From an uncultured Bryobacteraceae bacterium (lineage in GTDB: Bacteria; Acidobacteriota; Terriglobia; Bryobacterales; Bryobacteraceae): a stretch of 46,594 nucleotides of DNA. Location: contig CAXTWT010000002.1 in NCBI GenBank assembly GCA_964247955.1, positions 1-46,594 on the forward strand. The letters are read 5' to 3'. The translations under genes and the position numbers were made by a program. Under the pieces are notes generated by a model that made no database searches, had not been told where the DNA came from, and saw only the letters and a list, made by a program, of their open reading frames with translations. Positions 1-46,594 of the stretch are shown here, in pieces. Within the stretch, counting starts at the first letter, position 1, and every line of letters starts with the position of its first letter.

Positions 1-116
1 GAGGAAGAAGGCGAGCTGCTGGCCAAGGCTTTTTGATGCTTACACTGAACCGGCGTTATGGAAAAGCAACACCAAAAAACGAGTCGAGGGCCTGAATGGC
101 GGCCACGGGGATGTGC

Positions 117-512
117 CTAGACCGACACGCGGGTGCGGAGCCGGAAACGGGAAGCTGCGCGTAGGGCGAGAAAGCCGGCAGCTACCCCAACTACATCCAC
201 CAGCAGGTCACGCTTTTCCAATCGGCTATGGTAGGTAATCGCCTCTGCGGTTTCCAGCGCCACGCCCAGCAAAACGGCCATCCCGGCGCGCCAGAGTTGC
301 GGGCAAAGCGGAGGAGTCCTCCACAAGAACCCGACGGCGGTGAGCGCAAAGACAAAGAAGTGTCCGCCGTAGTGGAAGTGACCCACCGTGTGGAGCCGTT
401 CCTTGACCGCCAGCGGAGACAGCGAGAGCGCCACTACAGCCAAGACCCAAAGAACCAAGAGAACGCGCATCCGTGAACTACGGGCAGCAGGCGCAACAAG
501 CATCAAACACAC
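117..512 (-). CDS. VanZ-like small membrane protein (weak family call)
   Basis: 131-aa ORF. The more likely start is the internal Met at 470 (MRVLLVLWVLAVVAL...). It has several hydrophobic helices, and the C-terminal ...ALETAEAITYHSRLEKRDLLVDVVGVAAG... resembles the conserved VanZ segment. Confidence 0.45.
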   Translation of the reverse strand: MCLMLVAPAARSSRMRVLLVLWVLAVVALSLSPLAVKERLHTVGHFHYGGHFFVFALTAVGFLWRTPPLCPQLWRAGMAVLLGVALETAEAITYHSRLEKRDLLVDVVGVAAGFLALRAASRFRLRTRVSV

Positions 513-649
513 AGTGGCTCGGGAAGGCGCATCTTCTCACTCAGCAGCCATCGCAAGACGAATAGCAACAGGCTTCCTTTTCGGAAGGCAACCGGAGCAG
601 CGGCCACACTGCTGCCGATTTTATCGGTAAGCAGTCAGGGCCATCGCAT

Positions 650-1286
650 ATGAAACAGCGCGCTAACGGTCACTGGGGTTGGCGGTAGTTCATGATGGCC
701 CTTCCTGATTGGGAGGTTTCGCATGAATGGTTTCGCCGTCGCCTTTTCGGCTCGGGCCGACTCGCGACGTCCCCATGCGCGGCAGCACAAGCTGTTGGAC
801 ATCCCGGCCGTTGCCTTTTGTGCTTGTCTGTGCGGGGCGATAAACGGCATCTGGATGAAGTGATTTTGAAGATCAACGGCGTCCAGCCTTACCTGTGGCG
901 GGCGGTAGATCAACACGGTGCCGGTATCGACATCCTGGTCCAGCCGAAACGGGATCGACGGGCCGCGATCTTATTCTTGCGGAAGCTTTTGCGCACCACG
1001 AACCGGAAGCCGCGCGGGATTGTCACCGATAAACTTTGCAGCGATGGAGCGGCCAAGAACGTGGTTCTCCCGCGCGTCCTTCCTCGCCAAAGTCGCTACT
1101 TAAACAATCGAGCGGAAAACTCGCATCAGCCGACCCGGGAACGCGAGCGCCGCATGAGGCGATTCACATCTCCGGAGCAGGCCCGATGATTCTTAGAAGT
1201 ACACGATCTCCCCGCTGCTCACTTTCGCCCCTAACGGCATCTCTTTTCCGCCGGTCAACACCGAGCGGAACGGGAGCAACAATTTC
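650..1286 (+). pseudogene. IS6/IS26-family transposase, degenerate copy
   Basis: ORF 692..1189 reads ...EVSHEW..RHLDEVILKINGVQPYLWRAVDQHGAGIDILVQPKRDRRAA...IVTDKL...YLNNRAENSHQPTRERERRMRRF, the DDE core of IS6-type transposases (compare the copy at 1360..2178). A stop lies just upstream of 692. The last ~35 codons (FLEVHDL..RHLFSAGQHRAERERQQF) are readable only after a frameshift near 1190. The N-terminal part is missing or decayed. Confidence 0.75.
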
Positions 1287-2252
1287 GAAAGTGTCAGGAC
1301 TGGCGACACTGGCGCACGAAGCTGATTTAGAGTGACCCTTGCCTTCCTGCCGAAGCAAATCACGCTGCAAGAAACATCTCTTGCAGCACACGCACTTTCT
1401 TGCTAAATTGTTGCTGGCCACTAGGAAGGGAAACAAACTGCTTACGTCGACGGCGGGGACGGAAGTATTGCCGGACTTCTTCAAAGGTGTGACAGAAGCG
1501 TTGCGCAGAAGCAAACGCACGGAAGCCCAACATCGGATAATAACGTTGTTTACTGCCACGATGATCTTGTTCAATCCGGCGATTGAGATAGGCATTGTCG
1601 CGATGTTCGACGTGGCGGCCCAGGATTTCCCGAACCGCACGCGGGTACGAATCATGGCCATCGGTAGTGACTTGTTGCGGCGCTTCTTCCGCCATCGACA
1701 AAGCACTTTGAAAGAAGCGTTGCGCCGCGCTCCTGTCACGTGTGGCGCTGAGCATTGAGTCCACTAAGTTCCCCTCGTGATCGATGGCTCGGTACAAGTA
1801 ACACCAGCGGCCTTTCACCTTCAAATAGGTCTCGTCCACCTACCAGCGCCGACCGATCTTGCCCTGACGTTTCCGGCGGAGTTGCTCCGCGAGAAAAGAA
1901 GCCAAACGAGCCTCCCACTCCTGCACGGCCTGATGAGTAAACTCGAGCCCACGCAACAGAAATAACTCGGCCAAACTGCGCAAGCTCAATTTATAGCGGA
2001 AGCGGCAGAGTAGGACTTGAAACACGATATCGGTGGGAAACTCGAGGTGGTGGAACGGTGTGCCCGTGCGCTCATTGAACTTGCGCCGACAGGTACGGCA
2101 GCGAAAGACTTGGTAGCCCAAATCCGTCGTACTGCTCAGCGGAGAAGTTTGGGACGCTTGGCAATGCTGGCAAGTCATGAACAGGATAAGAAATTAAGAA
2201 TATCAATCCGTTGATTCTAACCGCATGGTGTGCCGCCAGTCCTGACACTTTC
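1287..2252 (-). mobile_element. IS6-family insertion sequence (~966 bp) with perfect 19-bp terminal inverted repeats
   Basis: gaaagtgtcaggactggcg at 1287-1305 is the exact reverse complement of cgccagtcctgacactttc at 2234-2252, and the repeats bracket the transposase reading frame. The 8-bp flanks differ (acaatttc vs accacaag), so there is no target-site duplication. The left flank is the other IS6 copy and the right flank is an IS256-type remnant. Confidence 0.8.
1360..2178 (-). pseudogene. IS6-family transposase interrupted by one in-frame TAG
   Basis: ORFs 1840..2178 (zinc-finger-like CQHCQ...FRCRTCRRKF, HTH region) and 1360..1839 (VDETYLKVKGRWCYLYRAIDHEGNLVD...TTDGHDSY...LNRRIEQDHR) are in the same frame. 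They are separated only by TAG at 1840-1842 (...GKIGRRW*VDETYLKV...). Confidence 0.85.
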
Positions 2253-2253
2253 A

Positions 2254-2403
2254 CCACAAGCAGCACTCAAGATGCTTTACTTGGCTTTGAAAAACGTGGC
2301 TCAGAAAGGGAAGTCGTCTCCGAACTGGCGCACGGCGTTGAATCACTTTATGCTTTTATGGGGTGATCGCCTCGAAGCCGCGCCACAACGTCCTGTGCGA
2401 TAA
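2254..2403 (+). pseudogene. IS256-family (mutator-type) transposase, C-terminal remnant
   Basis: The frame opening right after the IS6 repeat reads PQAALKMLYLALKNVAQKGKSSPNWRTALNHFMLLWGDRLEAAPQRPVR*. This matches the characteristic IS256-family C-terminus (..LLKLLYLAL.NI.KKW.MP..W..AL.QF...F.DR.). The rest of the gene is absent. Confidence 0.65.
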
Positions 2404-2462
2404 CCAAAAATCAGAAACGGGAGAAACGCCACTTACACAAAATTCAGGACACTAACTTAATT

Positions 2463-3938
2463 TTAGTAAGACATGCGCTGCCTAGCCGCCGTGGATAAAT
2501 CGATCTTGTTTTTGTCTAAGGCTACCGGAACCGCCAACTGCAACACGAACACGCTTCCCGCAGGAGAAGAGGATTCCAGGAAAATTCGGCTTCCATGCTG
2601 CTCGGCAATCCACTGGGCAATCGCCAAACCGAGGCCCGCTCCGCTACTCGCCTCGTTGGCCCGCCCTTGGGATCGTGACCGGGAAGCGTCCACCCGATAG
2701 AACCGTTCGAATAAGTGGGGGCGCGCCCACTCCGGGATTCCCGGCCCGGTGTCAGACACCCGCAGTGTGCAACCATCTGTCTGCACGTCCAGGCTGACGC
2801 ACACTGACCCGCCGCTGTCCGTATATTTACATGCATTGTCCAGCAGAATAATCATGGCTTGGCGAATCAGCCCGGCATCTCCCTCCATCCGGATTTCCGG
2901 CAAAGGTTGCAGGAGTTCAAGATGTACACCGTTCCGCTCTGCCAGGAGACGCATCGCCCGGCAGGACTCAGTCACCAGCTCATCTAGGTAAAACTCTTCG
3001 CGCCGTAGTTCGAGCGACGCCGTATCGGCCCGCGCCAGCAGAAACATGTCTTCCACAATCCGCCGCAGCCGCCGCAGTTGCTCGCCGACAAGCTGCAACG
3101 CCTCCCGGTATTCTTCCGCGGAGCGATGTCCATCCCGCAGCATGACTTGGGTGGCGGTCAAAGCAGCCGAAAGCGGGGTTCTGAGCTCATGCGACGCATC
3201 CGCCATGAAGCGCCTCTGCTGTTGGAAAGCTTCCTGCAATCGCTCCAGCAGCCGATTAAACCCTAGGGCCAGTTGGCCGAGTTCGTCCCCGGAATTGGCA
3301 ATCGCAAGACGTTTGTCCAGATTAGTGGACGAGATCGCATCGACCGTTTGGGCCATGCTCGTCAGGGGCGCCAGGGTTCTTTGGGCCAGCAGGTATCCGC
3401 CGGCGGTGGACAGCAGCAACGCGACTGGAATCACCATCGCTAGCGCACGGAGCAGCGCCGACAGGTCGTTCTGCGTATCGCCTCGCCACGTGCTCGCCAC
3501 CACTGTGTAGGTGGTCTTGACGAGGGGAACGAACACGCTGTTTATAGAGATGCGAAGATCCCCTCGATTCAAATGGCTGACTTGAGCCGTGACGTGAAGC
3601 TTCCGCAAATCATCCTGTTTTCGACCGAGATTTCGTTTATGGGCCACCAGCCGACTGCCATCCCAGATCGCAATCTGTTCCTGGGGAAAGGAGGCTTGGT
3701 ACAGGGTATTCAATATTTTCTGGATCGACGCCTCTCCGCTTTCTTTCCCTCCTTGCTCTTCGATCTCATGACGGATAACGAGCTTCATCACACCCAACAC
3801 GGTCCGCGTGTTATCGTCCAGGCGTGCGTACGCGTCCTGCTGCAGAGAGCCATAGGTTCCGGCTGCCATCAACACCACCAGGAAGGTGAACCAAAGAGTG
3901 TACCGGATGGTGACACGCGCCCGCACGGATTTAAGCAT
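2463..3938 (-). CDS. Sensor histidine kinase, heavy-metal (CusS/CzcS-like) type
   Basis: 491 aa with two TM segments flanking a periplasmic domain, a HAMP region, an H-box FMADASHELRTPL, and an ATPase domain with N, G1 (DTGPGI) and G2 (GAGLGLAI) boxes. It overlaps the upstream regulator stop by 8 nt. Confidence 0.9.
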   Translation of the reverse strand: MLKSVRARVTIRYTLWFTFLVVLMAAGTYGSLQQDAYARLDDNTRTVLGVMKLVIRHEIEEQGGKESGEASIQKILNTLYQASFPQEQIAIWDGSRLVAHKRNLGRKQDDLRKLHVTAQVSHLNRGDLRISINSVFVPLVKTTYTVVASTWRGDTQNDLSALLRALAMVIPVALLLSTAGGYLLAQRTLAPLTSMAQTVDAISSTNLDKRLAIANSGDELGQLALGFNRLLERLQEAFQQQRRFMADASHELRTPLSAALTATQVMLRDGHRSAEEYREALQLVGEQLRRLRRIVEDMFLLARADTASLELRREEFYLDELVTESCRAMRLLAERNGVHLELLQPLPEIRMEGDAGLIRQAMIILLDNACKYTDSGGSVCVSLDVQTDGCTLRVSDTGPGIPEWARPHLFERFYRVDASRSRSQGRANEASSGAGLGLAIAQWIAEQHGSRIFLESSSPAGSVFVLQLAVPVALDKNKIDLSTAARQRMSY

Positions 3939-4611
3939 GGCCCTCCGGCCCGAGAGAATACCCTTCTCCCCTCCGTGTCTGGATGAGCGGCCGCTCTCCC
4001 GCGCGATCCACTTTTTTTCTCAGCCGTTGGATATACACTTCGATCAGGTTTGAAAAAGCATCATACTCTTCATCCCACACTCGTTCGGAGATTTCCTGCC
4101 GGCCCATCACTTTGCCGGCATCGCGGGCCAGACATTCCAGCAAGGCATACTCCTTTGCCGTGAGTACGATAGGCTGATTGCCCCGGTGAACCTTGTGGGT
4201 CCGTGTATCGAGCTGAAGAGTGTCGATGACCAGCACGGGATCCGCCAGTTGCGGACCTCGCCGGAGGAGAGCACGGATGCGCGCCAGCAACTCATCAAAA
4301 TCAAAGGGCTTTGTCAAGTAATCATCCGCACCGCCATCCAACCCCTGAATGCGGTCCGGTACTTGGTCGAGGGCCGTGAGCATCAGGATCGGCACGGATA
4401 GGCCCTCCTTTCGCCAGCGTTGGGAGAGTTCGAATCCATTGAGACCAGGCAACAGAATGTCCAGCAAAATCAAATCATATTGGTTGACGGCAACTTTTTC
4501 GAGCGCCGCATGACCCTCAGCAGCCACATCAACCGCGTAAGTTTGCTCGCGCAGCCCTCGCGCCAGCATCTCAGCCGTGTACGGTTCGTCTTCCACCAGC
4601 AAGATTCGCAT
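3931..4611 (-). CDS. OmpR/PhoB-family response regulator (CusR/CzcR-like)
   Basis: 226 aa. The receiver has MRILLVEDE, DLILLDILLPGLNG and LMLTA...DDYLTKPF. The C-terminus is a winged-helix domain (LTAKEYALLECL...IQTRRGEGY). Confidence 0.92.
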   Translation of the reverse strand: MRILLVEDEPYTAEMLARGLREQTYAVDVAAEGHAALEKVAVNQYDLILLDILLPGLNGFELSQRWRKEGLSVPILMLTALDQVPDRIQGLDGGADDYLTKPFDFDELLARIRALLRRGPQLADPVLVIDTLQLDTRTHKVHRGNQPIVLTAKEYALLECLARDAGKVMGRQEISERVWDEEYDAFSNLIEVYIQRLRKKVDRAGERPLIQTRRGEGYSLGPEGHA

Positions 4612-5076
4612 CCTGAGCCGCCGCTTCTTTCAGATTACCGGTCCGTTCATGAACGCAGCATAAACTCACTTCAAAAGAATTGTCAGCTAGGTTACTGCTT
4701 CGATTCCTTCTGTGCTACTTGCTCGGGCCGCCGCATAGGCGTTGGCCAAAAACCGAGCATGTTCCTCCCCAATGAAGACAGGGTTTGTTCTACAGAAAGA
4801 GTCTCAGCCGTACTGCCTCCTACCCAGATTTCATTAGGAAGGGCCGCATTCAAACACGCGTTCATCTCCTGTTTATGTTGGCTGCATTATTCTGATGGTC
4901 AAGGAGTCATCAGCACTCGCATGGCAGAAAGGACAGATGGTGCGGCCGACTCATGCCCAGCGGATCACCGTGCGAAATACGTTACCAGTACTCGCCCTCG
5001 GCTCAGCCGGGTATCGAAGCCTGCAGGATTGTATGCCGGCTGCTCGGTAGCCCACGCGATTAGCTCCACTAAGCCC

Positions 5077-6348
5077 TTGGCTGCCGGGCGTTGCTCGGCA
5101 GTGTCCTGTGTTTCTCCTGTGATTGTTCTTTGTTTCCTTGTTGCCCGTTGCGCGTGGGCTCAGCCGGTGGAGCTTTCGTTTCAAAGCGCCTTGGCGCAAG
5201 CTTTACAGGGAAATCCACAGCTAGCGGCAGCGGAGGGACGCGTGGAAGACGCGCGCGGACAGCAAACGCAGGCTGGATTGAAGCCAAACCCACGAGTTAC
5301 GGTGCAGTCCGAAGATATCCGCCCCCCAACAAATCAATTACCGTTCTCTTTTGTCAACTCTACCGAAGATTATTTGTTAGTAGGGCAGGTCATTGAAACT
5401 GCCGGTAAACGAGAGCGCCGTGTCGACCTTGCGGCTTCGGCGGTGCAGACGACGCAATTAGAGGGAGAACTAACGCGTCGGCAGATTACCGGCCGCGTAG
5501 GCGCGGCCTATTGGACCGCGGTCAGTTCAGCGCGCGCCCGAGACTTACTGCAAGAGATCTTGCGGACCTATCAGGAGGACGTTGATTACAGCCGGAACCG
5601 CGTCAAGGAAGGTGTCCTGGCGGAAGCGGACCTGATGCGAATCCAATTGGAGCGGGATCGTACGGGAGCGGAAGTGCTAACCGCTATCCGTGACGCGAAT
5701 CAGGCCCTGGTGAATCTTTACCGCGCGATGGGGAAACAGGAGTTTCCTCCAACTCACTTCACTGATTCGCTGGAAAACGTTGGCAAAGTCACCTTGCCAG
5801 AAATGACGCGTGTCCTGGAACGGCGGCCCGAACTGCGGATGGCCCGCCAAGCGATAGCGGAAGCCGAAGCAAACATGCGTTTGCAAAAAGCCAACAGCAA
5901 GCCTGATCCAGAGGCTTTTGTGGGTTACAAACGCAATGTAGGGTATGACACGTTCTACGGCGCCGTACAAATCAACCTTCCCCTACGAAATCGCAATCAG
6001 GGAAATATCGCGAGCGCCCAGGCGCGTCTGCATATCGCAAGCGCCAACTTAAGCCTCGTAGAGACTAACGTAAAAGCCGATATGGAAGCCGCCATCCGAG
6101 CGTACCAGGATCAACGAGCGTTGCTCGATACGTTGCCTGACACGCTGTCACGGGCTACAGAAGCGGAGAGGCTGGCGCGCGCTGCTTACCGCGAAGGCGG
6201 CATTGATCTGCTGCGGCTCCTCGACGCGGAGCGAAGCCGCATTCAGACGCAAGTGGAATACTATCGCGCCTTAGCTGACCTGCATCAAAGTATTATTGGT
6301 CTCTACCTGGTAGGCGGGCAAGGTTTGGCCGATGGGAGTACCCCATGA
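5077..6348 (+). CDS. Outer-membrane efflux protein, CzcC/CusC (TolC family)
   Basis: This is the C-terminal ~420 aa of the 642-aa ORF. A signal-like segment (..VSPVIVLCFLVARCAWAQP) is followed by LSFQSALAQALQGNPQLAAA and the two-repeat TolC/OEP pattern. There is no ATG here, so the start is probably TTG 5077 or GTG 5101. The stop overlaps the next gene's start (ATGA). Confidence 0.8.
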   Translation: MAAGRCSAVSCVSPVIVLCFLVARCAWAQPVELSFQSALAQALQGNPQLAAAEGRVEDARGQQTQAGLKPNPRVTVQSEDIRPPTNQLPFSFVNSTEDYLLVGQVIETAGKRERRVDLAASAVQTTQLEGELTRRQITGRVGAAYWTAVSSARARDLLQEILRTYQEDVDYSRNRVKEGVLAEADLMRIQLERDRTGAEVLTAIRDANQALVNLYRAMGKQEFPPTHFTDSLENVGKVTLPEMTRVLERRPELRMARQAIAEAEANMRLQKANSKPDPEAFVGYKRNVGYDTFYGAVQINLPLRNRNQGNIASAQARLHIASANLSLVETNVKADMEAAIRAYQDQRALLDTLPDTLSRATEAERLARAAYREGGIDLLRLLDAERSRIQTQVEYYRALADLHQSIIGLYLVGGQGLADGSTP

Positions 6349-7574
6349 ATCGGATTGCTTTATGCGCATTAACCATGGCGATACTGTTCGGATGCGGCAA
6401 GGGCGAGAGCGGCAGCGGTGAGAGCAAAAAGGCCGGTTCTTCGGATCAAAATAGGTCGCAGAGCAAGTCCGGCTCAGGCGCAACGGGCGGTGAAGTCACC
6501 ATTGACGGCGCAGCGCAAGAGAAGGCCGGCATTCAAGTGGCCCGGATTGAATGGCGCGCGATTCCCGAATATCTGACGGCTGCCGGCCAAATTGTCATCA
6601 ATGAAGAACGGACCGCTCACATTGGGACGTACACGGATGGGCGTATCACCGAGATCCGCGCTAATGCGGGTGATTATGTGCGTCGCGGCGCTGTGCTGGC
6701 CCGCATGCATAGCCATGACGTGCATGAAACTCGCGCGGCCTACGAAACAGCGCTGGAAGCAGTGAATCGACAGCAAAACGCGGTCGCTTACCAGGAACGC
6801 ATGCGTGACCGGATGGTCAGGCTGTACGGACTGAAGTCGGCTTCCAAACAGGAAGTGGAGAAGGCCGAGGCCGACCTGCGAAGTGCGCAGACCGATCTTG
6901 CTGGCGCGCGCATTTCGGTGGAAAAAGAAGTGGCGCATTTGACTGATATTTTGAGGATTCCCGCTTCCGCGCTGACGAGTATTACTGAGGAAACGGAACA
7001 AGTGCCCGTGATCGCACCCATATCAGGCACTGTTGTGAATCGAATGATTACGCCGGGCGCGGTGGTTGAGCCTGGCGAGGAGGTCTTCACCATGTCGGAT
7101 TTGAGCAGCGTGTGGATGATTGCTTCCGTTGACGAGCCGGACATATCAAAAGTTCATAGGGGCGACAAAGCGCAAATCTTGTCGCAGGCTTACCCTGATG
7201 CTGCTTTTCGCGGGCGGATCACAGGTTTAGGAACGGAACTCGATCCGAAAACGCGTACCTTGCAGGTCCGTATCCTCCTTCCAAACGCAGGAATGAAACT
7301 ACGGGCTGGCATGTACGTGAATGCGCAAATTATGCGAGGCATGTCAAAACAGGCGCTCTTTGTGCCGGAAGAAGCCATTCAAGACGTGAACGGCGGTTCC
7401 CTTGTTTTTTTGCGCAAAGCAAATAACACATTCGAACCAAAACCGGTACAAATTGCCCACCGATTAAACGGAGAGGCCGAAATTAGCGTCGGACTCAACG
7501 CCGGGGACGCCGTGGTTGTTAAAGGCAGCTTTGTGGTGAAATCGCAAATGCTGAAGAGCCAAATCGGCGAGTAG
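6345..7574 (+). CDS. RND efflux periplasmic adaptor (CzcB/CusB, HlyD family) lipoprotein
   Basis: 409 aa with a lipobox-like LTMAILFGCG. It shows the barrel-sandwich / alpha-hairpin / beta-barrel pattern typical of membrane-fusion proteins (..APISGTVV...PGEEVFTMSDLSSVWM..). Confidence 0.9.
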   Translation: MNRIALCALTMAILFGCGKGESGSGESKKAGSSDQNRSQSKSGSGATGGEVTIDGAAQEKAGIQVARIEWRAIPEYLTAAGQIVINEERTAHIGTYTDGRITEIRANAGDYVRRGAVLARMHSHDVHETRAAYETALEAVNRQQNAVAYQERMRDRMVRLYGLKSASKQEVEKAEADLRSAQTDLAGARISVEKEVAHLTDILRIPASALTSITEETEQVPVIAPISGTVVNRMITPGAVVEPGEEVFTMSDLSSVWMIASVDEPDISKVHRGDKAQILSQAYPDAAFRGRITGLGTELDPKTRTLQVRILLPNAGMKLRAGMYVNAQIMRGMSKQALFVPEEAIQDVNGGSLVFLRKANNTFEPKPVQIAHRLNGEAEISVGLNAGDAVVVKGSFVVKSQMLKSQIGE

Positions 7575-7585
7575 GTCCTTTTCAT

Positions 7586-10500
7586 ATGTTGGATTTTTTC
7601 CTGAACAATCGTTGGCTTGTTCTTATTGCTTTACTAGGGTTGATGGCAGGCGGCGTGTATACGATGCTCCATCTCAACATCGAGGCTTACCCCGATCTGA
7701 CGAACGTTCAGGTGCTGGTCACAACCGAAGTGCCCGGCATGTCGCCCGTGGAAGTGGAGCAACTGGTTACGTTCCCGGTTGAGTCAACCTTGCTCGGAAT
7801 GCCCAAAACGCAAGTTGTTCGCTCCGTCTCGAAGCTCGGGCTGTCGATGATCACTGTCGTGTTCGACGACTCCATGAACATCTACTTGGCGCGACAGATG
7901 GTGAGCGAGCGCTTAGGTGAAATAAGATCACGCATACCGCCGGGACTGGAACCACAGCTGGGACCGTTGGCTACGGCTTTTGGCGAGGTGTATCAATTCA
8001 CCTTGCGAGGCGGGAAAGCAGATCTGATGCAAAGAAAGACGCTGCTCGACTGGGTAGTCCGATACGATCTGCGCACCATCCCCGGCGTGAGCGAAATGAA
8101 CTCCTGGGGCGGATACACCAAACAGTACACGGTCGAGGTTGATCCTCTGACATTGCGCCGTTACGGACTGACAGTACACGACGTCGTGCAGCAGGTTTCG
8201 GAAAACAACGCCAACTTCGGCGGCGGTTTTATCTCGCATAACGAGGAACAATACACAATTCGCGGCATAGGCCGTGCGAACGGCATCGAAGATCTAGAAC
8301 GCATTGTCATGCGCTCCCAGAACGGCGTTCCGATTCTGCTTCGCGACGTGGCTTCCGTGCGGCAGCTTCCGTATCCCCGGCAAGGCGCGATTATGAGCGA
8401 CGGGCAGGGTGAAACTGTTTGCGGCATGGTGATTATTACGAAAGGTTCAAACGGAAGGCAACTCATTAGCGATGTGAAACAACGGATGACGTCATTGAAG
8501 CTGCCGGACGGCGTTACCATTGCGCCGTTTTACGATCAGAGCGAAGTCATTGACGCCACGATAGCCACGGTGAAACACAACCTGATCGAAGGCAGCGTTC
8601 TCGTAATTGTTGTGTTGCTGCTCTTTCTCGGCAATTGGCGGGCGGCCCTGGTGGTGGCTTCTGTGATTCCGCTGTCCCTACTGTTCGGATTTTTAGGAAT
8701 GGCGGCATTTGGGGTATCGGCAAACCTCATGAGCTTAGGGGCTGTTGATTTTGGGATGATCGTCGACGGCGCTGTTGTTATGGTGGAAAACTCCGTTCGG
8801 CGGCTGGAAGCCGGACAGGATGACGATCCGAAGGAGACCATTCGGCGAGCCGCTCACGAAGTGGCGCGACCTATCACCTTTGGCGTGGCTATCATTATCG
8901 CGGTATACTTGCCCATTTTTACCCTCCAGGGCCTGGAAGGCCGCATGTTTCATCCCATGGCAATCACCGTATGCGCAGCCTTGGCGGGGTCTCTGTTGTT
9001 GGCTTTGTTTGCTATCCCCACTGTGTCCAGTTTTGCCCTTCGTCAGCGCCGGAAAGAGAACTCTTCCCGTGAAACGTCCCGAAAGCGCGGTTGGTTTGAC
9101 TCCCTTCGCAATCATTACGGACGATCGCTTCACTGGACATTGAATCACCGTTGGCCCATTTTGGCCGGAGCGCTGGCCCTCGTTTTCGCCGCGGCGGTGT
9201 CGCTGAAGTTTATCGGGACGGAGTTCATGCCGAAGCTGGACGAGGGCTCTCTGGTTGTGACCTCGCGCAAGCTGCCCGGCATCTCGCTGGACGAATCGAT
9301 TTACCTCGGCAATCAGATTGAGAAAGTCATTCGCGGTTTTCCGGAAATAACGCACGTTGTCAGTAAGCTGGGACGTCCCGACCAGGCGACCGAAGCCATG
9401 GGTATCGAAGAAAGCGATTCCTATTTGACCTTGGCGCCGCAGAAAGACTGGAAATGCTGTAAGTCAAAAGAGGAACTGACGGAAAAACTATCAAAGGCGC
9501 TGAACGAGATTCCGGGAACCGCGTTTGTCTTTACGCAGCCGATGGAAATGCGGATGGATGAAGTAGTAACGGGCATTCGCGGCGACTTGGCGTTAAAGAT
9601 TTTTGGCGAAGATCTCGATACCTTGGACCAACTGGCAACCAAAGCGGTATCACTCCTTTCAACGGTGAAGGGTGCGGCGGAAGTGCAAAAAGACAGCTCC
9701 ATGGGCGTTGCCGAACTGCGCGTGGGAGTAAACCGCCCGGAAATGGATCGTTATGGCCTGAACGTGTCGGATGTGCGCGAGTTGGTGGAAACGATGCTCG
9801 GCGGCAAACAGGTCTCGGAAATGGTGGAAGGCGAGCGCCGGTTTGGTATCGCCGTCCGCTTGCCGGAAACTTATCGCAACAATATCGATGCTCTCGGCGA
9901 TCTGTACCTGATGGCTCCGAATGGCGAGCGCGTGCAGTTGCGTCAGGTGGCGGAGTTGAAGGTTGTTCGCGGGCCGGAGATGGTCAACCGCGAAGGCGCG
10001 CGCCGCCGCGTGGCGGTGCAGGCAAGCGTGAGTGGGCGGGATCTGGGCGGCTTCGTACAAGACGCTCAGCAAAAGATAGCAAAAGGAATGAGACTACCGG
10101 CGGGATACACGCTGGATTGGGGAGGAGAATTCGAAAATCAGCAGCGGGCCAATAAGCGGCTGGCGTTTGTGTTGCCGATTTCCATTGTGATCATCTTTGG
10201 CCTGCTTTATGCGACTTTCCAGTCCGCCCGGCAAGCTTTACTGATTTTAATGATTGTGCCCTTTGCGCTGGTCGGCGGCGTGGCCGCACTTTGGGTACGA
10301 GGCTTAGACTTGAGCTTGTCGGCCTCGATTGGGTTCATTGCGCTCTTTGGCGTGGCGGTTCTAAACGGCGTTGTCATGGTGAGCCACATCGACGCGCTTC
10401 GCGCTGGCGGCAAAAAAGTGCTTGAAGCAATTAAGGAAGGCGCGGAAGATAGGCTTCGGCCCGTTCTGATGACAGCATCCGTTGCCAGCCTGGGCTTTAT

Positions 10501-10723
10501 TCCCATGGCAACGTCGACCTCGCGGGGCGCGGAAGTGCAGAGGCCCTTGGCGACGGTGGTGATTGGCGGTCTGATCACGGCCACGATGCTGACGTTGTAT
10601 CTGCTGCCCATGCTCTATCCATGGTTCAGCAAAAAAGACAGCCAGGATCAGCAAAACGAAAAGCAAAAGCAATCAGCGGAACCCGAACGCGTATCCGAAC
10701 TGTCCACACTTTTCGAGGCTTGA
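7586..10723 (+). CDS. Heavy-metal efflux RND transporter, CzcA/CusA family
   Basis: 1045 aa with 12-TM RND architecture. Diagnostic HME-type segments are present (LGAVDFGMIVDGAVVMVEN, EVQRPLATVVIGGLITATMLTLYLLP). Confidence 0.95.
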   Translation: MLDFFLNNRWLVLIALLGLMAGGVYTMLHLNIEAYPDLTNVQVLVTTEVPGMSPVEVEQLVTFPVESTLLGMPKTQVVRSVSKLGLSMITVVFDDSMNIYLARQMVSERLGEIRSRIPPGLEPQLGPLATAFGEVYQFTLRGGKADLMQRKTLLDWVVRYDLRTIPGVSEMNSWGGYTKQYTVEVDPLTLRRYGLTVHDVVQQVSENNANFGGGFISHNEEQYTIRGIGRANGIEDLERIVMRSQNGVPILLRDVASVRQLPYPRQGAIMSDGQGETVCGMVIITKGSNGRQLISDVKQRMTSLKLPDGVTIAPFYDQSEVIDATIATVKHNLIEGSVLVIVVLLLFLGNWRAALVVASVIPLSLLFGFLGMAAFGVSANLMSLGAVDFGMIVDGAVVMVENSVRRLEAGQDDDPKETIRRAAHEVARPITFGVAIIIAVYLPIFTLQGLEGRMFHPMAITVCAALAGSLLLALFAIPTVSSFALRQRRKENSSRETSRKRGWFDSLRNHYGRSLHWTLNHRWPILAGALALVFAAAVSLKFIGTEFMPKLDEGSLVVTSRKLPGISLDESIYLGNQIEKVIRGFPEITHVVSKLGRPDQATEAMGIEESDSYLTLAPQKDWKCCKSKEELTEKLSKALNEIPGTAFVFTQPMEMRMDEVVTGIRGDLALKIFGEDLDTLDQLATKAVSLLSTVKGAAEVQKDSSMGVAELRVGVNRPEMDRYGLNVSDVRELVETMLGGKQVSEMVEGERRFGIAVRLPETYRNNIDALGDLYLMAPNGERVQLRQVAELKVVRGPEMVNREGARRRVAVQASVSGRDLGGFVQDAQQKIAKGMRLPAGYTLDWGGEFENQQRANKRLAFVLPISIVIIFGLLYATFQSARQALLILMIVPFALVGGVAALWVRGLDLSLSASIGFIALFGVAVLNGVVMVSHIDALRAGGKKVLEAIKEGAEDRLRPVLMTASVASLGFIPMATSTSRGAEVQRPLATVVIGGLITATMLTLYLLPMLYPWFSKKDSQDQQNEKQKQSAEPERVSELSTLFEA

Positions 10724-10825
10724 GTATTCCTCGACACAGATTTCTCCGTGGGAAGCGAAGAGAGCCAGGTGCTATAAATGGCGATCAAAACAAGTTTAAC
10801 TGGTCATACAAAGGAAGCATGTTAC

Positions 10826-11035
10826 ATGTTCCTCTTACACAAGATTGCCCGTGCGGCGCAGGCGCTCGCCATCATCAGCGTATCCATGGTCGTGAAACCA
10901 AGCGCGGCATGTTCTTGGCTGAGCGTGTCGGCTTACGTCCAGGACGAGAACGGTAAGACAACGGACTGGCAGGGGGATCAACGTCAACTACGAATTCCGT
11001 CGTGTTGCCTTATAGCCGACGAAAAACTGCAATAG
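10826..11035 (+). CDS. Hypothetical small secreted protein
   Basis: ATG at 10826 is preceded by aaggaag. The signal-like N-terminus is MFLLHKIARAAQALAIISVSMVVKPSAA. No recognisable family. Confidence 0.25.
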   Translation: MFLLHKIARAAQALAIISVSMVVKPSAACSWLSVSAYVQDENGKTTDWQGDQRQLRIPSCCLIADEKLQ

Positions 11036-11076
11036 CCCGGTTTTGGTTCTGATCTCCCCGTTGCCTTGACATTAAG

Positions 11077-11451
11077 TTATCCCTGCGCCTTCTTGAGCGT
11101 GATCGTAATGATTTTGGTGCTGCTGGTCTGATCCGCCTCGGAACAGAGGACCTGATCGCCAACTTTTAGGTCCGGGGGCAGACTATAAACTTTGTGAGTG
11201 TCAGATAAGTCGTAAGTTATCTCGACCTGTGAGCGAATTCTGACCGCCAACTTTTTCCCTTTCTCGTAGTATGTAACTTCACCCTCGTGTTCGACCTCTG
11301 CTCGGCTCGACTTTATCTCCTTCGCTTCTGCGCTTCTCCCGGCCGGATAAGTTGATAGATGGCATTGAATCGCAGTGGCGAGCAAGAAAGAAAGTAACAT
11401 AGTATTTAACCGGGAAATTGCAGCTCGATCCGCATCCTCGCTGCCGCTCAA
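11077..11451 (-). CDS. Hypothetical small exported protein
   Basis: TTG start at 11451 is preceded by a strong AAGGAAGGAG (or internal ATG giving MLLSFLLATAIQC...). The body is beta-rich and ends ..DLKVGDQVLCSEADQ..ITITLKKAQG. It shares the DLKVGD-V motif with ORF 45682..46038. Confidence 0.4.
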   Translation of the reverse strand: MSGSEDADRAAISRLNTMLLSFLLATAIQCHLSTYPAGRSAEAKEIKSSRAEVEHEGEVTYYEKGKKLAVRIRSQVEITYDLSDTHKVYSLPPDLKVGDQVLCSEADQTSSTKIITITLKKAQG

Positions 11452-11641
11452 TTGGACTCCTTCCTTGTGAAATACTGTTCAGAAACTTTCGCCTTTAAGA
11501 TGAACACCGACACCAACTATAAGGAACGCTGGGTGTCGCCGCTCCGAGACGGAATGAATCTGGCGCCAAAGAGTACGTGGTTTGCTATCCCGAGGGGAAT
11601 GGGGTGCTGGTCTTAAGCTCCTTGCGGGGGCGTTTGTGTAA

Positions 11642-12499
11642 GAGGGAGTTTGAAAAGGGTCACGATGCCGCGAGTCGGCGTGTCATCAACCGGATCATGG
11701 CGACATAGATGAGCGATTCCGTGGTCTGCGGTAACCGTTCATAGTCGCATTTGAGTCGCCGGTTCCGACAGAGCCAGGCGAAGGTCCGTTCCACCCGCCA
11801 GCGCCACGGTAGAACTGCAAAGCCTTTTTTTCCTTTGGGCTTGCGCACAATCTCCAGCCGTACCTTGCCCCACTGGCGTAAACCGCGAGCCCAAGCTTCC
11901 AGTTCGCCAGCATAAGTGCCATCCGCCCAGATCAGCCGTAGACGCCGGAACTGTTGAGCTAAGGGTGAGAGTAAGAGTTGTGCTCCGTTTCGATCTTGCA
12001 CGTTCGCGGCCGTTACCACGACCAGTAAAAGCAAGCCGAGTGTATCCACGAGGATGTGGCGCTTGCGCCCACGGATCTTCTTGCCGGCGTCGAAACCGCG
12101 CACGTCGCCTGCTTCACTGGTGCGTACCGATTGACTATCCAGAATCGCAGCACTTGGCTTCGTGTTTCAACCGGCCGCTTCCCGCACCCGTTCGCGCAGC
12201 GTGTCATGGATCTGCTGCCACGTTCCTTCGCGACGCCACCGCCAAAAGTAATGATAGACCGTGCGCCCGGGCGGCCGATCGTGCGGCAGCAGTTTCCAGG
12301 CGCTGCCGCTGCGCACGGCATAAAAGATGCCATTCAAAATCTCACGGCGACTATGTTTGGAAGGACGGCCGCCCGGTTGAGCAGGAGGTACGAGCGGTGC
12401 CAGTTGTTCCCATTCCGCATCGGTGAGGTCGGTATCGTAAGAGGTTCGAGAAGGATTCAATCTGCCAGGGTAAACAATCGCCCCTCTTCAAACTCCCTC
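11642..12499 (-). mobile_element. IS5-family (IS427-like) insertion sequence with TAA target-site duplication
   Basis: Terminal inverted repeats gagggagtttgaaaagggt (11642-11660) and cccctcttcaaactccctc (12481-12499) are complementary except for 1-2 mismatches. TAA lies directly outside both ends (11639-11641 and 12500-12502). Confidence 0.85.
11660..12460 (-). pseudogene. IS5-family transposase with one in-frame TGA
   Basis: The N-terminal ORF 12167..12460 (DLTDAEWEQLAPLVPP...GGRPSKHSRREILNGIFYAVRSGSAWKLLP) and the DDE part 11660..12166 (NTKPSAAILDSQSVRTSEAGDVRGFDAGKKIRGRKRHILVDTLG...IWADGTYAG...RWRVERTFAWL) are in the same frame. They are separated only by TGA at 12167-12169 (..REAAG*NTKPSAA..), where relatives usually have Arg. 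Confidence 0.85.
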
Positions 12500-12517
12500 T
12501 AAGCTCGACTTTATCCA

Positions 12518-12777
12518 TCAAGCCGCATAGCAGAGCGCTTCCGTCAAGTGTTGGAGCGATGGGAAAAAACTTTCTATATCGTCCTGTTGTTGGGGGGACC
12601 CTGCAAAAAGTGAGCTGGTCCACAACTGTTGTCGCACCGCTGCGATCGTGTCCGAGAAAGTCAATTGTGGTTTGCGATACCAAGCCGACTGCCGGAGTGG
12701 CAGTTTGCCCCGCTGGTGCAGATCGCGGTTGTGTTGCAAAGATTTTGTATGTTTCCGGCAGAGATGCATGACAGGAC
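12518..12777 (-). pseudogene. C-terminal remnant of an older DDE transposase (IS4/IS701-like; family uncertain)
   Basis: It reads ...LPLRQSAWYRKPQLTFSDTIAAVRQQLW.....LQHLTEALCYAA*, a C-terminal signature I recognise from DDE transposases. The upstream part is cut off at the IS66 end, and the IS5 element sits 15 nt past its stop. Confidence 0.5.
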
Positions 12778-12824
12778 GTAGCCTTTCCTGTTAGGTTCGG
12801 CTCAGGGCCTAGGAGGTCCCCCTC

Positions 12825-13226
12825 ATGAGTCAGAACCTGACGAGCCTACCGGAGGAACTGGTGCAACTGCAGCAACAGTTAGCGGAGTTTCGCAGCACGC
12901 ATCGCGTGCGCTCGCGCTTGCCGGAGCCGTTCTGGGCCGCCGCAACTGAAGTAGCCCGGCATTATGGCGTGCATCAAACGGCGCGGGTGCTGCACTTGGA
13001 TTACGTCGGCCTGAAGAAGCGCGTGGAAGGTCGGAAGCGACCGAAGCGAAAACGCACCGTTTCTCCTTCCGCGCCGACCTTTGTCGAACTGGTCGGGCCT
13101 GCTCCTGTGGCTGTTAGCTCCTGTCGGGTTGAGTTGGAAGCGACACCGGGCAAGCTGCGACTGGAACTACCCGCGCTGGAAGTGAATGAGTTGACCAGTA
13201 TTATTCGCACTTTCCTGAGCCATTGA
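12825..13226 (+). CDS. tnpA: IS66-family accessory protein TnpA (orf1)
   Basis: 133 aa in the position and of the size of IS66 orf1. It lies directly upstream of tnpB with a 3-nt gap. Confidence 0.75.
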   Translation: MSQNLTSLPEELVQLQQQLAEFRSTHRVRSRLPEPFWAAATEVARHYGVHQTARVLHLDYVGLKKRVEGRKRPKRKRTVSPSAPTFVELVGPAPVAVSSCRVELEATPGKLRLELPALEVNELTSIIRTFLSH

Positions 13227-13229
13227 CAC

Positions 13230-13616
13230 ATGTTGCAGATCACGCCGCACATGCGCATCCTGGTGGCGCTGGAGCCGGTCGATGGAAGAAAAGGTATCGA
13301 CGGACTTATTCGGTTGTGCCGGGAACAACTCCGCGCCGATCCGTTTTCGGGCTGCTTGTTTTTCTTTCGGAGTCGTCGGGCGACGTCGATTCGTATTTTG
13401 ACTTATGACGGCCAAGGATTTTTTCTGGCGCAGAAGCGCCTGTCGAAGGGACGATTCTCCTGGTGGCCGAACGGCTCCGGGCCAGCCCGTACGATTGAGG
13501 CGTATCAAGCGCAGTTGCTGCTCGCGGCCGGAAACCCCAACACATCAGCAGCCCCGCTTTGGCGTCCCGTCAATGGACCGGAAGCAACCAAGGATCGTGG
13601 TGAGATTTCCGGCTAA
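13230..13616 (+). CDS. tnpB: IS66-family accessory protein TnpB (orf2)
   Basis: 128 aa: MLQITPHMRILVALEPVDGRKGIDGLIRLCREQL..DPFSGCLFFFRSRRATSIRILTYDGQGFFLAQKRLSKGRFSWWP. This is the canonical IS66 Orf2 pattern. Confidence 0.9.
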   Translation: MLQITPHMRILVALEPVDGRKGIDGLIRLCREQLRADPFSGCLFFFRSRRATSIRILTYDGQGFFLAQKRLSKGRFSWWPNGSGPARTIEAYQAQLLLAAGNPNTSAAPLWRPVNGPEATKDRGEISG

Positions 13617-13703
13617 AAGATTTCTTCTGAACAAGCGCTGGAAAGTGTTCATGACACCTGCTTCCATATCGCCGTTGACTCGAAAGCCGTTTGGAGCGAT
13701 ACT

Positions 13704-13725
13704 CTTTCCTAGACATCTAGGAAAG
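13704..13725. promoter_or_regulatory. Perfect palindrome, candidate PadR operator
   Basis: ctttcctag-acat-ctaggaaag has 9-bp arms and a 4-nt spacer. It ends 8 nt upstream of the padR ATG. Confidence 0.45.
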
Positions 13726-13733
13726 AAAAACGC

Positions 13734-14057
13734 ATGCCGAAAGATACTCTGCAGGGGACGCTCGATCTCTTAATCCTCCAAACCTTGGCACGGGGCACTC
13801 AGCATGGCTACGGGATTACCTGCCACATTTTGGCTGCCTCCGACCATCAACTTCGAGTCGAAGAGGGATCATTGTATCCGGCATTGCGACGCATGGAAGC
13901 CGCCGGGCTGATCCAGGCGGAGTGGAAACGGAGCGAAAATAATCGCCGGGCGCGTTACTACCGGCTCACGAACCTGGGCAGAAGGAAGTTAGCCGAGGAA
14001 ACCAAGAGCTGGCAACAGCATGCGGCAGCGGTGGCCGGCTTTCTAGGATTGGCTTGA
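13734..14057 (+). CDS. PadR-family transcriptional regulator
   Basis: 107 aa with the winged-HTH PadR signature: LQGTLDLLILQTLARGTQHGYGITCHI...EGSLYPALRRMEAAGLIQAEW..SENNRRARYYRLT.LGRRKL. Confidence 0.9.
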   Translation: MPKDTLQGTLDLLILQTLARGTQHGYGITCHILAASDHQLRVEEGSLYPALRRMEAAGLIQAEWKRSENNRRARYYRLTNLGRRKLAEETKSWQQHAAAVAGFLGLA

Positions 14058-16666
14058 GCAGACCGATGTTCCGAAAGCTTATCAACTTATTCCGACCGGA
14101 AGCCTTGGCCGCCGACATCCAGGAAGAACTGGAGTTTCATCGTAGTCAGACTGTCGGTTCCTTCGGCAACCTGACCAGCATTCAGCAGCAGACTCGTGAG
14201 GCAAGCGTGATTCTCTGGCTTGACACGCTGCTGCAGGATACGCGGATCGCGTTCCGGTTCCTACGTCGCACACCGCTGTCCACATTGGTGGCTCTCCTTT
14301 CGATCACCTTGAGTGTGGGGGCGACCGCCGTTGTCTTTGCGGCGGTTAAGGCCGTGCTTTTGAATCCCCTGCCGTATGCTCATCCCGAACGGATTATCCA
14401 GCTCCGCAGCGCCGATGATCTCGCAGAACCATCCCACACGGATTGGATTTTTTGGAATGATGCCCAGGAAGTTATTCGACGCACGCGGACGCTGGCCTCG
14501 GTCGGCATCTACCGCAACGCGGTCTTTGATCTCGGCGGATCAGCAGGCGGCCCGCCGCAGGCTCTTTACGGTCTACGCGTCACGGCCAACCTGTTTCCCA
14601 CCTTGGGCGTTTCTCCCCTGCTGGGGCGCAACATCTCTCCTGACGAGGATCAGCCGGGGCACCCGGAAGAAATGATCCTCAGCTACGGCCTGTGGACGAA
14701 ACGCTTTCGGCAGGACCGAAGCATCATCGGGCAAACGGTTATCGTCAACGGACACCATTGCCTGGTCATTGGCGTGATGCCTGCTGATTTCAACTTTCCG
14801 CTTCGCCGAGCCGCGACTCACACGCCTGCTCCGTATGTTGAGTTCTGGGCACCCTTGAAGACGGGTGGGCCGAACTCGATGAAGGGCGGCCTGGGCGCGG
14901 TAGCGCGTCTCCGTCCCGGCACATCGCTCCAGGAAGCGCAGCAGGATTTAACATCCGTCAATACGGCGCTCCGGCGTGAGTTCCCGGATCGTAACCGCGA
15001 TCGAACGTTACAGCTCGGGCTTCTGCAAGAGCGGGAAATCGGTACAGCCCGTCACGCGCTTCTTTTTCTGATGATGGCCGCGTGGCTGTTTTTACTCATT
15101 GGATGCGCCAACGTGGCCAACCTTCTGCTGGCACGCGGACTCCTTCGTCAGCGTGAAACTGCTTTGCGCTTGGCCCTGGGCGCCGGACGGGTTCGCCTCC
15201 TTCGTCAGTTTCTCACCGAAAGCTATGTCTTATCGACCCTCGGAGGGGTAGGAGGTTATCTGTTGAGTCTGGCTGCTTGGTGCCTGCTACCCAAAATCGC
15301 TCCCGTGAGTATCCCGCGCTTGGCAGAGGCACGCGCGGACGGGACCATTTTGATGTTTGCGATCGCTGTCGCGGTTGTGAATGGCATAGTGTTCGCGCTG
15401 GCTCCGGCTCTGCGCTCGGTTCGCTCGGCGACTCCCGCCTCTCTTCATACTTTGGGAACACGAGCGCCTGGTCTGGCGAGACGGGATTTGATGCGCGCCT
15501 CTCTCGTCGCTGCCGAAGTCGCCGTGAGTGTGGTGCTGGTGCTCCTGGGCGGGCAGTTGTTAGGAAGTTTTCTCGCCCTTCTCCAGAGTGATCCTGGGTT
15601 TGCCGCTCGTCGCATCTTAGCCGCCGTTGTCCTTCCGGCACCCGAACGTTATCCCACACCGGAGCAGCGGGCAACCGTATACCAACGTTTTCTGGAAGCG
15701 ATCAATGCCATTCCCGGCATCGACAACGCCGGAATCGTCGATGCTCTCCCGTTCAGCGGCGAAAATCATGGCGGCTTAATCAGCACGGGTGCGCCCGGAT
15801 CAGGGGACCGCAACGGCCCGTCGGTGGCCGAAATCGACGTGATTGGCGGAAACTACTTGCAAGCGATGGGCGTACATCTCATCGCTGGCCGCTGGTTTCG
15901 CCCCGAAGAGACGCAAAGAGCCAGCAAAACCGCCTTGGTCAACGAGGTCGTCGCCCAACGTTTCTGGCCGGGACAAAACGCGGTCGGCCAGCAGATCTGT
16001 ATTGGCTGCTCTCCCACGAGTTCCCAGGACTGGCGGCAAGTCGTGGGTGTGGTCTCCACCATCCGACAGGCCGCCTTAGAGGGACCGCTCCCTGAGAACG
16101 TCTATCTAGCGGCGGGCGCCTTTGAAAACGCGGCCTTTATTGTGTTGAGGACCGAGCGGCCCTTGGGAGAAATGGACAGCGCCTTACGACGAGCCATCGC
16201 CGGAGTGGACTCGAACCAACCCGTGTTGCTGAGCGCCTCCCTGCAAACCTTAGTGGACGATACGATTGCCGATCGCCGCTTCCTAGTCAGCCTGTTATCA
16301 GGCACGGGTGTGCTGGCCTTGCTGTTGGCCCTCGCGGGAGTGTACGGCGTAACCTCTTATACAACCTCACGCCGAACGCAAGAGATGGGGATTCGGATGG
16401 CGCTGGGCGCTACGGCCGGGAAGGTACATCTTTTAGTGTTTCGGCAGGCGTTCCTCAGTGTAGCCACAGGACTTCTCGCCGGGTTGTGCTTGGCTTCGCT
16501 GCTGACGCTGATTCTGCGCAGCCGTGTGGCCGGTTTTCAAACGATTCGCTGGACAGACACGGGAGTGGCTGCGGTTCTCGTCCTGTGCAGCGCGATCGTG
16601 GCTTGCTGGATTCCCGCTCGTTACGCCACCAAAGTCGATCCCATGCTGGCGCTACGGCAAGAATAA
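14054..16666 (+). CDS. Duplicated MacB-PCD/FtsX permease (ADOP-type ABC transporter permease)
   Basis: ~870 aa (ATG at 14066 is the likelier start: MFRKLINLFRPEALAADIQEELEFH). It has two repeats of TM - large periplasmic domain - three-TM FtsX module, and no ATPase domain. It overlaps or abuts padR. Confidence 0.88.
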   Translation: MSRPMFRKLINLFRPEALAADIQEELEFHRSQTVGSFGNLTSIQQQTREASVILWLDTLLQDTRIAFRFLRRTPLSTLVALLSITLSVGATAVVFAAVKAVLLNPLPYAHPERIIQLRSADDLAEPSHTDWIFWNDAQEVIRRTRTLASVGIYRNAVFDLGGSAGGPPQALYGLRVTANLFPTLGVSPLLGRNISPDEDQPGHPEEMILSYGLWTKRFRQDRSIIGQTVIVNGHHCLVIGVMPADFNFPLRRAATHTPAPYVEFWAPLKTGGPNSMKGGLGAVARLRPGTSLQEAQQDLTSVNTALRREFPDRNRDRTLQLGLLQEREIGTARHALLFLMMAAWLFLLIGCANVANLLLARGLLRQRETALRLALGAGRVRLLRQFLTESYVLSTLGGVGGYLLSLAAWCLLPKIAPVSIPRLAEARADGTILMFAIAVAVVNGIVFALAPALRSVRSATPASLHTLGTRAPGLARRDLMRASLVAAEVAVSVVLVLLGGQLLGSFLALLQSDPGFAARRILAAVVLPAPERYPTPEQRATVYQRFLEAINAIPGIDNAGIVDALPFSGENHGGLISTGAPGSGDRNGPSVAEIDVIGGNYLQAMGVHLIAGRWFRPEETQRASKTALVNEVVAQRFWPGQNAVGQQICIGCSPTSSQDWRQVVGVVSTIRQAALEGPLPENVYLAAGAFENAAFIVLRTERPLGEMDSALRRAIAGVDSNQPVLLSASLQTLVDDTIADRRFLVSLLSGTGVLALLLALAGVYGVTSYTTSRRTQEMGIRMALGATAGKVHLLVFRQAFLSVATGLLAGLCLASLLTLILRSRVAGFQTIRWTDTGVAAVLVLCSAIVACWIPARYATKVDPMLALRQE

Positions 16667-16730
16667 GAGTAGCCCCATCGAGAGAGCAGATTTTTGCCAA
16701 ATGGCTTTTTTGGATTTGTGAGCGCCTGCC

Positions 16731-18266
16731 ATGAAACGTGCCCGACCACAAGTGGAGGTGAATCTGCCGGAGCTGGAGCAGATCCTGGAACAGGCGCGAC
16801 AGACTCCGCTGAACGAAGCAGATTATCAGAAGCTCAAGCATGCCTTGCACGCCTTAGTCGATTTGCTCAGGCCGGTGCGGAGTACCGAAAAAACCGAGAC
16901 CGTGTTAGCCGAAGCCATAGATCGAGCAGCGACGGAGCCAAACGTCTCCAGCGCCGAACAAAACTCACTATCCGGCCACGGGCGGAATGGAGCAGCGGCG
17001 TTCACCGGGGCACGAAAGGTGGAGGTGCGGCACGTTCAACTGCAGTCGGGCGACCGCTGCCCCGCTTGCGAAATCGGAAAAGTCTACCGCCAGAAAAAAC
17101 CCAAGCCGTTGGTGCGGATCATCGGACAAGCGCCGCTGGCGGCGACCGTGTATGAATTAGAACGTTGGCGCTGTAATGCTTGCGGCCAAATCTTTACTGC
17201 TGAGGAGCCGAAAGAAGCCGGACCAGACCGATATGACGAGAGCACGGCGGCGATGATCGCGCAACTCAAGTACGGCAGCGGCGTTCCGTTTTACCGGTTG
17301 GAGAAGTTGCAGGCCAGTGTCGGCATTCCATTGCCAGCCGCCACGCAGTGGGAAATCGTCGAAGCAGCGGCAGAAATCATCCAACCGGCGCTGGAGGAGT
17401 TGATCCGGCAAGGGGCGCAAGGCGAGGTGCTGCACAACGATGACACGCGGATGCGGGTGTTGCGTCTGGCCCGCGAGCCGTCGGACGAACGCACAGGTGT
17501 CTTCACCAGCGGCATTGTGTCCACCCGGCAAGGACAACCGATCGCACTGTACTTTACCGGGCGTCAGCATGCCGGGGAAAATCTGGCCGACGTGCTCCGC
17601 GAACGCCAGGCGGAGCTGCGTCCACCCATTCAGATGTGCGACGCCCTATCGCGCAACATTCCGAAACTGCCAAGCGGTGTGGAGGTGTTGCTGGCAAACT
17701 GTTTGGCGCACGGCAGAAGGCAGTTCGTGGACATAGCCGCAAACTTTCCCGCTGAATGTCGTTATGTGCTGGAGCAAGTCGGCCGTGTCTATGGCTATGA
17801 AGCGGAGGCTGGTGATCGCCAGTTGACCGCTGCGGAGCGACTGCTCTTTCATCAGCAGCATAGCGGTCCGGTGATGGAGGAACTGCACCACTGGCTGGAA
17901 AACCAACTCGCGCACAAGAAAACGGACCCGAACTCCGGACTGGGCAAGGCGATCACGTATTTATTGCGGCATTGGCAGCCCCTCACCCTGTTTCTGCGGG
18001 AGAAAAACGCTCCCTTCGACAACAACCTTGTCGAAAGAGCCTTGAAGCGGGCGGTGTTGCATCGGAAAAACGGTCTCTTCTATCGCACCCTGCACGGAGC
18101 CGAAGTGGGCGACTTATTCATGAGCTTGATCCACACGTGCGAACTCTGCCGGGTCAACTCCTTCGAGTACCTGACCGAACTGCAGCGCCACGCGCAGGAA
18201 CTGGCCACGGAGCCAGCCCGTTGGATGCCGTGGAATTACCGGAACACGCTGGCGCAGAACGCCTGA
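16731..18266 (+). CDS. tnpC: IS66-family transposase TnpC (orf3)
   Basis: 511 aa with an N-terminal coiled-coil/leucine-zipper region, a zinc-finger (CPACEIGKV...WRCNACGQIF), and a DDE core (HNDDTRMRVL...MCDALSRN...CLAHGRRQF...NNLVERALK). Confidence 0.93.
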   Translation: MKRARPQVEVNLPELEQILEQARQTPLNEADYQKLKHALHALVDLLRPVRSTEKTETVLAEAIDRAATEPNVSSAEQNSLSGHGRNGAAAFTGARKVEVRHVQLQSGDRCPACEIGKVYRQKKPKPLVRIIGQAPLAATVYELERWRCNACGQIFTAEEPKEAGPDRYDESTAAMIAQLKYGSGVPFYRLEKLQASVGIPLPAATQWEIVEAAAEIIQPALEELIRQGAQGEVLHNDDTRMRVLRLAREPSDERTGVFTSGIVSTRQGQPIALYFTGRQHAGENLADVLRERQAELRPPIQMCDALSRNIPKLPSGVEVLLANCLAHGRRQFVDIAANFPAECRYVLEQVGRVYGYEAEAGDRQLTAAERLLFHQQHSGPVMEELHHWLENQLAHKKTDPNSGLGKAITYLLRHWQPLTLFLREKNAPFDNNLVERALKRAVLHRKNGLFYRTLHGAEVGDLFMSLIHTCELCRVNSFEYLTELQRHAQELATEPARWMPWNYRNTLAQNA

Positions 18267-18337
18267 CGATCTTCCGGCAATAAAAAATCTGTGACAAATT
18301 GCTGATCCAGATGGGCATGTGCATTTTTGCCGAAAGC

Positions 18338-19479
18338 TCACAAACCATTCGACTCTTCTTGCGTTTTCAGGAACACATCGCTTTCACTTACACCGCGTTG
18401 CACATGGAGTGTGATCGTCTCGCCCGGTCTTTGCCGAAAAACGGCGGCATCCAACTGACGAACGCTTCTCACCTTTTTCCCGTTCAGCGCCAGAATAATG
18501 TCGTCCGGTTTGATTCCGGCGGATACGGCAGGACCATCCGGCTCGACATCCGAAACAATCACGCCGCGATCCGTTTCGAGGCTCAGACCATCCGCCATGA
18601 TGGGATTAATCGTTTGCACCACGAGCCCCAGCTTGGCGCGATGAACATGACCCTGTGTTTTTAGTTGTTCGTAGACTAACGTGGCAACATTGCTCGGAAT
18701 GGCAAATCCAATGCCTTCGCTGCCGCCGGATTGCGTCATGATAAAGGTGTTGATGCCTACGACTCGCCCCTCAGCATCGAGCAAAGGACCGCCGCTATTG
18801 CCGGGGTTGATCGGAGCATCGGTTTGGATGTAAGCCATGGCGTCATCCGGCTTGATCTGTCTGGAAACAGCGCTGACCACTCCCAAACTCACCGAATGAT
18901 CCAATCCGAGAGGGCTCCCGAGCGCCAGCACCAGTTGGCCCTGCTTCAATTCATTGGAGTCGGCAAACTCGAGGTAAGGAAGATTCGTTCCCTCCACTTT
19001 GATCACGGCCAGATCGGTTTCAGTATCCATTCCGACAAGAGCCGCTGTGAACCCGCGACCCCGGCTGAGGCCCGAGCCGGTCTGCATTTTCCCCCCGGAC
19101 GGCTGGCGAGATGAACCCGGAGACTATGCGCTCCTCTCACGGCATGCGCGTTCGTCAGAATATAACCATCCGGGCTGAGGAGCACACCCGAAGCACTGCT
19201 GTTTTGACTGGTGAGCAGCGCGCCCCCGTTGTCCGAGTTCCCCGGGCTGTACGTGTGCGCAAAAATCTCGACGACCGCCTGGCCGGAGTGTTCCGAAATC
19301 TCTTCAAACGAACTACTTAGCTCCTGGAGAACTCCTGTTTTCCCAGGCGGCGGCATTTGCGGCGGCTTTCGGTGCGAAGATTCCGCAGTAGCCCGCTCAC
19401 GGCTCGCCGATTGAGAAAACCCATTGGTGAAACCTATCCCGACGGTTAACAGCATGGCAACAACGCCCTTGCCTTTCAT
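18338..19479 (-). pseudogene. HtrA/DegP-family serine protease: frameshifted and 3'-truncated
   Basis: Signal peptide MKGKGVVAMLLTVGIGF (ATG 19479, GGAGAG upstream). Trypsin-like domain with GSGVLLSPDGYILTNAHAV, DLAVIKV and GNSGGPLLD, followed by one PDZ domain. The frame breaks at the G6A4 run (plus strand ttttcccccc, 19087-19096). The stop codon 18338-18340 lies inside the putative IS66 end. Confidence 0.85.
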
Positions 19480-19871
19480 ATCCTCTCTCCTTTCCCGGTC
19501 ACAGGCCCTATGACGACCCATGATCGAGAGGCCGTTTCTCCGCTGCCACTTCGTCGTGTTCAGCCGGAATCGAAAGGGAAGATGGCGGCAGGACACCCGT
19601 TGGGGTATCGGGATGGGCACTGGCGTTCCTGCCTCTACTTCAATCTTCCCTCTTTCCCACCTTAATAGGTTTGCTTTAGCAGGGAAATACTCTCACGGCA
19701 GTAATTTTTCAGTTATGAAACAGCAGTTCATCGCATTCGTTTCTCGTCCGCTTTGGAAAAAAGGTATCACTCATCGTTTTTCGTGGGATATCCATAACAG
19801 ACGCGCACGCGTTCTGGTGTGAGTTCTTCGTGAAAATACCCCTGGGACAGTATTGATCCCTGTACCGGTCC

Positions 19872-19925
19872 TTTTCATAGTGATAGTAGAGCGCCATACC
19901 GGGCGCTCTACTATCACTATGAAAA
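19872..19925. repeat. Perfect 24-bp inverted repeat with 6-nt loop overlapping a start codon
   Basis: TTTTCATAGTGATAGTAGAGCGCC (19872-19895), loop ataccg, GGCGCTCTACTATCACTATGAAAA (19902-19925). I checked it base by base. The right arm contains the ATG at 19919. Confidence 0.9.
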
Positions 19926-20536
19926 TCACAGTAGCAACTTTACTTGTTTGGTCCTCTTTCGCCCTGCTGAGTTCGGGCCAGACATTCGACAAGTTCACCT
20001 TCGAGGGCGGCGGCGGCGTTTCTTTTCCCGTCGGTTCGGCCAAAGACCGTTTAAATACGGGCTATAACTTTCTACTCGGCGCGGGCTGGAAGTTTACCCC
20101 GGAGATCGCGGGCCTGCTCGAATTTCAATACGATCATTTTTCGCTGACGAACAACGCCCTGGCCGCATTCAACCAGCCGGACGGGTTCAACCGCTTCTGG
20201 AGTTTCACCCTGAGTCCCCGATATTATATACACCCGAAAAGCAAGTTCAGCGGATACGGTACCGCCGGCTATGGGTTGTACTCCCGCACGCTGGCCTTTA
20301 CTGATCCCTCGCAGGCGGTTGGCTATTGCGATCCCTATTATGGGTATTGTTCCTCCTCCGGCGCTCCTATTATTGCGGAGTTCACGAATTACAAGGGCGG
20401 GTTTAATGTCGGCGGCGGCATCACCTACGCTCTCGGGGAGAGTGGATTCAAGTTTGTCAGCGACGTTCGATACAACCGTTTTTTGTCGCACGCCAATAAC
20501 GAGTTCATGACGCTCTCGTTCGGCGTCCTGTTTTAG
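19919..20536 (+). CDS. Outer-membrane beta-barrel protein (OmpA-barrel/OmpW-like small porin family)
   Basis: Signal peptide MKITVATLLVWSSFALLSSGQ, alternating beta-strand pattern, aromatic girdle residues, and a C-terminal ...MTLSFGVLF. Confidence 0.75.
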   Translation: MKITVATLLVWSSFALLSSGQTFDKFTFEGGGGVSFPVGSAKDRLNTGYNFLLGAGWKFTPEIAGLLEFQYDHFSLTNNALAAFNQPDGFNRFWSFTLSPRYYIHPKSKFSGYGTAGYGLYSRTLAFTDPSQAVGYCDPYYGYCSSSGAPIIAEFTNYKGGFNVGGGITYALGESGFKFVSDVRYNRFLSHANNEFMTLSFGVLF

Positions 20537-20707
20537 AGTCGATGGATCTTCCGCAGGGTGATGGATAATCGCTCTGCTCTATCTACTAAGGTTTTTATCG
20601 ATCAATACTGCCGGAACCGTATGGACGATCCTGTTCGCAAGCTGTAGCGTGGAATCAGCATCCTGTCACAAAAGCAAAGCTTGCTATAGAGCGGGAAAGG
20701 GCAATCG

Positions 20708-21235
20708 ATGGCACTCGAATTTTTCAAACGACTCTTTGCCGGGAGCGGGTTACAGCAACGAACGAACAGTACTCATAATAAGACACGAACCATTCTGCTC
20801 GTTTCAGCACACCGATCGGAATGCGACACAATACGTACGTTCTCGCTGCGCTATGGTTGGCATTTGCTTGTAGCCTCAAACCTCACTGTCGCAGTCGCGC
20901 TTCAGCAGCAGGAAAAGGCGTCGGTTATTTTATATGACCAGGACTTGCGGGACATCGAGTGGTCCGAGGGAGCAGTCGTGCTGCTCAAGACGAAGCCGTC
21001 GGCCTGTCTGATTCTACTTTCCTTCGCACCTGACGAGAGACTATGCCTTGCACTTCTGGCACTCGGTGGCTACGAGGTCGCCCGAAAACCCTTGACTCTC
21101 GGCGCTCTTACCCCGCTCATTCATGGATATGAGGCGCTTCTGCAGGAAATCGACTCTGTCGGTCTAGGTTCTATCCACCACGGTAGAACTCATCGGCAAC
21201 TTGGCGGGAAAGAATCTGAGCTCGACCGGGGTTAA
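20708..21235 (+). CDS. Stand-alone degenerate receiver-like domain protein
   Basis: 175 aa. RTILLVSAHRSE...ASVILYDQDL...CLILLSF...LALGGYEVARKPL follows the CheY-fold strand pattern, but the N-terminal acidic pair is replaced (SAH). Confidence 0.4.
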   Translation: MALEFFKRLFAGSGLQQRTNSTHNKTRTILLVSAHRSECDTIRTFSLRYGWHLLVASNLTVAVALQQQEKASVILYDQDLRDIEWSEGAVVLLKTKPSACLILLSFAPDERLCLALLALGGYEVARKPLTLGALTPLIHGYEALLQEIDSVGLGSIHHGRTHRQLGGKESELDRG

Positions 21236-21360
21236 CGGACTGATCTCCTCCAGCGAATGGGATATTTCGGATCTCAGGAAGGATACTCTGTGCCGGCGCG
21301 TGATCTCTTCTCGTAGCGCATTTACAAATCGGTGCCGTCCTTCGCTCAAGAGGATGACCG

Positions 21361-22128
21361 TTAGGCGCGTTCGGTGAGGCGCTGGTTCTCCCGGATAGAT
21401 TTCACGAGAACTTCGGGAACCCTCAGATGATCGAGAGCATCGTTTACAGTTTGAAAATCGGCTTGTAATTGCAGGATGTCCTTCTGCAGGCGTAAAGCCA
21501 TTTCTCGCCTATCATATCCGGCTGCCAACAAGCAGCATAGTTCTTTTTGGTATTCCGAAAATGCCCCCTCGCCCGCCCATCTTTGCGCCGGACCTCCTAA
21601 AAAATGCCTGCTCATCGCTGGGCTCAGAAACAGACGACCGTTGGCCACAGCGTGAATGGCAGGCACGAGATCCGCTGGCGCTGCATCGGCCATGACGTAT
21701 CCTCTCGCTCCGGCCCGGAATGCTTCTCCCACGTAACATTCATCCGTGTGAGCCGTCACAAAAACCGTTTTTGACAACCCGTCCCTCATAGCGATCTCGC
21801 GCGCGGCCGCTATCCCATTGAGATGGGGAAGCGCCACCTCCAGCAGAATAATCTCCGGATGCTTATAGTTCGCCAGAACTACCGCCTCCCGCCCATTCGC
21901 CGCCTCGGCGATCACCCGGAATTCCGGCTCGCGTTCTAACAGCGACCGGAGGCTGCTGCGGATAATGGGATGGTGATTGGCGAGAAGAATACGTATCGGC
22001 GGCATGGGATTAAAGAGGTCGTCGGCGTACGGATCAGATGGGTTGAGTGTACCGGCTTTTTTGGCGCTTCGCCATCCTGTCGCGACAGTAGTCCCGGCGT
22101 GTTCGATCGAGTAGAGCGCACGGGTCAT
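21361..22128 (-). CDS. Atypical NarL/LuxR-family response regulator (phospho-acceptor Asp replaced)
   Basis: Receiver-like IRILLANHHPIIRSSL...PEIILLEVALPHLNG...VFVTAH...GARGYVMAD plus a degenerate LuxR-type HTH (EYQKELCCLLAAGYDRREMALRL). The likely start is the internal Met at 22005 (MPPIRILL). Confidence 0.75.
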   Translation of the reverse strand: MTRALYSIEHAGTTVATGWRSAKKAGTLNPSDPYADDLFNPMPPIRILLANHHPIIRSSLRSLLEREPEFRVIAEAANGREAVVLANYKHPEIILLEVALPHLNGIAAAREIAMRDGLSKTVFVTAHTDECYVGEAFRAGARGYVMADAAPADLVPAIHAVANGRLFLSPAMSRHFLGGPAQRWAGEGAFSEYQKELCCLLAAGYDRREMALRLQKDILQLQADFQTVNDALDHLRVPEVLVKSIRENQRLTERA

Positions 22129-22355
22129 CCTTTGCTCGATCAGATCAGCCGTTTAACAGCGGTCGGACGCTGGCAAGAGTAGCGGGAGAATAGGCCCGGT
22201 CTGGTAGCTTTTTGCCGCAAAAATCCCCTCAGCACAGTATGGCGAACTCTGCGGAAATGCAAGATAGTAAAGCTAAGGCTCTTGGCTAACTCGGATCATG
22301 ACCGGAGCAGCTCTTCGAGAGAGTCTTTCCACGCTGAAAAGTAGAGTCAACAGAC

Positions 22356-23063
22356 ATGCCTGATTTGAAGACCGTTTCCGAACAAACCATTGCACGGCTC
22401 CAACAACTCGATGGTTGCTTAGTTTCAAACGCGATTGAGCAGTTTCACGTCCGACTCCGCAATGAGGGTTTCATGAACGCTTCCGTTCGCTGCCAGTATC
22501 CGGGTTTCTCGCCCCGAGTGGGTTACGCCGTAACGGGACGCATTCGGACCTCCTCCACTCCCCTGCAAGGGCGCTGTTATTACGAAAATATGGATTGGTG
22601 GTCGTATCTCGTGACGGTTCCGACCCCGCGTTTTGTCGTGATGCAGGACTCCGATCACATTCCGGGTATCGGCGCCTTTGTGGGCGAGATCCATGCCAAC
22701 ATTGCCGTGGCGCTCGGCTGCACCGCTTATGTCACCAATGGATCGGTGCGCGACTTGGCTGGTGTCGAAGCAACCGGTTTGCAAGTCTTTGCGGGTAACG
22801 TCTCGGTTTCCCACGCCTACGCCCATGTCACGGATTTCAGTTGCCCCGTGGAAGTGGCCGGTTTGGTGGTGAAGCCGGGTGACCTGCTGCACGGGGATCA
22901 GCAGGGAGTGCAGTTGATCCCATCCTTCATTGCCGATCAGCTTCCGGCGGCGGCGGATGATCTTCTCGAGTATGAAAAGGAGTTAATTGCTTTCTGCCGC
23001 TCACCCACTTTCTCTTTGCAGAAACTCTCCGAGAAAATCAAACACAGGCAGAGATCAGCGTGA
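22356..23063 (+). CDS. RraA / HMG-aldolase / demethylmenaquinone methyltransferase-like family protein
   Basis: 235 aa. ...VVMQDSDHIPGIGAFVGEIHANIAVALGCTAYVTNGSVRDLAGVEATGLQVFAG....PGDLLHGDQQGVQLIP matches the RraA-like fold signature. Confidence 0.65.
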   Translation: MPDLKTVSEQTIARLQQLDGCLVSNAIEQFHVRLRNEGFMNASVRCQYPGFSPRVGYAVTGRIRTSSTPLQGRCYYENMDWWSYLVTVPTPRFVVMQDSDHIPGIGAFVGEIHANIAVALGCTAYVTNGSVRDLAGVEATGLQVFAGNVSVSHAYAHVTDFSCPVEVAGLVVKPGDLLHGDQQGVQLIPSFIADQLPAAADDLLEYEKELIAFCRSPTFSLQKLSEKIKHRQRSA

Positions 23064-23308
23064 GCGCCCTGGATCTGTCCCATCAAGCAACGAAATAAAG
23101 AGGCCACGATCTTCCTGCTTTTTGCGCTCCGCCTGGATAGCAGCAAAACCGGAATAAACTTGTTATCAAGCAGTATGTCAGTTTTTCAGAATGTGTCCCT
23201 GTGTCCCTTCGTACAACACGTTCAAAGCGGGCCGGGAAATTTCCCCTATAAAATCTGGAGTGTTGTTGCGCTTGGTTTCCGAATCCGACCGCAGGGAAGC
23301 GGGCCGTC

Positions 23309-24673
23309 GTGATCGAGAGTGGTCGCCAAACCCGTCGACTTCTCTTCATCGGCTTCGGCGGATTGTTGATTCTCCTCGCTTTCGCCGGTTGGAATGCAGT
23401 GTCCGTTGTCCGCACTATTCAGAACCGCAATGAGCAGATTCGTAAGGAGTACCTATCCCGTGACCGTGTGCTCGAACAGCTTCGGTCTGATCTTTATCTT
23501 TCCGGAACCTACGTCCGCGATTTACTCTTAGAGCCCGATCCCGCCCTGGCCGATCTTCATCGAAAAGAGTTGGATGCCGCGCGTTCCCGCATCCACACGA
23601 ACATCACTTTGTATGTGCGTATTCTATTGCCTGAAGAACACTTGCCTTTTCAGCAGTTTGTGGATGAACTCCACCGGTACTTTGACTCCCTCGATCCGGT
23701 TCTGACCTGGAGCCCTGCGCAACGGCGGGAGCTGGGCTATTCTTTCATGAAGCACTCTCTTTTGCCGCGAAGAACGGAGATGGTCGGCTTAACGGACCGG
23801 CTCAGTGAACTCAACCAGAAGCAGCTCGAAGCGGGCAATCGGCAGGTCAAGGAGCTCTTCACGAGTTTTCAACAGACTCTCCTTGTCATCATGATCCTTT
23901 CGCTCCTCTCCGGTGCTGTTCTGGCTGGCGTGAGCATTCGCCGTTTATTACGATTGGAAAAAGTTTCCGTTGTACGCTTGCAAGAAGTGATGCAGGCTCG
24001 TTCCGACCTGCAGGATCTCTCGGCACGCTTGCTGGAAGTACAAGAATCAGAGCGGCGGGCCATTTCCCGAGAATTGCACGACGAGGTGGGTCAATCGGTT
24101 TCAGGCTTGCTCTTGGGCATCGGCAATGTGGCGGCAACGCTCTCGCCGGAGGTGAATGCGGGAGCTTTGGGTCAGCTGCAGGAATTGCGCGGTTTGGCAG
24201 AAAAAACCGTGGCGGTGGTTCGCGACCTATCGCTCCTGCTCCGGCCCTCGATGCTCGACGATTTGGGACTACTGCCGGCCTTGCAGTGGCAGGCTCGTGA
24301 GATTTCCCGCACCAAAAACATTTCTGTTCGAGTTTTTGCGGAGGAGGTGTCGGAAGATACCTTGTCGGAGGAACAGAGGACCTGCGTGTACCGGGTTGTC
24401 CAAGAGGCGTTACAGAACGTCGTCCGGCATGCGGAGGCAAAATTTGTGCAGATTCATCTCAGTGCGAGCGCTGAAAGCGGTTTGATGCTTCTCATTCAAG
24501 ACGACGGTCGGGGCTTCATCCCCGCCCGCGAGCGAGGGGTGGGGCTGCTGGGCATGGAAGAACGAGTGCGCCATCTGAAAGGGAATTTTTCTGTCGAGTC
24601 GCAACCAGGCAATGGAACCTCCCTTCGCATAGAATTACCAATTTCGGAATTGACGAAAGCGAGAATGAGTTAA
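23309..24673 (+). CDS. Sensor histidine kinase, NarX/LiaS type (HisKA_3)
   Basis: GTG start. TM - four-helix-type extracytoplasmic domain - TM, H-box ERRAISRELHDEVGQ, and an ATPase domain (QEALQNVVRHA...IQDDGRGF...GVGLLGMEERV). Confidence 0.9.
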   Translation: MIESGRQTRRLLFIGFGGLLILLAFAGWNAVSVVRTIQNRNEQIRKEYLSRDRVLEQLRSDLYLSGTYVRDLLLEPDPALADLHRKELDAARSRIHTNITLYVRILLPEEHLPFQQFVDELHRYFDSLDPVLTWSPAQRRELGYSFMKHSLLPRRTEMVGLTDRLSELNQKQLEAGNRQVKELFTSFQQTLLVIMILSLLSGAVLAGVSIRRLLRLEKVSVVRLQEVMQARSDLQDLSARLLEVQESERRAISRELHDEVGQSVSGLLLGIGNVAATLSPEVNAGALGQLQELRGLAEKTVAVVRDLSLLLRPSMLDDLGLLPALQWQAREISRTKNISVRVFAEEVSEDTLSEEQRTCVYRVVQEALQNVVRHAEAKFVQIHLSASAESGLMLLIQDDGRGFIPARERGVGLLGMEERVRHLKGNFSVESQPGNGTSLRIELPISELTKARMS

Positions 24674-25321
24674 ATGCCCGTTCGCATCGTGCTCGCCGAT
24701 GATCACACCATCATGCGTAATGGACTCCGGTTGGTGCTGGAACGGCAAAGCGACTTTGCTGTCATTGGCGAGGCGAGTAGTGGGCGAGAAGCCATTGCGC
24801 TGGCGGATCGATTGACTCCGGACGTGGTCGTCATGGACATTGCCATGCCTTTGCTCAATGGGATCGAGGCGACCAAACGGATTGTCGAAGATCACTCCAG
24901 GATCGCCGTGCTGATTCTCAGCATGCATTCTGATGAATCCTATATTTTGCGAGCGTTGAAAGCGGGGGCGCGCGGCTATCTTCTAAAAGATTCAGCGGAA
25001 GCGGATCTTATCCAAGCGATCTGGGCTGTCTCTTCGGGCAAGGCGTTTTTCAGCCCTGCCGTCGGTAAAGTACTCGTCGACGATTACCTTCGTCAAATCC
25101 AGCAACGTGGCCTGGAAGACCCGTATGATTTGCTGACTGTGAGAGAACGGGAACTATTGCAGCTCATTGCCGAGCTCAAGCCGACCAAAGACATCGCTGT
25201 GCTCCTGGGGTTGAGCCCTCACACGATTGACACACATCGTGGAAACTTGATGCAAAAACTAAATGTCCATAGCATCCCAGAGTTGATCTTGTATGCCGTG
25301 CGCAAAGGAATTATCAGTTGA
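24674..25321 (+). CDS. NarL/LuxR-family response regulator (canonical)
   Basis: VRIVLADDH...PDVVVMDIAMPLLNG...ILSMH...GYLLKDS, followed by a LuxR HTH (LTVRERELLQLIAELKPTKDIAVLLGLSPHTIDTHRGNLMQKL). The start abuts the kinase stop. Confidence 0.93.
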   Translation: MPVRIVLADDHTIMRNGLRLVLERQSDFAVIGEASSGREAIALADRLTPDVVVMDIAMPLLNGIEATKRIVEDHSRIAVLILSMHSDESYILRALKAGARGYLLKDSAEADLIQAIWAVSSGKAFFSPAVGKVLVDDYLRQIQQRGLEDPYDLLTVRERELLQLIAELKPTKDIAVLLGLSPHTIDTHRGNLMQKLNVHSIPELILYAVRKGIIS

Positions 25322-25325
25322 TTGT

Positions 25326-25526
25326 TTAAAGTTTGTATGAGTAATGAAGAATCCTAGGAAAGGGCTCGTCTACTGTCACATGGCAGCGAAATTCATGCCG
25401 GGACAGTATTTCCAGAGGGGCCATATCCTCGTACAGTAAAAGACGAGCCACACCCACAACGCGCTTCGATACTCCCTTGCTCTCTTCTTTATTCATGCTT
25501 TCGCTCACTGTTATCGGCTTTCTCAC
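25326..25526 (-). CDS. Hypothetical small protein
   Basis: 66-aa ORF. GTG start is preceded by AAAGGAGG at about -9 spacing. No recognisable family. Confidence 0.25.
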   Translation of the reverse strand: MRKPITVSESMNKEESKGVSKRVVGVARLLLYEDMAPLEILSRHEFRCHVTVDEPFPRILHYSYKL

Positions 25527-25749
25527 AACCTATCGCCTCCTTTACCGGCCAATGAACTCCGGGAAGCCTCAACCACTGGAAAATCTTGGCTGCCAGCAAA
25601 TCGTGAACCACGAGATCCGATGAGCGCCTACGGGGTCGCCCCTTGTCGAACCTGCCTCCCTGTCCTGGTCTCGCGCACTTTCGGCCACTCGTTTCGAGAC
25701 GGCGGGGTGGTCGCTGGAAGAAATCAGAGCGATCTGAGCACCCACACTT

Positions 25750-26985
25750 ATGCGTAAACGAACTGTTTTTGTTCTGGTCATTCTCTTCCTGGTTGGCTTA
25801 CTGAGCGCCCTTCTTTTTACCAGGAGGGGAAGGAACCCCGTTTCGGAGAGCGCGGTCTCTCCCTTGCCCACCGCTTCAGTCGCTCCTGTCACGCGGGGGA
25901 CGATCTCGAGCAACCTCAGAATTGCGGGCCAATTTACGCCTTATCAGGAAGTGGATCTGCACGCGAAGGTATCGGGCTATATTCGCCGCATCAATGTCGA
26001 TATCGGTGACCGTGTGCGAGCCGGGCAGACGATTGCCATTTTGGAGGTGCCGGAGTTGAACGCGCAAGTGGCGGGCGCGCAAGCCGAAGTCCGGCATAGC
26101 CGATCGGAGATTGTGCGCGGCCAGAGTGAAGTGACGCGGGCCGAGTCCAATTATGCGGCCATCCACGCCGCTTACACCCGGCTGAAACAGGCTTCCGAAC
26201 AGCGCCCCGGCTTAATTGCACAGCAGGAACTGGACGATGCGCGCGCGAAAGATCAGAATGCCGAAGCGCAAATCAATGCCGCTAAAGCAACGCTCGAAGC
26301 GACCCAGCAGCAGCTCGGCGTGTCGCAAGCAAACGACCAGCGCGTGCAAGCGATGTCCGACTACTCGGTCGTGACCGCACCCTTTAACGGTGTAGTCACC
26401 AGGCGATATGCCGATACCGGCTCCCTGATTCAGGCCGGGACCGCCTCGAACACACAAGCTCTCGCGCTGGTAAGCCTCGCACAAAGCGACCTGCTCCGGC
26501 TCCGGATGCCGGTCCCAGAGGCTGACGTCCGCTTCATTCAACCCGGAGAGGCCGTGCAAGTCACTGTACAAGGCGCCGCCCGAGTCTTCACCGCCAAAAT
26601 CACGCGCTTCACGCGCGCTCTGGATGCAGCCACGCGCACCATGCTGGCTGAAGTCGATGTGCCCAACGCCGATCTCAGCTTAACTCCCGGAATGTACGCC
26701 GATACAGAGATCGTGCTGCAGCGGCATGATCATGTGTTAAGTATCCCCACACAGGCGATTGTGCAAGACGCCGACCGCCCCTACGTGCTGGTAGTCAATG
26801 CCGCCCAGCGGGTCGAAAGAGAGAACGTTCAACTGGGCATCCAAGGCCAAAACAGAACCGAGATCACCGCCGATCTTGCGGAAGGCAATTTAGTCATCCT
26901 CTCAGGACAAACGAACTACCAAGTCGGCGAACTGGTCCGCCCGCAAGTAGCCCCTCCCTCGACCAGCCAGAAAGAGGCCCAGTAG
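25750..26985 (+). CDS. RND efflux periplasmic adaptor subunit (HlyD/AcrA family)
   Basis: 411 aa with an N-terminal anchor MRKRTVFVLVILFLVGLL, a lipoyl-like domain plus a long coiled-coil hairpin (..AQVAGAQAEV..ATLEATQQQL..), and VVTAPFNGVVTRR. Confidence 0.9.
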   Translation: MRKRTVFVLVILFLVGLLSALLFTRRGRNPVSESAVSPLPTASVAPVTRGTISSNLRIAGQFTPYQEVDLHAKVSGYIRRINVDIGDRVRAGQTIAILEVPELNAQVAGAQAEVRHSRSEIVRGQSEVTRAESNYAAIHAAYTRLKQASEQRPGLIAQQELDDARAKDQNAEAQINAAKATLEATQQQLGVSQANDQRVQAMSDYSVVTAPFNGVVTRRYADTGSLIQAGTASNTQALALVSLAQSDLLRLRMPVPEADVRFIQPGEAVQVTVQGAARVFTAKITRFTRALDAATRTMLAEVDVPNADLSLTPGMYADTEIVLQRHDHVLSIPTQAIVQDADRPYVLVVNAAQRVERENVQLGIQGQNRTEITADLAEGNLVILSGQTNYQVGELVRPQVAPPSTSQKEAQ

Positions 26986-26987
26986 GA

Positions 26988-29900
26988 ATGTCTTTTTTCG
27001 CGATTAAATATCCCTTCTTTATTTTGATGCTCTGTCTCATTGTGGTGGTTGTCGGCGTGACCACGATCTTCCGCATGCCGGTGGACCTTTTTCCCGAGGT
27101 CAACATTCCGGTCGTGGTGGTGGCGACATTTTATTCGGGCATGCCGCCCCAGCAAATCGAATCGAATATCACCAACAGCTATGAGCGCTTCTTCACCTTG
27201 GGCAGCGGCATCGATCACATTGAATCCCGCTCTCTCCCGGGCGTCAGCCTGATCAAGATTTTCTTCCAGCCCGGCGTCGATTCGAACGCCGCCGTCAGCA
27301 ACATTTCGAATCTCGCGATGGCCAATCTGCGCCGCTTGCCGCCCGGCACCTTGCCGCCCGTGGTCCTGAAATTCGATGCCTCCAATCTGCCGGTTTGCCT
27401 GATCACGCTGAAGGGGCAGGGGCTGAACCAGACCCAACTGAAAGATTTGGCCCAGTTCAGCGTTCGTAACCAGGTGGCGAACGTGCCCGGAGCTTCGGTG
27501 CCGCAGCCCTACGGCGGACGGTACCGGCAAATTATGGTCTATGTCGATCCGCTGAAGCTCGAAGCGCACCAGATGAGCGTCATGGACGTCGTCCACTCCC
27601 TTAATGAGTCGAATTTGATTCTGCCGGCGGGCGATGTGCGGATTGGCACCAAGGATTACAACATCTATGCCAATAGTCAGGTGCCGATTGTCAGTGAGAT
27701 TAACGATCTGCCGCTAAAAACGGTGGGCGCTGCGTCCGTGATGGTGGGAGACGTGGGAAAGGCCGTCGATGGCGGCCAGTTGCAAACCAACATCGTTCGC
27801 GTCGACGGGCAAGAGTCGGTGTACATTCCCGTCCTCAAGCAGGGAGGAAACTCCAACACCATCACGATTGTCAATGGCGTCAAGGAAGCGGTTTCCCATC
27901 TCCTCGACATTCCTAAGGTGCTGAAGACGGAAGTTGTTTTCGACCAGTCGGTTTTCGTCAAAATGGCCGTGAAGAATGTCATCAATGAGGGCGCCATTGG
28001 TCTCTGTCTCACGGCCCTGATGATTCTCCTGTTTCTCGGAAACGTCCGTGCGACCGTGGCGGTGCTGCTATCGATCCCCATCTCGTGCCTCGCCACCTTT
28101 CTCGGCCTGAACCTGGGCGGCAACTCCATCAACACCATGGTGCTGGGCGGTCTGGCCCTGGCGCTCTCCCGCTTGATCGATAACTCCGTTGTGGTGCTCG
28201 AAAACATCTTCCGCCATATGGAAATGGGAGAGGACCCGGTCACCGCCGCCGAACGCGGCGGCAAAGAGGTGCAGTTGGCGGTGCTCGCTGCCACCATCAG
28301 CACCTGCATTGTGTTTTTCCCGGTGGTCTTGCTCTACGGCGTCAGCAAATATCTGTTTACCGCGCTGGCCTTAGCCGTCGTGCTGGCGCTGTTCGCTTCG
28401 TATCTGGTCGCTATGACGGTCGTGCCTCTGTTCTGCGCCCGGTTCATACGGCTCGACCCGGCCCATGCCCACTCCGAGGCGCCGGCTCACCAGCCGGAGG
28501 GGAGCATTCAGAAGAAGCGCAGTCTCTTTGCAGTTATTGTCAATGGCTTTAATTCTGGGTTTCACCAGTTGCAATCCCGCTACAATTCCGCTATCGGCCG
28601 CTGCCTGGAGCATCCGATTCTGGTAGTCAGCGCGTTTAGTCTCTTTGTTGTCCTCAGCTTGGCATTTTACCCGGCGTTGGGTAAAGCCTTTTTTCCACGC
28701 ACGGACCCCGGCCAGTTCGTGGTGAACGTCAAAGTGCCTGCCGGAACACGCATCGAGGTTACGAACGATATCATCGCCCGCATCGAGCAGGACATCCGTC
28801 ACGTCGTTTCACCGGAAGACCTGAACATGGTGGTCTCGAACATCGGCATCACGCCCGACCTTTCGGCCATCTATACCTCCAACTCCGGCATGCACACCGC
28901 CTTTATTCAGGTAAGCCTCCAAGAGGAGCACAAAGTGGGCAGTTATGCTTACATGGAGCTCGTCCGCCGTCGGCTGGCCAGTGACTTTCCCGATGTGTCC
29001 ACCTACTTTCAGGCGGGCGGCCTGGTCGATTCGGTGGTCAATCAAGGCAAGCCTGCTCCGGTCGATATCCAAGTGGGCGGCAACGACTTACCGCAGGCTT
29101 TTCGCCTCGCGCAGCAGATCGCCGCTCGCCTCCATGGTCTTTCGACCGTGAGTGACGTGTTGATCCCGCAGGACCTCGACTATCCCGGCATTGAGCTGAA
29201 CATCAATCGCGAGCGGGCCAGCCTGCTCGGCATCACGCCGAAATCGGTTGTCGATAACGTGATTACCGCCCTCACTTCCGACGGCATGATCGCGCCCAGC
29301 TTCTGGGTCGATCCGAAGACCGGGAACAGCTACATGCTGACCGTGCAATATCCCGAGACGGAGATTCAGACCATGACGGATTTCAAACAAATCCCGCTAC
29401 GTTCCCCGGAAAGCAGGGAAACCACACCGCTCGAATCCGTCGCTGACTTGAAGCAGATCGACACGCCGACCGAAGTCGATCATTATCAGCTCCGCCGTCA
29501 ATTCGACATCTACGTCATGCCCAAGGCCGAGGACCTCAGCCGGGTCAATGCGGACGTAGTCTCCGTATTATCCAAGATTCGGAAGCCGGACGGCGTGACG
29601 ATCGGGGTGCGCGGCGCGGTCCTGGACATGCAACAATCCTTTGCAAGCTTCGGCATCGGTCTCGTCCTGGCTATCGTGCTCGTCTATCTCGTGCTCATGG
29701 CGCAGTTCGCCTCCTTCTCCGATCCCTTCATTATCCTGCTTGCTATCCCTCCAGGGCTCTCCGGCGTGCTGATCTTTCTGCTCGTCACAGGAACCACCCT
29801 GAACGTGATGTCGCTGATGGGCATCGTCATGATGACCGGCATTGCCGTGTCTGACAGCATCCTCATTGTCGAGTTTGTCGGCACCTTGCGCAAGGATGGC

Positions 29901-30158
29901 TTGCCGCTCAAAGAAGCGCTGGCCGAAGCCTGTAAAGTGCGTCTGCGCCCCATTCTGATGACCACGCTCGCCACCATTCTCGGCCTGATACCGATGGCGC
30001 TGGCGCTCGAGCCGGGAAGCGAGCAGTATGCTCCGCTCGCGCGCGCCATCCTCGGCGGCTTGTCTGTGTCCGGCGTTATCACCGTCTTTCTGGTACCCAC
30101 CGCTTACCTGTTGATGCATCGCCATGACAAGGATGTTTTGGCCCGAGAGGCTGCTTAG
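26988..30158 (+). CDS. RND multidrug/hydrophobe-amphiphile efflux permease (AcrB-like)
   Basis: 1056 aa with 12-TM RND architecture and two large periplasmic loops. It begins MSFFAIKYPFFILMLCLIVVVVG and has a conserved TM4 region LGGLALALSRLIDNSVVVLENI. Confidence 0.93.
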   Translation: MSFFAIKYPFFILMLCLIVVVVGVTTIFRMPVDLFPEVNIPVVVVATFYSGMPPQQIESNITNSYERFFTLGSGIDHIESRSLPGVSLIKIFFQPGVDSNAAVSNISNLAMANLRRLPPGTLPPVVLKFDASNLPVCLITLKGQGLNQTQLKDLAQFSVRNQVANVPGASVPQPYGGRYRQIMVYVDPLKLEAHQMSVMDVVHSLNESNLILPAGDVRIGTKDYNIYANSQVPIVSEINDLPLKTVGAASVMVGDVGKAVDGGQLQTNIVRVDGQESVYIPVLKQGGNSNTITIVNGVKEAVSHLLDIPKVLKTEVVFDQSVFVKMAVKNVINEGAIGLCLTALMILLFLGNVRATVAVLLSIPISCLATFLGLNLGGNSINTMVLGGLALALSRLIDNSVVVLENIFRHMEMGEDPVTAAERGGKEVQLAVLAATISTCIVFFPVVLLYGVSKYLFTALALAVVLALFASYLVAMTVVPLFCARFIRLDPAHAHSEAPAHQPEGSIQKKRSLFAVIVNGFNSGFHQLQSRYNSAIGRCLEHPILVVSAFSLFVVLSLAFYPALGKAFFPRTDPGQFVVNVKVPAGTRIEVTNDIIARIEQDIRHVVSPEDLNMVVSNIGITPDLSAIYTSNSGMHTAFIQVSLQEEHKVGSYAYMELVRRRLASDFPDVSTYFQAGGLVDSVVNQGKPAPVDIQVGGNDLPQAFRLAQQIAARLHGLSTVSDVLIPQDLDYPGIELNINRERASLLGITPKSVVDNVITALTSDGMIAPSFWVDPKTGNSYMLTVQYPETEIQTMTDFKQIPLRSPESRETTPLESVADLKQIDTPTEVDHYQLRRQFDIYVMPKAEDLSRVNADVVSVLSKIRKPDGVTIGVRGAVLDMQQSFASFGIGLVLAIVLVYLVLMAQFASFSDPFIILLAIPPGLSGVLIFLLVTGTTLNVMSLMGIVMMTGIAVSDSILIVEFVGTLRKDGLPLKEALAEACKVRLRPILMTTLATILGLIPMALALEPGSEQYAPLARAILGGLSVSGVITVFLVPTAYLLMHRHDKDVLAREAA

Positions 30159-30161
30159 TCC

Positions 30162-31550
30162 ATGCGCTCTTTTTCCCTCGCTGCCGCTCTCCTGCCCGTG
30201 CTCCTCGGGGCGCAAACGCCTTCTGTCTCTTTGCTGCCGGGTGCTCCCCTAACTCTTCTCGCGCCCGAGCCCGGTCAAACGGGCAATCGCAGCTCTGCTC
30301 CCGCGCCGCCGTCCACCAATCAGCCTCCTCTCCTCACCCGCCAGGAGGCCGAGAAAATAGCGTTGGCCAATAACCCACGGGTGAAAGTCAGCCTTCTGCT
30401 CGCCCGGGTGCAGGCGCAAGTTGTGCGCGAAACGCGCGCGGACGAACTGCCCAACGTCAACGGCGACCTGACCGCCGTCGAAGCCTTGCAGGCGAGCCGG
30501 CTCTCTTCCGGTTCCCTCACGTCATCCCGGTTACTCCAGCACGCCGGCATGGGAGTTGAACTGGACCAGCTCCTCACCGATTTTGGCCGTACCCGGAACC
30601 TGGTGGCCTCCGCCCGGCTGCGGGAGAAAGCTAGGCAGGCAGACGTGAACGCCACCCGGGAAGACATTGTGATAGCCACGGATCAGGTCTTCTTTCAAGC
30701 CATTGAGGCACAAGCCACGCTGCAGGTAGCGCAGGGCACCGTCGAGGCCCGGCAGACCCTCGTTGACCAAGTCACCGCGCTCACGGCCAGTCAGCTCAAA
30801 TCCGATCTCGACCTTAGTTTCGCCCAGGTCAATCTGTCTCAGGCGAAGCTCCTGCAGCTCAATGCGCAAGGCAACCTTGCTGCCGCGAAAGCAGCGCTGG
30901 CGGCCGTGCTGGGTTACGATCACCCGCTTGACTATCAACTGGTGGAGGAGACGGGCGATCTGCCCACACTGCCCCCTCAGGCCGATCAACTCATCACGGA
31001 CGCCCTGCAAAACCGGCCTGATCTGCAATCCCTGCGTTTCTCCGAGCAGGCTGCGCAGAAGTTCAGTTTGGCGCAGCGCGAACAACTGCTGCCCACGGTC
31101 AGTGCCCTGGGCGTGGTCGGTTATACGCCGTTCGGCTCCAGCCAATACTTCACCACCAACTGGTACGGTGCGATCGGTGTCAACATCAGTGTGCCGATCT
31201 TCAACGGCTTCCGTTACACGGCGCAAGCCGCCGAAGCGGCTCTCCAAGCCACCGCGCAGACCGAGCGCACTCGTGATCTTCGCAACCAAGTGGTCCGGGA
31301 CGCGCGCACCGCCTGGCTCAACGCGAACGCCGAACGGCAACGCGTCACCGTCACCGGCGAGTTGCTGAAACAGGCGAACGTAGCGCTCAGTCTGGCCCAA
31401 ACCCGATACCAGCTTGGCCTGAGCTCTATTGTCGAACTCAGTCAGGCACAGCTGCAGCAAACGCAAGCCGCCATCGACAACGCGAACGCCCGCGCCCAGT
31501 TCGGCTTAGCCTACGCCGATCTGCAGTTCCAGACCGGAGCCACCCGGTAA
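30162..31550 (+). CDS. TolC-family outer-membrane efflux protein
   Basis: 462 aa with a signal peptide and two OEP repeats (LTRQEAEKIALANNPRVK...; ...LITDALQNRPDLQSL..). It is the third gene of the pump operon. Confidence 0.9.
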   Translation: MRSFSLAAALLPVLLGAQTPSVSLLPGAPLTLLAPEPGQTGNRSSAPAPPSTNQPPLLTRQEAEKIALANNPRVKVSLLLARVQAQVVRETRADELPNVNGDLTAVEALQASRLSSGSLTSSRLLQHAGMGVELDQLLTDFGRTRNLVASARLREKARQADVNATREDIVIATDQVFFQAIEAQATLQVAQGTVEARQTLVDQVTALTASQLKSDLDLSFAQVNLSQAKLLQLNAQGNLAAAKAALAAVLGYDHPLDYQLVEETGDLPTLPPQADQLITDALQNRPDLQSLRFSEQAAQKFSLAQREQLLPTVSALGVVGYTPFGSSQYFTTNWYGAIGVNISVPIFNGFRYTAQAAEAALQATAQTERTRDLRNQVVRDARTAWLNANAERQRVTVTGELLKQANVALSLAQTRYQLGLSSIVELSQAQLQQTQAAIDNANARAQFGLAYADLQFQTGATR

Positions 31551-32177
31551 GCGAGTTTCGGCAAACGGAGACTTTGAGCCAGGACTCCTGACCAGCGGCA
31601 GAGAGATTCTGGCCTCGAAGCTGGAGATGCTGACGCTGCAGGCAGGCGCCCAGGATGCCACGCGTCTGCCCGTGAGACTCCGGGTGCCCCACAAAACACA
31701 AAGCGTGCGGGTGGTGGTGCAGATGGCGGACAATGAACGGCTTGGCACCGTGGAGCTGGACAGCAAAACACTGGAGGCGGCACCAGCGGTGCCGACGCTC
31801 GAGCCGAAGCTGGTTTCACGGCCGCTGGCACAGGAAACGCCAGCCGCCCCAATTTTAGGCGACCGGAGGCCCAGCCGGGGACGTCGCCGGAAAGAGAATT
31901 TAGGTTTTATCGGCGGGTCCGGGTTCCTGGCAAAAGTTTTTGGCTGCTGAACCAATGCACTCGGATCGGATAGACCGACCGGCCAGAACCCGGTATGAGT
32001 TTCGCGGGAAAACTTCGGCGGCAGGTTTCTTGCAGCCTGTAAACTTTTCCAAATACCAAAGCCTGTCACAGCCATCGCGTTAAGATCACGACCGTTTGCG
32101 TTTCCATAACTGAGTTCTGACAGATCCTTTGGAGAGTGCAGCACGACACCTCAGGGCTCGCACTGCTATAAAGGGGA

Positions 32178-33560
32178 TTGACGCCACCTTCCCTGCCGCT
32201 TCCCGCGAGCGGTGACAGGATTCCTTCCACCCTGGCTCGTCCTGGTGCCGCACGCTTTTGGCTCGCCGTGCTGCTGACCGGAACCGGCACGGGCCTCAGC
32301 GCGGCCGCCTTGACCCGGCTGCTCGAAGTGGTGCAGCGCTGGATGTGGAACGGCTCCGGCACGAATCTTCTGGACGCCGCCGAGCAGGCCGGGGCTTGGC
32401 GGCACATCCTCGTGCTGCTCGGAGCGGGACTGGTCACGGGCGCGGGACAAATCGTCCTGCGGCGCTTGTCCAGCGGTAACGGCATCGACACGACGGCGGC
32501 CATTTGGTTTCATGCCGGGCGTCTGCCCGCGTTCCGCACTCTGGGCAGCGCGGTGCTTTCTGTTCTCCTGGTGGGCATGGGCGTGTCGCTGGGCCGGGAA
32601 GGCGCGCCGAAACAAGCCGGGGCCGTGATTGCCAACTTCTTTTCAGACCAGGGGGCTTTGTCCGACGAGCAACGCCGGCTCTTGGTGGCCTGCGGTGCGG
32701 GAGCGGGCATGGGCGCGGCGTATGGCGTCCCCTTAGGAGGCGCTCTATTCGCGCTGGAGGTGATGCGCGGAGTGCTAGCCCTTCGATACGTGCTGCCCGC
32801 CCTTTTTGCGTCGGTGGTGGCCACAGCGGTCTCGTGGCTGACACTCCCGGACGCGCCCACCTATTTGATCCCTGCTTACTCCAGTTCCGTCTCGAGCGTG
32901 ATATGGGCAATGCTGGCGGGACCCATCGCGGGCGTGATTTCCGTCGGCTATGTGCGCCTGGTTGCTTGGGCCGACCGCCAGAAGCCGCAAGGCTGGCAAC
33001 GCTTGCTGGTGCCCCTACTAGGATTGGGGCTGCTCGGGGCCGTCTCGATCTGGTTTCCGCAGGTGCTCGGCAACGGCAGGGACATCTCCCAACTGGCATT
33101 CACAAACCAGGTGGCGCCCGCTTTGCTGTTAATCCTGCTCGTGCTGAAGCCCGCGATGATTCTATTGTGCATACGCAGCGGCGCACCCGGCGGCTTGTTC
33201 ACGCCTTCGCTGACGGTGGGCGCCTTGTTGGGCGCGGTGCTCGGCCACGCTTGGTCTTGGCTCTGGCCCGGCGTGCCTCTGGGCCTGTTCGCCGTGCTTG
33301 GGGCAGGCGCGGTTCTAGCGGCCACCACGCAAGGCCCGATCTCGACGGTGGTCCTGCTGATGGAGCTGACGGGCCGCGACCGGTCGTTCATCCTGCCGTT
33401 GTTGCTGGCCGTTGGCAGCGCCACGCTGGTGGCGCGAACTATCGAACCCCGCTCGATCTACGATGCACGCCTGACCGATCAGGAGATCGAGGCACGGCAG
33501 AAGTTACGCGAACTACCAGCCGGGCCGCCAGTTTCCGTCGAGCACAAGGACGCACCCTGA
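32178..33560 (+). CDS. ClC-family anion channel / H+-coupled antiporter
   Basis: 460 aa (TTG start, so the exact start is uncertain). Selectivity-filter segments are GNGID (32475-32489), GREGA (32592-32606), GVPLGGALFALEV and GGLFTPSL. Confidence 0.88.
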   Translation: MTPPSLPLPASGDRIPSTLARPGAARFWLAVLLTGTGTGLSAAALTRLLEVVQRWMWNGSGTNLLDAAEQAGAWRHILVLLGAGLVTGAGQIVLRRLSSGNGIDTTAAIWFHAGRLPAFRTLGSAVLSVLLVGMGVSLGREGAPKQAGAVIANFFSDQGALSDEQRRLLVACGAGAGMGAAYGVPLGGALFALEVMRGVLALRYVLPALFASVVATAVSWLTLPDAPTYLIPAYSSSVSSVIWAMLAGPIAGVISVGYVRLVAWADRQKPQGWQRLLVPLLGLGLLGAVSIWFPQVLGNGRDISQLAFTNQVAPALLLILLVLKPAMILLCIRSGAPGGLFTPSLTVGALLGAVLGHAWSWLWPGVPLGLFAVLGAGAVLAATTQGPISTVVLLMELTGRDRSFILPLLLAVGSATLVARTIEPRSIYDARLTDQEIEARQKLRELPAGPPVSVEHKDAP

Positions 33561-33730
33561 GCGTGATCGCGGTATAACTGCCGTATCCATTCCCGTCAGT
33601 TTATACAACTCGGCCGAGCGAGCCGACAGTATGGCCTCAATATCACTGCTAGGATGGCCGGTACGTCATGCAGGGCATGATGGTCCCGGCGATCGACAGA
33701 GCATGGTTACTTCCCTGGAAACAAGTTATT

Positions 33731-33886
33731 GGAGAGTGTAAAATTTTGGGAGCAAACGGACCTATTGATCAAGCGACTGAGGGCATCAGCGTGGATCGGA
33801 AAGCCGGGTCCTGTTTGTGAAACGTGTTTTCTCGTTCGTCATTGAGCACCCGAGTGTGTGTTTGCCCCCAAAATTTTACGCTCTCC
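33731..33886. mobile_element. MITE-like element: 27-bp inverted repeats around 102 bp
   Basis: ggagagtgtaaaattttgggagcaaac (33731-33757) versus the reverse complement of gtttgcccccaaaattttacgctctcc (33860-33886) matches at 25/27 positions. There is no ORF inside and no clear duplication. Confidence 0.55.
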
Positions 33887-33973
33887 TTTATGGCCAGAGT
33901 TCAGATGCCAATCCAGTTTCCTCGCCAGCTAACAAGCCGATTACCAAACTAACCCCTGTCAATCTTTGAAATG

Positions 33974-34004
33974 CATGACTGGGCCGCCGGTCCTGACAGT
34001 TTCC
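33974..34004. repeat. Solo IS6-type terminal repeat remnant
   Basis: catgactgggccgccggtcctgacagtttcc resembles the right end of the IS6 copy (gcatggtgtgccgccagtcctgacactttc, 2223-2252) in the same orientation. No transposase gene is attached. Confidence 0.5.
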
Positions 34005-34204
34005 TTTCCCACTACTGATGGCACACGTCGACGTATAGGCAGGGATGAAGTCACTCTGGCAGGCCGACTTTCCTGTGTCTGTTAGTTACCCCAGGGTGCT
34101 TGGACTGGCAAGAATTCCGACTGTGTCCTGGCACAGCGGAGAACAGTCCCGATACCCGTCGCTCTCCCGGTAACGTTATCCTTGTTATCCTATATAGCAG
34201 AACC

Positions 34205-34564
34205 GTGTTTCGTGCGTTCGCCCATTTGCTTCTTGTGTTGCTGCTCGTCACCACTCTGGTGGGGGGCGGCTGCCTTTCCTGTGAACAGTACTTTATGTTC
34301 GGAGGGCCGAAGAGCTGCTGTGCGCCCAATGGGCGTTGCAAAACGAAAGCTCCTGTAAAAAACGGCTTCGGTCGCGACTGTAAGCAGATCACTTTCGACC
34401 ATCAAAAGGGGATGGATCTTCCTTTTGATCTGCCGGTGGTGACCGTTGGCAGAAGGGAGCTACCTGTTTCCAGGACCAACTTTTTCCCACGCTGGTACGA
34501 AACGACCTCCGTCGCCCCCTCGCCCCCTGACTTGCAAGTCTTGCATTCCACCTTCCTGATTTAG
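34205..34564 (+). CDS. Small N-terminally anchored Cys-rich protein (uncharacterised family; paralogue of 41356..41730)
   Basis: Probable GTG start. It reads FRAFAHLLLVLLLVTTLVGGGCLSCEQ...SCCAPNGRC...DLPFDLPVVTV...LQVLHSTFLI*. Its architecture and C-terminus parallel the ORF upstream of the multicopper oxidase. Confidence 0.5.
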   Translation: MFRAFAHLLLVLLLVTTLVGGGCLSCEQYFMFGGPKSCCAPNGRCKTKAPVKNGFGRDCKQITFDHQKGMDLPFDLPVVTVGRRELPVSRTNFFPRWYETTSVAPSPPDLQVLHSTFLI

Positions 34565-34660
34565 TTTCTCCTTTCCACCCTCGACGAAGCGCTGGCAGAC
34601 TTGCGTCTACGCGTTTTGGCCTGCCACTTCGGCGGGCCAAAGCAAGGAAAGGAGAAATCT

Positions 34661-35518
34661 ATGTTGTGTTTCCGTACGACTCCGTGGGCGGTCGTAACCA
34701 TGGCCATGCTCGCGGTAGCGTTTCCTCTGGGTGCTGCCGATCATGGGCCGGTTTTTGGGCTGGCGACCCCGACCAATCCCCAAGGAGGGTGGAGTTTTGA
34801 TTTGGGTGTCAACGGGCGAGGGGGCACCAGCGGCATCAGTTCAACGCTGGAAGCAGAACTCACCTACGGTGTCACCCAGAACCTGAAGCTGGCCGTGTCC
34901 GCGCCGGTCGTGCTTCAGCCTGACCCCTACCCCCGTTCGTCCGTCACCATGAACACTCCCCTCAGTGGGGATTTCAGTGGCTTGGCCTGGTGGCGATTTC
35001 AGAAAAAAGATTTAGCGGGTAAGCGAGTGGAAAGTACCGTCGTAGGTGGCATCCTCGTCCCGGGGCCGCAGCCGGAAGACGGAGTCTATCGGGGCCTCCA
35101 CAGCGGCGTGGGATACCTGGTGGGCGGGGTAACGGGCGTGGCATCCCGCAGTCACTATGTGTGGGTCGGCGCCAGCTACCAGCGGTACGCGGAATCGCAA
35201 GGCGACCGCCGTCCCGATCTGCTCTCCTACACAGCAGTCTACGGTTATCGACCTCTCTCCTGGCGCACGGATTATCCACGTTGGGATTGGCGCCTCTTCG
35301 GGGAGCTGACCGGAGAGCACACCGGGACACTGCAGCGGCAAAGGATCGAGCTGCCCGGCAGTCGTGCCAATCAAATCTTTCTCGGCCCGAGCCTTTTGGG
35401 CGTTTATCGCGACATCGGCATCGAAGCCGGAATCCAGTTTCCCGTGTACCCCAATGTCGGGCCGCTCTACCCCCCCGAGCGCTACCGCTTCGCCCTCAAC
35501 TTTGCCTACTTCTTTTGA
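34661..35518 (+). CDS. Outer-membrane beta-barrel protein (possibly MetA/phenol-degradation-type channel family)
   Basis: ATG is preceded by aaggaaaggag. Signal peptide MLCFRTTPWAVVTMAMLAVAFPLGA, amphipathic strand pattern, and a C-terminal ..YRFALNFAYFF. Confidence 0.65.
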   Translation: MLCFRTTPWAVVTMAMLAVAFPLGAADHGPVFGLATPTNPQGGWSFDLGVNGRGGTSGISSTLEAELTYGVTQNLKLAVSAPVVLQPDPYPRSSVTMNTPLSGDFSGLAWWRFQKKDLAGKRVESTVVGGILVPGPQPEDGVYRGLHSGVGYLVGGVTGVASRSHYVWVGASYQRYAESQGDRRPDLLSYTAVYGYRPLSWRTDYPRWDWRLFGELTGEHTGTLQRQRIELPGSRANQIFLGPSLLGVYRDIGIEAGIQFPVYPNVGPLYPPERYRFALNFAYFF

Positions 35519-35530
35519 AAGGAATTTACA

Positions 35531-36031
35531 ATGCGAAAAAGACTCTCATTTCTCGTTTGTGCGCTCCTGGTAGCTGCCCTTCCAGGGCAGGCCGAGTTAC
35601 TGCAAGTGGATCTATCTATTTTCGGCATGGATTGAATGACCTGCGCCCACGTGGTCCACGTGGCATTAAAGAAAGTGCCGGGGGTGGAATCGGTCGAGGT
35701 GAGCTTAAATAAGGGGCTTGCGACCGTGAAGTTGAAGCCAGGGAATACCGTGGCCGTCCCACAATTCTGGCAACTGCTCCATGAGAAGGGATACACGCCG
35801 AAAACAACGGCGGTTTCCGTCCGGGGAGAACTGGCGGAGGGGCCGGGACACGTTCAACTGAGGGTGACGGGAACGAAAGATACCCTGGCGCTCGTAGCTG
35901 ATCCGAAGAATCCCGCCGCATATAACGAAGTTTCTAAGAAACTCGGCCAGACCGTCACTCTGCAAGGCGTGATGGTGCCGGGCAAGGACTTGAAAGCGGC
36001 CACGCCGCTTCAGGTCAGTCAGGTGAAGTAA
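35531..36031 (+). CDS. Periplasmic MerP-like heavy-metal-associated (HMA) protein with in-frame TGA at the first metal-binding Cys (candidate selenoprotein, or pseudogene)
   Basis: MRKRLSFLVCALLVAALPGQA (signal peptide) ELLQVDLSIFGMD-[TGA 35633-35635]-MTCAHVVHVALKKVPGVESVEVSLNKGLATVKLKPGNTV..LLHEKGYTPK aligns column for column with MerP (TVTLSVPGMTCSACPITVKKAISKVEGVSKVDV...). The ORF track only sees 35636..36031. Confidence 0.7.
35647..35663 (+). other. SECIS-like hairpin 11 nt downstream of the in-frame UGA
   Basis: CCACGUGG-U-CCACGUGG. Pairs are C35647-G35663, C-G, A-U, C-G, G-C, U-A (and possibly G-C), with an apical GGUCC/GUC loop. G35645-C35664 can extend the stem with one bulged C. Confidence 0.55.
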
Positions 36032-36043
36032 AGGAAAAAATAC

Positions 36044-36469
36044 ATGCAATCCAGTGTGAACACTGCCCCGCTGCGCATCCGCAACGGGGCGCTCAGTTAT
36101 CTTTCGCTTTTTACATCGCTCAGTACGTTACTGTGCTGCGCTCTACCTTCCTTGTTCGTGCTGTTCGGACTCGGGGCTACGGTGGTCTCGGTACTGTCGG
36201 CGGCTCCGTGGCTGGTCACGATGTCCCATCACAAACATTGGGTGTTCCTCGGGGCAGGTCTTCTGATCTCCGGCAACTTCGTTTATGTTTACGCCGTTGC
36301 CCCGAGACTGCAGGCAAGAAACGGGGCCTGCGACCCCAACGACCCCGCCGCCTGCCGGACGGCCAGCCGGTTCAGCCGAATCGTGCTTTGGTGCTCGGCG
36401 GTTCTCTATCTGATCGGCTGCTTTACCGCGTACCTGCTCGGACCGCTTCTGATTCGCTTCGACTCGTAA
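36044..36469 (+). CDS. MerT-like three-TM metal transport protein
   Basis: 141 aa. TM1 carries the vicinal pair LLCCALPSLFVLFGLG (MerT: STCCLGPLVLVALGF). A second Cys pair, GACDPNDPAAC, lies in the loop before TM3 (MerT: QACKPGEVCA). Confidence 0.7.
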   Translation: MQSSVNTAPLRIRNGALSYLSLFTSLSTLLCCALPSLFVLFGLGATVVSVLSAAPWLVTMSHHKHWVFLGAGLLISGNFVYVYAVAPRLQARNGACDPNDPAACRTASRFSRIVLWCSAVLYLIGCFTAYLLGPLLIRFDS

Positions 36470-36533
36470 GCAGTCCCTTCTCACTGGGCCGTTACACCGG
36501 AGCAGTCGAAAAGAGAAGCTCGAAATCGCGCGG

Positions 36534-37745
36534 CTAATAAATCACGAGAAATCCACGCGGCTGGGCTACCACCGCGCCGAAGCTCCAGGTCGGCACCCCC
36601 GCTGCCGATGCCTTCTGCCCGATGGGTTTGCCGTTCGCATCGTAGAGCTGCCAGGCCAACGAGCCGCCGCGAGCCCAGCCCGTCGCCTCGGTCCAGACCA
36701 GCAGCGTTGTGCCGTCCGCCTCACTCGCGAGGCGCGGGTGTTTGTGGCCCTTCCTCTCTCCCGGTGCGCTGCCGGGAGTGGCGGTTTTATCGGTGAGATC
36801 GGCGAAGTAAACCTGCCCGCCCGTTTCCCATGCTCCTTTGATGCGGCCCGCCGCTTCCGAAAAGGCCATGCTGCTCATCGGGCAGGCATTTACTTCCCAG
36901 GGGTGCAGCATTCTTTCTTCAAAACTTCGGGCCTGATCGGAGGAGGTGAGGAGATAAATGTCACGGTGAACGTTGTCCGTGGCCGATCGGTACAGGATGC
37001 GCACAACTCCCTTCGCATCCACCTCCATGGCCATGCCGCAACACCCGCAGGCACCCGTGGGTTCTTTCCCAGCGGCCCGCTCGACCGTGAACGTTTTTCC
37101 GTCGTTGTTCGAGCGAGCGATCCATACTTGTCGTCCGGCTTCTCCCGCCGCCGCGCCGGGCGCTTTGCCCTGCCACACCACGTAGACATAACCAGTTGTA
37201 TCCGCCGCCAGGGTACCGCCGCCATCGAGACCAAAGGTATGGGTCATCAAGTTGCGTTCCGGCTCGAACGCCGTACGCGCATCGTTGAGGCGGCTATAGA
37301 GCATCGGTGCGCCGGGTTGTCCCGATTCAGAGTTGACTGGTCCTTTCGGTTCTGCTTGCGAGGAACCATTCCAGGCAACATGAACCCGGCCGTTTCTGCC
37401 GATGGCGAGCTGGCCGCCACGAATGGTGCCGACCGCCATCGCCGTACCCGCTTGGCTATTGACACGCAGCGGAGACGACCAAGTGCGGCCCGCATCAGAG
37501 GACTGGACATAGAACAGGTCGCCATGCGCCGGATCTCCCGCATAGTAGAGTAAGTGCAGCGTGCCGGAGGAGTCCCTCACCGCTTGCGGCTGAATCCCGC
37601 CATTCGGGACACGGAGGAGGGAGACGTTTGTCGTTCCAGGTCGATCCGGAAAAGCAGCAAATAGGGACACCGGGCCCAGCACCAACGAAACAACTCTCAT
37701 GAACATCACAGTTTTCAGCGTGGCTCTGTCCTTTGGGTTTGTCAT
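36534..37745 (-). CDS. Secreted BNR/Asp-box beta-propeller protein (sialidase-like fold)
   Basis: Signal-like MFMRVVSLVLGPVSLFAAFP (alternative start near 37706). Asp-boxes are SSDAGRTWS, SNNDGKTFT and SSDQARSFE. There is an unusual Cys cluster TGACGCCGMAM. Confidence 0.7.
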   Translation of the reverse strand: MTNPKDRATLKTVMFMRVVSLVLGPVSLFAAFPDRPGTTNVSLLRVPNGGIQPQAVRDSSGTLHLLYYAGDPAHGDLFYVQSSDAGRTWSSPLRVNSQAGTAMAVGTIRGGQLAIGRNGRVHVAWNGSSQAEPKGPVNSESGQPGAPMLYSRLNDARTAFEPERNLMTHTFGLDGGGTLAADTTGYVYVVWQGKAPGAAAGEAGRQVWIARSNNDGKTFTVERAAGKEPTGACGCCGMAMEVDAKGVVRILYRSATDNVHRDIYLLTSSDQARSFEERMLHPWEVNACPMSSMAFSEAAGRIKGAWETGGQVYFADLTDKTATPGSAPGERKGHKHPRLASEADGTTLLVWTEATGWARGGSLAWQLYDANGKPIGQKASAAGVPTWSFGAVVAQPRGFLVIY

Positions 37746-37801
37746 GCATCAGCTCTTCCTAACGTTGTTGGTACTAGTAAGTTGAGGTTCGGCCTGCCTC
37801 A

Positions 37802-40528
37802 TCACAGCTTGGCCTTTCGCAAGCGCAAGGCGTTTACAATGACTGATACCGAACTGAAGGTCATCGCGGCGCTTGCGATCATCGGGCTGAGCAGAATGCC
37901 AAAGAAGGGATACAGAACTCCCGCCGCAATCGGGACTCCCAGCACGTTGTAAATAAAAGAGAAGAACAGATTCTGGCGAATGTTGCGCATGGTCGCGCGG
38001 CTTAAGCGGAGCGCGCGCGCCACGCCGCGCAGATCACCTTGCACAAGCGTAACCCCGGCGCTTTCCATGGCGACATCGGTTCCCGTGCCCATGGCGATGC
38101 CGATATCCGCTTGGGCCAGAGCCGGAGCGTCGTTCACGCCATCTCCGGCCATCGCCACCACCTGACCAGCTGCTTGCCGTTTTTTGACCGCTTCCGCTTT
38201 TCCTTCCGGCAACATCTCTGCTTCCACATCGTCGATGCCTAGACGTTGGGCGACCGCCAGCGCCGTGGTCCGGCTGTCCCCGGTGAGCATGGTCAGGCGC
38301 ACTTTTTCGCGATGCAGCATTGCCACGGCTTCGAGCGTAGAAGACTTGATCGGGTCAGCCACGCCGACCAAGCCGGCGGGCTGGCCGTCTACCGCCACCA
38401 GCATCACTGATTGCCCTTCGGAGCGGAGTTTCTCGGCTTCCGTCGATAAGCCGTCAGTACGGATGCCGAACTGCTCCAGCAAGGCGCGGTTTCCGAGCAA
38501 AACCAGATGACCGTCCACGGCGCCCCGGACTCCTTTGCCGGTCAGCGAGGCAAATTCGGTCGCCTTGGGCAGGGTGAGATGCCGTGCCTTTGCCCCACTG
38601 ACAATCGCTTGCGCCAACGGATGTTCGCTCGCCTGTTCGAGACTCGCCACGAGCGTGAGTAGTTCGTTTTCCTCACCCGCCTTTGATAACGAAAGAACCG
38701 TGGTCAGTTTGGGTTTGCCTTCGGTTAACGTGCCCGTTTTGTCCACCACGAGCGTGTTCATTTTCTCCAGCCGTTCGAGCGCTTCCGCATTCCGCACCAG
38801 CACACCGGCCGTCGCGCCGCGGCCGGTGCCGACCATGATGGACATCGGCGTAGCAAGTCCTAAGGCGCAGGGACAGGCGATAATGAGCACCGCGACGGCA
38901 TTGACAAAGGCATGGCCGAGACGCGGTTCCGGTCCCCAGAGTGCCCACGCCGCAAAGGTCAGAACAGCGGCCAACACCACAGCCGGAACAAAATAGGAAG
39001 CCACGGCATCCGCCAAGCGCTGAATCGGCGCGCGGCTCCGCTGCGCTTCGCTTACGAGACGCACGATCCGGCTTAAAAGCGTATCACGGCCGACGCGTTC
39101 GGCTCGCATCAGAAAGCTGCCCGTTCCATTCACGGTGCCGCCAGTGACGCGCGTGCCCGCCGTTTTCTCGACCGGAATCGGTTCACCGGTCATCATGGAC
39201 TCATCGACGGAACTATTTCCCTCGGTCACCGCGCCGTCTACCGGGACCTTTTCTCCGGGACGAACGCGCAGGGCGTTGCCAATCTGGATTTGTTCGAGGG
39301 GCACGTCCCGTTCTTCACCCGAGGCGTCCACCACCCGAGCGGTTTTCGGTGCCAGACCCAGGAGGGACTTCAAGGCGCTGCTCGTTTGGCTACGGGCGCG
39401 CAACTCCAGAACTTGGCCTAGCAGAACCAGAGTCACAATCACCGCCGCCGGTTCAAAATAAAGAGGTACTTGGTCCGCATGAACCCGGAACGAGGCGGGA
39501 ATCACAAAGGGGAAAAGCAGGGCGACAAGACTGAACAGATAGGAAGCGCCCGTTCCCAAGGCAATCAGGGTGAACATGTTCAGATGACGGTTGACCACCG
39601 AAGCCCAGCCCCGCTCGAAAAACGGCCAGCCGCCCCACAGCACGATGGGGGTCGCCAAGGCAAATTGCAGCCAGCCCGTTAGGATGGTCGAAAGCCGGTG
39701 CGCTCCCGGAATCATGTCAAGAACCATGAAAATCAAAAGGGGAGCGGTCAGGAGGGCGCTGATCCGGAGCCGTCGAGTCATATCGGCCAACTCGGGATTC
39801 ACTTCCTCTCCGGTGACTTCGCGCGGCTCTAAGGCCATTCCGCAAATCGGACAAGAACCGGGCTCACTCCGCACAATTTCGGGGTGCATAGGGCACGTGT
39901 ATTCCGTGCGAGTGGCGGGCAGCTGAAAGGTCGCGGGCTCAAGCGCCATGCCGCACTTTGGGCAGGCGCCCGGCTCCCGCCGGCGCACCTCCGGGTCCAT
40001 GGGACAGGTGTACTCAACATCTTGTGTGCCAGCCGGGGCCGCACTCGCCGCTGTCTCGGGTGCTAAATACTTCTCGGGACTTATTTTGAATTTGTCGAGA
40101 CAGGAGGAACTACAAAAGTAGTACCGCGTTCCTCCGTGCTCGACCGTGCCGACAGCATCCTGCTCCTCGATATCCATCCCGCAGACAGGATCGTGATGAA
40201 GAACCGGAGTGGTCTCCGCCGCTGGCTTTGCGACCGTCTTTGCCCCTCCACGCAGGGGAACAATCGTTTGCTTCGCTGCCTGCTCGTCTCCGCAGCCACA
40301 TCCACAATGACTCTGGCCTACCACCGGAAGCGCCGAGGAGCGGTTGACATAGTGAGCTGGATTCTGTTCAAACTGCTGCCCGCAACGCGGACAGCAGAAG
40401 TAATAGTCCTTGCCTTCATAGCTGACATGACCAGCCGCTGTCTTTTCCTTCACCAGCATCCCGCAAACGGGATCTTGGAGAGCTGGCTTTTGCGCGACGT
40501 TCATAACCTTCTCTTTCCAGGCATCCAC
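37802..40528 (-). CDS. copA: Copper-translocating P1B-type ATPase with YHS/TRASH and CPxxP..CPxCGM N-terminal metal-binding domains
   Basis: 908 aa with TGEP, CPC ([13 protein letters not shown]), [17 protein letters not shown] and MLTGD motifs. The N-terminus has two PVCGM...YYFC..C...F...P modules and two YTCPM(D/H)PE...CP.CGMALEP modules, and no ferredoxin-fold HMA domain. Confidence 0.95.
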
Positions 40529-40564
40529 ACGATTCCGGTGAGGATGCCCTTTACCTGCTAACGC

Positions 40565-40711
40565 TTACTTCCCGGCATACTGCGCCGGGTTGGCATCAAA
40601 CTTTTTCTGGCATCCGGCAGAACAGAAGTAATACGTTTTCCCTTTGTATTCGCTCTGACCGGCTGCTTTCTTCGGATCGACCTGCATGCCGCAAACAGGA
40701 TCTTTCTGCAT
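40565..40711 (-). CDS. Small YHS/TRASH-domain metal-binding protein (48 aa; below the ORF-track cutoff)
   Basis: I translated the minus strand by hand: MQKDPVCGMQVDPKKAAGQSEYKGKTYYFCSAGCQKKFDANPAQYAGK*. The ATG is preceded by GGAAGGAGGTG. It lies between csoR and copA. Confidence 0.8.
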   Translation of the reverse strand: MQKDPVCGMQVDPKKAAGQSEYKGKTYYFCSAGCQKKFDANPAQYAGK

Positions 40712-40755
40712 GCGCTTCACCTCCTTCCATCCCCTCCCGTGAGCGCCGGCTTTGC

Positions 40756-41136
40756 CTAACGCAGGTGTTTGTAAATCAGCTCCAGCAGTTCTTCCTGCTG
40801 CGCTGTCGCTTGTTCCTCATTGCCGCTGCGAATGGCTTGCGCGGCGCAATGCTGCAGATGGTTTTGCATCAACGCTCGCGAGACGCCGCGCAAAGCTTCC
40901 TGGACCGAGGCAATCTGAACCACAATATCCGCGCAGTAACGTTCTTCGTCCACCATCTTTTGTAGACCCCGGATCTGTCCTTCGATGCGACGCAGCCGCC
41001 GCAAGTTGGACTGCTTGATTTCTGGATTGACAGCGACGGCTTTTCGCTCCGCTGCATTCCAAGAACAGGCACAAGGAACTGGCTCCGGAGGAGCAACCGA
41101 AGGGGATGCCTCTGCTACTCGCTTGATTGGTTTCAC
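40756..41136 (-). CDS. csoR: CsoR/RcnR-family metal-sensing repressor (Cu-type C-H-C ligand set)
   Basis: The core reads NLRRLRRIEGQIRGLQKMVDEERYCADIVVQIASVQEALRGVSRALMQNHLQHCA. It has a ~40-aa N-terminal extension and a GTG start. Confidence 0.88.
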   Translation of the reverse strand: MKPIKRVAEASPSVAPPEPVPCACSWNAAERKAVAVNPEIKQSNLRRLRRIEGQIRGLQKMVDEERYCADIVVQIASVQEALRGVSRALMQNHLQHCAAQAIRSGNEEQATAQQEELLELIYKHLR

Positions 41137-41145
41137 TCTGCTTGC

Positions 41146-41174
41146 ATGATATACCCCCTCCCCCTATTTGTCAA
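41146..41174 (-). promoter_or_regulatory. Near-consensus sigma-70 promoter with embedded G-tract operator for the csoR-YHS-copA operon
   Basis: Minus strand: TTGACA (41174-41169), a 17-nt spacer AATAGGGGGAGGGGGTA, then TATCAT (41151-41146). The spacer holds ATA-G5-A-G5-TAT (41151-41167). The -10 element ends 9 nt before the GTG, implying a leaderless or near-leaderless transcript. Confidence 0.55.
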
Positions 41175-41355
41175 GAAGTTGATTAGCACCCACGATGGGC
41201 TATGGCCGGAAAACCTGTTACTCGAGAATGGATCGCCAGCTTCGAGAAAGGGGAGCGAAAACAATCCATTTTGGCGCCTCTCAACGGCTGGATTCTGCGT
41301 CCAAATAAATACCCGGCAGGAGTATGCAGAACGTGTTACTGTCGAAGGTAGGGAT

Positions 41356-41730
41356 ATGAATCGGCGCGGCATACAGTTGGTTGTTCTTCTGTTGGTGACG
41401 GCTTTGTTTGCCGGCTCCCAGTGCCTTGCTTCGTGCCTCCTCGCAGCAGAAGCGAGCCCTTCTCCCTGTTGCCATCAGCATTCCCATTCGCATCCAGGAA
41501 AGACGGATCAGCATTGCGGGCAGCAACACCCGCCGTACTTTAGTCCCGAGCATACGGATGATCTGGAGAAAAGTAGCTTTGCTTCGACAGCCGGGTTGCC
41601 CTTTCCGGTCACAGTCTCCTCGGCGCAGGCCCTCACCAGCACGTTCTTTCATTCTTGGGGGAGCCTAGGGGAGCGCGGGGTGTCTCCCGGTGCAAGCATC
41701 TATCTGTCCTTATCCACTCTGCGCATTTAG
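41356..41730 (+). CDS. Small N-terminally anchored Cys/His-rich protein (paralogue of 34205..34564)
   Basis: MNRRGIQLVVLLLVTALFAGSQCLASC...SPCCHQHSHSHPGKTDQHCGQQH...GLPFPVTVSS...IYLSLSTLRI*. It sits immediately upstream of the multicopper oxidase. Confidence 0.6.
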   Translation: MNRRGIQLVVLLLVTALFAGSQCLASCLLAAEASPSPCCHQHSHSHPGKTDQHCGQQHPPYFSPEHTDDLEKSSFASTAGLPFPVTVSSAQALTSTFFHSWGSLGERGVSPGASIYLSLSTLRI

Positions 41731-41864
41731 ACTTCTTTCCCTATCACTTTTATTAGGCGCTCGGTCCGGCTGACACCGCTGTGCGGAGCCATGCCGAGGC
41801 ACCGGGGCGAATTACGCCTTGCTTTCGTATTGAATTCATCAGATTGGAAGTGGGAAAGAGAATT

Positions 41865-43439
41865 ATGAGTCATCGTCGGAATTTTTTTCGAAATACGTTC
41901 GGTCTGGGAGCCGGGTTGTTCTCGCTCTCGCAAGCCGGTGCTGCCCAGGAAGGGCATGACAGGCGGCAGCATCAACAGATGCAAAGCACCGCAGCGGAGA
42001 AGTTGAAAGACAGCCAAGCAGCAGGTCCCTCGGTCCTGGTACAAACTCCCGATTTGAAGGACTTGCCTTTCACTGTGGATAACGGCGTGAAGGTATTTCA
42101 CTTGATTGCAGAACCAGTGCGGCAACAGATTGCGCCGAATAAAACCATTGATGTTTGGGGGTTCAACGGCAGCGCGCCGGGACCCACCATTCAGGTGACG
42201 CAGGGAGATCGCGTTCGCATCATCTTCGATAATCATTTGCCCGAGCCGACCTCCATGCACTGGCATGGTTTTGAGATTCCCATTAGCATGGACGGAATGC
42301 CGGGCATTAGCCAGGACCCGGTCAAGCCGGGGGGACGCTTTGTGTACGAATTCACCCTGCACCAGGAGGGAACGTATTTCTATCACTCGCACTTGGCGAT
42401 GCAGGAAATGATGGGTATGTTGGGCGCGTTCATCATGCATCCCAAGGTGCCTTATGCGCCTCAGATCGACAAGGACTTCGTCATCATGCTGCAAGAGTAT
42501 GCGGTGTTACCGAACAATACGGTGCCGAACACTATGAATATGGAGTTCAACTGGCTCGTGTTCAATGGAAAAGCCGCTCCCGCTACCACTCCCTTAGTGG
42601 TGAAATTGGGAGATCGCGTCCGAGTTCGCCTCATTAACTTAGGAATGGATCACCATCCCATTCACCTGCATGGCCACACCTTCTACGTCACCGGAACCGA
42701 AGGGGGACGGATTCCCGAATCGGCTTGGTTCCCCGGCAATACTGCCCTGGTGGGTGTCGCGCAGTCTCGCGACTTTGAATTTGTGGCGAATAACCCAGGA
42801 GCCTGGATGCTGCACTGTCATCTGCCGCATCACATGATGAACCAGATGTCGTCGAATGTGGGGCCGATGTCGCGGATGGGCCGGGGTATGCCAGCCGGTG
42901 TCGACATGAATAATGGCATGGGCATGCTGAACGGCACGCCCGGAGCTCCGGGCGGCGAGGATTACGGCCCCAGTCTGGGTCGTGGCTTAGGGGTAGGTTC
43001 GACGAACGATCAACCGGTTGCTAATACCCCGCTTTCCCCAGAGAAAGCAAGGGCGGCGATGCAGGGAATGCAGCATGACATGGCCAGCATGCCGGGGATA
43101 GATCACAGCAAAATGGGCGGCATGAGTGGCATGGACCACAGCAAAATGGGCGGCATGGAGCACGGCGGCATGAACATGGATCTGGGCGACGATGTGGCCA
43201 AGAACGCCAACAGTGTGCCCGGCTTCCCGCAGGACGCCTATATGGAAGGTCCCATGATGAACATGGACAACCTGGTCGTGAGACCGCAGAACTACGGTTT
43301 GCGTCCGGGCTGGAGCGGCTTCATGCAGGGAATGATGAGTTTTGTGCGCGTACTGCCTCCGGACGAGTACGACCAGGTGATGGAGCAAATGCGCCAAGGC
43401 TTGCCGATGACTATGCCGGGCATGCAGCACTCGATGTAG
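41865..43439 (+). CDS. Multicopper oxidase (CopA/PcoA-like) with Tat signal and Met-rich C-terminal region
   Basis: Twin-arginine signal MSHRRNFFRNTFGLGAGLF. Copper ligand motifs are HWHG, HSH, HPIHLHGH and HCHLPHHM. The Met/His-rich stretch is MPGIDHSKMGGMSGMDHSKMGGMEHGGMNMD. Confidence 0.93.
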   Translation: MSHRRNFFRNTFGLGAGLFSLSQAGAAQEGHDRRQHQQMQSTAAEKLKDSQAAGPSVLVQTPDLKDLPFTVDNGVKVFHLIAEPVRQQIAPNKTIDVWGFNGSAPGPTIQVTQGDRVRIIFDNHLPEPTSMHWHGFEIPISMDGMPGISQDPVKPGGRFVYEFTLHQEGTYFYHSHLAMQEMMGMLGAFIMHPKVPYAPQIDKDFVIMLQEYAVLPNNTVPNTMNMEFNWLVFNGKAAPATTPLVVKLGDRVRVRLINLGMDHHPIHLHGHTFYVTGTEGGRIPESAWFPGNTALVGVAQSRDFEFVANNPGAWMLHCHLPHHMMNQMSSNVGPMSRMGRGMPAGVDMNNGMGMLNGTPGAPGGEDYGPSLGRGLGVGSTNDQPVANTPLSPEKARAAMQGMQHDMASMPGIDHSKMGGMSGMDHSKMGGMEHGGMNMDLGDDVAKNANSVPGFPQDAYMEGPMMNMDNLVVRPQNYGLRPGWSGFMQGMMSFVRVLPPDEYDQVMEQMRQGLPMTMPGMQHSM

Positions 43440-43463
43440 AGCCGGGGAAAACAGAAAGACACC

Positions 43464-45035
43464 ATGAACAAATACCTTGCTCTCCTTTCTTTTTCGATCT
43501 GGTTCGGCTTGGCCCATAGTGCGCTGGCACAGAACATGGCTGCGGGCGCTGCCCTGCAGCAAAATCAGAACCCAAGTTCACAGAAACCGATGGATCATGG
43601 CAACATGCCCGGCATGCAGCACGACTCTATGCCGGGCATGGATCACAGCCAGATGCCCGGCATGCAACATGATATGGGAGGCATGCAGCACAATCAGCCC
43701 GCGCGGGCGACGGATCATCCGGCGGAAAACACCCGTCCCCAGACGCCTGTTCCCGATCTACTCCAAGAGGTGGTGGCGCGGTCCGCCCTGCCGCTCCATC
43801 AATTCGAGCAGTGGGCTCTGGCCACGAATCCGACCTTACAGCAAGCGAATGCCATTGTCCGGCAATCGGCGGGACAGGCCCGGCAAGCCGGTTTGTTGCC
43901 GAACCCTTCGGTAGGTTATCAAGGGGAGCAAATCCGCGGCGGCGCCTACGGAGGCGGCGAGCAGGGGGCCTTTGTCCAACAAAACATCGTGCTCGGCGGC
44001 AAGTTAGGGCTGCGAAGGAATATCTACGAGCAGCAGCGTCGGATGGATGAAGTCGGAGTGACGGAGCAGCGCTATCGAATTTTGAGCGACGTGGGGCAAA
44101 GCTTCTACGCGGCCCTAGCCGCCCAGGAGATCGTGGCTGTGCGTCATCGGCTTCTCGGACTGGCCATGGACGCTGTTGAAACGGCTCACCAGTTGGCTAA
44201 TGTCGGACAGGCAGACGGGCCCGATGTTCTGCAATCCGAAGTCGAAGCCGAGCAGGCCAAGGTCGATTACCTCACTGCGCAACGCACCTATCTGCAGGAG
44301 TTCCGCGCTTTAGCGGCGCTGGTCGGGAAGGCCGACTTGCCGCCGGCACCGCTCACCGGTGATCTCGCCAACCCGCCTTCGATCAACGAGGGTGAGATCG
44401 TCGAGCAAATTGTCGAGGGAAGCCCCGAAGTAAAACGGGCGCAGCAAGACATCCTCCACGCCGAAGCCGAATTAAAAAGCGCCCAACGAGAGCCGATCCC
44501 GGACTTACAGCTCCGCGCCGGCTTTGAGCAGAACTATGAACGGATCACAGAATCGAGTCTCAGGCCGGTGGGCCTGCAGGCGTTTGCCACTGTAGGCATC
44601 AATCTTCCCCTGTTTAATCGGAATCAAGGCAATGTGGCGGCGGCCCGGGCCGACTTGGAACGGGCGCAGGCCGAAGTGAGCCGCGTGCGGTTGTCGTTAC
44701 GCCGCAGCGCACAGCCTTTGTTGCAAGCCTACCTTTCCGGGCAGGTCGAAGCGAACCGCTATCAGAAGGAGATGATCCCGCGAGCCCAGCAAGCTTATCG
44801 GCTTTATTTTGCCAAATACCAGCAGATGGGCGCGGCTTATCCGCAAGTGATTGTGTCCCAGAGAACTCTGTTTCAGTTGCAAGTCGGCTACATTAACGCT
44901 CTCGAAGGACTCTGGAGCACGGCCATTGCTCTCCAAAATTATCTGCTGACTGACGGCCTGACGGCGCCGACACCGTTCGGCACAACCAGCACCACCCTAA
45001 ACCTGCCCAATGCCGGCGGAGCGGGCGCGCCATAG
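43464..45035 (+). CDS. TolC/OEP-family outer-membrane protein with N-terminal Met/His-rich repeats
   Basis: Signal peptide MNKYLALLSFSIWFGLAHSALAQ, then MDHGNMPGMQHDSMPGMDHSQMPGMQHDMGGMQHNQ, then two OEP repeats (..LHQFEQWALATNPTLQQA.., ..IVEGSPEVKRAQ..). Confidence 0.88.
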   Translation: MNKYLALLSFSIWFGLAHSALAQNMAAGAALQQNQNPSSQKPMDHGNMPGMQHDSMPGMDHSQMPGMQHDMGGMQHNQPARATDHPAENTRPQTPVPDLLQEVVARSALPLHQFEQWALATNPTLQQANAIVRQSAGQARQAGLLPNPSVGYQGEQIRGGAYGGGEQGAFVQQNIVLGGKLGLRRNIYEQQRRMDEVGVTEQRYRILSDVGQSFYAALAAQEIVAVRHRLLGLAMDAVETAHQLANVGQADGPDVLQSEVEAEQAKVDYLTAQRTYLQEFRALAALVGKADLPPAPLTGDLANPPSINEGEIVEQIVEGSPEVKRAQQDILHAEAELKSAQREPIPDLQLRAGFEQNYERITESSLRPVGLQAFATVGINLPLFNRNQGNVAAARADLERAQAEVSRVRLSLRRSAQPLLQAYLSGQVEANRYQKEMIPRAQQAYRLYFAKYQQMGAAYPQVIVSQRTLFQLQVGYINALEGLWSTAIALQNYLLTDGLTAPTPFGTTSTTLNLPNAGGAGAP

Positions 45036-45046
45036 GAGCAGCATTC

Positions 45047-45670
45047 ATGCGACTCATTCTCTGGTTTTTGCTGGGCGCTCTCGCCTTTCCCCTGGTAATT
45101 TGCTTGGCCGGAATTGTCTACTTAAAAACCGGCTCTCACGGGTTTAGCGCCCGCGCTCAGCCGATGGGAATGGAAAAATTCGCGGCGGTGCAGGCCCGGC
45201 TGATGGCGATGCCGTCTGATGCCAAAAACCAAAAAAATCCCGTGCCGAATTCCCAGGAAGTGATCGCCGAGGGGCGAGCGCATTGGGCCGACCATTGCGC
45301 GGTTTGCCATGCCAACAACGGCAGTGGGCAAACCGAGATGGGCCAGAACCTGTATCCGCCTGCTCCGGACATGCGAAAGAAGGAAACGCAGGAGATGACA
45401 GATGGCGAGCTGTTCTATGCCATCGAAAACGGCGTGCGTCTCAGCGGCATGCCAGCCTGGGGCAGCGACTCCGACCATGACAAAACAGCATCCTGGAATC
45501 TCGTTCGCTTTATTCGCCATCTGCCCGATCTTTCACCGGAGGAAATCAGCGAAATGGAAAAGCTCAACCCGAAAACTCCCGACGAGCTGCAGGAAGAGCA
45601 GGAAGAGCAGCAGTTTTTGAAGGGCCAGCCTTCGAACCCATCAACCACAACCACACAACACCATCATTAA
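45047..45670 (+). CDS. Membrane-anchored mono-haem c-type cytochrome
   Basis: N-terminal TM segment, haem site CAVCHANNG, a distal Met candidate in LSGMPAWG, and an acidic/His tail ...QEEQEEQQ...TTTTQHHH. Confidence 0.85.
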   Translation: MRLILWFLLGALAFPLVICLAGIVYLKTGSHGFSARAQPMGMEKFAAVQARLMAMPSDAKNQKNPVPNSQEVIAEGRAHWADHCAVCHANNGSGQTEMGQNLYPPAPDMRKKETQEMTDGELFYAIENGVRLSGMPAWGSDSDHDKTASWNLVRFIRHLPDLSPEEISEMEKLNPKTPDELQEEQEEQQFLKGQPSNPSTTTTQHHH

Positions 45671-45681
45671 GGAGAAATATC

Positions 45682-46038
45682 ATGCAGATCAGACAGATCA
45701 GAAAACCGATTTACCCCGCCCTCGCTGCCTTTTTCGCCTTGCTGTTAGGGTCGGTCAGCGCCTTGGCGCATCCCGGCATGGAGCACGTCATGGGAACCGT
45801 GGCCGCCGTCACGGAAAACTCGATCACCGTGGAAACCGTGAAACACACCAAAGTCACAGTTCTCCTTGACCCTTCCACGAAGTTCACCAACAGCAATGCG
45901 TCCGCCTCGCTAAAAGACTTGAAAGTGGGAGATCGCGTCGTGATTCATGCCAAGCCGAATGCCGACAAACAGCTAGTCGGAGCAGAGGTGAAGTGGGGCA
46001 CTAGCTCTATGCCGGCGGATCACAAGGAAGGTATGTGA
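45682..46038 (+). CDS. Small periplasmic protein with N-terminal His/Met motif
   Basis: Signal peptide ..AAFFALLLGSVSALA, then mature HPGMEHVMGTVAAV..ITVETVKHTKVTVLL...LKDLKVGDRVVIHAK..., a beta-rich OB/DUF5666-like pattern. It is the last gene of the copper cluster. Confidence 0.6.
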   Translation: MQIRQIRKPIYPALAAFFALLLGSVSALAHPGMEHVMGTVAAVTENSITVETVKHTKVTVLLDPSTKFTNSNASASLKDLKVGDRVVIHAKPNADKQLVGAEVKWGTSSMPADHKEGM

Positions 46039-46176
46039 TCAACGAAAATAAAAATACCCGACCGTGTTGCCTCAACGAAGAATGTTACCGCACCGTAATT
46101 GTCACAAAGCCGCTCGTTTGGATTATGTCTTGATCTATTACGAAGGGATCATCGTCGTCGCCGCGTGTGCGAATGT

Positions 46177-46205
46177 GGAAATCCTGCACAAGGGGCAGGA
46201 TTTCC
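46177..46205. repeat. 11-bp-stem hairpin in the gap between the copper cluster and the terminal transposase
   Basis: ggaaatcctgc-acaaggg-gcaggatttcc. A second, imperfect nested inverted repeat follows at about 46216-46262 (ggaaag..gggaaaccc..gggttttcc..ctttcc). Confidence 0.5.
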
Positions 46206-46268
46206 AAGGAGCGTAGGAAAGGGTTGGGAAACCCGGTGTTTGGGTTTTCCAGGCTTTCCTGGGCTCCG

Positions 46269-46594
46269 TCATTGGCACAGCGGAAGTGGCGCTTCCCTCG
46301 GAGAACAGTAGTCCGGTTCCCTCCCTGCCAACAGCGGAAGAGTGGGGAGCCCTGTTTCTTCGCCGCCCATCACGAGGTGTCGCGCGATCTCACTTCTCCA
46401 CTGCTTCACGCGCTGCTGCAAAGTACGTAGTTGGCTGTTCGGAAAGAGATCCGGAAACTCTGCTTGCAGACGAAGGAAGAGATCTTTGGCTTGGCTATTC
46501 GGCTGCTCTTCGAGCCATTGCAGCACCAGCGGCCAGACCGCCTCAAACGGGTCTTGCCGCGTGCGCCAGTCACGGACCGCCACTTTCTTCCGGT
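46269..46594 (-). CDS. Transposase/integrase C-terminal part, truncated by the window edge
   Basis: The frame is open to the window end. ..WRTRQDPFEAVWPLVLQWLEEQPNSQAKDLFLRLQAEFPDLFPNSQLRTLQQRVKQWR is a tail I associate with rve (DDE integrase-type) transposases. The family is not resolved. Confidence 0.5.
   Translation of the reverse strand, partial: RKKVAVRDWRTRQDPFEAVWPLVLQWLEEQPNSQAKDLFLRLQAEFPDLFPNSQLRTLQQRVKQWRSEIARHLVMGGEETGLPTLPLLAGREPDYCSPREAPLPLCQ

Follow-up and report, generated by a model that had tools for sequence, protein, structure and literature searches.

A widely conserved four-gene operon of soil Acidobacteria encoding an HMA-domain selenoprotein and a candidate envelope route for thiophilic metals

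Organization of the locus

We analyzed a window of 46,594 nt, positions 1 to 46,594 of contig CAXTWT010000002.1 of an uncultured Bryobacteraceae bacterium, in which four genes follow one another on the + strand. The genes and their associated signals are, in window coordinates:

34183-34191, + strand: promoter-like element of the extended -10 type, TGTTATCCT (TGnTAnnnT), 13 nt before the start codon of gene 1
34205-34564, + strand: gene 1, GTG start, 119 aa, small Cys-rich protein, putatively exported or anchored
34565-34576, + strand: anti-Shine-Dalgarno (anti-SD) arm TTTCTCCTTTCC, beginning directly after the gene 1 stop codon
34646-34657, + strand: Shine-Dalgarno (SD) region of gene 2, GGAAAGGAGAAA, sequestered by the anti-SD arm in the predicted fold
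34661-35518, + strand: gene 2, 285 aa with signal peptide, modelled as a 12-stranded outer-membrane β-barrel
35531-36031, + strand: gene 3, 166 aa including Sec35, secreted HMA-domain selenoprotein
35633-35635, + strand: in-frame UGA (Sec) of gene 3, a TGA within FGMD-U-MTC
35647-35663, + strand: SECIS-like hairpin with a 6-bp stem (35647-35652 / 35658-35663) and loop GGUCC
36044-36469, + strand: gene 4, 141 aa, predicted three-TM inner-membrane protein, distant MerT-superfamily member

The intergenic gaps between genes 1-2, 2-3 and 3-4 are 96, 12 and 12 nt, respectively, and all four of the co-directional open reading frames described in the initial annotation, with gaps of 12 to 96 nt, were recovered. 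A TGnTAnnnT element was present in most related loci, 8 to 14 nt 5' of the aligned GTG, TTG or ATG start of gene 1, and the remaining DNA upstream of gene 1 was not conserved among them. A consensus promoter scan did not flag the TGTTATCCT element. We infer that it may serve as the gene 1 promoter, and its closeness to the start means that the leader would be very short or absent. Terminator-like sites at the cassette were no commoner than in shuffled sequence. Pfam annotation of the window placed the cassette near CopA with YHS domains, a CsoR-type repressor (PF02583), a multicopper oxidase, two RND/Cus-like systems, a ClC channel and IS66/IS6 transposases. The cassette of this window lies inside a metal-efflux island with IS elements.

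Conservation of the four genes

The quartet recurred in 80 species-level loci, far more than expected by chance, and no other gene family was conserved alongside it in all of them; any other family occurred near the cassette in at most about 11 of the 80. Counted at the species level, at least 307 genomes were matched by the cassette. The order and spacing of the genes were constant in close relatives. Two distant loci (L085 and L069) contained the same four parts in a changed order, and other distant loci (L083 and L087-89) had the same parts with a gene 3 that carries Cys in place of Sec. Gene conservation of this kind confirms that the four genes form a genuine operon, widely conserved among soil Acidobacteria; the proposal in the initial annotation had depended on such conservation in relatives, which was found even where the gene order had been shuffled. 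The copper genes and CsoR-type repressor that it had pointed out as neighbors are indeed present in the window, but they are peculiar to this genome: the immediate neighbors at the other loci fell into 156 Pfam families, none of which was enriched. A literature search found no description of this four-gene combination, in agreement with the earlier remark that it was not a recognized system.

Gene 3 is a selenoprotein with an HMA domain

The gene 3 protein matched the Pfam HMA model (PF00403) with 45.7 bits against a cut-off of 24.8, and it scored below the cut-offs of MerP, CopZ and UxxU_metal_bind. Its score with the MerP model TIGR02052 was 40.9 bits against a cut-off of 92.55, which places it outside that family. 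The mature protein has about 145 aa, and sequence matches in the PDB covered the HMA part only; the extra C-terminal domain of about 70 residues had no known fold assigned. The metal-binding motif reads GMD-U-x-x-C, where U stands for the first Cys of CxxC.

A TGA was found at the same site in 74 of the 80 loci (L002-L081); with the window and a near-identical copy (L001) added, the count was 76 of 82 sequences. The 34 codons upstream of the UGA, which encode the signal peptide and the β1 strand, were conserved, as was the downstream HMA sequence, and the codon after the UGA was not always ATG. The SECIS-like hairpin starts 11 nt after the UGA, and its loop nucleotides G22 and U23 were invariant. 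An 11-nt spacing between UGA and SECIS is the rule derived from E. coli fdhF. In alignment A4, 98.7% of the stem cells were paired, with compensatory changes in five of the six pairs, as opposed to 18 to 53% pairing in slid controls; the covariation score was 0.40 compared with 0.16 in shuffles, and none of 500 shuffles reached it. The hairpin had no match in Rfam. The retained UGA and the covarying hairpin together indicate, at the level of sequence, that gene 3 is a genuine selenoprotein gene, and the MerP-like HMA protein with a UGA seen in the initial annotation was thereby borne out. Homologues with Cys at the Sec site read GLVCDFC (L083), GVVCDFC (L087) and GMYCQLC (L090). No selA, selB, selD or tRNA-Sec was found in the window, nor in the 60 loci scanned for tRNAs; Acidobacteria are a phylum known to use Sec and to have selenoproteins. 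Gene callers read the Sec codon as a stop, and gene 3 is thus mis-called as a 131-aa protein starting at an ATG after the UGA. Proteins of the gene 3 type are absent from the 2022 and 2026 reviews of prokaryotic selenoproteomes.

Gene 2 and gene 4 encode envelope proteins

The AF2 model of the gene 2 protein showed 12 strands (pLDDT 65, pTM 0.66), and alignment A2 revealed an invariant N-terminal HGPVFGLATPTN segment and a C-terminal FALNFAYFF, the ending from which an outer-membrane barrel had originally been suggested. A Foldseek search of the PDB with this model returned outer-membrane channels, namely FapF (TM about 0.6) and the COG4313 channel (TM about 0.55), and also NanC and Tsx. An outer-membrane barrel is therefore supported, with moderate model confidence and with fold matches to generic 12-strand barrels. 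No family was found for gene 2 in Pfam or NCBIfam, and every one of its 972 homologues was named hypothetical.

Gene 4 shows the features by which MerT is recognized, as read from its sequence: three transmembrane helices, a vicinal Cys pair in TM1 (C31-C32, within LLCCALP) and a second Cys pair (C96-x7-C104) in the cytoplasmic loop that joins TM2 to TM3. The loop before TM3 is rich in Arg and Lys, and two further Cys (C117 and C126) lie in TM3. Both pairs were invariant in alignment A1 and nearly invariant in A5. The family is large, with 2732 homologues at 90% clustering and 679 clusters at 50% identity, many of which are named 'mercuric ion transport protein' at JGI. In hhalign comparisons with Tn21 MerT, the broad family profile (A5) scored 93.8% (E = 1.8e-7, 94 columns) and the narrow family profile only 16%. 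Of 57 family representatives, 14 matched PF02411 (best E = 2e-8), and the window protein itself had no Pfam match at E <= 1. With the NCBIfam MerT model (NF010314), gene 4 scored 12.4 bits (E = 0.13) against a cut-off of 150. The MerT-like character first proposed for gene 4 was thus upheld by its Cys placement and remote homology but not by the curated MerT models, and we would call the protein MerT-like at the superfamily level only.

Gene 1 resembles CutF-type leader proteins

The gene 1 protein consists of an N-terminal hydrophobic helix (the signal peptide was judged by eye), a Cys cluster, a variable middle part and an invariant C-terminus, PSPPDLQVLHSTFLI. Six Cys, at positions 23, 26, 38, 39, 45 and 59, were conserved (alignment A3). 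The last 15 residues were conserved at the amino acid level, with many codons differing synonymously, and a PP pair occupies residues 107-108 of 119. No match was found in Pfam (E <= 1), NCBIfam or the PDB, nor with the DUF2946 and CopL HMMs; among 27 family members, only the distant L083 protein touched CopL_fam, weakly (E = 0.0038) and short of the cut-off. Divergent gene 1 equivalents were present in distant cassettes, and in L069 the equivalent lies downstream of gene 4.

The segment directly after the gene 1 stop codon (34565-34576) is perfectly complementary to the SD region of gene 2 (34646-34657). The gene 1-2 intergenic region had a predicted folding energy of -51.1 kcal/mol (z = -4.65), which none of 200 shuffles equalled. 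The gene 2 SD was paired with the post-stop segment of gene 1 in 31 of 31 loci, and the anti-SD and SD arms of the same locus paired better than in all 10,000 permuted partner assignments. In the distant cassettes L066, L072, L081 and L083, the same pairing was formed by different sequences. Furthermore, a second ORF of the gene 1 type was found directly 5' of the multicopper oxidase in the window, which matches the canonical cutF-cutO arrangement.

In size, signal-like N-terminus, Cys cluster and PP near the C-terminus, gene 1 agrees with the CutF-like proteins of PMC9973294, as it does in having a short intergenic region with an SD-shielding stem (96 nt, with a 12-nt anti-SD abutting the stop), but by sequence it belongs to neither Pfam DUF2946 nor NCBIfam CopL_fam. 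Gene 1 is probably a metal-sensing leader of the CutF/CopL-like kind that acts in cis on the translation of gene 2, and probably not a component of the relay. The Cys-rich anchor of the initial annotation is accordingly retained as a co-conserved gene, but the relay role given to it there suits the C-terminus and the anti-SD stem less well than a sensor does. In CutF, metal turns translation on (PMC9973294).

Alternatively, all four proteins could be structural, with gene 1 as a membrane-anchored or lipidated Cys-rich metallochaperone working with the barrel, in line with the initial annotation, and the stem serving only to couple translation in the usual way and so keep the proteins in proportion. 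In favor of this, gene 1 is conserved together with the other three genes, its Cys cluster is invariant, and its hydrophobic N-terminus ends in Cys, a possible uncleaved anchor or atypical lipobox. An SD-sequestering stem beside an upstream stop also fits plain translational coupling, a known device in which the upstream terminating ribosome relieves the sequestration and neither stalling nor sensing is needed. However, a variable middle followed by an invariant 15-residue, PP-containing C-terminus that runs up to the stop is the CutF-like pattern rather than that of a folded chaperone, and AF2 found no fold, its model being poor except for the N-terminal helix. The paralogous ORF upstream of the multicopper oxidase, placed as cutF and copL are, also speaks against a structural role. 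The downstream position in L069 fitted neither model cleanly. We regard a structural gene 1 as unlikely.

The cassette and mercury resistance

No match to Tn21-type MerR, T, P, C, A, D or E was found in the 46.6-kb window by tblastn, nor to a MerB query, and Pfam annotation of the other large ORFs in the window revealed no mer gene; merA, merB and merR are absent from the window, as the initial annotation had stated. The cassette also differs from a mer operon with merR and merA across the other loci, since both genes were absent within +/-10 kb in 79 of 80 and L069 alone has a merA-like sequence adjoining the cassette.

A split canonical mercury-resistance system, in which genes 3 and 4 act as MerP and MerT feeding a distant MerA under a distant MerR, would account for the remote homology and Cys placement of gene 4 and for the JGI name of many of its homologues. 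It would also suit L069, where about 3 kb separates the cassette from a set of merR, a merTP fusion and a merA-like gene, and four other distant loci with MerR-family genes nearby. However, L069 has its own MerTP next to merA, which implies that the cassette is not the transporter of that operon. Besides the absence of merA and merR elsewhere, the neighbors were enriched for nothing, the cassette carries its own cis-regulatory device, and a 2021 survey counted just 7 acidobacterial genomes with MerA, as opposed to at least 307 species-level genomes with the cassette. With the mer search covering the window and +/-10 kb around the 80 loci, we consider a split mer system improbable.

Proposed mechanism and substrate

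We lean slightly towards a reading in which genes 2 to 4 form an envelope route for a thiophilic metal that is self-regulated through the gene 1 sensor. The four genes would constitute one self-contained operon with its own promoter just 5' of gene 1, and the proteins of genes 2 to 4 would span three envelope compartments, as an outer-membrane barrel, a periplasmic HMA protein and an inner-membrane MerT-like protein. The barrel would admit a thiophilic metal cation to the periplasm, where the Sec/Cys site of gene 3, with Sec as the first metal ligand, would bind it. Ligand exchange would then carry the metal to the TM1 Cys pair of gene 4 and on to its cytoplasmic-loop pair, steps that we propose from analogy with MerP and MerT. 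The operon encodes no ATP or proton coupling. In the regulatory part, the gene 1 Cys cluster would sample periplasmic metal during export while the invariant PP-containing C-terminal peptide lies in the ribosome. The dwell of the ribosome at the gene 1 stop would then decide whether the anti-SD/SD stem is melted, and with it the translation of the barrel gene and the operon; metal might switch translation on or off. Sensing by gene 1 would stand in for a MerR-type regulator.

Hints at the substrate conflict with each other. The GMD-[C/U]-x-x-C motif of gene 3 resembles the Zn/Cd/Pb-type motif of ZntA, and weak ZntA matches were found in the NCBIfam search; copper is suggested by the window context and by Cys-rich proteins of the CutF-like type; and L069 has a mer neighborhood. 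Copper is somewhat favored over mercury, and the substrate may also be Hg(II) or divalent ions of the Cd/Zn/Pb type.

Import of a toxic metal to which the operon supplies no cytoplasmic acceptor is physiologically unexplained and counts against import. Even so, an outward or periplasmic route, in which the Sec-HMA protein sequesters metal, the barrel releases it and the MerT-like protein is a membrane dock or signalling partner, seems improbable: it would suit the missing acceptor, the position of the window cassette in a metal-efflux island with IS elements, and metal induction, which under CutF polarity would serve defence better than acquisition, but an energy-coupling component is absent, MerT-family proteins are known as importers only, and the invariant cytoplasmic-loop Cys pair argues for hand-off to the cytoplasmic side. 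Release through the barrel is likened in this alternative to the poorly understood CopB/PcoB component.

The data also allow a joint reading that we offer tentatively and rate as somewhat short of even: at least 300 species of soil Acidobacteria would share an unrecognized selenium-dependent, envelope-spanning system for acquiring or handling metal, with a new family of secreted HMA selenoproteins that gene callers consistently cut short, with its own exported nascent chain as a translational sensor, and with no transcription factor.

Implications

Three of the four proteins belong to no curated family and the remaining one is routinely truncated to 131 aa, so that current annotation misses a system that is abundant in a dominant soil phylum. 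If the proposed reading is correct, a further family joins the selenoproteins, with Sec acting as a periplasmic metal ligand, and MerT-type transport would be widespread outside mercury resistance. The reading would also provide a second, independently evolved-looking case of a nascent exported protein that senses extracytoplasmic metal, and would carry the CutF-type mechanism into another phylum and to target genes of a new class (barrel, Sec-HMA protein and MerT-like importer). For metagenomics, 'merT' and 'merP' matches from soil Acidobacteria without merA should not be counted as mercury-resistance potential.

Comparison with known systems

The MerT-MerP pair of Tn21 and Tn501 resembles genes 3 and 4 in placing a periplasmic HMA protein beside a three-helix inner-membrane protein with Cys pairs in TM1 and the cytoplasmic loop, in remote homology that is still detectable, and in a presumed ligand exchange without energy coupling. 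MerP is a single HMA domain of about 72 aa when mature. The HMA protein of the cassette is twice as long and has GMD-U-x-x-C instead of GMTCxxC; moreover, the cassette has P before T, lacks merA, merR and merD, and adds an outer-membrane barrel and a leader protein, and its gene 4 falls short of the curated MerT models and carries two additional Cys in TM3.

The copper-handling components CopB-CopC-CopD and PcoB-PcoC-PcoD are likewise encoded together in metal-homeostasis loci and comprise a barrel in the outer membrane, a metallochaperone in the periplasm and an importer in the inner membrane. The likeness to the cassette goes no further than functional analogy; the proteins come from unrelated families, and the cassette has no multicopper oxidase or two-component regulator. 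For gene 2, the best structural matches were the 12-stranded channels FapF and COG4313 (Pput2725), which are similar in size and also have a conserved N-terminal segment before the barrel. Compared with 5o68 and 4rl8, the model (pLDDT 65) gave TM scores of 0.52 to 0.66 at an identity of 12 to 15%. In contrast to these channels, which are grouped with Pfam PF13557 and its relatives, gene 2 has no Pfam match, and amyloid subunits and hydrophobic compounds, which the channels take as substrates, are unrelated. The likeness may be that of a generic 12-strand barrel only.

Known metal selenoproteins include a P-type ATPase with UxxC in its HMA domain, MerT-family selenoproteins, NF041115 (a UxxU metal-binding protein) and NF045683 (a MerT/CopZ fusion-like selenoprotein). 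Like gene 3, they carry Sec where an HMA- or MerT-type site would have a metal-ligand Cys, and selenoproteome reviews tie metal-binding selenoproteins to heavy-metal handling. Gene 3 differs in being a free, secreted two-domain HMA protein whose MerT-like partner has no Sec, and it is far under the cut-offs of NF041115 (45 vs 95) and NF045683 (19 vs 375).

CutF of Rhodobacter capsulatus (cutFOG), CopL of Xanthomonas (copLAB) and CruR of Bordetella are DUF2946-like leaders (PMC9973294). Gene 1 has a different Cys motif (CxxC...CC...C...C vs CxxxC), a longer and unlike C-terminal motif, no DUF2946/CopL HMM match and a different phylum, Acidobacteriota. The genes downstream of it encode a barrel, an HMA protein and a MerT-like protein, none of them a neighbor type in the main text of PMC9973294. 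It nevertheless shares with these leaders a length under 150 aa, a signal-like N-terminus, a Cys cluster and a PP within the last 15 residues, and like them it stands first in a putative metal operon, with an intergenic region of less than 100 nt in which a predicted stem shields the next SD.

A conserved four-gene cassette

The initial annotation had placed four co-directional genes at 34205-36469 and read them as a possible envelope-spanning relay for a thiophilic metal, lacking MerA and MerR. The open reading frames (ORFs) were found on the + strand as described, with intergenic gaps of 96, 12 and 12 nt:

34205-34564, + strand: gene 1, Cys-rich small protein (119 aa, GTG start)
34661-35518, + strand: gene 2, predicted outer-membrane barrel (285 aa, signal peptide, C-terminal FALNFAYFF)
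35531-36031, + strand: gene 3, HMA protein (166 aa, in-frame TGA at 35633-35635)
36044-36469, + strand: gene 4, MerT-like protein (141 aa, three transmembrane helices)

The only curated domain among the four was the HMA domain (PF00403, 45.7 bits) in gene 3, and genes 1 and 2 matched no curated family. Clustering at 90% left 2732 relatives of gene 4, most of them in soil-metagenome Bryobacteraceae and other Acidobacteriota, and a frequent JGI name for them was 'mercuric ion transport protein'. Scanning one genome per species, we found a gene 4 relative in 307 genomes and retained 80 loci, each with flanks of up to 10 kb. Homologous loci from other genomes are designated L001, L002 and so on, L001 being a near-identical copy of the window cassette. 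A regular-expression census of the cassette parts was unreliable, as it missed frameshifted long-read MAGs and the short fragments ahead of the UGA, and the counts rest on tblastn.

Neighbourhood searching, proposed in the initial annotation, confirmed the quartet as co-conserved: the four families recurred together among the 80 loci, with order and spacing unchanged in the close relatives. When all ORFs within ~9 kb around the cassette were clustered all against all, the shared families were genes 1-4 and their antisense shadows only, and the next commonest family occurred in ~11 loci. Chance ORFs on either strand were ruled out, as the overlapping antisense ORFs clustered merely as shadows of the four genes. 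More distant loci were rearranged. The order in L085 was gene 1-gene 4-gene 2-gene 3, and in L069 the gene 1 equivalent followed gene 4. A divergent gene 1 (…CCKKMAGDC…CC…PPPAPPG.NSILRI) was present in L065, L066, L072, L078, L079 and L081. L083 and L087-89 encoded a small Cys-rich secreted protein, a barrel of 212-215 aa, a CxxC HMA protein and a MerT-like protein with ~35% identity to gene 4 of the window. The same composition thus survives the loss of gene order, which strongly supports a functional linkage.

The window resembles a mosaic metal-resistance island. It contains two RND/Cus-like efflux systems, a ClC channel, a CsoR-type repressor, a multicopper oxidase, a CopA, an OEP-family outer-membrane efflux protein and a cytochrome c, as well as IS6-type (DDE_Tnp_IS240) and IS66-family (TnpB and transposase) genes at 692-1189, 12825-13616 and 16731-18266, amid the two efflux operons. 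The CopA-type P1B ATPase (37802-40528, - strand) has two YHS/TRASH domains and two HMBD (CPxC-type) repeats at its N-terminus in place of the classical HMA domains. The initial annotation had drawn on this copper and CsoR neighbourhood. The CopA, CsoR, ClC and multicopper oxidase genes do not accompany the cassette in other loci, so the copper context of the window is incidental. The 131 proteins encoded by the closest real genes to the left and right fell into 156 Pfam families, the commonest seen five times and MerR-family regulators three times, with no functional enrichment. A BNR/sialidase-like beta-propeller protein lies just 3' of the cassette (36534-37745, - strand) and has relatives with 45-47% identity in L003, L032 and L036; this may be a coincidence or a loose association. 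No known RNA was found by Rfam across the window.

In at least six loci (L012, 11565-11791; L023, 8019-8095; L056, 10555-10631; L071, 10788-10864; L072, 7796-7871; L079, 7999-8073), transfer RNA genes were located ~2 kb or less from the cassette. Together with the unrelated flanks elsewhere, they hint at movement of the cassette as a small island. Two separate complete cassettes (L037 and L040) were found on two contigs of the MAG MFD00031.bin.2.181, which suggests paralogues, possibly differing in metal specificity, or a binning artefact.

Gene 3 encodes a selenoprotein

The TGA of gene 3 occupies the position of the first Cys in the HMA CxxC motif (FGMD-U-MTCAH). The identical TGA was found in 74 of the 80 loci (L002-L081), or 76 of 82 sequences when the window and L001 are included, the codon being TGA throughout. 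Of the six loci without it, three were cut by contig ends, one was degraded, and two had another layout with a downstream Cys-type HMA gene. Conservation extends to the 34 codons 5' of the TGA, which cover the signal peptide and first beta-strand. A 6-bp hairpin with an invariant loop G-U begins 11 nt past the UGA. Across 63 distinct sequences, 98.7% of its cells were paired (18-53% in slid controls), compensatory changes occurred in five of the six pairs, and the covariation score was 0.40 versus 0.16 in shuffles (0/500). The covarying positions alter amino acids jointly, for example CAHVVDVAL versus CAFAVRGAL. Some distant cassettes have Cys homologues of gene 3, and the use of Sec by Acidobacteria is known. 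ARAGORN found no tRNA-Sec in the window and 60 loci.

Reinitiation at the ATG following the UGA was ruled out as a general explanation, because the corresponding codon in distant loci is GGA, GAG, GCG or GAA; its product would also be devoid of the signal peptide, first strand and first ligand. Gene 3 is a selenoprotein by the usual criteria, and the in-frame UGA pointed out in the initial annotation is borne out as a Sec codon by its retention and by the covarying hairpin.

Public gene calls begin gene 3 at the post-UGA ATG (131 aa; L001, 622-1017; window, 35636-36031) so that the Sec ligand is missing along with the signal peptide and first strand. This keeps the family out of sight in databases, where the whole of it is probably mis-annotated. 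The protein was recognized by the generic HMA model and scored below the cut-offs of MerP, CopZ, UxxU_metal_bind and MerT_CopZ_Se. Two reviews of prokaryotic selenoproteomes list the related MerT-type selenoproteins, UxxC P-type ATPases and the UxxU protein NF041115, and neither includes PF00403 or a secreted HMA protein with UxxC; in Haft's preprint, MerT-related selenoproteins figure only as 'a small set'. The C-terminal half of gene 3 (residues 96-166; window 35816-36031) is a conserved beta-rich domain of ~70 residues with no sequence match in Pfam or the PDB. A similar extension is kept in distant Cys-type homologues (L090, 152 aa), and this domain could be a docking part for the barrel or the MerT-like protein.

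Gene 4 is a distant relative of MerT

In the close family of gene 4 (75-89% identity), C31, C32, C96, C104, C117 and C126 were invariant. A profile search of 1.8 billion representatives returned 679 gene 4 clusters. A broad alignment of 57 members retained the CC of the first transmembrane helix and the loop Cys pair, and matched Tn21 MerT with 93.8% probability (E = 1.8e-7). The narrow gene 4 profile reached only 16% against MerT, Pfam MerT was matched individually by 14 of the 57 broad-family members, and the window protein made a grazing match to NCBIfam MerT (E = 0.13). These results place gene 4 on a remote branch of the MerT superfamily, outside the curated MerT definitions. The MerT-like assignment in the initial annotation holds at the level of Cys placement and superfamily homology.

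Searches of the window with Tn21-type Mer proteins, and with a MerB query, gave no match, in agreement with the reported absence of merA, merR and merB. Only one of the 80 loci, L069 from a Candidatus Acidiferrales MAG, carried a canonical-looking mercury set (4-2410) 3 kb upstream of the cassette, comprising a merA-like fragment that has an HMA domain at its N-terminus, a MerT-MerP fusion, a three-Cys MerR and a second MerR-family gene. A 2021 survey found MerA in only seven acidobacterial genomes, so a hidden merA is unlikely as a general partner.

Gene 1 resembles metal-sensing leader proteins

The initial annotation had treated gene 1 as a relay component. In the alignment, its N-terminal hydrophobic stretch runs directly into GGC-x-S-C-EQYFM, followed by CC, C and C, a weakly conserved middle and an invariant PSPPDLQVLHSTFLI up to the stop codon. 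This tail is conserved as protein, its Ser, Pro and Leu positions using up to four or five synonymous codons. CutF of Rhodobacter capsulatus, CopL and CruR are small proteins exported through the Sec pathway that carry a Cys motif and, near the C-terminus, a PP motif. When their translation pauses in a metal-dependent manner, a stem-loop covering the Shine-Dalgarno (SD) sequence of the next gene is unfolded (PMC9973294). The published screen for CutF-like proteins asked for fewer than 150 aa, a signal peptide, a short intergenic region and PP among the final 15 residues (PMC9973294), and gene 1 has all of these, with the signal peptide judged by eye. It is thus like CutF, CopL and CruR by operational criteria, although it had no HMM match to DUF2946 or CopL; only the L083 counterpart touched CopL_fam (E = 0.0038). 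The iterative gene 1 HMM stalled at 54-55 loci, and divergent forms were found by position and C-terminal motif. A PDB profile search returned nothing, and AlphaFold2 gave no usable structure (pLDDT 54).

Two complementary elements lie within the gene 1-gene 2 intergenic region:

34565-34576, + strand: anti-SD arm TTTCTCCTTTCC, immediately 3' of the gene 1 stop codon
34646-34657, + strand: gene 2 ribosome-binding region GGAAAGGAGAAA, the exact complement of 34565-34576

The intergenic RNA folded at -51.1 kcal/mol (z = -4.65). Both ends could be located in 31 loci, and in all 31 the SD was paired, in the minimum-energy fold, with the 25 nt that follow the stop codon (median z -2.85). The arms of each locus paired at -16.2 kcal/mol, compared with -13.5 for arms from other loci and -9.7 for shuffled arms, and none of 10,000 partner permutations reached the observed mean. 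The distant loci L066, L072, L081 and L083 also had a stop-adjacent anti-SD, of quite different sequence; the AT-rich L087 had none. A stop-adjacent stem that sequesters the SD also serves plain translational coupling, and we infer ribosome stalling at gene 1 and its polarity. Given the tail, the stem and the features shared with the CutF-like set, gene 1 is more likely a CutF/CopL-like sensor than a relay component.

Upstream of gene 1, an extended -10-like element (TGnTAnnnT) lies 8-14 nt 5' of the GTG, TTG or ATG start in most loci (window 34183-34207 and the corresponding sites of ~40 loci). It was the only conserved feature in 400 nt aligned from 44 loci, with no conserved regulator or operator. 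The start had no obvious SD sequence, and the mRNA from which gene 1 is translated may be leaderless or nearly so.

A second ORF of the gene 1 type occurs at 41356-41730 (+ strand; MNRRGIQLVVLLLVTALFAGSQCLASC…CCHQHSHSH…LSLSTLRI), directly 5' of the multicopper oxidase (41781-43439), as in the canonical cutF-cutO / copL-copA arrangement. Its N-terminal part aligned with the gene 1 family (hhalign, 49.5%, E = 1.7e-4). The folded stretch contained no clear SD-sequestering stem; the true oxidase start is probably a Tat-signal ATG further downstream.

Gene 2 is a predicted outer-membrane barrel

AlphaFold2 with a 30-sequence alignment modelled gene 2 as a 12-stranded barrel (pLDDT 65, pTM 0.66), and Foldseek matched the model to FapF (TM ~0.6), a COG4313 channel (~0.55), NanC and Tsx. 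The model and matches support the earlier call of a barrel, predicted to be a 12-strand outer-membrane protein; the matches say nothing further. Past a likely A-x-A signal-peptidase site, the mature protein would start with X-X-His (residues 24-32; window 34730-34760), read as ADH in the window, SGH in L066 (8630-9487), NEH in L069 (4017-4889) and SGH in L085 (592-1524), and followed by an invariant HGP[VL]FGLATPTN. If cleaved after the A-x-A-like site, this start would form an ATCUN-like Cu(II)/Ni(II) motif. Distant barrels carry a His-rich tail beyond the last strand (…FQHQHAK, …FQHGHSH), and the L083 HMA protein starts with ADHSHEH past its signal peptide.

Proposed mechanism and comparison with known systems

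The best-supported reading is a self-regulated operon with a pore, a carrier and a relay. The four genes would form one operon with its own promoter, in which gene 1 tunes the translation of genes 2-4 to the metal in the periplasm, gene 2 serves as an outer-membrane pore, gene 3 as a periplasmic Sec/Cys metal carrier and gene 4 as a MerT-type Cys relay across the inner membrane. The sensor reading of gene 1 would explain the absence of a travelling regulator gene. Inward transport would follow from the MerT homology and the invariant Cys pair in the cytoplasmic loop.

The hints to the substrate disagree. Copper is suggested by the Cys-rich CutF-like proteins, which mostly precede copper genes, and by the paralogous leader of the window, which precedes a copper oxidase; copper or nickel by the putative ATCUN-like start of the mature barrel. 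The invariant Asp in GMD-U-x-x-C of gene 3, which recalls the ZntA site GMDCAAC, and weak ZntA matches point to Zn, Cd or Pb. The MerT ancestry of gene 4 and the location of the L069 cassette 3 kb from a merR, merTP and merA-like set point to mercury. If metal turns translation on, as in CutF, the system would be defensive; if metal turns it off, a polarity proposed for CruR, the system would scavenge metal with high affinity, a role consistent with the use of Sec.

The observation behind the initial annotation was confirmed and its interpretation supported in part; the main points corrected are what gene 1 does and how far the copper neighbourhood matters. We found no published description of this four-gene combination. 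The cassette is of interest as an abundant, unannotated and selenium-dependent system with a clean, testable regulatory device. It falls outside the curated MerT, MerP and DUF2946/CopL models and is recognized by the generic HMA domain, selenoprotein criteria, MerT-superfamily homology and operational CutF-like criteria. It would work like MerP/MerT, extended to the outer membrane, and be regulated like cutFOG / copLAB.

Follow-up and report, generated by a model that had tools for sequence, protein, structure and literature searches.

Since 2008 there have been reports of selenocysteine (Sec) replacing cysteine in CxxC metal sites, in proteins of HMA, MerP and MerT type, and that concept is unchanged by the locus described here. 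Among soft-metal CxxC sites, Sec occurs in a cation-transporting P-type ATPase whose N-terminal metal-binding domain carries UxxC, and the selenoproteins of the GOS ocean metagenome include a 'Mercuric transport protein MerP' and a 'putative mercuric transport protein' (PMC2398784; PMC13188914). A MerT-like module with selenium is found in the MerT-family CU selenoproteins (bioRxiv 10.1101/2022.07.06.499078), and the NCBIfam model NF045683, 'MerT/CopZ fusion-like heavy metal transport selenoprotein', likewise joins MerT-like and HMA modules with selenium. A further model, NF041115, describes a UxxU metal-binding selenoprotein which shares with the locus studied here an HMA-type domain and the substitution of Sec for Cys in a CxxC metal site. 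As the UxxU proteins of NF041115, the UxxC ATPase and the ocean-metagenome 'MerP' are HMA selenoproteins that were already known, the novelty of the present locus is below what a first reading of it had implied.

The window analysed here, a stretch of 46,594 nucleotides from an uncultured Bryobacteraceae bacterium, contains at positions 35531 to 36031 a gene which in our judgement encodes a selenoprotein, with a probability of roughly 0.88. The gene is third in a cassette of four, in the order Cys-rich lipoprotein-like protein, 305-aa secreted protein, selenoprotein and MerT-like membrane protein. Its product consists of a signal peptide, an HMA(UxxC) domain and an OB-fold domain. The features are as follows.

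34205 to 34564, forward strand: cassette gene 1, small Cys-rich lipoprotein-like protein (probable start GTG 34205; the ORF listing starts at 34100)
34601 to 35518, forward strand: cassette gene 2, 305-aa secreted protein ending ..FAYFF
35531 to 36031, forward strand: complete predicted selenoprotein gene of 166 codons, one of them Sec-UGA, with TAA at 36029-36031
35531 to 35593, forward strand: Sec-type signal peptide, residues 1-21, MRKR plus hydrophobic core plus PGQA, then ELLQ (by inspection of the sequence)
35612 to 35794, forward strand: HMA domain (Pfam PF00403), residues 28-88, motif G-M-D-U-M-T-C
35633 to 35635, forward strand: UGA, predicted selenocysteine, precursor residue 35 and first metal ligand
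35642 to 35644, forward strand: codon TGC for the second metal ligand, Cys38
35647 to 35663, forward strand: SECIS-type hairpin, nt 15-31 when the U of UGA is nt 1, 11 nt after UGA
35798 to 36028, forward strand: C-terminal OB-fold domain, residues 90-166 (AlphaFold model)
36044 to 36469, forward strand: cassette gene 4, 141-aa membrane protein of MerT-like architecture

Neither the Sec nor the Cys forms of this family reach the cutoff of any NCBIfam model. NF041115 is the second-best match of the read-through product, at 45.4 bits against a cutoff of 95; the model covers 74 positions and has two Sec residues, whereas in the window family only the first ligand is Sec, and the window protein additionally has a signal peptide and an OB-fold domain. 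The CopZ models NF047957, NF033794 and NF033795 give 49.2, 38.5 and 38.2 bits against cutoffs of 85, 95 and 91, and CopZ is a small cytosolic protein of a single domain, unlike the window protein with its signal peptide and second domain. MerP (TIGR02052; Tn501/Tn21; PDB 1afi, 1osd) is, as the window protein is predicted to be, a secreted HMA protein with GMxCxxC, both are encoded beside a small MerT-like membrane protein with a CC pair, and the MerP fold compares with the window HMA domain at TMt 0.70-0.79. The MerP equivalog model nevertheless scores 40.9 bits against a cutoff of 92.55, and the window protein differs from MerP in its predicted Sec at the first ligand, in its extra OB domain and in belonging to a cassette without an adjoining MerA. 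Compared with mer systems, this cassette also adds two unrelated secreted proteins. NF045683 scores 18.8 bits against a cutoff of 375; in contrast to that fusion, the two modules are separate genes in the window, and the membrane partner retains its CC pair, contains no TGA and falls outside that model. The ATPase and GOS precedents are, from their descriptions, set apart as well, in that they carry an ATPase domain or are rare marine or symbiont sequences (1-2 each in GOS), while the window family consists of a two-domain, presumably periplasmic protein which is common in soil Acidobacteriota.

The gene opens with ATG 35531, which has AAGGA about 8 nt to its 5' side, and its read-through translation around the TGA runs MRKRLSFLVCALLVAALPGQAELLQVDLSIFGMD, the TGA itself, then MTCAHVVHV... 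The preliminary description had placed the start there, with a signal peptide and the first HMA strand ahead of the TGA and the frame open to 36031, and these coordinates hold. It had also placed the TGA on the first metal ligand of GMxCxxC, and alignment to solved HMA domains does put the TGA in the column of the first Cys of GMTCxxC. Of 62 species-level genomes from the Bryobacterales (Acidobacteriota; 44-87% identity), 60 retain the TGA; it is found in every one of 53 distinct sequences, and hundreds of metagenome-derived entries share it. The codon of the second ligand (nt 10-12), by comparison, is TGC in 44 and TGT in 9 of the 53 sequences and never TGA. On the 5' side of the TGA, the 60 loci have a variable signal peptide followed by a conserved (A/S)E(L/F/V)LQxDLSIFGMD, down to 44% identity, and the 105 nt before the TGA are open in frame in 59 loci. 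In the 15 codons upstream of the TGA the minor-allele counts at codon positions 1/2/3 are 71/27/286, a third-position bias from which it follows that the upstream frame is translated; downstream of the TGA the counts are 121/53/212.

These observations bear directly on the alternative that the preliminary description had raised, of a plain nonsense mutation in what would be a pseudogene, and on that of an error in the assembly of the contig. A single in-frame stop and nothing more is what such a mutation would look like, but 60 independent species-level assemblies, besides the metagenome-derived entries, have this TGA too, and the sequence on either side of it is under purifying selection. Further disruptions, and TGC or TGT in all close homologues, had been named as signs that would speak against a selenoprotein. 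Instead, no disruption other than the TGA was found in the 60 species-level loci compared, the upstream frame has the substitution pattern of coding sequence, and Cys forms within the same cassette are limited to the two that were found (P0002/L063 with TGT and L070 with TGC). We therefore regard a nonsense mutation or assembly error as excluded for practical purposes.

The conventional ORF covers 35636-36031 and 131 aa, and its start ATG directly abuts the TGA. It could accordingly be proposed that two cistrons are present, with the UGA ending a 34-aa leader and the adjacent AUG serving for re-initiation of a 131-aa cytoplasmic protein, and this proposal has in its favour that TGAATG is invariant among close relatives (53 sequences) and that nearly all database entries are of the 131-aa form. 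Such a product would however have neither the signal peptide nor HMA strand 1, and only one of the two metal ligands. The 13 residues upstream of the TGA make up the conserved strand 1, and they are contiguous with the remainder of the domain in the Cys forms, of which P0002 is full-length and likewise 166 aa, and in 58 distant full-length homologues, these being the 58 of the best 150 50%-identity cluster representatives that are full-length secreted GMDCxxCA proteins. The Met after the site is retained in the Cys forms (C-M-T-C) and is hence a residue of the protein rather than a start codon. Two relatives of about 40% identity, with the motifs U-A-I-C and U-A-V-C, have no ATG after the TGA, yet both the TGA and the hairpin are present there. 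We consider the two-cistron arrangement very improbable.

The minimal SECIS element of E. coli fdhF is a 17-nt upper stem-loop that lies 11 nt after the UGA, with G23 and U24 in its loop and a bulged U17. The window hairpin is like it in spanning nt 15-31, in its 11-nt spacer and in the G-U of its apical loop, and unlike it in having G-U at nt 22-23 rather than 23-24, no bulged U, and a loop of 3 or 5 nt on a stem of 6-7 perfect pairs; its binding of SelB is a prediction. A 17-nt hairpin of 6-7 bp had been described at 35647-35663, and we find it as CCACGUG-GUC-CACGUGG, with 7 bp and a 3-nt GUC loop in the window sequence. Positions 35647-35652 pair with 35658-35663, the window has an extra pair G35653-C35657, and G35654 and U35655 of the loop are invariant. 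What is conserved among relatives is a stem of 6 bp closed by the 5-nt loop N-G-U-N-N, and the seventh pair of the window (G21-C25) stems from a His codon. The preliminary description had found the codons for HVVHV odd, as if constrained by RNA structure; HVVHV itself is a minority variant, most relatives having HVVDV, HVVNV, HIVDV or (Y/F)AVRG. Against dinucleotide shuffles the window hairpin taken alone does not stand out (z = -1.1 and -1.2), and it is the comparison with relatives alone that makes it significant.

That comparison shows a paired structure that is kept through compensatory change. Only 4 of 318 cells are unpaired over the six conserved stem pairs (nt 15-20 with 26-31), and compensatory double changes are seen in 5/6 of these pairs (6/7 of the pairs tested), as CG to AU, CG to UA, AU to UG, GC to AU and UA to CG. 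When the partners are slid, 20-48% of cells pair, against 88% in the 7-pair structure. The covariation score, a check that had been suggested for this hairpin, is 0.310 compared with 0.148 in shuffles, of which 0/500 reach 0.310, and with 0.000-0.152 when slid; RNAalifold recovers the same stem. Synonymous third positions are frozen or covarying within the stem and vary freely in the loop: nt18 is C in 53/53 sequences, nt27 is T in 6 sequences, the same 6 that have A19-U27, and nt30 is A in 7 sequences, the same 7 that have U16-A30. The G-U of the loop forms positions 1-2 of an invariant Val codon and for this reason cannot by itself separate RNA constraint from protein constraint. Of the two Cys forms, the hairpin is weakened in L063 and intact in L070, so that its loss in Cys forms has been seen only once.

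A published model of the bacterial SECIS has a loop of 3-9 nt, a stem of 4-16 bp, a G within the first two positions of the loop, a UGA-to-loop distance of 16-37 nt and an MFE of -7.5 kcal/mol or below (PMC13188914). The family hairpins lie within all structural limits of this model (PMC13188914): the loop has 3 or 5 nt, its G-U occupies positions 1-2 or 2-3, the stem has 6-7 bp and the UGA-to-loop distance is 17-18 nt. The MFE of the core is -10.2 kcal/mol in the window, with a median of -9.1; it is at or below -7.5 in 40/53 sequences and between -5.6 and -7.5 in the other 13/53, these values being for the 21-nt core alone. No Rfam family matches the window at gathering thresholds. The conservation of the TGA in 60 species together with a hairpin of SECIS type is the ground on which the product is identified as a selenoprotein. 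In the mechanism that we envisage, a ribosome would reach the UGA at 35633, where the hairpin at 35647-35663, with the G-U exposed at its tip, would recruit SelB with Sec-tRNA(Sec); selenocysteine would be inserted as residue 35 and translation would go on to the TAA that ends at 36031.

We infer that the residue inserted is Sec rather than another. The UGA might instead be recoded to Cys, Ser, Trp or another residue by a suppressor or Sec-like tRNA. Allo-tRNAs that are possible nonsense suppressors occur in Acidobacteria, and a selC* tRNA-Cys is a possible opal suppressor elsewhere, but selC* was reported from other phyla and not from Acidobacteria (PMC5389517). The database entry P0388 shows W at the UGA position, which may more simply reflect a TGA translated with another code table. 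General suppression needs no hairpin, whereas the one found here has SelB-type geometry and a G-U loop and is maintained by covariation; suppression would also read through the normal stops of the window, where TGA ends 6/22 other genes, including the gene just upstream. No selA, selB, selD or tRNA-Sec was found in the 46.6-kb window, and no tRNA-Sec in the 62 loci scanned for tRNAs (L001-L060, L064, L065). The link to Sec machinery in the same genome that would speak against other recoding was not found for cassette-bearing MAGs: five SelA loci (L064-L069) lie in records outside the cassette loci (the records compared being contig_57584_np1212, contig_6912, DATJMA01, DASQZT01 and contig_226368_np1212). 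At the level of the lineage, SelA, SelB and SelD are present, Ca. Solibacter usitatus being placed in the Bryobacterales in GTDB. In addition to SelD, SelA and SelB, this organism has 8 known selenoproteins (PMC5029168 Tables S1 and S2). Its SelA has >100 homologues at 72-90% identity, some of them named from Bryobacteraceae MAGs, and this occurrence also argues against recoding to a residue other than Sec, which we judge unlikely.

The signal region is variable in sequence, but its n-h-c layout and a (G/V/S)(R/Q/H)A-E junction are conserved in the 60 loci; cleavage is predicted after Ala21, and residues 1-18 have pLDDT < 50 in the model. The HMA domain scores 45.7 bits against a PF00403 cutoff of 24.8, and its model has the order beta-alpha-beta-beta-alpha-beta, with Foldseek TMt of 0.79-0.84 to CopZ (6ff2, 2qif) and MerP 1osd. 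With the full-length model, Foldseek returned HMA proteins only, plus a low-TM two-domain SOD1 copper chaperone, and left the C-terminal domain unmatched; the C-terminal domain has no Pfam match, and its fold was assigned from a separate domain model (pLDDT 82.8), with the order b1-b2-b3-helix-b4-b5. Its matches were the OB domains of AspRS, LysRS, E. coli YgiW (1nnx) and RPA, at TMq of 0.57-0.66 and with E-values (0.007-0.05) that are weak.

The cassette is also present in complete or near-complete assemblies, for example OY969810.1, OY969780.1, OZ255847.1, OZ255821.1 and CBDCAQ010000014.1. Cassette gene 1, with the motifs ..LVGGGC-LSCEQYF..KSCCAPNGRCK..DCKQITF..PSPPDLQVLHSTFLI, has no Pfam match; clustering finds a homologue in the corresponding position in about 50 loci, and the motif does so in 43 of the scanned sequences. 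Cassette gene 2 is directly upstream of the selenoprotein gene in 58/62 loci, at 51-86% identity; its true start may be an internal ATG, it has no Pfam or NCBIfam match, and its product could possibly be an outer-membrane beta-barrel. Cassette gene 4 is directly downstream in 60/62 loci, with 12 nt between the genes. It has an invariant LLCCALPSL in its first hydrophobic segment and a C-x7-C loop, and no Pfam match, and many of its homologues are named 'mercuric ion transport protein' by JGI. In hhalign against Tn501 MerT, the probability is 13%, with the CC..P and Cys-loop motifs aligned, which suggests a weak resemblance to MerT at the level of sequence. A scan of the cassette for promoters and terminators gave nothing above shuffles; a gap of roughly 520-620 nt (33578-34204) precedes the first cassette gene. 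The flanks differ among genomes, with Cu genes in the window and As, CDF or MerR-family genes elsewhere, a MerR-family gene being near only a few loci; no MerA was seen near the cassette in Pfam scans of the window. A copper-specific role, which the neighbours in the window would suggest, was rejected as a firm conclusion because the flanking genes are not conserved.

The precursor would be exported by way of its signal peptide to give a mature protein of about 145 aa, in which the HMA metal site would be a selenolate/thiolate pair (U-M-T-C), followed by the OB-fold domain. A Sec-containing soft-metal binding protein had been proposed in the preliminary description; its selenoprotein part is supported by the TGA, the hairpin and the Cys forms, while which metal is bound, Hg(II) or Cu(I), and which way it is transferred are inferences. 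We give about even odds to a MerP-like relay function, in which the periplasmic selenoprotein would most likely bind a soft thiophilic metal and hand it to the membrane partner, by analogy with transfer from MerP to MerT. More tentatively, and in our view less likely than not, the whole cassette may represent an undescribed and widespread selenium-dependent envelope route for soft metals (Hg, Cu, Ag or Au), the parts of which in soil Acidobacteriota would be a Cys-rich lipoprotein, an outer-membrane-type protein, a Sec-HMA-OB carrier and a MerT-like permease. Sec would on this second proposal act as a metal ligand and not as a redox centre, and might confer a gain in affinity or exchange rate on the periplasmic carrier.

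Acidobacteriota are a dominant phylum in soil. The family would add an exported metal-binding selenoprotein to this phylum, and would tie the selenium supply of soil to the handling of mercury- or copper-like metals. A conserved four-gene unit is defined, with its other three proteins as yet without family assignment, and the hairpin offers a compact natural SECIS with many compensatory changes that may be useful for SECIS models and engineering. About 40% of the nearest sequence clusters of the wider GMD(C/U)xxCA family look N-truncated in the manner typical of Sec, and the family could therefore be among the larger unrecognised bacterial selenoprotein families. It had been expected that annotation would keep only the 131-aa ORF, and 119/120 of the best public matches, among them every listed entry for a TGA-bearing gene, are indeed 5'-truncated, having lost their signal peptide, strand 1 and key ligand; these entries are named 'copper chaperone CopZ' or 'HMA domain-containing protein'.

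The feature at positions 35531-36031 of the window is real, and the gene very probably encodes a selenoprotein, a reading to which the sequence evidence leads us to give a probability of close to nine in ten. This interpretation is supported by a TGA conserved in 60 of 62 loci, by Cys counterparts, by a covarying hairpin and by an upstream frame that is coding. The reading frame set out in the preliminary description was confirmed in the sequence:

35531 (+): start codon ATG, with AAGGA about 8 nt upstream; opens MRKRLSFLVCALLVAALPGQAELLQVDLSIFGMD
35633-35635 (+): in-frame TGA, after which the same frame goes on as MTCAHVVHVALKK...
36029-36031 (+): stop codon TAA of the read-through frame, from sequence inspection

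Pfam assigns residues 28-88 of the read-through protein to an HMA domain, with 45.7 bits where the cutoff is 24.8, and alignment to solved HMA domains places the TGA exactly at the first Cys of GMTCxxC, which bears out the proposal that the stop falls on the first metal ligand. That a conventional ORF would yield a shortened product also held, since the sole part of the gene in a mechanical ORF list is a 131-aa piece at 35636-36031; a large annotation correction is called for. AlphaFold modelling of the Cys form (pLDDT 71) gives an N-terminus that is disordered, as is compatible with a signal peptide, followed by a beta-alpha-beta-beta-alpha-beta domain that matches CopZ and MerP structures with TMt of 0.79-0.84. 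The C-terminal 77 residues, modelled separately, form a predicted OB fold (pLDDT 83), with weak but consistent matches to E. coli YgiW, tRNA-synthetase anticodon-binding domains and RPA (TMq 0.57-0.66, E-values 0.007-0.05).

A protein search with the read-through product gave 964 matches, and 119 of the 120 listed are about 131 aa long (129-135), beginning at the Met after the TGA. In a DNA scan of one genome per species, which covered 62 loci, nearly all from Bryobacterales or other Acidobacteriota MAGs, the homologue column was inspected for Cys versus TGA, and TGA precedes this Met in 60 loci, down to 44% identity. Upstream of the TGA in these 60 loci, in frame, are a variable signal peptide and then a conserved (A/S)E(L/F/V)LQxDLSIFGMD. 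Substitutions over the 15 codons before the TGA number 71/27/286 at codon positions 1/2/3, which means that this stretch is translated and shares its frame with the remainder of the gene. The alternative that the TGA is a lesion, a plain nonsense mutation, is rejected on this retention of the codon and on the coding pattern of the frame upstream of it. Judging by its use as the terminator of 6 of the 22 other genes of the window, including the gene immediately upstream, TGA is a stop in this genome and the genetic code is not reassigned. The two loci of the 62 without this TGA are L023, a rearranged copy, and L062, which encodes an unrelated CopZ-like protein of clostridial (Oscillospiraceae) type. 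In L023, at about 5990-6390, unrelated sequence replaces the region upstream of the HMA core, so that signal peptide, strand 1 and TGA are missing, and the downstream membrane gene lies 675 nt from the start of the HMA match versus about 400 nt normally; this is probably a disrupted copy.

The hairpin proposed 11 nt 3' of the UGA was recovered by folding as CCACGUG-GUC-CACGUGG (35647-35663), with 7 bp and a 3-nt loop; the single-sequence fold of the window hairpin is not significant (z = -1.1 and -1.2). Covariation in TGA-bearing homologues was found in an alignment of 53 distinct sequences (numbered from the U of UGA as nt 1), where practically every sequence pairs nt 15-20 with nt 26-31 and 5 of the 6 pairs have double compensatory changes (CG->AU, CG->UA, AU->UG, GC->AU, UA->CG). 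The seventh pair of the window is present in just 13 of the 53, and in the 7-pair structure 88% of cells pair, versus 20-48% with partners slid by 1-3 columns. The covariation score of 0.310, compared with 0.148 in shuffles, was reached by none of 500 shuffles, and RNAalifold returns the identical stem. In the N-G-U-N-N loop, G22 and U23 never vary and double as positions 1-2 of an invariant Val codon; the third codon positions of the loop (nt 21 and nt 24) vary freely. In the stem, nt 18 is C in 53/53, where T would be equally silent; T at nt 27 occurs in 6 sequences, the very 6 that have an A19-U27 pair, A at nt 30 occurs in 7, the very 7 that have a U16-A30 pair, and a synonymous GCC->GCA at nt 15 accompanies an Ala->Ser change at nt 31. 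Nothing argues more strongly for selection at the RNA level than this pattern at synonymous sites.

The bacterial SECIS model has a loop of 3-9 nt, a stem of 4-16 bp, a G within the first two loop positions with G or U directly after it, a UGA-to-loop distance of 16-37 nt and, as its fifth criterion, an MFE of <= -7.5 kcal/mol (PMC13188914). The hairpin agrees with this model in loop, stem, loop bases and spacing, and the MFE of the 21-nt core is <= -7.5 kcal/mol in 40 of the 53 sequences (median -9.1, window -10.2). The minimal E. coli fdhF element spans nt 15-31 with an 11-nt spacer, both as in the window hairpin; it differs in having the loop G-U one position further on and a bulged U in the stem.

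P0002, a database relative of 166 aa and 70% identity, has TGT and reads ..DLSIFGLDCMTCAY..; its gene neighbourhood matches that of the window. When 241 million metagenome records were scanned with an exact pattern of the Cys form, one more turned up, with TGC, which brings the Cys forms found in the close subfamily to no more than two:

L063, 1889-2389 (+): Cys form, TGT (the locus of P0002)
L070, 3269-3769 (-): Cys form, TGC

The hairpin is weakened in L063, one of these two, by an A.C mismatch and a G.U pair (-6.5 kcal/mol), and it is intact in L070, the other, where its perfect state suggests that Sec was exchanged for Cys very recently.

Searched exhaustively, 1.84 billion cluster representatives yielded 1690 matches, of which the best 150 were classified. 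Full-length secreted GMDCxxCA proteins with the present layout make up 58 of these 150, and in about 57 the start lies either immediately ahead of the second Cys (MTCAH, MICAH, MCAH) or a little beyond it (MSVAIKK..). One of the 150 (P0388, 159 aa) has W at the site (..IYGMDWAVCAH..), where the rest carry Sec or Cys; the source pipeline probably translated a TGA with a different code table. Two distant short forms read from DNA, FGMD-TGA-AICAHAVSV (L071) and FGMD-TGA-AVCAHAVRV (L072), have the hairpin CCACGC-CGUG(A/C)-GCGUGG at the same location. Given their TGA, Sec forms therefore reach well beyond the subfamily of the window, within a larger Cys-containing family.

Proteins of the HMA, MerP and MerT types with Sec in a CxxC metal site have been described before. 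Among the selenoproteins of the ocean (GOS) metagenome survey are 'Mercuric transport protein MerP', 'putative mercuric transport protein' and a cation-transporting ATPase with UxxC (PMC2398784), and NF041115 (UxxU metal-binding protein) and MerT-type selenoproteins are in a 2026 review (PMC13188914), which mentions neither PF00403 nor Acidobacteria, and in NCBIfam. The read-through product scores below cutoff on NF041115 (45 vs 95 bits), NF045683 (19 vs 375), the MerP model (41 vs 92.55) and the CopZ models (38-49 vs 85-95), and six Cys forms of the wider family score no better.

No tRNA and no sel genes were found in the 46,594 nt of the window, and tRNA-Sec was absent from all 60 relative loci scanned, within the loci themselves. 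Candidatus Solibacter usitatus belongs to Bryobacterales in GTDB. It has SelD, SelA, SelB and 8 known selenoproteins (PMC5029168 Tables S1, S2). Its SelA sequence, taken from the PMC1794560 supplement, has >100 homologues at 72-90% identity, some named from Bryobacteraceae MAGs, a link at the level of the lineage. The N-terminus of the published SelA model is odd (..GEWIRTTGLLVPNQALYQAEPRPE..) and looks like a translated tRNA gene. In five SelA loci on Bryobacteraceae-type contigs (L064, L065, L066, L068, L069), a convergent EF-P gene follows selA in 5/5 and selB is not adjacent; tRNA-Pro(CGG) precedes selA in both of the SelA loci scanned for tRNAs. No SelA gene could be matched to a MAG that also carries the cassette.

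Three same-strand neighbours are conserved with the selenoprotein gene, and the four form a selenium-linked cassette for metal handling, as yet uncharacterised, that occurs in soil bacteria of high abundance:

about 34205-34564 (+): first gene, small Cys-rich lipoprotein-like protein (ORF 34100-34564, probable start GTG 34205)
34601-35518 (+): second gene, 305-aa secreted protein ending ..FAYFF
36044-36469 (+): fourth gene, 141-aa membrane protein (LLCCALPSL invariant; C-x7-C loop)

Profile searches place none of the three in a Pfam or NCBIfam family. The first (..LVGGGC-LSCEQYF..KSCCAPNGRCK..DCKQITF..PSPPDLQVLHSTFLI) is conserved in about 50 loci by clustering and in 43 scanned sequences by motif. 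The second lies directly upstream of the selenoprotein gene in 58 of 62 loci, and its terminal aromatic residues suggest an outer-membrane beta-barrel. The 141-aa protein has 2732 homologues, often labelled 'mercuric ion transport protein' by JGI, and a MerT-like architecture; it has no Pfam MerT match, and its hhalign alignment to MerT is weak (probability 13%). The flanks in the window are of copper/efflux type (a P-type ATPase with YHS domains, a CsoR-type repressor, a multicopper oxidase, RND systems) and those in other genomes hold ArsC, an ArsM-like methyltransferase, a CDF transporter or MerR-family genes; as the flanks differ between genomes, no particular metal can be named. Soft-metal hand-over of the MerP-to-MerT type is the best-supported model, at about even odds. 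The distant Sec form of L071 (2258-2695, +; 40% identity), which is without the cassette partners, has a MerR-family regulator about 700 nt downstream, and genes of this family also occur close to the cassette in 3 further loci.

Upstream of the cassette, 33578-34204 comprises about 520-620 nt without a convincing ORF, with no Rfam match and a single weak promoter-like match (33716-33744); a regulatory site of the cassette, if any, would fall here. The window is a metal-resistance and efflux island (4420-10723, 25750-31550 and 37802-45035), with two OEP/HlyD/RND sets, the P-type ATPase (two each of YHS and HMBD domains), a stand-alone YHS protein, the CsoR-family repressor, the multicopper oxidase, a ClC channel and two-component systems. 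The island also includes:

16731-18266: IS66 transposase

Between the CsoR-type repressor and the multicopper oxidase, an ORF at 41146-41730 (+), with no Pfam match, codes for a hydrophobic segment and, after it, a stretch rich in His and Cys (SPCCHQHSHSHPGKTDQHCGQQHPP), and its product could be a copper-binding protein.
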